64,000 bases of DNA from Proteromonas lacertae. Lineage: Eukaryota. Made by a program: the position numbers and the translations under genes. This document shows positions 1 to 64,000 of this stretch, piece after piece. Location of the stretch: the NCBI GenBank assembly GCA_002245135.1, contig NGBS01000005.1, forward strand, positions 62,001-126,000, given 5' to 3'. The notes beneath the pieces were generated by a model. That model was given only the letters and a program-made list of their open reading frames with translations. It searched no databases and had not been told where the DNA came from. Numbering within the stretch: the first letter of the stretch is position 1; every line of letters begins with the position of its first letter.

Positions 1-3000
1 AAGAATAACTGATGATACAGAAACGCTGACTGTTCAATCATCTCATAATGTATAGTTATTATTATTATTATATCATTATATAGCATGATATATCACCTAA
101 AGCTATACCATTATTAACAGTTCTTCATCTTGACATTCATGTTGAGTTTTTAACAATAAATATCTCATTTATTCAGATCAAGTGGTTATCTCAATATGCA
201 TCATACATCACTGATTATTATAAGAAATACAATAGACTAAAGAAATCATTGTTTCCTTCACCATCAACAACTGATGTTCCACAATTATTATCACCAACAT
301 TAACAGAAGAAACAGAGAAAATACAAGATCAAGGATGGTTTGGTTATTTAGGATCCTATATTGAGTCGTTTCTACCAGGAGATGATGTACTTCCTACTCC
401 ACCATCATCACTTGGAACTCCAAAATCATCATCAACTCCTTCCTATTCACCTAATCCATTACCATCTTCTTCTTCACATTATGAAACTAATTTATCTATT
501 ATTTGTGTTGAAATTGAGAAATTTACTATAATTCTTCATGAAGATAAAGTTGATCGTATTATTTTAATAATAATAATATATCTTTGTATAGCATTGAATT
601 CTAAAGAATTATTAACTCCTTCAACGCCAAAGCAACAGCTTCAACAACAACAACAATCATATCAAAATAGAAATGATAATCAAAATGTTATTGAATTTAT
701 GATGCACAATATAGAGTTTATGTCAAAAGCAATTGTTCATCAAGGAATACAAATACAATTGTCAATGATTGCACATATTGAAACAGTATATGTAATAATA
801 TGATTTATCAATTATTAATAAATAATAGATTGAATCTGCAATAAAAGATGATCAAATGTTCCTACTCTGGAATGATGATGATGGCGAAGATGAGTATTAT
901 ATTTCCTACCATTCAAAACACTGTTTATTCAGATCAAATACACAGAGAGCACCACTTCAAAAGAATGCTGTTATTGATATATTTGATGAAGAAAAAGCTG
1001 ATTCTATTCAAACTGATAAACAAGGAAGTAAACACCATTTATTGACTGAAGCATCTACTCCTGCTATTCATTTTGTATATTTATCTCGTTTACAAAGTTC
1101 TATTTTATCTGATATGTTTTTATCAGAAGAATCCTCTCAAATTTTCTCTGAAACATCATCTTCAGCATCTCCAGTAAGAAGTTCTGTTGGTTTAGATATA
1201 TCAGGAATACAGAATATGAAATATCAAGCTATAGATTTTAGTTTTGGACCTTTAATTATCTATTATAATGCAATGTTACCTCCAATTATATTATCTGTAA
1301 TAAGTGCTGTAAAAGAGGCAAATAAGCTTGAAACTGTGAGTAGTTGGTTAGAACAAATATGGTCTCCAGAAGAGAACATACAAACTAAAACGAAGATAAA
1401 TACAAATCATACAATTCTTCATGCAAGATTAAACTCATTATCTGTTTTACTACAAATGCCTGATAATCCAAATGGATTATTATTATCACTGGATGATGTG
1501 AAGTTTAAAATGTTAACTAAATCTGCAGATTATTCTTATAATTCAAATAGAGTTTATGTAAGTGATTTAGTTTTATATAATCTACCAGTAAAGATGTTGA
1601 ATAAAACTAATATAGCAAATAGTATATATATTTTATTATAATTAAATAGTTGATAAAACAAAGTATATGATTTCAATGTCATTAATACAATTGGATCATG
1701 TTAAATCCAACATCGACACTCCTCAAGCTCGAATCAAGTTTCAAATACCAAAGATATCTTTTCAATTTGTAGATACACAGTTATATGATGCTAGTTCAAT
1801 AATAGTATATAATTACTTCTATTCAATATATCCAAATTCAAATTGTAGTTATCCATTACCTATCAATGATATTATATATCAATGTTGTTCAATGACATTT
1901 ACTTTGAATTTAGAGGATATAGAATTTACAGTAGTGACAAATGCATTACCCAATGATTATGTAAGTTCAAATATTCATTTAGTTATTAGATGTTTATCAT
2001 TATTTATGTTAAACAATAAGATTATACAATTCAATCAACAAGGAATGAAGAATCTATTAGATATTGGTTTAATAATGAAATTACCATCAATTTATTTCCC
2101 AAAGATAGTTAGTTTGTGGGATATAAAAGTACCAAAGAGGATTAATTACAGTGATTGTTCAATAGAATTACAATTCAATTTCTTACCTTTAAATATCAAT
2201 TTGACTGATTTGTTGAATGTAATATTTTGGGTTGTTCATTTTGTTCAATTGATTGTACAAAGATCTAGAAATGATCATATTAGAAAGCCAAAAGTAGAAA
2301 TTTATGGACCAAAAGATATAGAAGAAGAAGAAGAGGGAGAAGAGATAGAAAAGAGTAGAGAAATAGAAAAATTATCATCACCACCTATAATGACATATAA
2401 ACAGTTGTTTTTAGATGGAATTGTTCCATTCTCATTACATTTTACACTTGGTAAATTGACCGTTCAATTCAATCCTTACCTTTTTGTTGAAACTCCAACT
2501 ATTATATTGACAAATGTTGATAAAAAGAAGACTTTATGTGATTTATCTGTAAAGACAAATGATTTGTTGATATATTCCATTTCTAATAATAATAATAATA
2601 ATAATAATAATAGTGTTAATATGAAGAGGAATATATTTGAAGGAGGTAATTTTGATGGAGAACTGTCATTGGATATAAAGACAAAATTAAGGATTAAGAG
2701 TAATGTAAGAATATCAACAATAACGTTAGGAATATATCCAGATACTGTATTTTTATATATTATTTATTGTTATTTGTATTTAAATAGTTGCCAATGATTA
2801 CTTCTATAAGCAGTTCATTTTCACACTCTAATTCAAAATCAGTTTCAAAAGATCAACAGAAACAAAAACAAAAATTGCAATTAGAAGGAGAAAGAAAGAT
2901 GGTTCTATAGTAGAATCAGGAGTTGCTGACAATTCAAAGAAACCATCAATTGATGTTGGTGTTAATTGTAAAGGAATTGATATAATTTTACATTTTCCTG

Positions 3001-6000
3001 AAGTAAAAGATATTGAAAATCCACCTGAAAAAGGTATAATCTCATTAAAAAACATAAATGTGAATGTGAATAAAGAAAAGAATTTGGAGTTACATTTTGC
3101 TATAGATCAATTACAAAGTACATTAAATGATTCAATACCAATTATTCAGACAAAAGAAATTGATTTTTTCAAAGGTATTTATAGACAAAGTAATAAGAAC
3201 AAAATGTTAATTTTATCATTTGATGATATTAATATATATGGTAATTCAGGCTTTACTAATGGTTTATCATACTTAATTTCACCTGAATCAAATGATTCAT
3301 TGACAGTAATTCATCACAAATCACATAATAATCAAATAGATCAGTTATCCAATGAAAATACAAATAAGAATAAGCAAATAAAGAATAATAAGGATGAAAA
3401 GAAAGAAAGAAATCCATTTTATATTTATATTCGATCAAATAAAACAACTGTATTTGTTCCTTATCAATATAGTTACAATTTTAATGATAGTTTTGCTTTA
3501 CATCTTAAGCAATTTAGTTTTAATTCTTCTCCACAGAATGACGTATTTATTAACGATTTTATAACTAATATTGATTTTGAAGAAGGTTTAAATATTTATG
3601 AAATAGAATTATATGGTATAACAACAGATAAAAATGAATATAATTTTGAATACTATAATAATCCTGAATATACTTATAAAATTATTCAATCTATTGATAT
3701 GCATTTAGTTAATAAGAAATTATCATTTTCTCCAATAACAGTAACACTTCCATCTTATTTAGTGAAGCAATTAATGACTTCTATTGATGTTGTTTTAAAG
3801 ACTATTTCATTGTTTAGAAAACAAAAAGATCCAAATCAATTACCAGAACCAAAACAAATACAAACAACAAATAGTGAATTTATCGTTGATATTCCATCTG
3901 TAAATGCAATTTTAATATTAAATGAAAGTGATAGAGTAGAAGTAGTTGTTGATCATTTTAGTTTTACATCTTCGAGTGATATGAATGAATCTCAAACAGT
4001 TATTCAAGCTAACAATATAATTGGTAAGTATTATGAGAATGATAATGAATTATATACTTTATTATCATTTGATTCTAATACTAATGATGAAAATGAGAAA
4101 TTTACATTAACAATGACAACTATAAAATCAAACAATGATGAAAGTAATGTAAGTGTTGATTCTGAAAGTTCAATGTCTATGACTATACCTCATATTGCAG
4201 TAAATCTTAGGTTTAAAGATTTGATGAGTATAATTAATCTATTTACTCAAAAGAAACCAATATATCCATATCCATTAAGAAAAGAAATACCATTAAATGA
4301 TAAAAATAATAATATTCAACAAATCAAAACACCCTATAATATAAAGATATTTGATATTCAATTGAAATGTAAAGTATTTGAAGAAATGGATAAACCTCCA
4401 ATTGTAGTTAGTTTAACTTCAAATATATTATATAATAGACATTATATTTGTAGTTTAGAAGCACTGGATAATAAAGAAGTTAAACCTGATTTGGTGGAGG
4501 ATATTTCAATTATACTTCTACTAGGAATTGATATATTAAAGTCATTAGATTCTGATACATTTTATACACTACTAAATCCTTTAAATTTACAGTTTACTGG
4601 TTCAATGCATCAAAGTTCAGTTGATTTTTCAATTGAGACTGAATCAATTCAATTAAATATAATGAAAAACACATTTCTTCCTGTTGTTGTTTTAATTAAG
4701 AGTATAACAAAACCAAAAGCTGATAAAAATATTGAAATGGAAAAACAAAAACAAACCAAAAACAAATCTTCACAAGTAGATGAAAGATATTATACAATTC
4801 CATTGTCTTCATTCAATTATAATGATAATAAAGCATTACAACCATTACAATACAATATATTAACTCATACACTTGATGAATATGATGATGTAAACAAATG
4901 TTATGGTTTAGAATGGAAATTCCAAAATGATTGTATCTTATCAAATCTAATATATAATGCTGCTGATGGAATTCCATCTATTCTATTGAAATGTGATTTG
5001 TATTATTTCAATTATATGATAGGGGATTATGTAGGAATCTATTCATTTAAAGTTGATTTATCACAAACACAAGTATATATGATTCCTTTATTAAATTCTG
5101 AGAATAAATCAATCGATTCTTTGCCATTATTTCCATCATCACTGTGGAGGTTAGAATATCATATATTATCAATTATATCTAATCTAAATGAATCTACCAT
5201 TACTCAGATTAACAATATTCTACAGAGACAAATTGTTTTTAAGTATCTTATTAACAATTTTAATGATCATTTATTGAACTTAACTGTAAATTTGAAGAAT
5301 ATTACACTCAATGTATCTGATATATGTAATGTAGAAGAAGATAATAATAATAATAATAATAATAATAGAATTTTCAATAAGTATGTATTTAAAGATTTTA
5401 ATACAAATTTGTACAAATATAATAACATATTTTCATTGCTAGTCAATTCAGAAATGATGCTAAGTTGTTGTTATAGAAATTCAAATATGTATTATTCAGC
5501 AATTAAACCATCACATGTTGCATTTTTATATCAAAAGGCTAATTCAAACTTTAATAATAATCAGAATATGCTATTGTCTTTATCAAATTCAACTATAAAT
5601 GTTTTACCTGAAACTGTTTATTGTTGTTATCATCCAATTATTGGTATTATTAATAATATAAAAGGAAATTCAACTCATTCTAATCCACCTGTGTTAATAC
5701 AGAATTATACATCTAATAGACTGTATTATTGTGAATGTAATTCAAACCTAGTTCAAACCTTATTACCCTATAAAACAGGTAGTTATAACTCAACAAAACC
5801 ATTATTATTTGAATCACATTCAAAGATTCATTTTAGTCTATCACCTCCATCTACTACTTCCACTTCTTCTTCTTCTTCTTCTTCTTATAATGAGATTAAT
5901 GATTCTAATTATTGGAGTGAACCAATACAATTCCATGAAGGAGTAACCACACTGTATATGAATCCACCAAATGCTTATGAAGAACTTAGAAATATATGTG

Positions 6001-9000
6001 AGAAGAAAGACAAGAAGTGTGTTTATCATGTATATCAGGTTGAAAAGAATGGTTCTTATGTTTTATCAATCTATCCATCATGTTTCATAACAAACTTGTT
6101 TGATGTCAAATGCAATGTAAAAATATATTATGATGGTGAAAATTCTAAAGAATTAATAGTTAATGAAAATGAAAAACATCCAGTTATATTACCAAACCAT
6201 GAAAATGAGAATGTTAAATATTACATTGAAATACAACCAAATAAACAGAATGAATCATTTGAATATAGTTCAAAATATCCACTTAATTTCGTAGATAATC
6301 AAACAACATTTATTAAAATAGCATCTACAAAATCAAAGAAAGAATTTCTCCTACTATTAGAAATGAAGAAATACACTCCAGAAGAAAAAATGGAAGCTAC
6401 TGTTTGGAATATTGTATTAAAACCAATAGTAGAAATAGATTCAAGTCATTTTAATTGGAGATTGTTATATGATTCTGAATTGTTTTACACCACAAGTAGT
6501 GGTGATATTGTATATACATATTATTATTTATTTATATAGAATTTTGAAGTAGAATTTCCAACAACACCATATTCAGATTTCTTCTTATATTTAGAAGTGA
6601 ATAAAGAAAAGACTTGGATTGAAGTAAAGAATCATAAAATGAGTTTAGTGTTTAATAAGAATGGAAATAATAAATTACCATTGAATATTACCATCTATCC
6701 ATCTTTGACCATCACAAACTATTGTACTAATACAGTTTCATTAGAATATGTATGTGTAAAAAGTAATAACGAAGAAAAAGTATTAATATAATAATTATTA
6801 TAATTATTGAATAGTTTTCATTGGAGTATGGTGAATCAAGAAGTGAATTTTGGAGTTTGCATAATAATTTCTATTTAAAATTAGGATATAAAATTAATAG
6901 TATAACCTACTGGTCTCAACCACAGAAATTCAAAGGTGTAGAAAAGACTTTAGAGATCCCATACAAAATCCCATTAACAGGTGAAATTATATTTGTAGTT
7001 AATTTCAAATGGATTATTGAAGATAATAGTGATTATAGACTCATCATTTCACCACTGTACAGATTATGGAATATATGTGAAAGACCATTGTTTATTACTT
7101 ATGAAATACCTAAATCAGATCCAAAACCAATTCTGATTGATGATAAGCCTTCATCAAGCATGGAAGAATATAATCTATCACCATCAACACTTGAAAGAAC
7201 ATCAACAACAACAACACCAGTAACACCCACATCAGATAGTGATATAATGATTGATAATCCACCTAATTCAACAAAGAAATCAAAAATAACAATTGATCAT
7301 TATAATATACAATATCTCACAACAAAATGTGATGATAAATATGGAATTGATTTACCTATAAATACATCTACAAATTGTACAGTTTTGATAAATGTAAATG
7401 AATCTGAGATTCATATCAATCCATGCCATTATGTTGATATAACAAATAGAAGTCATGTTTACTTAAATCCTAATGAATTCATACTAGTAAACACATCAAA
7501 AGATGAAAAGGAAAACTGCACTGACTTCATTCTTTCAATTGAAAAACAACCATCTTTAATTGTTGATAATAAAAGTGATAAGAATATAGATATTAAATAT
7601 GAGGATGTGATAGTTGAAATTCCTTCTAATAATGTAAAACCAATCGAATGGGATAGTTTATGTGGATTTCCGTATATTGCTAATGTTAATAAAGACTCAC
7701 AAATACATGTATTTGATGCTGTTAAGAAATATTCATTATATGTAAGAAATCCCAATTCATCTTGGTCTTATCCAATCATATTGAATGATGGTAAATATAA
7801 TATGGTATTGGATGATAAAGATCAAAACGATAATAAATATAAATATACAATTACTGTGAAGCATTATGGTAGTACTTATGAATTAACTGTAAATGATAAA
7901 CTTGAGAATAATAATAATAATAATGGTGAAGATAGTACTAAAGCAAAAGAGAATATAAATATAAACAATATGAGTGTATTAGTAAAGAATTTTAAAATTA
8001 ATATGTGGAATAGTGTAACAGATAAGAATTGTTTATTCAAATTGAATATTGGCAATAGTCATTTGACAATGAAGAAAGTCACTAGTATGAATATAGAGAA
8101 AGATGAAATATTATCAATAATGAATGAATATCATGTCCAATTATCATCCCTACAATTCTACTTTAATGATTTAATAAATAGAGAATGTAAAACATTGCTG
8201 TCCATATCACAAAGAGAATTAATCCATATAATTGATATAATCAAATGTTCAAATAATAAATACAATTCTATTCCTTATTATCCATCTGTTATCTTCAATA
8301 TTCCATATACTGTTGGTGATGTTGAAGAATATCAAATACATACCATAATATCATATGTAAAATCAATAATAACTGAATTGAAACAGTTCAATCCAAGTGA
8401 AATAGATTTGAAGAATCCTGAGTTAGTTATAATGAAAAAGAATGAAAAAGTAGTTAGTGCAATTGAAAATAAAATGGATGAATTTAAAGCAAAGACTGAA
8501 ATATTCTATCATATTGATAATTTTTCTATTAGTCCAATCAACATGAAAGTTACTTTAAAACTAAAGAAAGTAATCTATTTTGGTGTTTCTAATTTACCTC
8601 TTTCACTCAATTCTATCACTACCACTCAAATACATTGTCAAATGAAGAGATTCACAAAAGAAATAATATCAAATTATATTACTGATTTAGTAATTCATAG
8701 TCCTATGTATTTAGGATCTTTAGATTTGATTGGTAGTCCAGTTGTATTGATTGATTCTATTGGTAAAGGAATAAATGCATTTGTTTCACAATTAAGAAAC
8801 ACAAGATCAAATTATGCACATAATAATAACAATAATAATAATATATTTATCAAAGTAGCTAGTGGAAGTGGTCAAATGTTATATTATTTTAGTGAGGGTA
8901 TTTTATCATCTATTAATGTATTATCTTCTACATTATCTAATAATATTACAAGACCATCAAAAGTTGAACCAATCCATAATTCATATACTACATCAACATC

Positions 9001-9445
9001 TAAACAACAACAATCATCATATATTTCTTATATTACAAAACCTATTGGTGGTTTGTTTAATATAATAACAAATACAACATCTTATATAATGGAGAAAACA
9101 GGAATGACATCTGAAACTAAAAGATATGAAGATAGTGAATTTATCTTATATTATTTAAATATAAAGTCATTGAAACATATCTTTAATCACAATTTTCTAG
9201 ATGAATCGTGTTTATTTAAATGCAATATTATCGACAATGAAGTTGAATATATGAATGTATATTGTTTATTGAATAAGAAGAAAGTATGTTTAATTGATTG
9301 TAATAATGGTATTGTTAATTTACTCACTACTTGTTTAACAAGTGAAATAAAGACTGAAGGAAGTTTTGTTTATATTAAAGAATTTAAGATGATAATGAGT
9401 AAAGATGTAGTAAAAGTAATTAATTATGAGAATAATAAGATATAG
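1..9445 (+). CDS. VPS13: VPS13-family bridge-like lipid transfer protein (VPS13B-like C-terminus); 5' end lies outside the window
   Basis: Long ORFs are joined by short GT-AG introns (donors near 50, 557, 786, 1622, 2747, 6510, 6780). The C-terminal signature is 'FSISPINMKVT...LPLSLN...YLGSLDLIGSPVVLIDSIGKGINAF'. VAB-like repeat starts are present ('IQNYT', 'ITNLFD', 'ITNYC', 'LWNIC', 'VDNKS'). One frame break at ~2832-2910 is unresolved. Confidence 0.85.
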
Positions 9446-9658
9446 ACTTATAATTAATAGTTTTTATTCTATATGTAAAATGAAAAAACACAAATCATCT
9501 TATATACTCTATATACAGCTCATAATATACCTTTGAAAGAGTATATAGTGATTCATAAGTTTGTATTAAGGAATCTTGTGAAATTTCTTTAAAATCTTGT
9601 GTTATCCATTTGCATAAAACAAACAATTATAGAACAAGTAAATTATTAAATTCATTGC

Positions 9659-10000
9659 TTACATTTTAACATAAACATTTCCATCACCAGTTTTCTTGTT
9701 GTGAGTCAAATGCCAATATAAATACATCAGTAATATAATGATAAACGCTCCAACAGCAACTGAAACTCCAATTATAACAACTGTTGTATGAGATATTGGT
9801 TCAGGTTTATGAGTTGGTTCTGGAGTAGTTGGTTCTTCAGTTTCATCATTAATATTCTTATTACTATATTCTTGATTTAAATGTGGAGAAGGTGGAATTG
9901 GGTTAGATTTACCAATAAGGCCTTTGTTATCAGCTTTTACTTCTGACTGAGCAAAACACAAACAAATTATAACACTTAAAAAGAGTATAGCACACTTCAT
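9659..10000 (-). CDS. Small single-pass type I membrane protein (113 aa)
   Basis: Signal peptide MKCAILFLSVIICLCFA, P/T/E-rich stalk, hydrophobic TM 'VVIIGVSVAVGAFIIILLMYLYW', short tail ending in a YxxM-like 'YVKM'. Confidence 0.75.
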   Translation of the reverse strand: MKCAILFLSVIICLCFAQSEVKADNKGLIGKSNPIPPSPHLNQEYSNKNINDETEEPTTPEPTHKPEPISHTTVVIIGVSVAVGAFIIILLMYLYWHLTHNKKTGDGNVYVKM

Positions 10001-10283
10001 TCAAAGATATTTTGAAATTTTAGATTATATAAATACACTTGTATTACACTGTAATACATTTGGTGATGTATTTAGAAAGAAATGAAGAATGTGTTATATT
10101 AATAGTATCTTCAATAACAACATTATCATGTATAAACAATCTAAAGTATATCTGAAGATTATCAATTTAATTTCTATAAATCAACTGAATTGTTGAGTAA
10201 ATAAAGTGTTATCATTTATTAGTAATAATATACTCGGAACCCCTCCAAAAAAGACAAAAATGATAAACAATTCATTAAAATAT

Positions 10284-11680
10284 TCACTTCTTATCAGTCA
10301 TAATTGTTGACATAGCTTGTTCATGTCCATCAGGAATCATATATAACACAATACTAGAATCTGTCTTTTCTTCAACTCTAAAGTATCCTTTTCTTTCTAA
10401 CTGAATAATATCATTTGTTTTAATTGCTTTAATATTTGGATCACTTAATGCAACAGCTTCAACTCTTGTGGGATGTAATTTACTAGTTAAACATGATTCA
10501 AAATCATCATCAGCTGCATCATCATCTAATTTCTTCTTTGTAATTAAATAATCAAATTCAACCAATGTAATTTTGGTATTATCTGGTGTTTTAGCAACCC
10601 ATGTTAACTTCTTTTCAGTCTTTTTGAAATCTCCATTTGGTACAAATTCACCTTCCATATATTCAATCTTATCATCTGACTTATGAATAGCATTAACTTT
10701 GAAATTTCCCCATCTCATTAATGTTATTTCTTCACCTTCTTTAATATCCTTTGCATCACTCTCTTCTAAGTAAATTACATTTGAACATTGTATCTTTTTC
10801 TTTCCTAAAGAAGCATTCTTTGGATGTAAATCACATTCAACGGTTGTTACTTTATCATCAACATTAGATACTCTTAATTCAACAACAGCGTTCTCTAATA
10901 CAGCCATATATCTTGGTGCAATAGGATCAATCTCCTTCTTATTCAAAGTCCAGAATTTATTCCATTCCATTTCTACTATATTCTTACTAAATCCTTGTGC
11001 TAATATGAATTTCTTTAATGCACTAATTTGTACACCTCTTTTAATAATACCTTTCACTGTAGGGAATCTAGGATCATCCCAACCAGATACTTCTCCTCTA
11101 TCAACTAATAATTGTAACTTTCTCTTAGACATAACAGTCTGTTGGAAGTTTAGTCTTCCGAATTCAATGATATGAACTGGTCTTAATCCTAATGTCTTTT
11201 GTAACCATACATATTGTTCATCTCTATCTTTATATTCAGTGGTTCTCATAGCGTGAGTTACTCCTTCAATACTATCGACAATTGGACATGCTAAATCGTA
11301 AGTAGGATATGCTTTATACTTATCTCCTGTTCGCATATGAGGTAGATTATTGTATCTAAATATAACTGGATCTCTTAAAGTACCATTCTCACTCTGCATA
11401 TTGATTTTGGCTCTTAAACAATAATCTGTTACTTCACCTTTTAACATTTTGTGGAATAATTCCATTGATTGATCTGCTGGCATTTCTCTGTTTTTACTGT
11501 TGATTCTATTCTGACGTTCGTTTCTCATTGTTTCTTGATCTGTGTTATCCATATAGGCATGACCTTCTTTGATTAATTTCTCAGCCATTTCAATAATAAT
11601 TGGGAAACTGTCAGATGTATAAGATTTCATATCTGCTTCAATTCCTAATAATTTTAAATCTCTATTTTTAAATATATTTT

Positions 11681-11723
<43 letters not shown>

Positions 11724-12592
11724 TCTAAGATTGCATTCTCAAATTCACCCTTTTCTTTAGCTGGATTAGTATCATCGAATCTTACTAATAATTTACCTTT
11801 GTACATCTTAGCATAAGTTGCATTTAATGTAGCTGCTTTGACATGTCCAATATGTAAATATCCACTTGCCTCTGGTGGGAATCTAGTAACAACTTTGCCA
11901 ATTTCAGCATTGGGTAATGGCGGCATACCTCCTAAGTCTACATTACTCTTCTTACCACCTTTATTATCTTTACTATCTAATACTGGTAATACAGGCTTTG
12001 GATTAGACTTTTGATTTTGAATTCTTCTCAAGTCACTTGATAATCTTCCAATACATTGCTTTACTGCTTTATTAGAGCTAATTAAACTGAACCAACGGTT
12101 TACATTTGGGAAAGCTTCAGCATCTGGGTTGATTTGGTTTTGAGTGAAAGAACTCCACATTCCAATATCAGCTAACGAAATTTCATTACCTACAAGGTAT
12201 GTTCTCATTTGTAAAGCAGCTTCAAGGATTGCCAAAGCATAATCACAATCACAACAAAAGACAGTTGATAAATCTAACCATTGATCAATTTCAGATTCTT
12301 CCTTTTTGTCAGAATGTTGAAGTTGACCATTGCCTGATCTTACGAAATATCTAGCAATAGCATTATCACCAAAAAGTACCAATTTACTAAATCAAATTAG
12401 ATTAATATTGGATTATACTCATCTGTATGATACTCAACATATTCGATGTTTGTATCTTCAGGAACAAATCTCACTTTTTTATCACAAATTACTGAGGTGA
12501 TAAAGGAAGCATATGGAAAGCATTCTATTCAATTATAATAGTTCAATAATACGCTCTCCCCAATGGATTGAATCTGGGTATTGGTTAGACAT
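10284..12592 (-). CDS. Cytoplasmic glutamyl-tRNA synthetase with N-terminal GST-like domain
   Basis: HIGH motif 'RFPPEASGYLHIGH', plus 'RFDDTNP', 'YPTYDLACPIVDSIEGVTHAMRTTEY', 'VMSKRKL' and 'GWDDPRFPTV'. Three short introns give a continuous frame from ATG 12592. Confidence 0.95.
11684..11722. repeat. (TA)n microsatellite in a GluRS intron
   Basis: Perfect TA run extends the GTATAT donor. Similar intronic TA runs occur at ~25157-25182, ~36949-36967 and ~63721-63741. Confidence 0.95.
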
Positions 12593-12940
12593 GAGAAAAA
12601 GCCAGAAATGTGAATTTGATGTATTTTTGCAAAATAGAATTGAAAATTCTTAATTTTCTGACTTAAACACGGAAAAGCATATTATGAAGAATAAATGAAT
12701 TTAGTGTCTATTTTTGAAATAAATCGATAAGTATTAAAGAGAAAAAAACAAACAAATCATACACATCGAGAAATTTATAAATTCAAATATATAAAGCATG
12801 ATATATTGAATATATAGAAAAATCACACTCTTTAAAATGTTCTTAAGATGAAAAAAACGGGAAAATAAATTTCATACTTTCGAACTTCATCAAGCTTGAC
12901 GTTTCATAAAAACCGTTTTGATTTTTATTATTTTAATATT

Positions 12941-13949
12941 ATGTCTCAACTAACCAGAGGTATGAATTGAAAATACTATATATTTATAGAGGCTCAAACT
13001 ATCTTTAAGGCTTATGATACTAATGGTGATGGCTTGCTAACTAAGAATGATATTGGTCAAATATTAAGAGATCTAGGTGAACATCCCGAACCATCCGATA
13101 TTATTACAGCTATAATGGAATGTGATGTAGACCAAGATGGTTTTCTAAGTGCTAAAGAATTTAGAAATTATTATGAAAAAATATCGTCAAAATACCATGG
13201 TGAATGTTACAATAGACTTTTAATAGGAGATAGAATTGGAAGAGTGCGTCGTTCTGCATACACATTGCCAGCTTCTACATTTGTCTATGGTAAACCAAGT
13301 GGTAGTGATCCAGAAGGTGTAGGTGATTGTATATTTTATTTAATTAATTATACTGTAAATAGTATTATCATATTGGGATGAATTTGATCAAAAGAAGAAT
13401 CATGTAGCTGAACCAGATTATATACCAATGAATATTCATGCTAATGACGATGGTTGTGTAAAAGCTCCAGAATACAGAGCACATCATTTAGCTCACACAA
13501 TATACAAACAATACCAAGAAATCATTCCTCGAAGTAATAAACCAGAAATACCAAAGAAATACCGTGAAAACAGATTTGGTCAATTAGGACGACCATCCAC
13601 ACCAATCAAAATGTTAATCACAAATGAATTCGCTGGTCCTCAGGATGAGAGAGATTACCCAATGATTCCAAGAAGAGATGAAGCTAAGATTATACCAAAA
13701 GCAAGAAATACTATTGCTAGTAAAGCTAGATTACATTTAACAAAGAAGAAGTTAGAACCACCAGAAGACACAACTAAATTATGGAAAATGTCAAAGTTCC
13801 GAGAAGTAGAATCTAAAACTGCTACAATATACAAATCTCCAAAGAATACTTTAACAAAAACTGCTTCAAACACATTACAGAGAACTGGAAGTGCTACACA
13901 AAAACCAGAAGAGGAAGAAGAAGGTCCTCGTATCGTAATGGCTGAATAA
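12941..13949 (+). CDS. CFAP77: CFAP77-family axonemal microtubule inner protein fused to two N-terminal EF-hands
   Basis: EF loops DTNGDGLLTKND and DVDQDGFLSAKE are followed by CFAP77 motifs 'NRLLIGDRIGRVRRSAYTLP..FVYG..EGV', 'DYIPMN..GCV..E', 'FG..RPSTPI..L' and 'LWKMSKFREV'. Two short introns. Confidence 0.85.
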
Positions 13950-14094
13950 ATGAGTAAAATTAATTAATTAATATATTTTTTGTCTATCTATTATTTTAAT
14001 AGCTATTTTGTGTTGTTTTAAAATTTAACAATAACAGTAATAAGATATAAAAAAATATAAATATTAATAATTAAATAAATTACATAATTTCCAT

Positions 14095-16555
14095 TTATAC
14101 AATTGATACTTTTCCATTCTCATCCATTTCAAGTGACAATCCTATTATAATTTCGTCTATTAATGTCTTAAACTCATCACTTTTACTCTTATTCAAATCC
14201 TGTTCAATTTGTTCCATTATTCCTTTTCCCATCTTTATTGGTATATCAATATGTGATACTGGATCATCAGCTCTCATAATTAAATGCTTATTTCTATAAT
14301 AAATAATGAAATGAACTAATCTCTCAGTTTCTTCAGCATTAATATAGGATTGAATAGAAATATTCTGATTATAAAATGACCAATCAAATGTTATGTCATA
14401 TTTATTCAACTTTTCACTATATACACAACTCACTCTCTTATTCCAAATATATTGAATTACTGCAGAATAATCACTTTTATCAGGAGCACCTTCTGATTTA
14501 CGAAGAAATTGGTTGAATTCTAATGGAGGAATATTTATCTCATAATCTTGTGAATTATTCACGAAATAATATCTGAATACCATTCCATTATCTTTTCTCA
14601 AATAACTACTACCAATGATGAAAACATCTTGTTTTGATTTAAATGACACATTTCCTTGGAATATTTGATCATCGCATAGTTTCCTATAAGGTCTCGATTT
14701 CTTTATAAAATAGTCAGAATATGAGCCTGGAGGACCATTTGGACATGTAAAAGGTTCAGTATAGCCAGAATTCTATACATTGATATAAACAAAAAATATA
14801 CATCAACAAATTTCTTTTTAAATTCAACACCTGGTGGATCTGGTGGTTTTTCATTAAAGAATGCAGTGCAAACAAGTCCTTTTCTACCTTTACATTCTAA
14901 GAATATTTCATTATTTTCTACTACACATGTTAATGATTCTAAGATCTTTCTTGCTATACCTTGTTTATATTCCATATTCCAATCAATAGGAGAAACTGTA
15001 ACATGAAAAAACTATTTGGAAAATAATTAATTAATATAAAATACTCTAATTATTTCTTTATAATCTAACACTAATACCAATTCAGTAGAAGTTCTTGGAT
15101 AATATGCAGTAACTCTAAAATTATTAGTATAAGATCTAATATCAGTAATAGTAACAATTAATCTATAATCACTAATTATATATATTTCTTTCATTATTCT
15201 ATCTTTACCTAAGTTCAATTTCAAATGTGATAATTGTTCTTGTATTAATGATTCTCTATGAATATCAGCTAGTGTATTTCGATCTTTATCACCTGGTGTA
15301 ATAGTGAAAACTGTATTTTCATTTTGATCTTTATAGCAATCCACTAAATCTATTAATTTCTCACACATTAATTTCTTTTGACCTGGTACAACACATGAAC
15401 CTTGACCTTCAAATAATGGCTATATTAAAATGTTAAAAATGAAATAATTAAATATACATAAACTTTTGGTAAACTTAACGGAATTACTTCTCTTTCACTA
15501 GTTTCTGGTGTATATATAATAACATCAAATCTCCGATAATATTCAGTCATATTAAACACCAATCCAATTATACCATATCCATATACACTAATAATACGAT
15601 ATTTTCCACCTAAAAATATTGCTCTTTCTGCAAATAATTCATAAGGAATTGTTCTAAATAATTCTTTCGATTCTCTATACTTTCTAAGTGGAGGTCTTTT
15701 TTTATTTAAGAATGTCTTTGTATCTGTGTGTTGTTTATTGTACAATTCTGCATTACCTATTATCTTTGGAGCTGGATTATCAGCAGAACCTGTTGGATTC
15801 CATTCTTTATCTCTATTCTTTTGATAATGCTATTAAAAAATATATATAATTATAATAAAATTATTAATACATCAATCATTTTATAAACATTATCCCATTT
15901 TTCATGCGTATCTGTAATATGTTTATAATCTCTATTGATTTTTAATTCATTTTCATATAATTTGTTTATTCTTTGCTTTGATGAAAAACAAGGCATTGTT
16001 GTTTCTCTTAAATATAATCTCAATTGTAATGGATTTGATGTTTCTTCTTCATCTTCTACTACATATTGGATTTTCTTCTTTTCTATTGTAGCTACACCAT
16101 CTTTCATGGTCATTACTTCTTTTTCTACTGTTTTAAGTCGAAGAGGAGGTAATGTTAAAGAAGATCTATGTTTTCTTTGTGAACTACTCCATGAAGACTT
16201 GAATTGTCTTGTAGTTTCAGATTTATTGTTCTTTATTGATGGAAGACTATTCTTCGGCTTGGGTTTAGATACTATTAGCTGATTTGCTGAACCAAAGTGT
16301 TGTGGTAGAAATATTGCATCTGGTGCTTTTGAATAATTTACATCATATATTTTCCTTCTTATCGGTTTTGGTTTAGGATATTCTCTTATTGGTTCATCTT
16401 CATCATCTGAATTATATGCAACAGAACTAAAATAATATCTTCAATAATACAAATCAAACAGATCATCATATAATGACACATTAGATTTTGATCTTGGAGG
16501 TTCATTTATAATATCTATACGATAAAACAATAAATATACCTAAAGTTGTAAACAT
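14095..16555 (-). CDS. Hypothetical protein with several degenerate ~110-aa internal repeats
   Basis: A multi-exon frame is reconstructed through six short GT-AG introns from ATG 16555. No known family recognised. Confidence 0.7.
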
Positions 16556-16699
16556 ATTTCAGTAAATAAACGATTATAAATGTTAATATAATAATAAATA
16601 GTTTATAAAGCTAGAATAAAGAAAAACGAAAATCAATAAAAGCTTGACTTGATTTGAAATTTAATTTTGAAATTTTAAAAATTCAAAATATACACGACT

Positions 16700-17475
16700 A
16701 TGGCTGATAAAAGAAAAAGTTTAATAATGGAGAAAGAGAAAATTCTCTCAAAACTACATGAGACAAACAAAGAGCCAAAATCTGTTGAATTTGAATCAAA
16801 CATAAGCGAAGTGAAGAATCAAGTATAATATTATTTTATGCATAATGCATAATATTATATTTTAGTTGAAAAGAATGTCAGAAGTAAGAACCACAAGAAT
16901 TGAAACAACAAATACACAAGTAACAAAAGAAATGGAAAGTGAAATTGTATATACTGCAATACATTTTTATTCTATTGTTTAGAAAAATACATTAACAAAA
17001 AGAATTAGAGAACTCGAATATGATAATGCAAGATTGAAGGAATTAATACAACAGTATTCAACTTTTCTGTTTTTTATATTATTTATTTAGAGGTAATTCA
17101 AGTAAATTTGATGATATGAGAAGAGATCTAACAATACTACAAGAAAAAATGAAAGAATATGGAGAAGAAAATCAATTATTAAAAAAAGAGAATAAAAATC
17201 TCAAGAAAGTGATTGCAAAGAATTCAGAAATAGTGTCAGAGAATAAAAGATTACAAGAACAGAATGAAAAGTTACAAATAGTAATTGAAAATCTACAAAA
17301 ACAGTTAAATGATACTGAAGAAAGAATTAGAAACCTTCCACATCGAGAAATTGCACAACAGAAAGTAGCAACAGAAGTTGGGATTATTCCTTGTCCTGTC
17401 AACTCATGGGTAGCAAATGAAACATTTAAAAATGATGTTACTCCAATTGATACCTTGTTTTCTTATTTATGGTAA
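16700..17475 (+). CDS. Coiled-coil hypothetical protein
   Basis: Four exons from ATG 16700 (MADKRKS...) encode heptad-rich E/K/L sequence. Confidence 0.7.
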
Positions 17476-17568
17476 ATTAATTATCATCTTTGTTGTTGTA
17501 TGAAAATGTTGTATTTTTTCATAACATATTTGAAATTTTTTTTGTAAGCTTGAATTCTGTCGAACTGA

Positions 17569-19423
17569 ATGAATAAAATTTGTCGATTTTCTCGTAGTTT
17601 AAACAGAATTTCATTGTATATTTATATTTATTTACAATATTATTCTTTATAGGTATAGTAAAAAGTGTATAGTTAAGAATAAATCTCTGATTAGAACATT
17701 TTCGAAAAATATAAAAGAATGTGATGTATTAATAGTTGGAGTAAGATACAATATTATGAATTTATTTGAATAGGGTGGTCCATCTGGATTGAGCGCTGCT
17801 TTGAAACTAAATGAACTGTGCAAGAAGAATAACAACAAATTAGATATATGTATAATTGATAAAGGTCAAGAAATTGGGTCTCATATACTTTCAGGTTGTG
17901 TAATGAATCCAGACTCTCTTGATTCTTTTTATCCTCCCTGGAAAGAAGAATTAGAGACAATCACTCCTGTAACACAAAGCCAATTATACTATCTAACAGA
18001 AAAATCAAATATAAAAGTACCATCGCTATTTGAATCTTCAAATTATAAGAATAAAGGAAATATAATGTTGAGTTTAAATGAATTAATAAGATTAGTAGGA
18101 AACTATATAAAAGACTTAGAAGATGCAAATATAAGTATCTATGAAAGTGCATCTGGTAGAGATATTCTATACAATAACAAAAATGAAGTAAATGGAATAA
18201 AAGTATATTTACCAAATAACGAATCTAAAGAAATATACTGTAAGTATTTAATACTGAGTGAAGGAGTAAAAGGAACTTGTACAAGAGACATAATAGAAAA
18301 ATATAACTTAGTAAAAAATCATAATTATCCAAATTATGGAATAGGAATAAAAGAAGTATGGAATGTTAATAATAATAATAATAATGGTAAATGTATTCAT
18401 ACTTTTGGATTTCCAATTGCTAAACATGAAAGAAATGCATATGGTGGTGGATTTATATATGTATTGAAGAACAATGTTGTACAAATTGGATATGTATTTA
18501 TATATTAATATTATATTTATTTAATAGATTGTTGGATTAGATTATAAAAATCCGTATATAAATCCATATAATGAATTTCAATTATTCAAATCTCATCCAT
18601 TTGTCAGGAAGTATATAGAAAATGGAGATAGAATAGCTTATGGTAGTAAGATTATTACTGAAGGTGGATATTATAGTATTCCTGAATTAGAGTTTCCAAA
18701 TGGAATTATTATTGGAGATAGTGGTAATTTAATGAACAGTGCAAAGGTAAAAGGAGTTAGTAATGCAATAGAAAGTGGTAAAATTGGAGGACAATATATT
18801 TATAAGAAGTTATTTAATAAAAATAATAATAATAAATCATTTAGAGAAATGATAATAGATAATGAAATAATTGGTAAAGAATTATATAAAAGTAGAAATA
18901 TAAATCAAGCATTCAAACATTCAATACATTATGGCATTATTCAAAGTGTATATAATATATTAATATATATTATTTATATATATAATAGTATATATCATCA
19001 ATATTTAAAGGTAAAGAACCATATTCAATATCATTAAACAAGAAAGACTGGGAATTTACACATTCTACGAATAAGTATAAACCAATACAATATCCAGAAT
19101 ATGATGGAAAATTGACATTTAGTAAAGAAGATAGTTTAGTATATAGCAATATTCAACATAGACAAGGACAAAAACAACATATTACTGTATTAAATAATGA
19201 TATTCAAAAAGAAACATATAAAAAATTTGGTGAATTGGAGAATAGATTATGCCCTGCTGAAGTTTATGAATTTGTTAAGAAAGAAAATGGAGATGATTTT
19301 GAATTAAAATTACATTGTGAAAATTGCTTACATTGTAAAAGTGTTTGTGTTAAAGCATTGAATGATAATATTCTGTGGAATCCACCAGAAGGAGGAAGTG
19401 GACCTAATTATGAGTTAACATGA
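17569..19423 (+). CDS. ETFDH: Electron transfer flavoprotein-ubiquinone oxidoreductase (ETF-QO)
   Basis: Basic, mitochondrial-presequence-like N-terminus. Spliced 'DVLIVGGGPSGLSAA', 'DKGQEIGSHILSG', 'YGIGIKEVW', 'YGGGFIY', 'GLDYKNPY', 'EGGYYSIP', and C-terminal 4Fe-4S 'CPAEVYE...NCLHCK...WNPPEGGSGPNY'. Confidence 0.95.
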
Positions 19424-19579
19424 TTTTTGTTAGTTTAAGTTTTGTTGTATAATTTTTGAATGTATTACTGATCTATTGAAATAGTTTCTATATTATTTTC
19501 GCTGAAATAGCTCAAATAACACGATATTTTAAGTTCAGTAAAAATAGAGTCGTTTCATAATATACAAAAAGTGAAATAA

Positions 19580-20452
19580 ATGAGCAACAGTTGTATATAA
19601 TGCATTATATATATTATAGATCATCAAGAATTAATTATTGATAAGCCATGGGAAGCTGTTGTAGAAGGAATTCATGATAGGTTTGTTTTTTATTCACACT
19701 GAATTTAATGGTTTTATTAGACATGAACTTGTTCCTAATCCAGATTTTCCAGATATAATAGCTACAGAATTCTGTAATTTCGCTTATGATTCAAATTTAC
19801 AAAAATCCTCTTTTGAAAGAAGGGATTGTATTTTAGTTCATCTACCTAGTTGGGTCAAAATGATTATCAACTTTAAATATGTCATTTCTCATAGTATATG
19901 CTTTATTGATAGAAGTATATTTTTCACTTTTTTGTTTTTAGCAAATAAAATATTTGAAGCTGATTCTAGCAATATATCCTTTAGTAATTACGTAGAACTA
20001 CATGATAAAGGAAGATATACACCAAATCCAAACAATCCAAATCAAACGCTCAAAGTATTAGACACAACTGTCAATGTGAAAGCAATTCCAATTCCTGGAA
20101 TTCAACATAAAGTAAATGAACTTGTATTGAGTAAATATTTTGAAGGGTTATTAAATAGTGATAGAAGTGATGTTAAGTTCATTGATAGAAGAATAATGCA
20201 AGGAGTTGTGAATGAAACAGCTCCAGAAATACAAGCAAAATGTGGTAATAGAAATGTATATTACATATGTAACTAATTCTATTTGATTAGCCATTATATT
20301 TTGGACATTATACTTTTTTCAAGGAAGTGGATAATAATGAGAAGATTCAAAAACTCTTATTAGAGCAAAGGCAAATTGAAATGCAAAAACAGCAACAATC
20401 ACAGCATCAAGCTCAATTTTTTGATACTCCACAAAATAGTTTTGATGATTAA
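19580..20452 (+). CDS. PRELI/MSF1-domain lipid transfer protein (divergent)
   Basis: Spliced 'KPWEAV...PNP', 'LPSWVK' and 'NISF..V...YTPNPNNPNQT' match the PRELI pattern. Four short introns. Confidence 0.6.
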
Positions 20453-20677
20453 ATGTTTATATTTTATATTATTATTTTTATTCTGTGATTTATAATATAA
20501 TAAAAATTCTTTTGATAATTCTTTCTTTTCTTGTTCTGTAATTCCATTCAAGTTGATAATTCCAATTGCTGAAAATGTTTCTAAATCTCATTTTTCCTTC
20601 ACTATAATAATAAACAAAAGAAATAAGATGGTTTTATAATACGAATAAAACAATAAATAACATTAAAAAAAAAACAA

Positions 20678-22255
20678 TTAAGCAGTAATTTTAGATCCTT
20701 CACCATTGTTAATTTCTGTCATCTTTTCACTACTAATTCTATTATGAGTAACAAAAAACGATCTTAAATGATCACAACTTTGAATTGCATATTTTAAATC
20801 ATCAATCATTCTATCAGTTATCTTATTATTATCTAAAAACACAGTCTGCAATTTACTACAATTCTTTAACATAGCTTCAAAAACTGATTTATATCCAGAT
20901 TGTTCACCTATATCATTTTCTTCTAAATATAATGTAGATAATACATTATTATTACCAAATGCTCTCAATATCTCAGATAATTCATCTACGTTTATTCCAG
21001 TTTTACCCAAATCTAAAACATCCAATGTTTTAACCAAATTCTCTTTTATATATTTACAAAATCGATTAATATTATCAATTGATGGGTATTTTTGATGTCC
21101 ATCTTTTCCTACTAATGGAACACCACGTAAATATAAATATTTCAATTCATTGAATTGTTCTAAACATTCAAATAATATATTAATTTGATCATCTTTTATC
21201 TCTATATTCTGACAATCAAATGTGGTTATTGATCTACAATAAGTTAAGCCAATTGTCAATTTCAAGAAATCAATATTACTTAATGATTTCATATCTTCAT
21301 TAAATAAAAACAAATTTGTTGCATTTGCATCTTTCAAGCATGTTTCTAAGTTTGGTTTTAGTTTCCAAGTTCCTAAGTCTTTGAAATTATTATGTAATAC
21401 CACTTTTCCATTACTACTTTTTGTTAATGATCGAAATACTTCTAATACACTGCTAATATCCTTTTCATTTAATGTATCCATATAACTCTTTAATTTCAAT
21501 ATTAAACTATCAATATTGTGATAATTTAATAGATAAGTGGATGGAACATTTTCTAAGAATTTTACAACTGTAGAAATATTACTCATCATTATTTCATCTC
21601 CTAAACCACCTACAGTTGATATTTGTGGAAACGAAATTTTTATATATTCTTAAATCTTCATCACTACTTTTATCATAGTATAACTTATTACATTTGATGT
21701 ATTTGACTTTTGCTTCTGTTAAATAATCTTGTAGAGCAGTTACATGTATAGAAACTGAATTTAGATGACTGAACATTCTTAAATAGGAATAGAATTCTTG
21801 AACTTCTTGCCAGCTTAACCATTTTACATCTAATAAACATATATTTTTAGAAATAAGGTAATACTGTCAAAAATAATATCATATGCAGATAAAAAATCAT
21901 GCAAATGAAGACATTTCTTTATTGGATTTGACTGTACTGTAATTGAACCAAGTGTTAAGATTTCAGGGTGATAAAGTGGTAAAAATGATAAGCCATAATA
22001 CTCTTCCTCTTCAAACTTACCTAGCAGTATAAAAAAACTATAAATACGGCTATAAATTAATGATTTTAAATATTCACTTGAAAACCATATCTGCATTGAA
22101 TCATTTCTAAAGACTAAAACAAAATATAATTAGAAAGAGGATAAAATACTTTCAGCATGTGGATATTGTCCTGCCTCTTCATTATGATCGTTGTATATCA
22201 CATCTAGATCATCGATGATAGTAATATTTTGCAAATATCTTAAATCCACATTCAT
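20678..22255 (-). CDS. RNI-like leucine-rich repeat protein
   Basis: C-terminal LRRs 'LKYLYLRG', 'LDVLDLGKTGI', 'LSTLYLEENDI', 'LQTVFLDNNKI'. Upstream exons splice from ATG 22255; the junction at ~21594-21652 is ambiguous. Confidence 0.7.
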
Positions 22256-22381
22256 TTTTATCAAAAATAAAATCTAACCAATAAAACACCAAATCTATCC
22301 CGCCTTTTATAAAATATGAATTTTGTAGAAGTAACAAACAGATTACATCCAGATAGTAATAAAAATACAATATATAACTAC

Positions 22382-23532
22382 TTAAAACACGTTCCATAAA
22401 GATGAAAGAGTCATTTCAGAAGGCAATTCCTCAACAGCTATACCAATTTCATTACTATAAACTACAGGTCTATTAGAATTCTGACCTCCTAATGCAAAAT
22501 ATGCAGCTAAATTATCACCTCCTCCAGAATTAATAATTTCAATATCATCAGTCTTTTGTTCAACTTTAACATTTTCAGAAGGTAATTGCTATTAATTAAA
22601 ATAATATTAAAAACAATATACTTTATCTTCTAATTTATATTCTACACCAAATATTGGATTTACACTGAATATTTGGAAAAGACTTAATACTTCTTGATAT
22701 ACATCATGCAATTTTTCAGCTGGATCAATTCTAAATCCCAAAGTATAACTACCACTCTGCGGTAAAGTATCAATCACTAAGGCAGGACCAAATTTAGAAT
22801 CTCTTATTCTCACAAATTTCTAAATAAATAAATAAATAAACAAATAAATATAATAAAACATAAAAAAATATACTAATTGTAAATATGGCATAGAAACATT
22901 GAAATTTTCAGCTAAGTTGGCAAACCAAACTAATCTTACATTAGTGATATATAAAGTGCCCAAATTACCTTGATCATTAGATAAATTCCATACGCCATTT
23001 ATTGTATTACATATTTGTTCATTTGGTAATAAAATCAATTGTTTATCTTTAATTATTGCACCTCTTAATTTTAAATCACGATATAGTTTTGTGGTTTCGT
23101 ATGATCTATATACTGCTTGAATACTGGTGAATAATCTTGGACTTGAACGTACAAGATTGGTAAATACAAATTCGAAACGATTACCATCGAATTTTGTGAC
23201 AATATAAAATGCTTGTACTGTTCCTTTTAATCTGGATGCTGCTGTTTTAATACTGGTACTTACAATAGTATTATATCCAATACTAAGATTTGTTCTCACA
23301 TTTGCATGACTAACCCACATAATTCGAAGATTAGTGATAGTTAGTGAACCACGCTCACCATTATTACCTTTTGTATCTTCTACTGAATTTATTGAATCAA
23401 TTTTCACTTCTCCTTGTCTGGGTTGTAAATCTCTATAAAACGAAGAGAATAAAATATCTAATACTTTATAGGTGAATCAAATCTAATTTCTCTATCTTGC
23501 CAAATATATTCAACATCTTCATCATCATCCAT
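22382..23532 (-). CDS. BBS5: Bardet-Biedl syndrome 5 protein (BBSome subunit)
   Basis: 'WQDREIRFD', 'VEDTKGNNGERG', 'NLSIG', 'RFEFVFT', 'LYRDLKLRGA', 'GVWNLSNDQGNLG', 'SKFGPALVI', 'GFRIDP', 'PIFGV'. Three introns. Confidence 0.97.
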
Positions 23533-23649
23533 TTTTGAATAAAAACGAAAAACAATTTATCTCAAACCTTAGTAATCAAGCCTAGATTGTTTTAAAAACA
23601 AAAATTCAAATAAAACATAACATTTTAAATCATATATATTACCTAAATA

Positions 23650-25149
23650 TTACTTAATAAATAGTAATGTAAATGAAACAGCAGTAATCATACACAAAAT
23701 CTGTAATGGAAAGCCAAAAGCTACATAATCCTTATAGTGATATCCTCCTGGGTTATAAACAATCAAATTTGTCTGATAACCAATATGACTCAAAAATGTG
23801 TTTGAAATAGCAAACATCAATATCATAATATTCTGTTTCAACGAATATGACATTTGATCAGATATTTGAACATTAATAACAACAGGAAACATTATTACTG
23901 CAGATCCATAGTTACCAATCAATGCAGATAGGATAACAGTGAATAAATATTCAATACATAACAAGCCATAACTACCAGAATGCTTTCCAAGTGATAAAAT
24001 AAAATTACTTATCAGTGTTGAAACTCCAGTACTTTGTGCTGCTTTTCCTAACCCAAATGTTGAGATTAATGTTAACATTAAGCGATAATTGATGGATGAA
24101 AATGCTTCATCAACTGTCAAACATCTTGTGATAATTAATACTGAGGATGTAAAACAAAAAAAATTAAAAAAACATAAAAAAAAGTTGTAATAATAAAATA
24201 AAAGGATATGCAAATAATGCAGATATAAGAATATTCATAAAATTCAGCACTGGTAATAAAATCATAATTATAAATATAATTATAGTCACAACTCTTTTAA
24301 CAATAATTATCTTCTTTTCTGTAGTATTGAATATACTATTATCAATATTTCTAATCATTCCAAAATGACTACTGTTACTGTATAGTTTAATGAATGATTC
24401 ATTCACATTTAATAACAAGATATCTCCAATCTCAAATATTCTTGAAGAACTAAGATTATTATCATTAATATTATCAGATGGAATAAAAATAGGAGAATCT
24501 CTGCTATACATAGTAAAATTCTTTTTATATAAATTATCCATGTCATTTGTACTTAACTTTACAGCCAATAAATCACAATTATATTCTTTAATCATTATTG
24601 CATTACTCATTACTTTGTTGATTAATGGACAACATTTGTCTAACACAACTTCTACTAATGTCGATCTATTTGATATACCATCCGATTGAGTAACCAATAA
24701 CAGTGAAGGATGAAAACGTAATAAATTGAGTGATTCACCATCTCCTGCAAAATATAAAATATCACGACTCTATATAAAACAATAATATAATATATTGAAA
24801 TACATATAATATTGTTTCATCATATATTCCAACTGATTGTTTCTCTCTCTCTATTTTCATTAATTTTGTGTGATAAGGACACATTAATCCTGACTGTAGT
24901 ATTGTTTGACCATGAATCTTTGAAGTTACTGGAATTGTAAATGGTATAACATATCTATAATACTGTTGATCTTCACTAATTATCTTCTCACTGTTATTTG
25001 GTAATAAGAATTTAGCCATTAATATCATATATATTATAGCAATTATACCAATAAATAATCCAGGTAATGTCATTTCAAACATTGAAAAAGGTTGAATATA
25101 TTGATGTGTTGATTCAATTAGGGATTGAATTAATAAATTATTACTATTA

Positions 25150-25182
<33 letters not shown>

Positions 25183-26271
25183 CCCTGATCCAATTAGACA
25201 GCAACTTCCTCCCAACATTGCAGCATAACTTAATGGCAATAATATATAAGAAGCAGGAATAGAATGCGTTTGAGCCCAATTCTCAATAACAGGTAATAAC
25301 ATAATAACCACAGGTGTATTGTTAATAAACACTGAAAAGATGAATGTAAATATTGATGTTTGTGCAATTGCTACAAATATATTCTTTGGATGGAATAAGA
25401 TTCTTTCTATTAATATAGTCACTATTCCACTCTATTAATTATTATTATTATTATTATATAATGATATATATATATACCTTTTCAACAGCTCTTGCTACAA
25501 TAAATAATACACCAATTGAAAGTATTGAAGGATTACTAAACGCTGAAAATGCATCATCAAAATCAATGATTTTTAAAAACAGCAATAAACAAGTTCCACC
25601 TAACGTAACTATATCATGAGGATAGTTTAAATATAACCCAATTGTGACAATATACTATTTATTATTTATATTATATTACTATATATACCAACACACCCAA
25701 TGTAACATATCCTTTCCAATTCAGTTGATCTAAACATTCAACTACATATGTACCATTTTGAAAAGATGTAATGTTTGTTGCTCTTCCTCCCTATTTGCGT
25801 ATAAATGAGTCTATCTATACATAAGCACATTCTGCATTATGCATTGCCCAGTCATTGTATGTTTTATCTGAAATCTTTTCTTCATACTTTCTTGCTTCAT
25901 TTGTTGATAGAAGAAATGTAAAGAAAAAGGAAAAGAAGACAATTACAGCCATTATAATACACCACTTGTATTCACTTCTATTTTTAATGCAATTATTATT
26001 CAGATAATATACACTTTTAGTATATATTTGTGAACTTTAGTTTGCTCGTGAATAGGTGAATCAAGTTTTGAAAAATCTGAAAATGTCCTCATATGGCTGC
26101 TACTGCTAGGTGATATTAATGCTTTCACTATTTTCAATAAAAATACACAAAATACTCTCTTTCAATGAATTGATTGTAAACCTTCGATTCTGAGTAGGTA
26201 TCATGCCAGCGCTGTTGCTTCTTTCTAAAAACAGTAAGTAATTGACTAATACGTAGTAAATTTTCATCCAT
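23650..26271 (-). CDS. SLC13/DASS-family permease with TrkA-C (RCK_C) domains (SLT/SAC1-like sodium:sulfate cotransporter)
   Basis: 'AFSAFSNP', 'FINNTPVV', 'LLPLSYAAMLGG..LIG', central TrkA-C-like region, 'IGYQTNLIVYNPGGY..D..FG.PL'. The model needs one AT-AC intron. Confidence 0.88.
24149..24209 (-). other. U12-type (minor spliceosome) AT-AC intron, 61 nt
   Basis: 5' end ATATCCTTTT is a perfect U12 donor, followed by a TTTTTAAT branch-like element and a TTTTAC acceptor. Removal gives in-frame 'ISALFASSVLIITRCL'. The local GT-AG option is out of frame. Confidence 0.9.
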
Positions 26272-26431
26272 TTTAATTGTGTGTCATGAAACGACTTTAT
26301 TTTTAATAAATAAAAAAAACATATTAAAAATGTAAATTTTATGAAAAATTTCATATCATCATAAAAAAGATGGTTGAACATTTGCAAATATCAACTGATA
26401 TTTATTAAAAATATGCTTTCTTTAAATTATA

Positions 26432-27394
26432 CTATTCAAAATCAATTTTTCTTACAGCTACAATATATAATAACAATATATACGAGTTTTAATATCAGTC
26501 CTAAGAGGTGAATCCTCATCTTCCAATAATGACTTTGGATGAGGTGAAGCTTGATAACTCTCTTCAATCTGTGATAGAGATGTCTCTTTACTACCACTAT
26601 CTCCACTAATTTCATTAATATTACCCATATCATCAACTGCACAACCACCATCATCAAGTGGTTCTAATCGTGACAAACTTGAAGAAGCGTATGGTCTAGT
26701 CTCATGTTGGCTTTGATATTTCCTTGCTAACATTGCTGTAGATGCTGGACTATCAATATAATTACTATCTGAATTTAAATCATCTCGTATTATTGAGATT
26801 GATGAATCGTTTAGATTTTGTAGATTTTCATTCTCTTGCTCTTCTTGTTTCTTTCGGTTTTGGTACTTTCTGTTCAGTAGAGCTTGAGATATTGGACTGT
26901 CTGCATAATCAGAGGATGCTTCTTCACGGAAACTTGTAACTATGGGAGATGCTACAGATTCTAAATAATTTAATAGTTTTATGTCTATACGAACAATTGA
27001 ATTATTCATAGCTACTTCTATTTGTGGTGTTGGAACATTTCTTTTACTTGCTATTGAAGTATGAAGCGGACTTACCATTTGCTCAATTTTTTGAAGCTGT
27101 TTTGGGTGTAGTTTGGGTGTAGTTTGTTTATGTAATTTTCTTGTTTGTAAATCATCTTCATATTCTATGAACTAGTCTCAAATTAAATATATACCGTCTG
27201 AGTCTAATATTTCCTATACATGTTTATATAAAAAATATACTTTTTGTGGATTTAATACTGGTGACATCTAGAAGATCATATAGAAGAAAATACTGGTAGA
27301 TCATCTAAATAAATAAAAATAAATATATACTGGCTTTGTTTGATTTACTAGGTATTTTATCGTGTATTATATTTTCAATTCCTGAAGTATCCAT
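26432..27394 (-). CDS. Disordered S/T-P-rich hypothetical protein with micro-exons
   Basis: Frame reconstructed from ATG 27394 through exons of 11, 27 and 19 nt to the large exon and final '..TPVRKIDFE*'. Confidence 0.7.
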
Positions 27395-27486
27395 GAGAAG
27401 ATTGAAAACTTTTGAAGAATGGGGTAAAATCAATTTAAATGAAAATTTTCGAACCACAATTTTAAATTTTTCAGTTTTAAATTCAA

Positions 27487-28082
27487 ATGTCATTACCAAG
27501 TAAATTGGGTGCTCAAGCATTTACAAGAAGCAAAATTAATGTACATAAATCAGATATTGTAATTTATAGAGGTTCACATTGACAGATGAACAACAACAAG
27601 AAATTAAAGAAGCTTTTGAGCTGTTTGATATAGAAAAAACTGGACGATTAGATTATCATGAACTTAAAGTGGCTATGAAGGCGTTAGGATTTCCAGTAAA
27701 GAAAGCTGAAGTTAATAAACTCATAAGTTCTTATGATAAATCGAATACAAGAAGTGTGGATTATGAAGAGTTTGAAGATATAAGTATTATGTGTTTTTGA
27801 TGTATTTAATAGTGAAAACAAAAATAGCAAATAGAGACCCTGATGAAGAAATAATAAAAGCATTCCAATTGTTTGACGATGATAATAAAGGCAGAATAAC
27901 AGTGAAAGTATTATTATGTACTTTTATTGATTTTATAGAATTTGAAGAAGATTACAAAAGAACTAGGAGAGAATGTAGGAGATGAGGAATTACAGTCAAT
28001 GATCACTGAATTTGATAGAGATCAAGATGGTGTAATAAATCAAAATGAATTTATGTACATTATGAAACAAACAGCCATATAA
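27487..28082 (+). CDS. CETN3: Centrin (centrin-3/Cdc31 type)
   Basis: '[36 protein letters not shown]', '[17 protein letters not shown]', '[21 protein letters not shown]'. Three introns. Confidence 0.92.
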
Positions 28083-28211
28083 TTATATAAATTTTTATGT
28101 ATTTTCTTATTTTGTCAATATACTATTTTGTATATATTATAATTAAATCATAAATCAATAAAACAAAATTTAAAAATATAGAAACGAACATAATTCAAAT
28201 AATTTGGAACA

Positions 28212-28629
28212 ATGATTTACTTATATACATTGCTATGTTCTATTTTAATGTTGAATTCTGTATATTCATACAATATAAAAGTTCCACACAAGGTGATAAT
28301 AATAGGAGACTCAAATGTGATGAAAATGGTTCCTAACTTCTATATATTGGTAATATTAAAGTTTAAAGTTCCAAATTTCAGTATGGCTGTATGGAATCCA
28401 TCTTTATATGAAGAATACCAAAAATACAAAATTCCAGTTGAATATTCACCGGTATTGGTAGATGACTCAGTAGGATGTGATAACGCATACTCCAAATGTT
28501 TTAACAAAGTGAATATAAGGTTAAATATTGTATTATATTATTCGCTTATATTATAAGTATCTTAAAAGAACGGATTATAGACAATGGAATACATTTATGG
28601 ATGAGAATTATGTAATGGAATTACCATAA
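28212..28629 (+). CDS. Small secreted hypothetical protein
   Basis: N-terminal signal peptide. A 28-nt GT-AG intron gives the final exon YLKRTDYRQW...ELP*. Confidence 0.55.
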
Positions 28630-28934
28630 TTTAAGTATATATATATTAATTTAAGATTGTTTTTTAAATGTTTATTTTCTGAAAATAGATAAAAGAGTTA
28701 TACTTTTATCAATCAATAATTTCATAATAGGAGTAAATAAACACATTTCAACACAATTTAGTCTCTTGTAATTAAAACTTTGTTTATAACTTCTATATTG
28801 TATAAAAATATATAATTTAATATTTGATTTACAAAAGATAATCTATATAAGTCAATCATAGTTCCAATTATAATTAAATTATAAGCGTTTCTCAAATTAT
28901 ATCCGTTGCACTTTTTATTTTTTTTAATTGTTGA

Positions 28935-31466
28935 ATGGCTGAGCCTATCTATCCATGTATATTTTCTGCAGGATTTAAAGCTGTTGTTGGAACATATGTG
29001 TATCATTAATTTTATTTAATAAGGTTAGAGTAAACAACTCTTGTGAATATCCATACTATGAACATAAAGATGGAACAGGAATTATAATATCTCAAATAGA
29101 AACAGGTACTAATGGAACAAGCGATCCAAATGGTGATATTTATAATAGTAGTTATCAGTGGGCTGTTTCTGATTTAAAAGGTCAAATATATTATTATAAT
29201 GATTCAGAAAATCAAAGTGATCAAGTTCCACCCTGTGAAGGTTGGAAGAATGGTGAAGAGTGGTGTAATCCACCACCAATACTAGAAATCAGAGTATATT
29301 TCATTATTATAATCATTTAAAAAATAGAATAAATTGCCAAATAGTTCAGAATTCTCGAAACCAAGATTAACTGAAGAAGAAGAAGATGAAGAAGAAGCTG
29401 ATGATGATGGAGAATATGATGATGATGATGATTTAGATATAACTATGCCACCAGGTTCATTTATACCAGGTGTAGTATTCATGGCTCCTCCAAAACCAAA
29501 ACCAAAACCAAAAGCTGTTATGACTCTTAAACCTCCAACAGATGATGATGATGATGTAAATATTCCAAAGTTACCAATGGTTTCTGGTCCAGGATCTTCC
29601 ATTGTTGCTGAAAAAGAAGGAGAATACGAAGATAATGGGAATAATAATGATGATGAAAATGGTGATGATAATGATGATGATAATAAAGATGATAAAAAAG
29701 AAGAGATTAAATATGAATGTAAATTTGCTGATCCAAAATTTTGGGAGAAAAATTTGTACCTTATTTGTTCAAACAATAATTCAAATGATTTAGATTTATG
29801 TCTAATGAACAAATGTCCAATTAATTATATAATGAAAGATCATGATAATGAAACACCATTATTAATTGGTTGTAGATTAGGTTTAGTTGATATTGTGGCT
29901 ACTTGTTTGGATAAAAATGCTGATTTACAGCCAATATTAAATGGAAAATGCGCTTTATTAGTATATTATTATTAATATTTTTAAAATAATGTGAAATAGA
30001 ATGCAGTTGAAGGTGGACATACAAAAATTGTTGAAATGTTATATGAAAGCGGAAGAAATACCAATTTATACACAAATTTAAAAAACAAAAAAGGTGAATC
30101 AGCACTTCATATATGTGCAAAAAACAATTACTATGACATATGCAAGATGTTATTAGAGCACAATGCAGTGATAGAGAATTATAATGATAAATTACAAACT
30201 CCATTACATTATGCATGTATTTATGGTAACTACAAGATTGCCTATATGTTACTATCTCGATGTAATTCAAATTCATCAAAATGTAATATAAATATTCAAG
30301 ATAAATATGGTCATACCCCTTTACATTACATTTGTTATTTAGACGATCCAATATTATATATATTATTCGTTACACATGAGAAAGTTGATTTAACCATTAG
30401 AGATAAAGAAGGAAGAACTCCCATAGATGTTGTTGGAGATGCTAATTCGAGATATATTGAAAGATTAATTCATCCATTTCCACCAACTAATGATGATATT
30501 GCTTCGGAAAGTATAGAATTATGATATATATATATATATTAAAATAGCTGAAAATTTAAATGGAGTTTTGAAATGGAAAATGTATAGAACAGAAGAGTAT
30601 TCAGAACCTCCATTTCAATTTGCCTTACCAGGTAGTGAAGATAGTGAAATTTCATTGTATGAAACATATTGGTTAGATAAGACAAAACCACAATTTGTTA
30701 ATGTAATGACAGGAGATTCATTGAGCACTGATCCAAGAGGTGATATATTTTATTGTTCAAATAGAATAATTAACAACCAATATTATCGTCAAGCTCTTAA
30801 TATATTCAAAGATAATACTGAAATGAATGAGATCTTATCTGAATTAGCAAGTATTGATTTTGTTATTTATATTTTTTTTGAATAGAATCTGAAGATACAG
30901 ATGCAACTCAATTAATCAAGAATTTAAATACAGAGTTACAAAATAAAGAAGCATTAATTAACAATTATTTCATACAGATCGAAAAACTTGAAGATTCAAA
31001 ACCATTAGAAAGTAGTCTCGAAAAATTAACAGAATTGAGAGTACAGATTGAAGATTTAAAAGCACAATTTAGAGAAGAGCATTCTAAAGTCATTCAAAGA
31101 GAGAAAAGGTTGAAAGATTTAGGAAATGATCTTGATACTGTGAAAGAACAATTACAACAAAATCAAAAAGTAATTAAAAATGCATATGAAGCGAAAATTA
31201 AAGATTTGAATAATAAATTAAACGGCCAAATAACAGTTGGTTTTTCAAATGAAGAATATGAAAAGAGAATAAGTGATATTGACAATGAAGTAAAGGAATT
31301 ACAAACTCTATTAGATGATAATATTAAAAAGAATTCAGATCCCAGAGTTCCTAGATTGAAACAAGAACAAGAAATGCTAAGAAATAGAGTTGAAGAATTG
31401 AAACTTGAAGTACAAGCAAAGCAAAAGCAAATTGCCAAATACCATCGTGCTGCTGATAGAAAGTAA
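28935..31466 (+). CDS. Ankyrin-repeat protein with N-terminal uncharacterised domain, acidic linker and C-terminal coiled coil
   Basis: Ankyrin motifs ETPLLIG, ESALHIC, QTPLHYA, HTPLHYI, RTPIDV. Five short introns give a continuous frame from ATG 28935. Confidence 0.85.
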
Positions 31467-31769
31467 CACAAAATTACATAATTAACTTCATAATTTCTTA
31501 TTTTCATATTTCAATATGTATTAATGCAAAGAGTCACCCAATACAAAGATATAAACACAAAATCTGCTTTTACTTTACTTTGCACTTATGAAAAGGTTTT
31601 AAAATATAAGTGGTTTATCAAAAATTCTGTAACGAAAAAATCATCAAATTTCTTTTATATTGGCTAGTGGTGACTATATTTTATCAATATAAATATACTG
31701 TTTAATATATATTATTATTATATAAGCATTTGAGTTTATAATTCATCATATACATAGTAATAATCATTC

Positions 31770-32942
31770 ATGGGTTGTGGGGCAAGTACAGAAAAAATAG
31801 TAGATCCTTTTCATGTGAATCTGACGCATTTCACAATTGAAAGGGTAATTGGTCAAGGTGGTTTTGGTAAAGTAAATGCTTGTATACACAAACCAACGTA
31901 TTATATCTGAATTGTATTATATTCTAGGAGTAAATGGTATGCAATAAAAACCTTGGAAAAACAAACCGTTATAAAAACACAAAATGCCGATATGATCATG
32001 AATGAAAGGAATTTGTTGATGTGTGTCAATAGTCCTTTCCTTGTTAATATGTTTTATTCATTTCAAGATGATGATAACTGTTATATGGTTATGGATCTCT
32101 GTTTAGGTGGAGATTTAAGGTATCAATTAAAACATTCTCCAGATAAACACTTTTCAAATGATCAAGCTAGGTTTTACATAGCTTGTCTGTTAATAGCTTT
32201 AGAATATTTACATAATAACAATATAATTCATAGAGATATAAAGCCAGATAATATGTTATTAGATGCAAATGGTTATATTCGTTTAACCGATTTTGGTATA
32301 TCACAGAAATTGAAAGAAGATGGTTATTGTTATGCTGGTAGTGGTACTAGAGCCTATATGGCTGGCGAAGTATTAAGAAAAGGTCATAGACATAACCGTA
32401 CTTCTGAGTTTTTTTCAGTTGGTGTTGTCGCATATGAATTTCTAAGTGGTAAATGGCCTTACTCGTTTAATGGTCCAACTGGTGCAACAACACAACAAAA
32501 TTTAGATCCAGTAGAAGCAGCCAATAAAATTAGTCATATTATATCACCTGAAGCATTCGATTTTTTAGTTAAAACTTTAGAACCAAATTATCATAAGAGA
32601 TTAGGACATAAACACGGAATTCAGGAGTTAATAGAACATAGTTGGTTTAAAGATTTTGATTGGGAGAATTTCAGACAGAAAGATGAGAGATTAGCACCAT
32701 TTAAACCTGATATAAATAAAGCTAATTGTGATACTGGTCCAAATGATTTGAAAGAAGTTTTTTCAGGTGAAGAAAAATCAAAACCGAAATTATCACCAGA
32801 ACATCAAGCATTATTTGCCAATTATAATTTTAATACTGAAGTTGATGTAGATGCTGATGGTAATCCAGTTTATAAGGCAGGTGCGACTGCTGGAGATGAT
32901 TTAGATGATAGAATAAAAGGTACTGTAACTGTCCATCATTAG
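31770..32942 (+). CDS. AGC-group Ser/Thr kinase, YANK/STK32-like, N-terminal MGCGAS acylation motif
   Basis: GQGGFGKV, YAIK, 'MDLCLGGDLRY', HRDIKPDN, DFG, 'SGTRAYMAGE', 'PFKPDINKANCD'. One intron. Confidence 0.9.
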
Positions 32943-33139
32943 TGAAAGTAATTAATGTTATTTGTTTAGTTTTAATTCTGTTTTTATGAGTTTTTTATTT
33001 TATGAAACGAATATAATTTATGAAACACCTATAATTGCATTAAAAATTTGAACATTGATTTACTTACATTCACTGTTTTATTTTGTTTTGATGTTAAATC
33101 TAGTACATATAACAATAATAATTTCTTTTCATTTATTAC

Positions 33140-34411
33140 TCAGTTTAAATTATCTAATAAATTTTCTTTATTGTTTTTATTTTCTTCTTTTCTTTCTAAA
33201 TATACCATATAATGTAAAAAGAAAGTCAATAACAAGGCTATAGCACAAAATGACATTGAAATCATATAAGCATATTGATTTCCAAATGAATCATTGATTA
33301 TTCCAAGAACTGAATTTACGGATAGTATCATTACTCCTTGACCTGGTAATATACATCCTGTTGCTGTTTCTGCATTGCCTTTATATACTTCGATTATTAT
33401 ACCAATTACACAAGGCCAAAATGTTGAAACAAAATATCCACAACAAGCCAGAAAGTATAATCCTGTTGTTCCTTCTGTATAACTAAATCCTATTAATGAT
33501 AAAATACAAACCATTGTTCCAATAAACTCTAACATAGGGAAGAAACCAACTCTGTCAGTTATAAACCCATTTATTAATCTTGAAATTGTATATATCATAA
33601 AGAAGTATGTCAAATAATTATTACCAGTTTTTGAATCTACATGAAGATATTCAGTTGCATATAAATATCCCCAAGCAAGTGTAGACTTTTCACAAAGAGT
33701 AAATAAACCTAATATAATTGTTAATAACCATGCTCTTGATGAAAAGAATACTTCTTTAGATGTGAGTGTCTTGTCAATTGTTTTTATTTCTTCTGATGGT
33801 TTTGCATTTTCTGGTTTTCTTTCATAACCGGTATCTTTGTCATATGGTATCATTAATGATATAATAAATGATATACCAATTGGAATAAGTATAATTAAAC
33901 TGTATTCTTTATAACACCATGACTTTTGTGTAGTTTGTAATAACTGAATAAATGGAGGACCTGCTAAAGTACCAACTCCATAAAGGCAATTAGATACTGA
34001 TAACATCACTGCAACATATTTTATATATATCGTACTGCCTAGAGAATTTGCAGATAAATCAATAAATGCAAAACCCATAGAAATAATACAATAACTTATT
34101 ACAATAAGAGGAGGTGCATTCATGAAATAAAATCCAAGGTATCCAAGAATGTAACACGTATATGCAAAGAAATATGAATACTTATATCCTAACATTTTAA
34201 TAACAACAGCAGTGACAAATGAAAATGAAATACCAAATACGTTGAACAATGTGAGCATGAGACTGTAAAAAGTGTAGCTAAAACCGTGATAATTTTTAAT
34301 CAATGGTAAAATAACACCATTTGATCCATCCATCATACCTTCAAGAAACAAACCAAGGAAACTACCAACATATTTTGAAAGAAATATTGCTTTATTAGCT
34401 GTAATTTTCAT
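33140..34411 (-). CDS. MFS transporter (FucP-like), intronless
   Basis: About 12 hydrophobic segments, 'D.SAN', 'YGVGTLAGP', 'SRLINGFITDRVG'. Likely start is MKITANK at 34411. Confidence 0.85.
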   Translation of the reverse strand: MKITANKAIFLSKYVGSFLGLFLEGMMDGSNGVILPLIKNYHGFSYTFYSLMLTLFNVFGISFSFVTAVVIKMLGYKYSYFFAYTCYILGYLGFYFMNAPPLIVISYCIISMGFAFIDLSANSLGSTIYIKYVAVMLSVSNCLYGVGTLAGPPFIQLLQTTQKSWCYKEYSLIILIPIGISFIISLMIPYDKDTGYERKPENAKPSEEIKTIDKTLTSKEVFFSSRAWLLTIILGLFTLCEKSTLAWGYLYATEYLHVDSKTGNNYLTYFFMIYTISRLINGFITDRVGFFPMLEFIGTMVCILSLIGFSYTEGTTGLYFLACCGYFVSTFWPCVIGIIIEVYKGNAETATGCILPGQGVMILSVNSVLGIINDSFGNQYAYMISMSFCAIALLLTFFLHYMVYLERKEENKNNKENLLDNLN

Positions 34412-34491
34412 TTTAAAAAATGAAACACAGTTTACTCGAGTCAAACTTATTTTAACAAAAACACAAAAAAAGATATAAATGTATATATACA

Positions 34492-35794
34492 TCAAAATAA
34501 ATAGAAAGATATTAAATTATAAACTATTTTAAATAAAGAGGTAAATATTGATTCAATTGTAACAATATCATCATCTTCTCCGCTATCTCCACCTCCACCA
34601 CCACTTGCTTTAAATGCATCACCTGCAGCTAGAGCAATAGCAATACCAGCTGAAGCACTTATCAGAATAGTAGTTGAAACAACACCTACAAATATTAATC
34701 TACCTCTTCTTCGTTTAGCAATTTGTTTTTCTAAATAATCATTGGCTCTTCTAAGGGTAATTAATGAATCATTTATTTCATATTCTACATGATTTAATAC
34801 TTCTTTCTGTTTTTGTGTATATTCTGCTATTTGTTGGAATAATGAATAGATTTCGGTTATATTCTTTAATAATAACTTCGAATCCTAATTATTAATATAA
34901 TAATAATAATAATACTTCATATTCATTATTAATTCTATTATAAACAGATAGTAAATAATTATTTCCATTATTATCTTTCATTTGTCGAATATTACTGTAA
35001 AAATTCCATAATTCTTCATTTTCATATATCTATTTAAAAAAGAACAATAAAAAAGAATTATTTTTATAATATTTATACTCTTTCCATATCATGAAAAGAT
35101 AATGTAGGATCAATATATAATAAATATTTATTAATTCTACTTCTCATTCTGTTATGTAACAATATTTGACTTCTGAAATAATATTCTGCAGCTTCATTAA
35201 ATCGATGTTGGAGATATTCTGATAAATGAATTCTTTGCCTTAGAAAAGCTGATGATTGAAATACTCTTTTTCTTAATATATTTGTGGATTCATCTATTTC
35301 ATTCATTCTAGACTATTCATATATAACATAATTAATAGATTTCTATACTTTTACATATCTTAATTTTGGATCTGTGTTTTCTACCATTAATTGAAGTTTT
35401 AAAACATATAATGAGTCAAGTGGCGCATTGATTGATAATACTCCTGTTTCAGGAAATATTATTTCTTCTTCTACACACAATTCTTCTTCCATTGAATATA
35501 TTGCTATTGAAGTTTCACTTGCATATTAGTATTCTTAATAAGTGTACAGTATTTCATCAATAACATATCTTATTTCTTGAACTTCAAGATAGAATCTAGT
35601 AAATTCAGTGTATATTTCTTCTTTGTATTCACTATCATATTAAATATAATTATATTAATATTATACTCTACTTTATATAAACTTCTTTCTTTGTTTGGAT
35701 CTGATTCTGGCCTTTCATGATTAGATGTTTGTTGAATTATTTGCTCCATATAATCAGCTAAATCTTGACGTCTGAATTTTCGGTTATAGTCCAT
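34492..35794 (-). CDS. Syntaxin-like Q-SNARE (divergent)
   Basis: Last exon encodes the SNARE helix 'ITEIYSLFQQIAEYTQKQKEVLNHVEYEI...ANDYL', a basic patch KRRRGR and a TM segment. Five introns. Confidence 0.7.
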
Positions 35795-35861
35795 TAGAAG
35801 ATGTGGGATTTAACGAAACAATCTATATAAAACGATCAAATTAATTTTAATTTTTGGAATT

Positions 35862-37517
35862 ATGTCTTTAGTGTGTTTTTATTCAAAAGCTGGAAATACA
35901 TTGCTAAATTTACCCCCAGATTTTGGTCTTCATACAGATAAAGATGTTGAATTTGATCTAGAGACACTAACAAAAGCAGATAATAAAACAAAGTTCGCTA
36001 GACACCAACTAAGAGATATAAGTTTAAAAAGAAACAAAGTTAGATCGTTATATTGGGGATTATTCTTATCAGCACTTGATGAAGATACTCCATTCGTTGA
36101 TAGTCTTCAAAACTCTAGAGAAAATTATGAAAATCTACTTACAAAATACAATATGATAAGTCAAGTATTAAATTTAAATCTATATTTTTGATATAGACAA
36201 ATACCAATTCTTCTGTTCCTTCTACAAACACAACAAACATCAATAAGTTATATAATGAACATAAAGAATTGGCAGAATTGATTCAAAAAGATATTGATAG
36301 ATTATTTCCAAAGGGAGCAACGGAATTCTTCGAAATTCCCAGGATCAGAAATATAATGAGAAATATCCTAATGATTTGGGCATTAGAAAATCCTGACTAT
36401 TCATACCAACAAGGAATGCATGAATTATTAGTTCCAATCATATATCTAAGAGAATCAGAATCAATCTATTCAATAGGTCATAATACTGATAGATATGAAA
36501 TTCACGAGATATTTAATCCAATATATTTAGAACATGATTGTTATTTATATTTCAAATGTTTAATGGAAAATATGAACATTATTTATAATTCTACAAAAAT
36601 AGATGATAAAAAAGATACAAAGAATAAAGTCAGTATGTTTGTATTATTATAATAAATAGATATTCCTCCTATTATGCAATTGTGTAATGATGTATCTGAT
36701 ATATTATCACATTATTCCCATGAAATTGTTCATATATTTAATCGTGAACACATTGATTTAAATACTATTGTATTTAGATGGAGTAGATTGTTATTTGTGA
36801 GAGATTTTGAGATTGATAATGTTATTGTATTATGATATATTGTTTATTGTGTACTTATATAGGAATTGTGGGATTATATATTTGCAGAATTGAGTAAAGA
36901 CAAGTATACTTTAATTGAAATAATCAAAGGATTATGTGGTTCATTAGTATATATATATATATATATATTCTTTAATTTATTTTAATAAAATAATTAGATA
37001 TTATCTGAACAACCAGTTCTTATTATATCATCTCATAATACAATCATGGAAATGTTTAATAAGTATATAATTATATTAATATAATAATAATAATAGTTAT
37101 CCATTAGATTTCCCATTTTCACAGATTATGTTACATTCAAAATATATTCTACAGAAAAAGACATTAGAATTTTTAGTTCATGTTTTAGTCAAGCCAACTT
37201 CTAATAGTAATACAACAACAGCTGATTCTCATCCACCACCTCATTTACCAGCAGTAGGAACAACTCAAACTAATAGCGAATCAATATTACCTAAACCAAA
37301 AGAAATAGAAAATGAAGATTTTAAGAAAAAGAAATTTGCAAATAAAGAGTTAGCAAAACAACTAAAAAGCATTAGAGAAGAATTGTATAAGAAAGTGAAT
37401 GAGGTATTGATAAAATTACCTGAAAATCTACGTAATGATGAAGTTGATGTTAGTATTGATGAAGATTTTGAGAAAATTAAAGTGATAGAGAATAAGCTAT
37501 TAGAATCTGATGAATAA
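35862..37517 (+). CDS. TBC-domain Rab GTPase-activating protein (TBC1D5-like)
   Basis: 'RSLYW..FL', 'IQKDIDRLFP', 'YQQGMHELL', 'RWSRLLFVRDF', 'LWDYIF'. Confidence 0.9.
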
Positions 37518-37618
37518 TGGTGTATATTAGTTCTGTTATAATAAATGCTATAAGTTTTTAGTAAAAGTACGAACATAATTAGAAATATCAAAATTAATTT
37601 TAAAGAACATATAAACAT

Positions 37619-38111
37619 CTATGAAAATTGTGTTTGAAATTTTCTTCTTTGTTGAGCGGATTTGTCTAAAACAGATTTCAACTTTTCTGTTACATTGTGA
37701 TTAATATTTGTCTGATCGTTAGTACTAACACTTTCTGATACTTGAGAATGATTACTTCTACTTGAATATAATGGTTGTAATAGAGGTGGACCCTGTGGTT
37801 GTGGTGTAGCTTGGACATTTGCTACTAATGCATCAGACAGTGTATAAGGTGTTGATTGTATCATTCCATTTGGTCCGATAGTATTAATAACATACTGAAA
37901 TTGATTAGGATGAATAGGTATTGTTTTTAAATCATTATTAGTTGAAGTTGGAACAAGAGGAGGTAAAGGAGGTGATATAGTTGGAATTAGATTAGATACA
38001 GGTAATTGTGATGGTTGTGTTGATGGATATAATGATTGAATATTCATATTAGTTACTGGAGTGATTGAATGGATCTGTGGTTTCTGATAGCATGGTATGA
38101 AACTCTGATTC

Positions 38112-38145
<34 letters not shown>

Positions 38146-39649
38146 GAAATTGTTGTGGTAATAATGAGTAGTAGTTTGGTTGTAATGAATAAAGAGATGA
38201 TGATATATTGTTTCTGTTACTCATTATTGGTTGTGCATCAAATATTCTTGGAGATGAAACTGGAATTCCACTAATCACAACTGGTGGCAATGATGTAACA
38301 GGTGTTGGCTGTGGTTGAGATTGATTCTGTTGTTGTTCTTGTGGTTTTTGTCCTTCTTTTGGCTTCTCAGCTGGTGGAGTTGGTGCAGGAGGTTGTAATG
38401 TTTGAACTATTTGTTGCTGTTGTTGTTCATTTGGTCTAACATTAGATAATGGAGGTGAGATAGTTGTAGATATTGTATGCGCAGTTATTGGATTAATATA
38501 TGGTGTATTATCAGGTAATGGTATTCCATTAGTTACTAGTGGTTGTGATCTGATAGATGTTGCTAATATAACTGATGGATTTGTTGTGCCAGCTTGATAT
38601 ATTGGTATATTACCTAATGAACCAATCATATTATTATTGCTATTATTATTATTTGTGTTATTGATTACTTTACTTTCACCATAGACAGGTAAAACAGATG
38701 GAAATAATTGAGTAGGAGGTGATGATGATGATATATAAGGATTATATGGTGGTAATTGTTGTAATTGTTGTTGTTGTTGCTGTTGTTGCTGCTGTTGGTT
38801 ATAATTAAGCTGTGGTGGATATAATTGTGGTTGTAATGATGGCGTATTGTGATTTAATAGATTCAATGGAGGTGATGAATATGATATTTGATTCATTGGT
38901 TTGATTGGTTTTAACTTTGTTTTTGTTTCATCATCACTATCACTTAATTCTCTCTCAATATTTAATTCATTTAGTATTTCTGCATTATTAGGTTTCTACA
39001 TAAATATAAATATATAAATATATAAATACATCAGTTTTTATTCTATCATTCTCTTCTTTCAATTGTTCTATCAATTTATCGATCTCTTTTATATTACTTC
39101 CATCAAATGATTGATTCGATGGATCAATATTTGGTGGATATAAATATGAATTATTATTATTATTATTATTATTAGATGGTAATGGTATAGATTGTTGAAT
39201 CATAGGTGGATTTATATTAGAAGATGATAATCGTAATGGCGAAGATGATGTTTGTATGATTGGCATATTTGCTTCAATTGATTTTCTCATTGCTAATATA
39301 CCATCAGGTGGTTGAATATTATTATTAGATCCAAGTAACAATGGTTGTGATAATATAGGTAATTCATTATTATTGTCTAATTCATGTAAAGTAGGTGGAT
39401 CTATTGTTGTTGTTGTTGTTGTTGTTGTTGTATTAGTAGTTTGTAATACAGATGGTATCATTTCCTGTTTAATCATCTTCTTTTTAAAAGGTAACATTAC
39501 TACATCCAAATCTTCTATTATTTGTGAAGAAGTAGTTTTCATATCCTTTTTGTTATTATCATTATATTTACTCTCCTGTATATTATTATATTCATATTCA
39601 AATTGAGGCGGTGGAGACATTGTGACAGGTAAACCATCTGGTGGATATA

Positions 39650-39680
<31 letters not shown>

Positions 39681-40322
39681 TGTATTATTTGGTATTATTG
39701 GGTTTGATATTTCATTTATACTATCATCTAATTCAGCTAATAATTTTTGTTTAAATTCTTCTTGTAGTGGACTGTAATCTGGTGGAGGTGGTACTGATGA
39801 TTTAGTAATTCCAAAATGAATAGGATTTAACGTATTTGATGGAATTGGAGATGATGGAGTAAATCTATATGAAGATGGTGGAATTATATTATTATTTGAT
39901 AATCCAAACTCATCACGACTAATAGGATTATCATATGAAGGATGTGGATTATCCTGCATATAACTAGGAACATTCAAATTTACACTAGAATTGAAATTGT
40001 CATGTTGTCCTAAATAGTCATTTAAAGGTTCGATAGGTTTAAACTCAAAATTATATAAACTTGATGCACTATTATTAAGATAAGAATCTAATGGATTCTG
40101 TTTCTTTGATTGATTTAATGAAGATCTATTCAAAATGTCATTCGATGGATCAGATATAGTAGAATAGTCGTTTACATCTTTCTTCATATAGTATGGTTCT
40201 TCAATCGTTGGTCTTTCATCTCTATGAATATAAACACTTAACTAATACCTTGGTCTTGGAGACCCATGTCTAAATTGATCAATTCTTTCTTTAATATAAC
40301 TACTACTTGTTGTGTTATTCAT
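37619..40322 (-). CDS. Low-complexity P/Q/N/S-rich protein with N-terminal FRxxxPxxRxER motif
   Basis: Three exons from ATG 40322 with polyQ, polyN and polyT tracts. Confidence 0.75.
38112..38146. repeat. (CAA)n coding trinucleotide repeat (polyQ)
   Basis: TGT/TTG run on the + strand. Many other CAA and AAT coding runs occur (e.g. 2585-2610, 5341-5366, 55878-55904). Confidence 0.9.
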
Positions 40323-40397
40323 TTTAAAATTTAAATTTGAGATAAATGAAATACTATCCGTTTTGTTTCGTCAAATCTCAAACCTATTTGTTTCGTT

Positions 40398-41908
40398 ATG
40401 AATTCTCAAATAACGGACTCAAATGCTGAAGCTCTAAATGAAATGGGGAAGCAAGTACAGGAGATAATGCAGACCCCTCCTGGCAAAAGATCACCAGAAG
40501 ATTGCTTGATAATAGTCAAATGGTTAACAAGGACTGAAAGAGAGCATAGTCCTGATGATAGAAGATGCTTTACATTAGCTCCATTGAAAGTTCTATTGGA
40601 ATTGGCTCAACAAATTACAATTAATGCTTATGAAGCTGGAGAAGTAATATTTCTTCAGAAAGAAGCTGGTGTCACTTATTTTGTTGTAGTTAATGGATGT
40701 GTAGATATTTACGATGTGGATATACCAAGACAAATACCAGAGGATTTAAACCAAGATTACATGGATATAAAATTTCAAGCAGAACTTAATGGAGAGAAAA
40801 AAATGCCAGAAAAGAATCCAGATGCTCCTTGTAGAGTAATTGGCAATTTAGTCCAGAAGGGTAAGTACTTAGCATCAGTTACAGCAGGATGTTCGTTAGG
40901 AGATATTGCCTTATCTTCTAATGAAGGTGCAAGAACTGCTTCAGCAGTAGCAGTTCAACAAACTCATTTAATTGCTATACACAAAACTATATTTGATCCA
41001 CTACTAAGGAAATACAGTTTATTAAATAAAGAGTTTGAAAAAAGAATGGAATTCTGCTCTCATATCGATATTTTGTCAGATTGGGGAAGAGATCGTTTAT
41101 GTCATATAGCCTATTGGTTAGAAGAAGCAGAATATCCTAAAGGATCGTATATAATCAGTCAAAGTAGACCAACAGCTCCAGATCAACTTAATTTTGTAAA
41201 AGAAGGGGAAGTTGAAGTTGTCTGTAGATTAGGGTTAAAAACAATTGAATTAGCTATAAGAGGTACTGCCAATATAATAGGTGAAGGATATGTGTTGAAT
41301 GAGAAATCTGTCAATTTTTCAGTTATTGCAAAATCTGATGTAAAAACTTACTGCTTAAAAGAAGCACATATAAAACAATTTTTAAAAATATGTAAAGGAA
41401 CCAATACAATCCCTAAATTACATAAATTATTCACAGATCGTGAAGCATTTCGACAAGCCAGAATTAATCACTTTACACAACATGCTGATTTAGTAGATAA
41501 TCTATTACATCCGTCTCCAGTGAAACCAAAACGACCAACTCGATTATCTCCAATTAGACATCCTTCTTTGTCTCCAACACAGAAAATAATGAATGTATAT
41601 ATTATATATTGCTATCATTATTTATATAGAATTCATTGTTTGATATCCCATCACCTACAAAAGAAGGATCTTATTGGAAGAATGCTATCTCTCCATCTGT
41701 TAGGATATATGCTAGTCCAAGTGTAAAGAAACTATTGCCACAAAAAGTTCCAACCAAAAATCTATTCAAAAGGCCAATGACTACTCCGTTGAAGATTAAG
41801 CAGAAAGATCCATATGAAACAATTCATGAAGACTTGATTAATACACTCACTCCTCAAGGATCTCAACAATTGTTTAAGACAAGAGTGAATGCAAGAAGAT
41901 GGACCTAA
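40398..41908 (+). CDS. Tandem cyclic-nucleotide-binding domain protein
   Basis: First domain 'GEVIFLQ..G..YFVVVNGCVDI', 'GCSLGDIAL..RTASA'; second domain 'KGSYII..FVKEGEVEV..IIGE..FSVIA'. Confidence 0.85.
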
Positions 41909-42019
41909 TTTAAATAGTTAGTATAATAATATTAATTAGTGTTACTAGTGAATTATTTTATGTGTATTTTGAATGTTTATTAAATATATATTTTTTAAAA
42001 TCAAATAGTTTATTTACAT

Positions 42020-43409
42020 TTAAAAGATTATGTAGTTAAGTTTCCGCATCAAGTCCGAATTCTTAATTTCCTCCAGTATTTTCAGCCTTATAACAGAGAA
42101 TTGCATTTGCTGTTGTGGATTTAGGTAAATGCTTAATTTCTTTAATGTTACTAGTGTTTGTATTAATATATAAGAATTGTGTAAGTTTGATAATCTAATA
42201 CAATAATTGAATATTGATGATATATATTGAACTGAATATTTTGGTGAAATTTCAATAAAATCGTTGAACTATTCACAATAATTACTATATAAAATTATAT
42301 ATTTATACAATCTTCGCTATTCCCACTTGTACTGATGCACATCTATTTAATTTTGTTTTGAGTAAATGTGATATTATTATAGAAACATATTCAGGTTGAT
42401 AATGTATTACTTTGTGAAGATAGATCAATATATTGGTGAAATAAAACTATATAAAATATAAATATTAATATATAAATACTAATCTTGCATCATTTAAAAA
42501 TAACTTCAATATTGTCTTAATCATATCAATATTATATATCCGCAAATCAGTACAGAATTTAATAAGATGATTATAATTATGTATTTGATATGTACTATTC
42601 TTTATACAATCAGTTTCTTCATTGAGTTTCACAGCAATACTTTCGACTATTGTTCTTTTGAGATATGGATATCTTTCATAAAGGTTCATTAGATCATTCA
42701 TCCGATTAACAATTGCTACTTGAGATGAATAATTACCATTCTATTTATAGAATAAAAAAAAGATAAAATACATTTACGATTGTATATACATCAAATGAAG
42801 TGGGATAATGTTCATGACAACACGTTTCACGCAGAGAATGACCTTTCTTACCTGACCATTATCAATTTAATCACTTCATCAATAGTTGCATATTGATATA
42901 AAGCAGGATCTGGAGGAAATGATTTAGTTATCTCTTCAAAACAATGTGAAACTACTGATTTAACATATTGCACTGCATTTGAAGGTATGGCTCTATTACT
43001 GAAGTATGAGTATCTACAGAATTAATTCTTATATGTGATACAGTGTAGATATTAATATATCTTTATCCTCAATTGTCCAATAACAAGAATAATCAAATGT
43101 TTTTGGTGGAATAGGTGCATTTTCTGATTTATTATTGAGATTTGGTAAGAATGTCATCGGCAGTCTATCTGATACATCTTGCTCTGTATTTATAGCTGCA
43201 TAAAGGAGTAAATAAGTTTCAAATTGGGTTGGATTAGAATTACACCTTTTTACTGAAGCAGGAATCAACAATTCATCATCGTAAGATTTCTTTCTTTTGT
43301 TTGATGGTATTCTGAGAGTTGGAATTGAAGGAGTTGAGACAGAATTGAGTTGAGCATTACATGAGGGGAGCGATAGCGAGTTCATTCCAGATCTTGACAT
43401 AACAATCAT
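42020..43409 (-). CDS. Highly divergent PP2A B56 (B') regulatory-subunit-like protein; possibly frameshifted
   Basis: Weak motif order matches B56: 'FDYS..EDKDI..TL', 'TKSFPP', 'LMNLYERY..LKRTI', 'IISHLLK'. There is an unexplained +1 frame break at ~42848-42862, and the 3' end is ambiguous. Confidence 0.5.
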
Positions 43410-43687
43410 ATAAATCTATTTTATAACTACTATTACAGGAAGAAAAAAAGAATATTGAAGTTGATGAATGACGCGCTATGCAAAAACACATTTATTTTTG
43501 ATAGATTTAATCGATTAGAAACCAAAATTATGGCAATCATACATATGTATTGTTTTAATATGATGAACTGAGTTTAAAAAAACCAAAAAATCATTAAAAA
43601 AATCATAGATACAATACTGATATAGTAGAAAACTTAATAATTTATATAACTATACACAGCATTTATAAATAACAATAACTCTTATCT

Positions 43688-46600
43688 CTATAAGTTAGGC
43701 ACCTCATCCACTTTTTCTAATGGCTTCTCTAATCTTGGAGTCCTTTGAGCGCTAGCTGTGCCTAAAAATGAGGTTCGTATTTTACCAGGACTTGGACTTG
43801 TAATTTCTTTTAATAGAGATTTTCGTAAATTAGTTGGACTCACTGCTCCGGTAGCTCCTCTCTGTGATCTATTTAATGGGCTTGTTACAGCACCATCTAT
43901 CAACGAAGACTTTCGTGAGTTTGGAATACTATTCAATCCTTTAACCAACGGTTGAATTTGTAGTGGAACAGGTGTTGGATGAACAGATGCTGGACTTGAG
44001 CCATAGTTTCCTATTGCTCTAGAGTTACCATTGTTCATTTCAGGTGTTTCTGGATTATCAGTATCACCATCACCACCATCTTTTCCTCCATCTTCTGATG
44101 AACTATCTTCATCATCTCCTTCATTCACATGAGTACAATACAATAAGGAGACTTTATTACCAAATTGAAGAAATGCAACAACAAACACACCACCATTTAT
44201 TCCTATCGTTCTAATAAAGGCTAATGCAGTAGGTTGATCACTTAAAGCATAATCAATACCAAGCATTGCTAGAGACCAAATGCAAAGTATAACAATTGTG
44301 GAGATTAAACTTAAGGATTCATTAAACTCAGCAACAACATTTCTAATCTTATATGCGACTTGAACACCCCATGCTGCTAATGCCAATATTCCTAATGCTT
44401 GTGCAATTCTATTAATAAATATTATATACATCTATATATATACAAAAAGTATCTTTCAGAATCACAATTTCTAACATAAACATCTGTTACAAAGTCACTC
44501 AATTTTATATTCAATTCTTGATGGTGATAGACTGGATCTACAAAAGTCCATATTAATAAATAAATAATTTGAATTGCTATAACACCACTAATAACCATTA
44601 GCAATCTTAAATTGCCTATTCTCATCTTATTCAGTTGTTTGTTATTCATCAATTTGTGAATTCTCCACACTTTCATAACGAATGTTGAAAGTAATAAATC
44701 TAAACTAATTAAAATAAACCATTTTCTTATAGCACAAGTAAAATCATTTTCAGGGTAAATTATCATAATCATACTACAACTAGCCAATAAGAATAATGCA
44801 AACATAGCAATTACACTAAATAAATAACTTGTATTTCTAACAATAGGATTATGTCTATTCCTTGTAAAAACATAGAAAACTGACAATAAATATAAAACTA
44901 CAACTACATACACTAGATAACTAGCAATAATTGAATCAGGATATGTATACATCTGAACTAATTTTCCTAAATCACAATCAACTTGTGGATTAGTATAAAC
45001 TAATCCATTAGTTGGATATTCAACACTATCAAAACCATTTTGACTTATACTCTTTACAAAATAAGTTGTTACTAAAATACCACTTTTATCAATCTTTCCT
45101 AAACCATTTGGAATTGCCATACTATATTCTTTCAACGCTTGATTAATATAATTTGCATTTGGGAATGAATTACCAGTATAATCAGTCATCACATTATTAA
45201 TTGCATTTGCTAGTAAGAATAAAGATGAATAGACTAATGAATTAATTTCAGAATCACCTTCATTATTTCCAAATATACTATGAGCTTCTGTCTTAAATAC
45301 AGTACCTTCTGTATTGTCTTCACTGCTTGATAATGTGTCAATACACATATGTCCGTTGAAAAAAGTATATTGTTCTGGATTCCAGTAGAATGGGTTACAT
45401 TCTCTAAATATAAATACGAAATTACTATTATCTAACAATCTCTTATATTTCATTATAAGTTCTCGAAGTTCAAACTCTTTTTTACCTTGTACTAAAACAT
45501 ATACTGCAATATGACTTAGTTTTGTTGATAGTAATGTTGGTAAGATTGTTGGTATTGATTCCATTCCTTCTTCAGTAGTGATGTTAATTGATGTTAATAA
45601 TGGACTTTTATTCTTTACAAACAGTAATTTAAATTCTTCAAGAATATTACTATAGAATAAAATAAACATTTATATATATATATACTCTACTTCATAATCA
45701 TAAAGTATCACTGAATCAGTAAATGTTAAATTCATAACATATTGATTAGCTATATCAAACCTTTGATAATAATCACTTTGGAAATAAAAGAAATTTCTTT
45801 TACATACACTTGTATCATCTAATCCAAAATAGAAGTAAGGTATTGCTGTATTCTCAGTCAATTTCTCTACAATTTGTAATAAAAACGGTTGTCTTCCACC
45901 AACTATTGTTATTGGGTCATAATCCTTAATTGCTTTAGTTAAATCCTTTTCAATTTCTTCTTCGTTACTATAAACATTATAGAAGGACAATTCATATCCT
46001 TTCAATTTAAAATCAGTCTCTGTTTTTGATACAAATAGATCAATTGTTCTAGCTATGCTTGTTTCTTCATTCACTGTATCTGGACCAATAATATGCACAA
46101 CTACCACATTCTTCACAATAGTATTCTCTTTAGCCATCGGATTAAACTCACAAATTTCAACACCAGTTAAATTATAGTAATCAGCATAAAATGATGAATG
46201 GGACAATGAATTTGGACTGTAATATAACATAGCACCTAAATAGGTGAATTTCACCACGAATAATCTTCTAGCTAACGATCTACTTTTATCCAACACTATT
46301 CTACCAGCCGCACTTTCAACAACAACTTCTGATATTGCATTTATATTTTCTATAACATCTGTTGTTCTTGTGTAGGATATTGTATTGTGAATGTAATAAA
46401 CAGATGTATAAGAAGATTCACTGACAGAATCAGCTGTAATTCCTATTCCAAAATGATTTAAAAGACTACTCATAAACTTATTTGCATTTATTGGAACATC
46501 AATATCAACATTATCATCCTTCATGTTAATTCCATCAACAAATGAACCTGATGCAAAATGTCCATACAAATAATCAATTAATGAAAAATCAGTAAAAAAC

Positions 46601-49600
46601 TCATGTGGTGGATCAGTAAACAATATATGAATATCATCAATATTAAATCCTTCATCCTTGAAAGTCATTAATAAATCAATATCAAATGCACCACCTACAG
46701 TACTAATTATTACTCCTTTTCTTATCTTCACCATTTCACTGTTTGTCCAAAACTGAGTAAAATCAGTCCCATCCTTATCTACTTCTGTTAGTGATAATAC
46801 ATCTATTCCATAATACTCTAATGTAGGTTTCATGTATTTGGTAGTAATCAAATACGATTCTGAGGTTTTATCTTTATCACATATTAAATAAACTATTGGT
46901 TTGATTTGTAAAACTGCACCAACTAAAAACTTGGATAACTGCGGACCAGTCATTTCTGTTGAAATCAAGTTCTTTACACAATATGCTTCTGTTAAAGTTG
47001 AAGATGAGAAAAACACTTGATCAGTATTATTTAAGAATGTCAATATAGTTTTCATTAAGACAGTAGTAGTAAAACCAACTATATATATATTCTTATTCAT
47101 TCTAATTGATGTTTGGAATTCTAAAAATGAATCTTGATTATCTAAATTGTAAAAACTAACAGCAACATAATAACCCAATGTTCCACCTCCATTATTTATT
47201 TCTTCTTGTGCTAATATTACTCCTTCAATTACACTTATTGATTTTTGCCTGTTTTTATCATAATGAAGAATTACATTAAGGTTATATTTATTCTTTGGTA
47301 ATTTCTTGCTAATTGATGTCTTTGTTATTGTACAAACATAATATGTGGCTTCATTTGTAAGGTATTTATATGGATAAGGAGTTAATAAATCAGAGGATGT
47401 GAATGTTAAATAAATTTCAGTTCCCATATGCATAGATATTCTAAAATAAAACATCATATAATTTGAACTTGATAATTTCAAAACACCTTCAGGAGTTACT
47501 ATTTCATTCTCTCTATATGCTTCAAACAATTCAACATAAGAAAATGTCTTGCATTTTTCAACCATTCGATCAAATGTCAATGCAATTGAATATAATTTTG
47601 ATACTACACTATTTGGCTTTTTATGTAACCATTCTTGCACTCTACTGACCATTAATTGATTTTCTTCATTTTCAATTTGACTTGAATATGTACTGAATAC
47701 ATCATAAGTATAATTACCTTCCATTTCTTCTAAATCAAAAGCAACAAAATGATATATTGATAAATAATAATCATCAAATGTATCTAATAAATTATGAAAT
47801 GCAGAATCTAAACCAAAATATAAAACTGCACTATACTCATCACCAAGATAATCTTTTATCTTTTGTGATATTTCATCAACATTACTATGTGTTATATTAC
47901 CAATAATTGAAACATTTTGAAATAAATTAGATAAATAGATATTGGAATATACTACATGAGAATATTGTTGTGGCAATCCTCCTACAACTGCAAATTTCTT
48001 AAAATTCTTTGTTAAAAACATTTGATAAGCTCTTTCATAAAAGCTAGGCTCAACATCAAAATAAATAATATTTGAATCACATGATTCACCTTCAATCGAT
48101 GTATATACAAAGATAGGAATTTTAGCTTTTTGTGTTGTTGATTTTATAGTTGATAAACATGATGGAATTGCGCCATAGATTATTCCTATTAATCTTGACT
48201 TTATTTGCTCAACTGAGTCAAACAATCTTTCACCACATGTCTCCTCATCACTTTGATCATCGAAATATTGAATTACTATACGCTTTCCTAATATACCTCC
48301 ATCTCTATTGGTTATTTGAATCATTTGTGACAATACAATCGGAATATCAACAGTCTCAGATGCATATATACCTGTAGTGCTTGAACAGATTAATAAAAAT
48401 CCATAATCTTGTGGTATTGGATCACTTGAACCAGTAGTTACATCACATTTACGACCCATTGAATCAATACTATACCACAAAAATGCTACTGGTTGATAAT
48501 CTTGTACAGTTGCTACATTGGTGATAAACTTTCTTTCTGAATTCATATATCCAACATTTATATGATGTGAAGAATAATAATTTGGTAATATTTCTATTTC
48601 TCCATTTGGTGATTCTATTCTTAAATTAACCAAGTTCTCTCTCAAATCAAGTCTATCAATTGAATTACCTTTTTCTACAGCTGCTCTTATATATTCTACA
48701 GCTAAATAAGAATTATAAGCATCTTCAGATAAAAAAGCAGTCAATGAATGTCTTTGCCATGTCTGTAATAACTTAATATTTAATGGATTTGTTGAGAATA
48801 AATCATAACTTATAAAGAAATAGGTATTTTCAAAACTTGGATTTGTCATTGTATCTTTAGTATCTGGAACTAAACCAAAGAAGTAATATTTAGTCAAATC
48901 GATATGTAAATTACTTCTTATCTGCTCTAACAACTGTAAGTGATAATTTGTAGTTAGTAATGAGAATATAAGTCCTTTTTCTGGTATATAATTAAATACA
49001 GTTCTAGCTACATTTAATGACGAAATAGATGCATCATTGCCCATTATTATTCTAATATCTGTTACAAATGGCTTAAATTGCTCCAGCAATATATCTTTAA
49101 AAACATCAGAAATACCAGTTTCACCTTCTATAATATACATATAAGGTATTGCATCACTTAATAAAACATAATTCAAAATCGGATCACAGAATTGATTCAT
49201 AGTTGAACCAACCTGTACAACATCTAAATTACATTCATTACCTAACGTTTTAGCTGGGGTAAAAAATAAAAGATCAGAATTTGCTCTTTTTAATGCTGAA
49301 GATACCATCATTCTAGCTTCTTCAGATTTTCCTCCCATTATTGCAATCATTTTTGGATCTCTAATAAATTCATTCACTATTGATGGTATTAAACTGTCAG
49401 ATTTAGTATTTCTTAATACTGGAATTACATATATTCCATCTAAAAGTCCACCTTCTTCATTGATTGTTGTTATTGCTGAGATTGCAGACATTCCACTAAT
49501 TAATTCATATTCTGAATTTGTACCTGTTACATCATATAATAACCCTATTTTTACATAATCTGGTTTATAATCACCTCCCTTTTTCCAATCACATATTCTA

Positions 49601-52600
49601 ACTTCATTTTCATCAAATATATTATACACAAATACTTTATAATTCAATTTCATATTTGGATATACATTTGTCAAAACATATCTGTTACTACTTCTATCTA
49701 ATTCAACTTTTCTTATTGTTCCTCTTCCATATAAATAATGACTTAAATCCATAATTAAATTTCCAGAAATACTATCAAATTCTAATCCTTCTCCTGCTGT
49801 TATTACAGACATTAAATCAAATGATTCTGCTTTTCTTGCAGAGTTAAGCCACAATTCAAATGCATTATATGTATTTGCATGTAATTCATTAAATGATTCT
49901 TTATAAGTCATCTTCTTCTTTATACTCTCATAAAAATAATAATACTTTGATGATTTATCTGGTCTTACATAATTCAACCATATATAATGGCCTACAGTTG
50001 TATAACCATAACCACTTCTATTAATATCATTTTCATTCATTCCTGTAGCTATTATTGTCATTGTATTTCTAATTACTCCATAACAACCCTTAAACAATTC
50101 CATTGTTAAACTCCCTTTTAACATGGATAAAATAATACCATTAGTTCCTAGTGAATTGGCTATAATCTTAGCAACTCTCTGAAAATCAGTGTTTTGTGTA
50201 TATACATAATATTTACCAACTAATTTAATACCAAATATTTCAAACCTTTCTTGTAACATTTCTACTTCAAATTTTGTTTTCTCAGAATTCATAACTACAA
50301 TATATACTTTAGTAGCTGTGAAATTTGTTCTTAATAAATAAGGTAAACTTAAAAAATCATTTGTCATCATACCAGTATAAAAAACTTTTCTAGAACACTC
50401 ATGTCCTTCTGTATTACCTGGATAATACAATACCATTTGTCGACTTTCAATTATTGATAAAGCTTTTATTCTTAAAGTAGAATCTGTCAAACCAAATATA
50501 AATTTAATACCATGTGATTTAAATTTATCAAGAATAGCTGGTATTGTATTAACATCACTTTCATCATTAGTAACAATTGGATTTATATAATAACCATTAA
50601 CACCACCATTCTCATTGATAATAAAAGCTAGACTAGTAATAACAGCAGCTAATCCTTTACTAGAATCAGCTAATTCACCTGTAAACGATTGAATAACTCC
50701 AATTTTGATATATTCTTTCTCATAGGATGGATTTGATAATGTCAAATCACATATCTTGTATTTTTCTTCGTTGTATAGTAAAAAGAATGGTTCTGGACGC
50801 CATGAAACTGATATTTGTGTTATATCATATGATAGCTTCATTCCATCTCTGGTAATTTGTACTGCATAAACTGGACGACTCATATAATGACTATTATCAA
50901 ATGTAATTGTACCTTCAAAATCATTTAATTCATAACCAATTAGATCCTTTTTGAAATTCTGAATATTTGGATTTGAATATGTTTTATATACATAAATAAT
51001 AGCTTTCATAGCTTCAGCTGCTAATAAGACATTTGGAGGAGTATAATATGATAATGACATATAAGGAACAGCATTTTTAAGATATTCTGGATTAGTTACA
51101 GCAGGAGCATAAGTAGTTGTTATAAAATAATGATTCTTCATGAGATTTACTTCTATCATACCTAATGTGAATGAGAAAAATGTTAAGATTTTAACATCAC
51201 TATTATGACCATTATATGCTTTATGATACTTCTTTGATAAATCTTCTGGTAACAAATCAATTATAAACCCAATATCTTGTGTAAACTGTAATTGCTTAAC
51301 TATTACTATATTATAAGTACTTGAATCATCAGTCAGTTTATCTATTTTATAAGAAATACTTAATTCATCACATAATTCAACAATAAGATTGAGATAATTA
51401 CTCACATTCATACTATCACTATGTATTATTGACACTTTATTTCCGAATTTTTCAAATGCCCAAAATAGAGTTGGTCTTAAATGTTGTATTGGTGTTACAT
51501 CCATATACCATCTATTTAAATAATAGATAAATAATAATAATTATTATTATATATATACATTGAACTACTACAAGCACTTCTTAAAGAGGGTCTTATATAA
51601 AAGAATACCATGTCAATAGAAACTAAAGTATTATCCATTTTCTCCAAACTAGTTAAAGGACAATCACAAATGCATAACATAAATCCTAAAAAACTATATC
51701 TGACTAATATTGTTGAAGCTTCAAGTTCATTGGTAGGACAATTTGCCCTTTTTATTATACCTTGATAATGGATTGTTTCTGGTAAATTGCCACTTCCAAG
51801 TATTTCATTCAAATAACCAATAATAGCTAAATTTCTAGCTACATTAGCAGGTTCATTCAATATTAATATTTTCATTTGTGGATAAGTCCCATTAGCCAAT
51901 ATTGACTGATCACTCCAGTCACAATATACATCAGTATTACCAAACATTGGATAAATATAATTGGAATTCTCATTAGTAATCATTGGATCAAAGCCATTAC
52001 CATTATGTACCATTACACCAGTTATCATTGAGATATATATTTTTCTTTCAACATTATAATTTGGTCTTAGAGTGATTTGTCCAGATGGACTATTCAATTG
52101 TATATTTATTAACATTCTTTGGATATCTTCCATATTATTATTATTATTTGCAGACACAAACGCTTTTTCTATTAATTTCATTCCTTCATACATTGCCATT
52201 GTTACTCCTGTAACAAGATAACTTGGACCAAATGTTTGTTCTACATCTTGAATGAAATGAACTGATTCTTGATTGGTTAATTTGTAGAAATATGAATCTA
52301 ATGCCATATTAGTACCTTCTAATCTATCAAATACTTTAATTATATCTTTTAAATATGGAGAAATAATTATAGTACCATATACTTTACCTAAATTAGTTCT
52401 GTCTATACTTTCCAATAACTCCAAAGTAGTTTCTTGTGTTAATGCTACCACAGTACAGGACATTCTACTACAATCTGTTTTATTCAATTCTATTAAACCT
52501 TCATCAATTGCCGCACCTAATTCTGTTGTTTCATTCTTTCTTATTTTTATTATTTCTCTATTAAAATCATCTTTTGAATATTTCTCTAAACTTTCAATCA

Positions 52601-55408
52601 TTTCATCTTCTTCTCTACTTCCTGAACTAACAGTAACTATATTAGAACCTTGAACACCTGATACTTCAATCATTCTTGGAAATATCTGTGAAGCCATTAA
52701 GCCAGTATGAATAACATTAGAATAGCATTTACTACCAACATTGTAATGAGGATTGATTAAAATTGCGTTCTTCTTAACTATATTTGGAATAACTTCATCT
52801 AACATAGTTGAATTATCAGAACCAATAAAGTATCTAACTCCACTATTCAAACTAGCAATAACTTTCTTTGGAATAACAAATGCTGGTGCTGTTGCATATT
52901 CCAACTTCAACATAAAACCATTAAATCCTCCTTTTTGGTTAATCAAAGAAACAGCTAGTCTTAATTGACTGAGATAGTTTCTTGATTGTATGTTATGAAA
53001 TGTATAAATACCAAATATCTTTATAAAAATAGTATCATAAATTTGATTATCTAATTTGGTTAAATCACATACTGTATTATTATCATAAGCTAATGGAATA
53101 ATTGCATAATCAGTTGCAAATACTTCTTTATATTGTTTTGTATCATTATTATACGATTCTATTACAACATTCATTGTACTATATCCATTTACATCTATTG
53201 AATATGGACCTTGCACAAAGGACATATGTCTTTTGTATATATTATCGTTGATTGTATTTATATCTAATGAATTAGTCAATACTACAGTAGTATTCCATAT
53301 CTTTAGAGCAGCATAAGCCAATCCCATAAATCCATATATTGGTTGATGCAAATCAGTTTCATTAAATCTATAATAATTTGTAATTACATCTCTCATTTCA
53401 TTCATTACATCAGATTCTTTACTTTCAGCAAAGGGTGTTAATAAATAAATTTTCTTCATCATTTCTGTATCTTTGTATTTATCAAATACAGGCTCATATG
53501 TATTTATAAAGAATAATCTTATATTCTTATACACATCAGGTGTATTATTCAAATATTCTAAAAATTTGATAGTATCATCGAAATTTAAAGACATTACAAC
53601 CAATGATCCATAATCTGCAGTTGTTAATTCATCTGTTATATTATCCAATGGATATTTATACTCTTTATTCATTGTTCCTTGGTCATTTAACGAAACTACA
53701 TACAAATCTGCAATTAATTTATCTTCTGCAGTATCTGAATAAAACACAAATGTATAATTTCTTCCTACTTCTTGTGCCATATCAAATGCTAAAAGATGAA
53801 TCTCACTAATATGTTCATGAGAAAATCCTAAATTATATCTATATTTCTGACATTCATAACCACCATTATTGTGCAAATTAAACCATAATAATCCACTATT
53901 TCCAAAATCACTTAACATTTTCATTCTTGAAGAATATGGAATATCATATAACACTACACCTGCATCATATTTACTAGTTAACATTGTAATGTTATTCTTT
54001 ATATAAGTATAATCACTCAAACTATCAATATAATAACTAATTACTGTTTTATCTAATACACCACCACCTTTATTAATTTCATGAATATAACTACTAATTA
54101 TCCTAGAATAATAAATACCTACATTTTCATATTCTCCTGAATAGGGAACTATAATAATCACCATAACATAACTGCCGTTAATAATACCATTCACAGGTGA
54201 GGAAGTCCAATCACAATCACCTACAGGTAAATTACCAATTCTATCCCAAGGTGAAATATAATAGAAATCATCAAAATCATCAAATTTCTTGATTATTAAA
54301 TCACCACCATTTGCTGTACTTCTTAATTTATATAAATACTGTGTATTTCTAATTACATTACCTTTTATTAATGATGATATTGATATTGGAGATTCAAATG
54401 GTTTAATATATAAATTATTTAATATAATTGATATATTAAACGTCTCATATCTTTTAGCTACTGAAATGTATGTATCAAATAATGTATAACTATATTAAAT
54501 AAATAAATAAATATATATCTATACACTAAATATAAATATTGAAATGGTGGTGAATAAGAAGTGCCTCCAGGTGGTATTACACTACTAATCAATTCATGCA
54601 TTGCAGTTGCTTTATCACTTATATATTCTGGACTTATCAATGTAATAACTAAAGAGTCTTCATAATTATTACCACTATCTGCATCTCCTAATTCTAAATT
54701 TGCATAACCAACTGCTTCTACCTTTATATTATTGTTTGTTTTTAAAGTCTTTATTGCTGCATAAATTTCTGGATTCTTCAATGGACTTGTACTTATAATA
54801 ATTAGAATATCATCCTCAGTTATTCCTGTTATATCAGCAGTTAAACTACTTGATGAAGTATCAATTTCTTTTACTACTTTACATTTCTGGGTTTGACATA
54901 CATAACCTAAAACTTGCTTGATTTTAGTACTTTCTTCACGTTCTGATACAATCACAATCTTCTTCCATATTGAAGTTAAGTACAGAAGAGATCGACTGTA
55001 ATAAATACCTCCATCTTGTACATTCACTACATTCCTAGAACATGCATTCTCTTGAGTAGAAGCACAAAATATATAAACACCTTTTTTATACATATATTCA
55101 TCCAATGTCATTCCATCAATATTTGATATGCCATAACAAAAACCAAATATTATATCCACCTTATCAACCTCTACTAATTTTTTGATTACATCTTTGTTAC
55201 CATCAAAACTATAGGTATAACTATCTCCTTTTATTGCAATCTGCCTATCTGCGTGTTCTGAGTTCCAGTTGTCTACATACTTCTGAAATACAGCCTTAGA
55301 AGTTTTTGTTTTAGTAGGATCTGGATAATGCATAAACCCTATATTTAATGTTTCTCCATAAAAACATTGTATTGATATTATAAAAACCAAAATAATGTAT
55401 AACGACAT
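43688..55408 (-). CDS. Giant class C (7tm_3) GPCR-like receptor with nine tandem UrtA/AmiC-type periplasmic-binding (Venus flytrap) domains, ~3,855 aa
   Basis: Signal peptide at ATG 55408. Introns 54490-54524, 51512-51558, 45650-45685 and 44409-44443 join all ORFs into 3,856 codons. The repeats carry 'IN..GG..G', 'E-C' and 'CD[WL]' motifs. The 7TM region has 'P.VR..S..F', 'C..R.W', 'KVWRI', 'IWT.VDP', 'EFNES' and 'FGNK'. Confidence 0.9.
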
Positions 55409-55652
55409 TTTTGAGACTCAAACACTACAACAAGCTAATTAATTTAAAGATACAAATATAACGCCATCTATCACTAAGTAATATCTCAAAATGATAGAAT
55501 AATTTTCCTATTACACCATGATCAGTTAAAATTAAAAATCGATTCAGCTATTGTAGTTTTTAAAAATCATTCAACAAATGGAAATATATATATATGATAA
55601 TTGATTTACAATACTTATGAATAAAAAATAATTTACATTAAACAGAATCAAC

Positions 55653-57333
55653 TTAACCCCACCAACTTGGCCTTCCATAAAGTTGATTTTTGTTACTTCT
55701 CGTAGGCACAGCACGACCATATAAATTCTGTTGAGGTACTACAGGAGGTGCATCATATTTTGGTTTAGGTGGTTGATAATTATCATAATTTCTATTATTA
55801 GGTTTTCTTTGAGGTGAAAAAGCTGTTGGTTTTTCTAACATTCTTGCTATTTGACCTTTTGGTATTGGATCATCATTTTGTTGTTGTTGTTGTTGTTGTT
55901 GTTGTCTTTGCTGTTGTTGAACTGGTGGTGTTCTATCGTGATAAGAATAACGATTACGATTAGCACCATAACGATCATATCCTTGAGGTTGTTGTTGTAC
56001 TGGTTGAGGTGTTGGTCTATCATAATCACTACTATTATCATTACCATATAAATGACGAGGGAATTGTCTCTGTTGTTGTTGTGTTGGATGTAAATACATT
56101 TTATTATCACGTGGTGGTGGTTTTGGTGGTAAATGTTGTTGTTCCTCTTCTTGATAATGATGATGATGATGATGAGATGGTGGTGCAACTGGTGGTAATG
56201 ATGGAGTAGCATGTCCTCTTGGTATATCTTCTAATATTGGATCTAGACTTGGTGTCATTCTTTCTTTCTCTTTTCTTAATATTTCTTGACGATGTTCGGA
56301 TATTGGCCAAGCTTTAGGTGACATTGGTCGAGAATCTGGATAGCAGGGTTTAGGTAAATCATTAGTTAGTCTTTGAATATTACGAGGTACTTGAATTGTG
56401 TGTAATAAATCTACTTCATCTTCTTCAATATGAACTGGAACAACATTTTTGTATTTTTGAATTATTGGTGATTTTAATATCAATGCTACTGGTGGTCTAC
56501 TTGCTGGATTTGTTACTAATAATTGTTGGATCATCTTAGTCATGTCTTGACTGTATCTGGAGGGGATTCTTGGATATATACCACACTGGATTTTTCTACC
56601 TAGTTCTTCCATACTATTACCTACAAATGGTGGACGTAATGAAGCCATTTCGTATAAAATACATCCCAATGACCAAATATCACATTTACTGTCATATGCT
56701 CGATTCTTCCATATTTCTGGTGACATATAGTATGGAGTACCAATTTGCGTTTTTACTAAACCGTCATTCTTCACTAATTTTGATACATTGAAATCACCCA
56801 GTTTAATACCTCCATCGGAAGTCATGAAACAATTGGCTGGCTTAATATCTCTATGTAATATGTGATTATCATGAAGATAATGTAAACCTTCACAAATTTG
56901 AATAAAATAAGACCAAATTCTATTATTGGTATAGATAATGATTTATATATACTTTGCTTCTTCTAAAAATGATCCAGTCTTTTTACACTTTTCTATAATA
57001 CCCGCTAGATCACCTCTGTCACAGAATTCCATAACTATACACAAAGAAGCACCCTATTCACCATAAAACAATTATTTAATACGTCTACGAATGATTCTAA
57101 GTATCCTATAATGTTTGTATGACGTAAAGAAGCCATAAGTCTAATTTCGTTAACTGCATCCTGTAGCTCTCTTGCTGATAAAGATCTTATATTAATTTTT
57201 TTCATAGCATAAGCTAAGTTATCTGATTTACGTATAACCTATTTGAGTTAGTTTTGAGTAGATATACTTTATAAACTGCTCCAAAAGCTCCCTTCCCTAG
57301 AGCTTTCTCTATTCGAAAATTGTTAGTACTCAT
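55653..57333 (-). CDS. NIMA-related kinase (NEK, CNK2-like)
   Basis: GKGAFGAV, YAMKK, 'NEIRLMASL', HRDIKPAN, 'LGDFNVSK', 'TQIGTPYYMSPEIW', post-kinase 'LLHTIQVPRN...LPKPCY'. Three introns. Confidence 0.93.
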
Positions 57334-57475
57334 ATGTGAAAAAAATAAATAAATTTATCTGTATGTGTAGATATTTCAAAAACAATTTTTGAAAAAACAG
57401 TTTGAGAATTTTCAAATCTTTTTTTCTGTTATTTTTTTTTTGAATTTGAAAAACAAATTCCTTAAATACTTATTA

Positions 57476-59676
57476 TTAATTCAAATTTAATGTTCTTATT
57501 ATATTCCATATTTGAACACTCTGATTATGACCACATATACACAATCCATTTACTGAATCAATATACAAAATTGAAGTGATAGGTGTAACACATTTAAATG
57601 ATCTTATTGGAGTTATAGTTTTGCTTTCAATCTCATAAAACTCTATTTTCCCACTATATGTAGAAATACAAGAATAGAGTTTTTCTTTAATTTGAAACAT
57701 TTCAATTCCTGTTATTTTTTCTGTGTCGATAGAATTATTACTTATCAATTCAACTTCATTATCTTTAAATATATAAAAATACACTTCACCTTGAGTTGTT
57801 CCTGAAGTGATGTATAAAAACTCATCTAAACCTGCATATCTACTTATAATCACATTATCAGTATGTGGTGTAGAATATTTAACACTTGTAATGTAATAAT
57901 AGGAGTTTTGTATTATATCTCTTCCATATATTAACAAACCATAAGATTTGATGGAAATAATTAGATATTTATTACAAGGTGAAAATTGAAATGATGAAAA
58001 TGATTTAAATGTAATATCAGGTAGATTTGGTAAAGTTATTTCATTTAATCTATTCAATAACAATGAAGAACATTCTAATTTCTTAGTAGAATTATTAAAA
58101 TGATGTTCAAGTAGTTTATTATCTTTTCCACAAGAATATAAGTAGTAATTTGTATTATCTTCATTATCTTCTCCTGTTTTAACCCATTGTAATATCTGTA
58201 CAGATTTCTTACCTTGTTTCATTGGTGAATAAACAACGTTATTATTATTAATATTACATACTCCAATCATTCCACTGGATGTACCAAATGCAACTAATTT
58301 GTTGGATTGAGGAAACCATTTTACTGCTGTAACTTGATCTTTTATATTTCTCCACAATAATTTAGTAAAATTATCAGAATATTTCCATTCGACCATTGTA
58401 TTATCACCACAACCAATTATACAACTCTATTTATTACATATAAAACAATTAAAAAAATACATCAATAAATGGATTATAATCTATTGATAATGTATAACAA
58501 CCAATGGTTGTATATTTATATAATAATGCATAATTTGACATATTATAAACACACACTGTTCTATCCATAGATATTGAAATCATCACATGATATTTTACTA
58601 TATAAATAATAAACCATAAAATATTAATTGATATACTTCCATCTTCTATGAAATGAATTGGATGAATGACAAATATTGGTCTTGTTTGAAAGCTTAATTG
58701 ATATTCTGAAGATATTATTCTGTTTCTCCATTCAGGCAATATATTATAAGTATAAACAACTCCATCAGATCTATCATAAATAAATAAACTAATAAAAAGA
58801 TAATACGATGAAATAATAAATGACAATAATTCTGGAAAAGTCTCAACCCATTCAAATGTTATATATTTTCTATTCTGTGATTCTTTGTTATTATTATTAT
58901 TATTGTTATTATTGGCAATGGCTGGAAGATGTAAAAATACTTTCCAATCATTAATATTATATATATCTACACTTTCTCCATTCTTATATACAACTGTTAA
59001 TAAAGGAGGTATTACTGAAACTTCTTTTTTATTTCTTAAACATAATTTCAGAATTGGTTTATTTAATGAGATTTTGTTTGTAATGTTTGAAGTAGACAAA
59101 TCAAATGTTATAATATCGCCTGTAATTAGAGAAATGAAAAGAGTTGAAGGGTTTGAAAAGATAATTGATGTGATGGTCTTACCAAAATCGAATAATGTTG
59201 ATATTTCTAGTGCATTTATATCAATACTACATAAATGCCCTTCTTGGTCAGCACATAATATATCAGGATATAAAGGATCACTAATTATTATTGTTACCGG
59301 AGAAGAAGTAGGTAAAGATTTAATCATTTTCTGTGATACAAAATCATGGCATCTATAAAAAGTGTTAGAAACAATGATTATACTCAATTACATTATCACC
59401 ACAACATACGAACAACAAATATTTCTCTGGATTCTGATGACAAAAGGTTAATGCATTTATTTTATCATTTTCATGGTATATAGATGAGTTATATTTTAAT
59501 CCTTTTGATGATATTGTAAATATAACAGCAAAACTTGAAGATGCATATGCGAATAAAGAGTAAGGTGTTTCAATAAAAGAAGTGATCTAGTAAATCAATC
59601 ATTATAATGATACACAAGGTAAATACCAATTTGGACTTGAGAATAAGCAGTTTTCAATAACAATATTTTCTGACAT
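57476..59676 (-). CDS. GEMIN5: Gemin5-like WD40 protein (tandem beta-propellers only)
   Basis: Gemin5 signatures 'SPNWY', 'SISMDR', 'TIGCYTLSI', 'IGCGDN', 'W.NIK.QVTAV.W.P....AFGT..G.IGV'. Five introns. Confidence 0.75.
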
Positions 59677-59763
59677 GATTGACATGTCAATATTACAAAG
59701 GTTGTTTTTCTTTAGATTTCTAGTGTTACATCACTTTTCTAATTGAAGAAGCCACATATTTCA

Positions 59764-61509
59764 ATGCATTTACTCTTTTATACTCTGATTACATTGATAA
59801 TATTCATTAATAGTTCATATTGTTCTTTACTTTTGGTAGTTGGTGATGTAACTCAAACAAAAGCAAGAATTTTGTATATAACAGCTTTATTAATTGTAGA
59901 TATGAACTTTTATATGAAGAAGAAAGTGATTCTTTAAAAGTCCAGATTTATAAACATGTATCTGGAAAGTTACAATTAGTATTAATATATATACCAGTAT
60001 ATATCTTATGTAGGTTGATGATACACATACAATAATCCCTATCCATAAGCCACAAATATTCATAGCTGAAGATCTTGAAACAAATATCACTTATTCCGTT
60101 CAATTTGGAATGAATAAATCAGAAACTGTAGAATTCAGAACATTTGCAGAAAATGAAGAACATACAAGATACTTAATTGGTTCTTGCGATAGATCCTATG
60201 AAGATAATGATAGAACAACTCTTCAAAAACTCTATGATTTAGAGAACCACAATTAGTATTTATTTATTTCATTTATATTTATTCATAGTGATGTGATGTT
60301 TCATACAGGAGATCAAGTATATGCTGATAGAGTGTGGAATATGTCATTGGATTTAACATATGAAGAAATTGCTGAAAGATTTCGTAATGTTTATAGAATC
60401 ACTTATGGTAATCCAGTTCAGCAATCAATACTTCGTTATGGTTCTCATCTTGCATTACCTGATGATCATGATATTATTAATAATCTGGATTCTTGGATGA
60501 ATAATGATCCAAAGATGAGATTATGGATTGAAGCAGCAAAATTAGTGACTTATGAATATCAAACACAATTATATATGGATTTGGATGAAAAGCTATTGAA
60601 AAATGATAAAATCTATTACTCAAAAAGGTATAATTTTTGTTATTTTATATGTATATATTAAATATATATAGAGCAGGAAATACAATATTCATAATGATTG
60701 ATTTGAGATTCTACAGAACTTATCATCCTGAAGATAAAAATAGTTTGATAGGAAGAGAGCAATATAGATGGGTTGAAAGAGAATTAATGGTATATATATA
60801 TTAATATATTGTTACTAGAAATATGATAAAGATGAATCAATTCAACATATTGTTATTGTTACTGGAGTTCCATTACTGTGGATGAATAGATTTTATTCAG
60901 GAATAGTTTATGCAGTAGAAAAAGAGAAATACACAGGTCATAAAGATTTATATCCACATACTCAACAATTATTGGAATTAATATGGAAATATAGAACTAA
61001 AGTTCATTTATTAGTTGGTGGAGATCATCATTTATATGCTGAATCATTAGTTTGTTTTAATAAGACATGTATTCCTCAAGTATGTTTAATGTCATAATTT
61101 ATGAAATATATAGATGGTTGCAAGTGGATTTACAAAAGGAAGTACAACTGGTTCTGAGCTTAAATTATCATTTTTACAATTCTGTGTTACACATTTCTTA
61201 AATTCTTTCTCTGATAAGAATTGGTATGTTAGATTTGGAGAGATATTTTTGTTTAAGAATTATGGTGTTATTACTGTGAATAAAGATGAAATGAAATGGT
61301 ATGGAGTTAAAGATATATCTTTTTAATAATCATTTTAATATTATTGAAAATTCTTAATTCTTATTTACGATACAGGAGCTGCATTTCCATTTTATATATA
61401 TCAAGCTCTATTTGACCATTCTTTCGAATTATTTATGACTTTAATATTCATTACCATCAATGTATTCTTCAATTGTTTCTGTAAAAAGAAACATATAAAG
61501 AAAGAATAA
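59764..61509 (+). CDS. PhoD-like alkaline phosphatase/phosphodiesterase with signal peptide and C-terminal TM
   Basis: 'VGDVT', 'GSC', 'HTGDQVYAD', 'DDHDI', 'DLR..R', 'G.EQ..W', 'GGDHH'. The final TM exon is reached through an AT-AC intron. Confidence 0.85.
61315..61368 (+). other. U12-type AT-AC intron, 54 nt
   Basis: Donor ATATCTTT, branch site TTCTTAAT, acceptor TTTAC. Removal joins 'WYGVKD' to a 47-codon exon (DTGAAFPF...TM...KKHIKKE*). There is no GT-AG pair inside this spacer. Confidence 0.8.
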
Positions 61510-61754
61510 ATGAAAAGATTATAATTTATATAAATATTATTATTGTTTGTTAATGAGAAGAATTAAAAATAATACACAACACATTCATAAAAACAGAAAT
61601 AAGTATTAACTACTTTTAATTCATAAAAAACTTTTATCTTAAAAAAAACGATCATAAATCAAACACATAACAAGAATATATAGATAATTTTGTTTTTTGT
61701 ATATCTACAACTTATCATGTGTTAAATTTAAATAAATTTATAAAATGAATAATA

Positions 61755-63088
61755 TTACTTGAAATTGATATTTTCATTGGGAGTAATATATTCACAAGTA
61801 AGTGATCCATTTTCATACTTCGCTAAATATTGAATTGCTTTCTCAACGTAACTCTTACATATATTTCTATTAGACACAGAGGTATAACAATAATTCTGAC
61901 CACTTTTACATATTAAATATACATCACTACTTCGTGGAGATAAATAAGATGAAGGTGAAGAAGTAGCGCTAGTAGTTGTTGTAATTGTTAAAGGAGAAGA
62001 TGAATGAGATATAAGTGGTGAATTATTATTGCTATTATTATTATTTATAATATTATGTTGTAGATTATTATTGGTATTATTAGGTAAAACTGACAATAAC
62101 ATTTCTGGAGTATAACCTATTAAAGGACCTTGAATCAATGGTATGATTGTATTATTTCCATAATTGTTGTTATTGAGCATTGTTATACGATAGATTACTG
62201 CATGATCTAGTGATTGAATATCATGCGGACGAGTGTTAATCCAAGTCTTCAATTGTAATACAAACTCTAAGTTTGGATCTATACACTTTCGAATTGATTT
62301 GATTTTATCTTCAGCTTCTTCGTAGGATATATTACCTGAAACGGATAAATATGCAATTAATAGAGAAGGCGATCTACTTACACCCTTTTCACAATGAATT
62401 AATACCTTTCCATTTGAAGATACAGCATCATCAATGAAATTAAATGCATGATAAAAGTAACCAGTTATATCTTGAGTGTGATTATCACAGAGTGGTAAAT
62501 TTAAATACTTAAATCGCTCTGGAAAAGCACTTGGTACAATGGATGAAGCACAGTTTATTATATGAGTTATTCCGGTTTCCTATAGATGAATTAGTATTTA
62601 TAAATATATATTATACTGTTAATATTGCTACATTTTGAGCTATTTGGGATCCACCTAAATAAATAGTTTCTGTGATAGGTGAACATATCTGTGTAAAAGA
62701 CTGACTTGTATGTTGATATGAAGTATCACATGTGCTGGTATTGTTGATATTATCTACATCTAATGAAAGACCAGACAGTGCAGGCAGTCTAGCAGAAAAA
62801 GGATCTTTTCCTATAGGCAGGAGCTGGCTTTGCAGCAAAAGGAGATTCGCTACCAAGGTTGATTGAAGGAATCATCGCTCTACCAATTCTTCTGCCTTTA
62901 TCTATGTTTATAAAAACAATGCTCTTACTTAGACTGACAGGAGGTAATGTTGGAGTAGTAGATCCCACAGCTTTTAACGGTCTGTTTCGCCTGGAAGAGT
63001 TATAAATGATAACATACCCTGAGGATGGCGATGAACTGTCCGTCTTTTCTTCCATGTCAAAATTAAACGCAGCACTCTTAGTGTTCAT
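61755..63088 (-). CDS. Dual-specificity phosphatase, plant MKP1-like, with C-terminal gelsolin-like segment
   Basis: 'CSPITETIYLGG', 'GITHIINC', catalytic 'HCEKGVSRS', 'DPN..F..QL', then 'YRI' and 'QYLAKYE'. There is a frame break near 62789-62872. Confidence 0.85.
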
Positions 63089-63158
63089 ATTCTAAACTCA
63101 ATAAATCTTAAAAGTAAAACCACCCATAAACTCGGCTTGACTGTTTGTCATTTTTATA

Positions 63159-64000
63159 ATGAAAAAATACATATATCTCATTACACAAATTTTATTACTT
63201 ATAAGTAAGTTTTTATTCATATATACTTTTAGATGTTTATTCTATAAAAGTTGATTTAAAATGCACAGCTTGGAGGCAAACGCTTAATTGCGATCCAAAA
63301 GGTGAGAGAGATTCTTTATATGATAAAGTATTTTTTGAGATATACTGAAACAGGATTGTGATGAAATCATAATGGAAGGAGTATCTGGATTTTGTGAATG
63401 TGAAAATGGGAGAATCATCATGAATTCAACTTGCAATCATCCTGCATTTAAGTGCAAAAAGTATTGTGAAAGTTGTTATGGATTCATTCCAACAAAAGAT
63501 TGTTCTCCTTACAGCGAAGCATCTCCCGAATTATATTTACCATGTTCAAGTGTAATACCAACAAACCAACCTGGATTCTGTCTCTGTAATAATGGAAAAA
63601 TAGAAAAAAGAGTTGGTTGTTTCCATGAACCATTTACATGTATAGATGTATGTTTAGAATCAATAACAAGGAGATGTTCCAAACTGCAAAAAGAACCAAT
63701 ATCAACTCCACAAGGTGGTGTATATATATATATATATATATATTTATTATTATTGTATTAAATAGGATTGTAAAGGAATCTTAAGAGTACATAATACTTT
63801 ATATGAAGGGATTTATATATTACTATTAGTTCCACCGCCTGAAATAGAACATTCTGTAGGAGGAATGAGTTCATTATCAGTGCAAACAATCACGGGATTA
63901 TGTCCAGGAGCTCATTTTATATTCAGAGGAAGTGAAGATAAAAGAATAATAAAACAGTTTATCTATGATGGTTCTACAACTGATATAGAATTAAGTGATT
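63159..64000 (+). CDS. Secreted/surface protein with two Cys-rich modules (C-x2-WRQT-x2-C...SG-F-C-E-C); 3' partial
   Basis: Signal peptide MKKYIYLITQILLLINVYS. Spliced 'CTAWRQTLNCDPKGER..DC..SGFCEC..C.H..F.C...C' is followed by a second degenerate copy. Confidence 0.75.

What the first reader, a model, noticed from the sequence alone, without database searches (positions are those of the whole stretch)
43688..55408. Giant class C GPCR with a chain of nine Venus-flytrap ligand-binding domains
Seen in sequence: the ORFs join through four canonical 35-47 nt introns into one ~3,855-aa protein. It has a signal peptide, then nine ~375-390-aa repeats (approx. 55354-54200, 54170-53060, 53030-51915, 51880-50743, 50712-49585, 49557-48440, 48405-47330, 47286-46145, 46116-44968). 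Each repeat has a mid-domain Cys and ends in a C-[DTE]-hydrophobic motif. A 7TM region (~44937-44140) carries class C hallmarks (KVWR in TM3, FNES before TM6, F-x-x-K at TM7), followed by a disordered tail. Established: animal class C receptors (mGluR, GABA-B, CaSR) carry a single flytrap domain per chain. Here the last flytrap joins TM1 directly, GABA-B style, with no nine-cysteine domain. Inference: this is a multi-ligand 'antenna' chemoreceptor, or a long tethered sensor; I do not recognise the architecture as described.
Basis: partly seen in the sequence, partly recalled or inferred. Interest (0 to 1): 0.93.

Follow-up and report, generated by a model that had tools for sequence, protein, structure and literature searches.

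The report
Receptor with nine urea-binder flytraps
A likely single-celled eukaryote encodes a predicted 3,855-residue surface receptor whose outer part is nine head-to-tail copies of a bacterial urea-binding protein on a GABA-B-like seven-helix core; distant relatives keep intact urea pockets and would likely sense urea, while this copy has lost them and likely senses another small molecule through only one or a few of its nine domains.

Summary
Observation confirmed. Four GT-AG introns (35, 47, 36, 35 nt) join five ORFs into one 3,855-aa protein: signal peptide, nine repeats, class C 7TM (Pfam 7tm_3; best solved match GABA-B2), disordered tail. The flytraps are not the animal ANF type. They derive from UrtA, the urea ABC-transporter binding protein, and specifically the cysteine-tail form seen in cyanobacterial structures (R5 model vs 8hic: Z 43, rmsd 2.9 A, whole chain). 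The layout is a family: 18 of 157 hits carry tandem UrtA-like domains plus a 7TM. Three unnamed relatives hold nine domains in one ORF; a chytrid has two and Capsaspora about four. In GC-richer relatives 23 of 36 repeats keep all eight urea-contact residues; this protein keeps 0-3 per repeat. Among its AT-rich relatives repeats group by distance from the membrane; only R5 keeps a partial pocket, and the membrane-proximal repeat is always degenerate. So 'nine different ligands' is doubtful; an ancestral multi-site urea sensor, here retuned, fits better. No transcript, ligand or G-protein was tested.

The parts
43688..55408 (-). Whole gene, five exons, 3,855 aa predicted
   Evidence: relatives with single ORFs of the same layout
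55355..55408 (-). Predicted signal peptide (aa 1-18)
   Evidence: hydropathy; no dedicated predictor run
54189..55354 (-). R1, UrtA-derived flytrap, most diverged; holds intron 1
   Evidence: 52 bits vs shuffles <=5.2
54490..54524 (-). Intron 1, 35 nt
   Evidence: orthologue P0024 has a 13-residue intron-like insertion at this exact site
53046..54182 (-). R2
   Evidence: Peripla_BP_5 30.2 bits; 141 bits
51900..53039 (-). R3
   Evidence: Peripla_BP_5 54.6 bits; 133 bits
50728..51890 (-). R4; holds intron 2
   Evidence: 121 bits
51512..51558 (-). Intron 2, 47 nt
   Evidence: orthologue P0009 ends in read-through at this site; P0002 and P0015 align across it without a gap
49570..50721 (-). R5, closest to UrtA; keeps Ser/Tyr/Glu of the pocket; best candidate for a live binding site
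48424..49566 (-). R6
   Evidence: Peripla_BP_5 64.5 bits; modelled with R5
47311..48417 (-). R7
   Evidence: Peripla_BP_5 44.6 bits
46129..47298 (-). R8
   Evidence: Peripla_BP_5 30.7 bits
44953..46125 (-). R9, membrane-proximal degenerate flytrap (inferred coupling module); holds intron 3
   Evidence: 85 bits; position-1 group in tree
45650..45685 (-). Intron 3, 36 nt
   Evidence: about 10 of 23 relatives' ORF ends inspected stop in read-through here (by eye); nine relatives without it align across
44146..44931 (-). Class C-type 7TM (aa ~3454-3703): Cys3519/Cys3609, KVWR, FNES, FGNK; holds intron 4
44409..44443 (-). Intron 4, 35 nt
   Evidence: P0003 and P0004 end in read-through here, P0015 and others align across
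43691..44134 (-). Cytoplasmic tail, 147 aa, acidic then Ser/Pro-rich, 29 Ser/Thr

Best explanation
This is a class C-type seven-helix receptor whose outer part is nine fused copies of the bacterial urea-binding protein UrtA, likely descended from a multi-site urea sensor and likely retuned here so that only one or a few domains (R5 first) bind a small polar ligand other than urea. Shown: the gene layout, UrtA ancestry and fold, the 7TM class, intact urea pockets in distant relatives, lost pockets here, and fixed identity of each position among AT-rich relatives. Inferred: each copy's UrtA tail is pinned by a Cys-Cys bond and runs within a few residues into the next copy, making a stiff chain; the always-degenerate last domain (R9) binds nothing and couples the chain to TM1; closure of a sensing domain would be passed down the chain and switch the 7TM, which would act on a heterotrimeric G protein as animal class C receptors do. 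The other domains would serve as a spacer and lever of set length, holding the sensor clear of the cell coat.
For: R5 best solved matches are UrtA (E 2e-24 to 1e-22), then AmiC; no animal receptor at E<=0.001. TIGR03407 UrtA is the top NCBIfam family for all 6 of 9 pieces with any hit. AF2 R5-R6 model pLDDT 77, pTM 0.74; Z 43.2, rmsd 2.9 A, 378 residues against 8hic, covering 37-431 of that chain to its C-terminal end; GABA-B Z 32. Relatives' linkers are the UrtA tail itself; tail Cys to next mid Cys is 114-122 residues in all eight junctions. Urea residues from PMC10392092: 23 of 36 repeats in GC-richer relatives keep 8 of 8; window 0-3; 0 of 65 AT-rich repeats reach 7. Membrane-proximal repeat keeps 1-2 of 8 in P0001, P0164, P0065, P0036. 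Position tree: 10 changes (least possible 8) vs shuffled mean 49.8, 0 of 200 as low; window R4-R9 each score best on their own position's profile, 6 of 6. Ser+Tyr/Phe+Glu kept in 7 of 10 position-5 repeats vs 1 of 57 at the other five positions. 7TM best match GABA-B2, E 3e-10; ionic-lock motifs and both Cys kept.
Against: No ligand, transcript, or G protein was tested; no genome is held. Position-5 pocket conservation is weak as a whole (0.52; 5% of random 8-column sets reach it, six positions tried), and R5 has lost Trp120, Tyr190, Asn246 equivalents. TM7 lacks the FxPK proline, as do several relatives. The AF2 alignment held UrtA-like rows, so the fold match is not independent of the sequence match; the last third of R6 is low-confidence; pTM only hints at a fixed R5-R6 angle and I could not inspect coordinates or the disulfide. 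No known receptor passes a signal through four or more flytraps in series (recalled). Pockets at positions 1 and 4 vary more than background, which also fits ligand diversification.
Confidence: 0.45

Rival explanations
1. Multi-ligand antenna: most of the nine domains are live pockets, each retuned to a different solute, and the 7TM sums them.
For: Repeats are only 13-19% alike yet each position has kept its identity across many relatives; pocket columns at positions 4 and 1 vary more than background (0.3% and 2.5% of random sets as low, uncorrected), as expected if paralogues diversify ligands. All keep the fold core and the mid Cys.
Against: Outside position 5 no pocket residue set is shared within a position. 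Nine-domain relatives carry one and the same pocket in 5-8 domains, so the array arose for repeated binding of one ligand, not for variety. Coupling of distal domains to TM1 is unexplained.
Confidence: 0.25
2. Ligand-free stalk: in this lineage all pockets are dead and the ectodomain is a long glycosylated rod for adhesion, touch sensing or surface variation; the 7TM signals on force or contact, or not through G proteins.
For: No repeat keeps more than 3 of 8 urea residues; 25 N-glycosylation sequons outside the membrane; 37 diverged AT-rich tandem proteins among 157 hits suggest an expanded, fast-changing family; TM7 Pro lost.
Against: The Ser-Tyr-Glu set is kept only at position 5, in 7 of 10; KxxR, FNES and the TM3-ECL2 cysteines are kept in this protein; order and number of domains look fixed, unlike a simple spacer.
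Confidence: 0.22
3. Mis-joined model: the five ORFs are separate genes or a decayed gene.
For: No transcript was seen; splice sites are predicted.
Against: Four consensus introns restore frame with no stop in 11.6 kb; breaks fall inside domains; P0164 (3,909 aa), P0163 (4,080 aa) and P0001 (3,745 aa) hold nine flytraps and 7tm_3 in one called product; orthologue pieces at 68-70% identity share intron sites 1 and 2.
Confidence: 0.05

Closest known systems
GABA-B receptor (class C GPCR)
   Same: Best solved match of TM1-4 (E 3e-10); type-I flytrap joined straight to TM1, no nine-cysteine domain.
   Different: One ANF-type flytrap per chain; here nine UrtA-type; TM7 Pro absent here.
UrtA of Prochlorococcus/Synechococcus (8hic, 7s6e, 7s6f; TIGR03407) and AmiC
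   Same: Fold over the whole chain (Z 43), the EC motif and the CDW tail.
   Different: Soluble transporter subunit, one domain; here fused nine times to a 7TM, and the urea residues are lost (0-3 of 8).
Non-animal Glutamate-family GPCRs with bacterial binding domains (Dictyostelium Bmp, chytrid OpuAC/SBP, gut-fungal SBP type II; '/Peripla_BP//7tm_3/' in de Mendoza 2014 supplement)
   Same: Bacterial solute-binding domain plus 7tm_3 (passages of PMC3251606, PMC3971589, PMC5168858).
   Different: The passages seen describe no tandem array and no urea-binder origin; figures could not be viewed.
Capsaspora CAOG_05347 (XP_004347032.2) and Phlyctochytrium KAJ3101170.1
   Same: Same family: UrtA-like flytraps in tandem plus 7tm_3.
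   Different: About four and two domains; both annotated only as hypothetical or family-3 GPCR.
Trypanosome receptor adenylate cyclases; Bordetella BvgS
   Same: Two flytraps in series outside a membrane signalling domain (PMC6027212 passages; BvgS recalled, paper not held).
   Different: Two domains, single-pass membrane anchor, cyclase or kinase output.

Membership tests
Class C / Glutamate GPCR | 7tm_3 domain above Pfam cut-off | tested here: met
   88.5 bits vs 33.5 on exon 4 (profile 10-172); exon 5 adds 173-248 at E 2e-5
Class C / Glutamate GPCR | Signal peptide, large outer N-terminus, seven helices | tested here: met
   hydropathy only
Class C / Glutamate GPCR | TM3 Cys and ECL2 Cys; TM3 KxxR; FNE before TM6 (motifs recalled, and seen in the GABA-B2 alignment) | tested here: met
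   C3519, C3609, KVWR, FNES
Class C / Glutamate GPCR | TM7 FxPK proline | tested here: not met
   FGNK here; Pro also absent in P0005, P0015, P0018, P0039, P0164; present in P0001, P0035, P0036, P0065, P0163, P0169. A motif, not a requirement for 7tm_3 membership.
Class C / Glutamate GPCR | Works as a dimer | not testable with these tools
   needs biochemistry or structure
Class C / Glutamate GPCR | Activates a heterotrimeric G protein | not testable with these tools
   no genome held; three recalled G-alpha motifs absent from the 64-kb window only
mGluR / CaSR / T1R | One ANF domain plus NCD3G | tested here: not met
   ANF only E 0.055 on R7; no NCD3G
GABA-B subfamily | Single ANF flytrap on TM1 | tested here: not met
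   nine Peripla_BP_5-type domains
UrtA (TIGR03407) | Score above 492.75 bits | tested here: not met
   best 135 bits, R5
UrtA (TIGR03407) | Eight urea-contact residues (W120, S122, Y141, Q144, E146, Y190, N246, S274) | tested here: not met
   0-3 of 8 per repeat; met in 23 of 36 repeats of GC-richer relatives
UrtA (TIGR03407) | Type-I two-lobe fold with UrtA tail | tested here: met
   R5 only: Z 43.2, rmsd 2.9 A, 378 aligned; R6 largely modelled; other repeats by profile only

The most novel reading that the evidence does not exclude
An unrecognised, ancient family of microbial-eukaryote class C receptors was built from a cyanobacterial-type urea-binding protein, amplified to a chain of nine. 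Members with intact pockets are urea-sensing GPCRs that count occupancy over up to eight equal sites and relay it mechanically down a rigid, disulfide-pinned chain to the 7TM; this lineage expanded the nine-slot scaffold into a large chemoreceptor repertoire with position-specific roles.
Probability: 0.3. Interest if true: 0.88.

Novelty: new variant of a known kind. Interest (0 to 1): 0.72.

Why it matters
Class C activation is understood as one flytrap per chain closing within a dimer. A chain of nine, with a dead membrane-proximal domain, needs a different way to reach the helices, and the two-domain chytrid member gives a small system in which to test it. It also shows a separate recruitment of a bacterial binding protein onto the class C 7TM, with a predictable ligand (urea or a small amide) for relatives with intact pockets: a direct handle on how protists and zoosporic fungi sense nitrogen sources, and a possible scaffold for multi-site biosensors.

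Tried and rejected
Sequencing runs: none was listed for 43700-53600, so no reads were laid. Word-based homologue searches with window pieces found nothing, although relatives are in that collection: the filter is too coarse here. Single-sequence AF2 of R5-R7 failed (pLDDT 32). A two-row flytrap+7TM alignment was poor and not used. Dimer prediction for the membrane-proximal domain of P0015: no answer, score 0.00, alignment not used by the tool. Metagenome scans found no locus; the genome scan gave one actinobacterial UrtA locus; the plasmid search gave UrtA from many phyla at 42-48% and did not name a donor. ESM Atlas: only single-flytrap 7tm_3 clusters of 700-950 aa; small clusters are not searched. 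Positional match between GC-richer and AT-rich arrays: none, so whether nine is ancestral or reached twice is open. Host lineage: not determined; a gut stramenopile (Blastocystis/Proteromonas) was a recalled guess; the TGTTTGTT motif count was inconclusive (12 vs 6.1 expected, 3 of 100 shuffles as high); three housekeeping ORFs were not in the collection. Rows dropped: repeats with envelopes of 280 aa or less (including the ninth of P0163) were left out. The 43 'single-domain' rows are unnamed and include at least one eukaryote fragment (P0070). Earlier scan notes: none on this thing.
Full report
1. Observation. Five minus-strand ORFs lie head to tail between 55417 and 43688. At each junction one short, almost GC-free GTATA...TAG intron restores frame (35, 47, 36, 35 nt); 10 of 12 other junctions tested in the window show the same kind of candidate. 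The joined CDS is 11,568 nt and gives 3,855 aa with one final stop. It has an N-terminal hydrophobic stretch, nine repeats of 369-390 aa that are 13-19% identical, seven hydrophobic segments at aa 3454-3696, and a 147-aa acidic, Ser/Pro-rich tail. Six repeats pass the Pfam Peripla_BP_5 cut-off; R4, R1 and R9, scanned as exon pieces, do not. A profile built from 154 repeats of relatives, leaving out the window and two orthologue pieces, scores all nine at 52-235 bits against at most 14.6 in 200 shuffles each. No transcript was available. Homology supports the splice sites: orthologue piece P0024 (68% identical) has a 13-residue intron-like insertion exactly at intron 1; P0009 (70%) ends in read-through at intron 2; about 10 of 23 ORF ends inspected stop at the intron 3 site (by eye) and two at the intron 4 site, while relatives lacking those introns align straight across.

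2. The membrane part. Exon 4 matches 7tm_3 at 88.5 bits and exon 5 supplies the rest of the profile. The best solved match of TM1-4 is GABA-B2 (E 3e-10), then mGluR and CaSR. The TM3 and ECL2 cysteines, KVWR and FNES are kept; the TM7 proline is not, here or in five of the eleven relatives whose TM7 is present. The last flytrap ends 15 residues before TM1, with no NCD3G.

3. The flytraps are UrtA, not ANF. R5 finds only urea- and amide-binding proteins and one other bacterial binding protein among solved structures (7 hits). TIGR03407 UrtA is the top NCBIfam family for the 6 of 9 pieces with a hit, all far below its cut-off. An AF2 model of R5-R6 from a 53-row alignment (pLDDT 77, pTM 0.74) matches cyanobacterial UrtA best (Foldseek; Z 43.2, rmsd 2.9 A, residues 1-387 onto 37-431 of 8hic; GABA-B Z 32). 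The alignment held UrtA-like rows, so this is not independent of the sequence result. Among 94 motif matches in the other hits the two cysteines co-occur (both 9, first only 9, second only 1, neither 75; not corrected for kinship), which suggests a disulfide; the UrtA paper's text does not mention one. In relatives the linker is simply the UrtA C-terminal tail followed by a few residues and the next first strand. Eighteen intact repeats from receptor-type proteins form one group with two unnamed fragments (SH-aLRT 99), inside a cysteine-tail group (93) that holds a near-copy of Synechococcus UrtA. Sampling is unnamed and biased and no topology test was run, so a cyanobacterial donor is a lead only.

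4. It is a family. A repeat profile against 1.84 billion representatives gave 3,177 hits at E<=0.001; 150 were listed, and 7 more came. Of these 157, 48 have adjacent repeats, 37 of them with AT-rich composition like the window; 18 have a 7TM, and all 18 are tandem proteins (Pfam 7tm_3 on all 18, 17 above cut-off). P0164 (3,909 aa) and P0163 (4,080 aa) run from a signal peptide through nine flytraps to a 7TM in one called product; P0001 (3,745 aa, start cut) has nine. These three are unnamed; I call them eukaryotic from their architecture. Named members: Phlyctochytrium bullatum KAJ3101170.1, two domains; Capsaspora CAOG_05347, about four. A Pfiesteria protein has four such domains on a different membrane part. 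The window's host is not determined: 24-32% GC, short introns, BBS5 and CFAP77 genes point to a ciliated or flagellated microbial eukaryote.

5. Pockets. I mapped the eight conserved urea-contact residues of PMC10392092 (passages) by motif onto the repeat alignment. In GC-richer relatives 23 of 36 repeats keep all eight; the membrane-proximal repeat keeps 1-2 in each of P0001, P0164, P0065, P0036. The window's repeats keep 0-3, and none of 65 AT-rich repeats keeps more than 4. In the AT-rich group repeats cluster by distance from the membrane, not by protein: 10 changes against a minimum of 8 and a shuffled mean of 49.8 (0 of 200; long branches, quick tree), and window R4-R9 each score best on their own position's profile. 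So the array was fixed, slot by slot, before the family spread. Pocket columns are at or below background conservation at positions 1-4 and 6; position 5 (R5) keeps Ser, Tyr/Phe and Glu together in 7 of 10 against 1 of 57 elsewhere, with Gln144 mostly replaced by Asp, Glu or Asn, though the overall pocket score there is borderline (5% of random sets). GC-richer arrays show no such positional match to the AT-rich ones.

6. Mechanism. Best reading (0.45): an ancestral receptor with several equal urea sites and a dead coupling domain next to the membrane; in this lineage the chain is kept as a stiff scaffold, R5 is the likeliest live pocket for a non-urea polar ligand, and closure is passed down the pinned chain to the 7TM and a G protein. 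Layout, ancestry, pocket loss and positional identity are shown; stiffness, disulfide, ligand, relay and G-protein output are inferred. Rivals: nine different ligands (0.25), ligand-free adhesive or mechanosensory stalk (0.22), mis-joined model (0.05). That the gene is real and of this architecture I put near 0.93.

7. What is in print. Ten full-text searches listed no paper describing a tandem UrtA-type class C receptor; most subscription papers are outside that library. Krishnan 2012 (PMC3251606; passages, section 20, supplement hit) holds CAOG_05347 in its dataset and gives 1,667 as the longest N-terminus, which fits that protein's 7TM start at 1664-1670, but the text read says nothing of repeats. 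de Mendoza 2014 (PMC3971589; passages, two of three supplements) lists '/Peripla_BP//7tm_3/' as an architecture without copy numbers. Seppala 2016 (PMC5168858; passages) describes type II binding domains on gut-fungal class C receptors. The 2025 eLife survey (PMC12716839; passages, one supplement file) has no occurrence of 'periplasmic', 'urea' or 'tandem' in its main text; its Supplementary file 12 and all figures were not seen and may bear on the Capsaspora member. Trypanosome cyclases have two flytraps (PMC6027212, passages); an Entamoeba flytrap protein is GPI-anchored (PMC12965686, abstract); PMC8687355 (passages) adds nothing on repeats.

8. Verdict. Real, ordinary in its 7TM class, unusual in its ectodomain: a new variant of class C receptor, with relatives already deposited but, as far as these searches reach, not described. 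Interest 0.72.

Noticed in passing
window 22820-23476 (-) and 12971-13949 (+): BBS5 (Pfam BBL5, E 1e-88) and an EF-hand plus CFAP77 gene: ciliary genes, so the host likely has or recently had a flagellum.
   Followed up: partly
window 84-9445 (+): Chain of long ORFs (239-1,235 aa) with no Pfam hit; by eye VPS13-like (recalled, untested).
   Followed up: no
window 55653-57238 (-): Protein kinase, NEK-like by eye, ending 244 bases upstream of the receptor's ATG on the same strand.
   Followed up: no
window 40350-41726 (+), 31911-32942 (+): A two-domain cNMP-binding protein and an AGC-like kinase lie within 12 kb downstream; no evidence of a link to the receptor.
   Followed up: no
window 17774-19423 (+), 10284-12391 (-), 23650-25193 (-), 33140-34516 (-): ETF-ubiquinone oxidoreductase, glutamyl-tRNA synthetase with GST-like N-terminus, SLC13/CitMHS-like transporter, MFS transporter.
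   Followed up: no
window 42020-43415 (-): Downstream gene in pieces with no Pfam match.
   Followed up: no
P0165, P0168: The same UrtA-type domains on other membrane parts: Pfiesteria protein with intact/degenerate pairs and Ephrin_rec_like repeats, no 7tm_3; an unnamed protein with a TRP-like membrane part. The module is shuffled between receptors.
   Followed up: partly
P0027, P0029, P0066, P0106: Unnamed, bacterial-looking fusions: two UrtA domains flanking HEAT or NACHT-related parts and a membrane segment; arginase-UrtA; UrtA-glutaminase.
   Followed up: no
P0058, P0059, P0096: AT-rich single UrtA-like proteins of ~535 aa with a 120-135 residue N-terminal extension, one long-branched group beside the receptor repeats; origin unknown.
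   Followed up: no

Follow-up and report, generated by a model that had tools for sequence, protein, structure and literature searches.

The origin of class C GPCRs by fusion of a bacterial binding protein to a seven-transmembrane (7TM) domain is an old idea, and to our knowledge sequence comparison no longer reveals the donor of the animal class C receptors. Receptors described from protists and fungi include Dictyostelium Grl with a BMP domain, chytrid and gut-fungal receptors with OpuAC, SBP_bac_1 and type II sugar-binding domains, and the GPCRs of Phaeodactylum (PMC3251606, PMC5168858, PMC3727952, PMC10445921, PMC3971589, in the parts of these papers available to us). This work gives precedents for protist GPCRs with ectodomains of bacterial binding-protein type; the available portions of the protist and fungal class C receptor literature name neither UrtA/PF13433 nor a cyanobacterial donor nor a nine-unit array, and we found no published tandem array of UrtA there.

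We analysed a 64,000-nt stretch of a Proteromonas lacertae contig, hereafter the window, and found a large predicted gene on its minus strand (Table 1). Taking out four predicted GT-AG introns of 35, 47, 36 and 35 nt, all four in phase 2 as judged from sequence alone, leaves a single open frame of 11,568 nt. The predicted product comprises a signal peptide, nine type I binding-protein (flytrap) repeats of ~380 aa and a GABA-B-like 7tm_3 domain, with one exon carrying half of repeat 9 plus TM1-4. An earlier sequence-only reading had picked out the interval 48440-50712, which corresponds to repeats 5 and 6 of the nine; the repeat 5 motifs it quoted were all found in the minus-strand frame starting at 50712. 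Its statement that intron positions are not shared between repeats holds as well, the three ectodomain introns lying at differing sites in repeats 1, 4 and 9. GC3 of the receptor gene is 0.13-0.17 compared to 0.14-0.20 in the neighbouring genes, which are eukaryotic and not urtBCDE. BBS5 and CFAP77 are present in the window. A Blastocystis gene-end motif is only weakly enriched (12 matches vs 6.1 expected; 3 of 100 shuffles were equally high). For eight Blastocystis genomes, a published table gives zero class C GPCRs; this table and the presence of BBS5 and CFAP77 speak against Blastocystis as the host.

Table 1. Features of the predicted receptor gene (window positions).
Feature	Position	Strand	Remarks
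Whole gene	43688..55408	-	five exons, predicted 3,855-aa class C GPCR
Exons	55408-54525, 54489-51559, 51511-45686, 45649-44444, 44408-43688	-	predicted from sequence
Signal peptide (predicted), aa 1-17	55358..55408	-	hydrophobic N-terminus, judged by eye
Repeat 1, most diverged; contains intron 1 (54490-54524)	54198..55357	-	46-53 bits, independent family profile
Repeat 2	53052..54182	-	PF13433 30 bits, TIGR03407 36 bits
Repeat 3	51906..53042	-	PF13433 55 bits
Repeat 4; contains intron 2 (51512-51558)	50734..51887	-	PF13433 24 bits (second-exon part), family profile 117-123 bits
Repeat 5, most UrtA-like	49561..50715	-	PF13433 139 bits, TIGR03407 135 bits, PDB UrtA E 1e-23
Repeat 5 cysteines	ECS Cys at 50397, CDW Cys at 49593	-	
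Repeat 6	48418..49560	-	PF13433 64.5 bits, TIGR03407 53 bits
Repeat 7	47311..48411	-	PF13433 45 bits
Repeat 8	46135..47289	-	PF13433 31 bits
Repeat 9, membrane-proximal; contains intron 3 (45650-45685)	44959..46119	-	family profile 80-87 bits
Class C 7TM domain; contains intron 4 (44409-44443)	44147..44958	-	PF00003 88.5 + 24.7 bits
Cytoplasmic tail, acidic, then Ser/Thr/Pro-rich; includes stop codon	43688..44146	-	from sequence

The nine repeats were detected as consecutive domains with 46-217 bits; the family profile used here drew solely on 100 repeats taken from different proteins, which keeps the count free of circularity, and shuffled repeats reached at most 5.5 bits with it (269 of 270 shuffles scored). 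PF13433 is the top Pfam match for repeats 2-8 (24-139 bits), and six of the nine (2, 3, 5, 6, 7 and 8) pass its cutoff of 27 singly, with 24 for the second-exon part of repeat 4. For repeats 1 and 9, whose exon pieces were scanned separately, no Pfam match fell below E 0.07; these two were seen solely with the family profile. The proposed likeness to UrtA is most evident in repeat 5, the best single repeat against TIGR03407 (135 bits; the curated cutoff of 492.75 is not reached). Its PDB search returned urea-binding proteins as the top 4 of 13 matches (E 1e-23 to 2e-22), followed by AmiC (E ~1e-5), and its model (pLDDT 87) is a full two-lobed flytrap with UrtA and type I binding proteins as top fold matches, GABA-B and mGluR ectodomains appearing from rank 43 onward. 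A single-sequence fold of repeats 5-6 reached a pLDDT of only 36. ANF_receptor (PF01094) matched no repeat above cutoff, the sole match being repeat 7 (E 0.054, 13 bits), and a UrtA-rich profile retrieved 43 PDB sequences at E<=1 with no eukaryotic receptor ectodomain among them. Together with the fold ranks, these scans support the suggested independence from ANF-type flytraps; the separation from mGluR, GABA-B and Grl ectodomains is drawn from profile and fold scores. Identities are ~17-28% between window repeats (longer local alignments) and ~25% between repeat 5 and cyanobacterial UrtA; two cysteines are aligned in all nine window repeats, and repeat 5 has a CDW..GGDYK tail. The window repeats are members of the UrtA/AmiC family.

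Regarding the 7TM domain, PF00003 scored 88.5 bits on exon 4 (cutoff 33.5) and 24.7 on exon 5, and the closest PDB matches are GABA-B (E 5e-10). Class C hallmarks are the TM3-ECL2 cysteines, a basic pair at the TM3 end, an acidic residue in TM6 and PK in TM7 (PMC3727952). By eye, the TM3 Cys, K..R, ECL2 Cys and TM6 Glu are present in the window protein, and TM7 reads NK vs PK in the relative P0001. The two 7TM domains are homologous (76 bits) with ECL2 and TM7 motifs in common. Word-index protein searches with the 7TM domain and with repeat 5 gave no match; because UrtA itself was missed too, we read these results as low sensitivity of the method and not as absence.

P0001 shares the layout of the window protein with near-intact UrtA repeats (TIGR03407 2996 bits over nine stretches, ANF_receptor 74 bits, 7tm_3 130 bits), and the window repeat 5-6 junction is like the P0001 junctions. 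When one P0001 repeat was scanned against 2 of the 64 parts of a genome collection, the best 25 of 80 kept loci were cyanobacterial, 51-54% identical over ~382/385 residues, with the CDW..GGKY tail included in the likeness. In 38 of these 80 loci (37 cyanobacterial, 1 acidobacterial) the ECS cysteine comes together with CD[WY] at the C-terminus; the remaining 42 have neither. The same flytrap-7TM fusion was found in ten other proteins, and their 7tm_3 domain or tandem arrangement leads us to infer eukaryotic hosts for P0001 and the other relatives. About 30 AT-rich relatives carry the array with its order of positions preserved: for 51 of 57 repeats the best match is the equivalently placed repeat of a different receptor, for none is it a repeat of the protein itself, and repeat 9 best matches the membrane-proximal repeat of a relative. 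The tandem amplification postulated earlier is supported, and this correspondence across ~30 relatives makes it old, common to the receptor family and composed of position-specific repeats, not recent in this gene. Genomes searched with a repeat 5 pattern and metagenomes searched with a P0041 pattern gave no match. A degenerate DNA pattern of the repeat junction had no match in viral contigs; three metagenome loci found with it were ruled out as unrelated bacterial DNA.

With tail columns excluded, the conserved repeats of the relatives form one clade (support 96) within a clade shared with cyanobacterial UrtA (99), and their grouping with Bacillota, Chloroflexota or Actinomycetota UrtA is rejected (AU p=2.4e-5). 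When window repeats 5 and 6 were included, all 11 tandem repeats grouped with 5 cyanobacterial UrtA (99/99), while monophyly of all tandem repeats had a support of just 39/83; in a 35-row set the constrained tree lies 14.2 log-units above the free tree, which favours one clade. The window repeats sit on very long branches (3.9-6.0). A position near AmiC/amide-binding proteins is not rejected (AU p=0.41), and an unfinished 35-row search placed them not in the cyanobacterial clade but next to an AT-rich protein of bacterial origin. A FastTree tree, the sole one with LivJ/LivK, drew them to the outgroup, a placement we dismissed as long-branch attraction. The 28-row trees left out P0032, P0044, P0045, P0019, L087 and one AT-rich repeat. 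Group profile scores for repeat 5 are nearly level (conserved tandem 153, bacterial sensor-fused 148, cyanobacterial 125 bits), and the top group is AmiC/amide for repeat 3 and sensor for repeat 8. The cysteine pair occurs also in an amide-binding protein, and CDW in L064 and P0100 outside the clade, so neither feature is exclusive to cyanobacteria. The donor was likely a cyanobacterial type of UrtA; membership of the cyanobacterial UrtA clade is firm for the conserved relatives and favoured but not exclusive for the window repeats. The sequence-only reading named a repeat clade within or beside bacterial UrtA as support; the conserved repeats of the relatives group in this way (99), and the window repeats are not firmly placed. 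Domain scans, P0001 and the trees all support its proposal of a prokaryotic binding protein fused to a eukaryotic 7TM.

In Prochlorococcus UrtA, mutants of Trp120, Gln144, Tyr190 and Asn246 show strongly reduced or abolished urea binding (PMC10392092), and the pocket residues W120, S122, Q144, Y190 and N246 were mapped from that study. Each scorable window repeat keeps 0-1 of these five essential residues, repeats 1 and 9 being aligned too poorly to score; in repeat 5 the four mutated positions are occupied by Thr, Asn, Ser and Lys, and equivalents of Ser122, Tyr141 and Glu146 are retained. Of 100 AT-rich repeats, 63 lack all five residues and not one keeps four; both cysteines are kept in 84-86 of the 100, with pocket positions lacking a consensus. 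Among the conserved tandem repeats of the relatives, 8 of 16 have a full pocket, as do 5 of the 8 complete P0001 repeats, full-pocket repeats occurring in P0001, P0023, P0027 and P0041; the membrane-proximal repeat has lost its pocket even in conserved relatives. UrtA likeness of the window repeats does not equal urea binding, the pocket being mostly replaced, and because at most one essential residue is kept urea is an unlikely ligand of the window protein.

We favour, with a probability of about 0.7, a predicted class C GPCR in which one cyanobacterial-type UrtA was probably joined to a eukaryotic 7TM of class C and underwent ancient tandem copying to nine flytraps, now probably sensing small solutes other than urea via a G protein. 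The two cysteines may form a disulfide that fixes the tail of each repeat, which would let the following repeat start nearly without linker. The ancestral receptor may have been a urea sensor, as the five complete P0001 pockets suggest, and in the window lineage the pockets would have drifted separately at each array position. Closure of some repeats on ligand would be passed to the membrane-proximal repeat, the 7TM dimer and the G protein, like in other class C receptors. More tentatively, and somewhat short of an even chance, the family as a whole could be a hitherto unrecognised group of protist GPCRs made from a cyanobacterial urea binder grafted on a class C 7TM, with chains of at least nine flytraps: slow members would be multivalent urea receptors, and in an AT-rich flagellate lineage, where the family would have expanded to dozens of receptors, a single polypeptide would read several solutes at once through position-specific pockets on a disulfide-locked scaffold. 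We know of no previous urea-sensing GPCR; the slow-evolving members would be the first.

Given the same ancestry, most or all repeats could instead be ligand-blind, serving as stalk, adhesion or mechanical sensor with a constitutive or contact-driven 7TM. The many AT-rich repeats that keep the cysteines and no essential residue, and the low mutual identity of the window repeats, speak for this rather unlikely reading, but position identity is kept across receptors and repeat 5 models as a two-lobed flytrap; both observations fit selection for distinct roles, not necessarily ligand binding. That the protein still senses urea or a short amide, via repeat 5 or another repeat, is very doubtful: the three residues retained in repeat 5, the most UrtA-like repeat, and the full pockets of relatives are set against its four substitutions at positions shown to matter (PMC10392092) and the near-empty score of every scorable window repeat.

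Other readings concern origin rather than ligand. The window repeats might stem from another UrtA/AmiC-family member, sensor-fused or amide-binding, in a separate transfer, and merely resemble the P0001 type; the AU value for a position near AmiC, the almost equal group profiles and a placement that varies with taxon choice would agree with this. We regard it as improbable given the homologous 7TM with its common ECL2 and TM7 motifs, the matching repeat junction, the CDW..GGDYK tail, absent from sensor-fused matches, and the best trees, which favour one clade. Vertical inheritance of ANF-type domains could appeal to the fold common to all type I binding proteins, GABA-B and mGluR included, yet neither the ANF_receptor scan nor the PDB profile agrees; bacterial contamination or a chimeric assembly is opposed by the exon joining half of repeat 9 to TM1-4, predicted spliceosomal-type introns, host-like GC3, eukaryotic neighbours and the ten further fusion proteins. 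Both are largely refuted.

If the favoured reading of fusion and ancient copying is right, its value lies in a donor that is still traceable: the tested P0001 repeat still shares ~52% identity with a bacterial donor group that can be named, and other family members show the later steps of tandem copying, position-specific drift and pocket replacement, which opens the fusion model to direct tests. The model predicts that GPCR domains of the P0001 type bind urea, assayable repeat by repeat; the family also provides flagellated protists with a candidate repertoire for chemosensing, and raises the question how one 7TM is driven by a chain of nine flytraps. Compared with known systems, cyanobacterial UrtA (TIGR03407; PDB 8HIC, 7S6E, 7S6F) has the same fold, whole-domain motifs, ECS cysteine and CDW..GGKY tail, but is a single soluble ABC-transporter subunit, whereas the window protein has nine copies fused to a 7TM and its repeat 5 is without most of the urea pocket. 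In bacterial sensor fusions (histidine kinases, Ser/Thr kinases, cyclases) a UrtA-like domain likewise provides the signalling input; these mostly stop before the CDW tail, contain 1-2 copies without direct tandem arrangement, and lie outside the clade of cyanobacterial UrtA and tandem repeats. Entamoeba EhVFT is also a protist flytrap protein of proposed bacterial origin via lateral transfer, but a single GPI-anchored domain with no 7TM and an ANF/GABA-B-type annotation (PMC12965686). Metazoan class C GPCRs (GABA-B, the closest solved structure, mGluR and CaSR) also combine 7tm_3 with an extracellular flytrap fold; their flytrap is single and of the ANF_receptor type, accompanied in mGluR and CaSR by a cysteine-rich domain, in contrast to nine PF13433-type flytraps and no ANF or NCD3G match in the window protein. 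Protist and fungal class C GPCRs follow the same principle of a 7tm_3 with a recruited prokaryote-like solute-binding domain, although those in the published parts available to us use other binding-protein families and have N-termini of up to ~1,600-1,670 residues.

All motifs that the sequence-only reading had quoted were found on the minus strand from 50712, and the interval it flagged (48440..50712) covers repeats 5 and 6 of a nine-repeat receptor, which is a real feature of the window. Joining five open frames after excising four short GT-AG introns, predicted from sequence only, gives a single frame (55408 to 43688, minus strand) that holds 3,855 codons. All four predicted introns start with GTATA and contain TA runs. 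The predicted product opens with a hydrophobic N-terminus, continues with nine repeats, each ~380 residues long, and a 7tm_3 domain, and closes with a tail of ~150 residues. The 7tm_3 domain is split over two exons (88.5 + 24.7 bits) and is closest to GABA-B among solved structures. The called ORFs of two related proteins, P0002 and P0004, end at the alignment column of intron 4, and those of three others (P0016, P0018, P0031) read through it; this suggests an intron position in ECL2 common to the window gene, P0002 and P0004.

Predicted introns of the receptor gene and further genes and matches in the window
Feature	Position	Strand	Remarks
Intron 1	54490-54524	-	35 nt, GT-AG, phase 2, predicted
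Intron 2	51512-51558	-	47 nt, GT-AG, phase 2, predicted
Intron 3	45650-45685	-	36 nt, GT-AG, phase 2, predicted
Intron 4	44409-44443	-	35 nt, GT-AG, phase 2, predicted
BBS5	22820-23476	-	298 bits
CFAP77	13359-13949	+	39 bits
ETF-ubiquinone oxidoreductase-like gene	17774-19420	+	several exons
Very long multi-exon gene	84-9445	+	no Pfam match at E 0.01
PhoD-like phosphatase	60257-61326	+	weak match
Small cysteine-rich ORF	63339-63761	+	no family match

The window has a GC content of about 27% and introns of ~35 nt. BBS5 and CFAP77 indicate that the host likely bears cilia or flagella, and the very long gene may, judged by eye, be Vps13-like. In the part of PMC12129017 cited here, P. lacertae (27.0% GC) has 116 entries for class C GPCRs, 182 for type I binding proteins and 7 for G-alpha, and eight Blastocystis genomes have neither class C GPCR nor G-alpha entries. 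The window's features and these figures would fit a Proteromonas-like flagellate as host.

The window repeats are almost certainly of UrtA/AmiC-family origin. The UrtA likeness claimed from the sequence was borne out: PF13433 (UrtA/AmiC type) is the best-scoring family for repeats 2-8, and the top PDB matches of repeat 5 are four urea-binding proteins, with AmiC next. In the Pfam scan ANF_receptor appeared across the window repeats solely at E 0.054, in repeat 7. Repeat 5 is nearer to UrtA (87 bits) than to the adjoining repeat 6 (41 bits) and reaches 135 bits on TIGR03407, far under the cutoff of 493. Its predicted structure (pLDDT 87, from a 64-sequence alignment of mostly UrtA-family proteins) matches UrtA first, GABA-B at rank 43 and mGluR5 at rank 49, a ranking partly driven by the UrtA-rich input. 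The window repeats share ~17-28% identity with each other in the longer local alignments; two cysteines align in all nine, and every one is picked up at 46-217 bits by a profile made from 100 repeats belonging to other proteins (shuffles ≤5.5 bits).

Searching repeats 5-7 against 1.84 billion representatives yielded 803 matches, the best 150 of which were considered and 48 of these scanned with Pfam. The best match, P0001 (3,745 aa, N-terminally incomplete), has nine UrtA-like stretches (2996 bits in total for TIGR03407, vs 74 bits for ANF_receptor) and a 7tm_3 domain. P0041 is a further such fusion; P0023, P0027, P0052 and P0070 are fragments with tandem repeats. Among the matches listed, arrays also occur in ~30 proteins of window-like AT-biased composition; 7tm_3 was found in 8 of the 28 scanned, and many of the remainder have low-complexity ends suggestive of intron read-through. 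When positions are numbered starting at the membrane, the best match of 51 of 57 repeats is the equally placed repeat of another receptor, and for no repeat does it lie within the same protein; the correspondence holds for window repeats 5-9, not for 1-4. The array is therefore older than the radiation of these receptors. In P0079 (46-member cluster) tandem UrtA-like repeats precede a short cysteine-rich region, a single hydrophobic segment and a glutaminase domain (PF04960, 284 bits), the same ectodomain type joined to a different, enzyme-type output. P0019, P0020, P0021 and P0033 (~1,500 aa) have a UrtA-like domain at both ends, with HEAT repeats and/or an NTPase core (NB-ARC, STAND or AAA-like) in the middle.

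With one P0001 repeat as query, a scan that covered 600 stretches, out of some 20,000 estimated, kept 80 genome loci; the top 25 are cyanobacterial, with 51-54% identity over nearly full length. Of the 80 loci, 38 (37 cyanobacterial, one acidobacterial) have both the ECS cysteine and C-terminal CD[WY]; the remaining 42 have neither. We infer a disulfide between the two cysteines, of which the cited part of the UrtA paper makes no mention (PMC10392092). Donor trees (LG+C20, tail columns excluded) covered bacterial proteins and tandem repeats. Eight conserved tandem repeats, the slow-evolving ones of relatives such as P0001, form one clade (96), which sits in a larger clade that also holds cyanobacterial UrtA (99); a tree that groups them with the UrtA of Bacillota, Chloroflexota and Actinomycetota was rejected (p=2.4e-5). 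For the window's own repeats the picture is mixed: once window repeats 5 and 6 are added along with two AT-rich ones, tandem repeats plus cyanobacterial UrtA get 99/99. In an AU test, placing the window repeats near AmiC could not be rejected (p=0.41). The window repeats are very long branches, FastTree places them outside the cyanobacterial UrtA clade, and with two AT-rich bacterial proteins in the tree they leave it, although the constrained tree was in that case 14.2 log-units better; group profiles barely separate their candidate origins. We tie them to the conserved set because the 7TM is also homologous to that of the conserved relatives (76 bits, ECL2 and TM7 motifs in common) and the repeat junction matches theirs. 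A cyanobacterial-type donor shared with P0001 is quite probable, and transfer may have been direct or through a plastid lineage, neither route being favoured. The GC3 of the receptor gene matches host genes, so the transfer is old.

In Prochlorococcus UrtA, mutating W120, S122, Q144, Y190 or N246 strongly cuts or abolishes urea binding, according to the cited part of PMC10392092. Located by profile mapping, all five pocket residues are kept in 8 of 16 conserved tandem repeats, among them 5 of the 8 complete repeats of P0001; in P0001 and P0041 the repeat next to the membrane has one of the five left. For the window the count is 0-1 per repeat, repeats 1 and 9 being too poorly aligned for a score; at the respective positions repeat 5 has Thr, Ser, Asn, Ser and Lys. 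Among 100 AT-rich repeats (>280 residues, at least 60 bits) four pocket residues are kept in none and 63 keep none at all; both cysteines are kept in 84-86. The AT-rich and window repeats retain their scaffold but differ in the pocket. From this pattern we read the ancestral receptor as likely a urea sensor and the window receptor as likely a sensor of other solutes; the main rival would make the array a ligand-blind stalk. The full explanation we prefer, a cyanobacterial-type UrtA fused to a 7TM, copied in tandem and now sensing other solutes, we put at a probability of about 0.7.

Within literature available without subscription, no publication on tandem UrtA-type GPCRs was found, nor were the UrtA-type donor family, the traceability of the donor or the nine-unit array found in print. 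The fusion of a bacterial binding domain to a 7TM is itself a known principle: the cited parts of earlier work report binding domains of bacterial type on class C receptors of Dictyostelium, chytrids, gut fungi and diatoms (PMC3251606, PMC5168858, PMC3727952, PMC10445921, PMC3971589) and ectodomains of diverse kinds outside metazoans (PMC12716839). The cited parts of PMC5608401 and bioRxiv 10.1101/2024.02.22.581678 contribute nothing further. The Entamoeba protein, as described in the cited part of PMC12965686, has a single bacterial-like flytrap, whereas the window protein has nine repeats.
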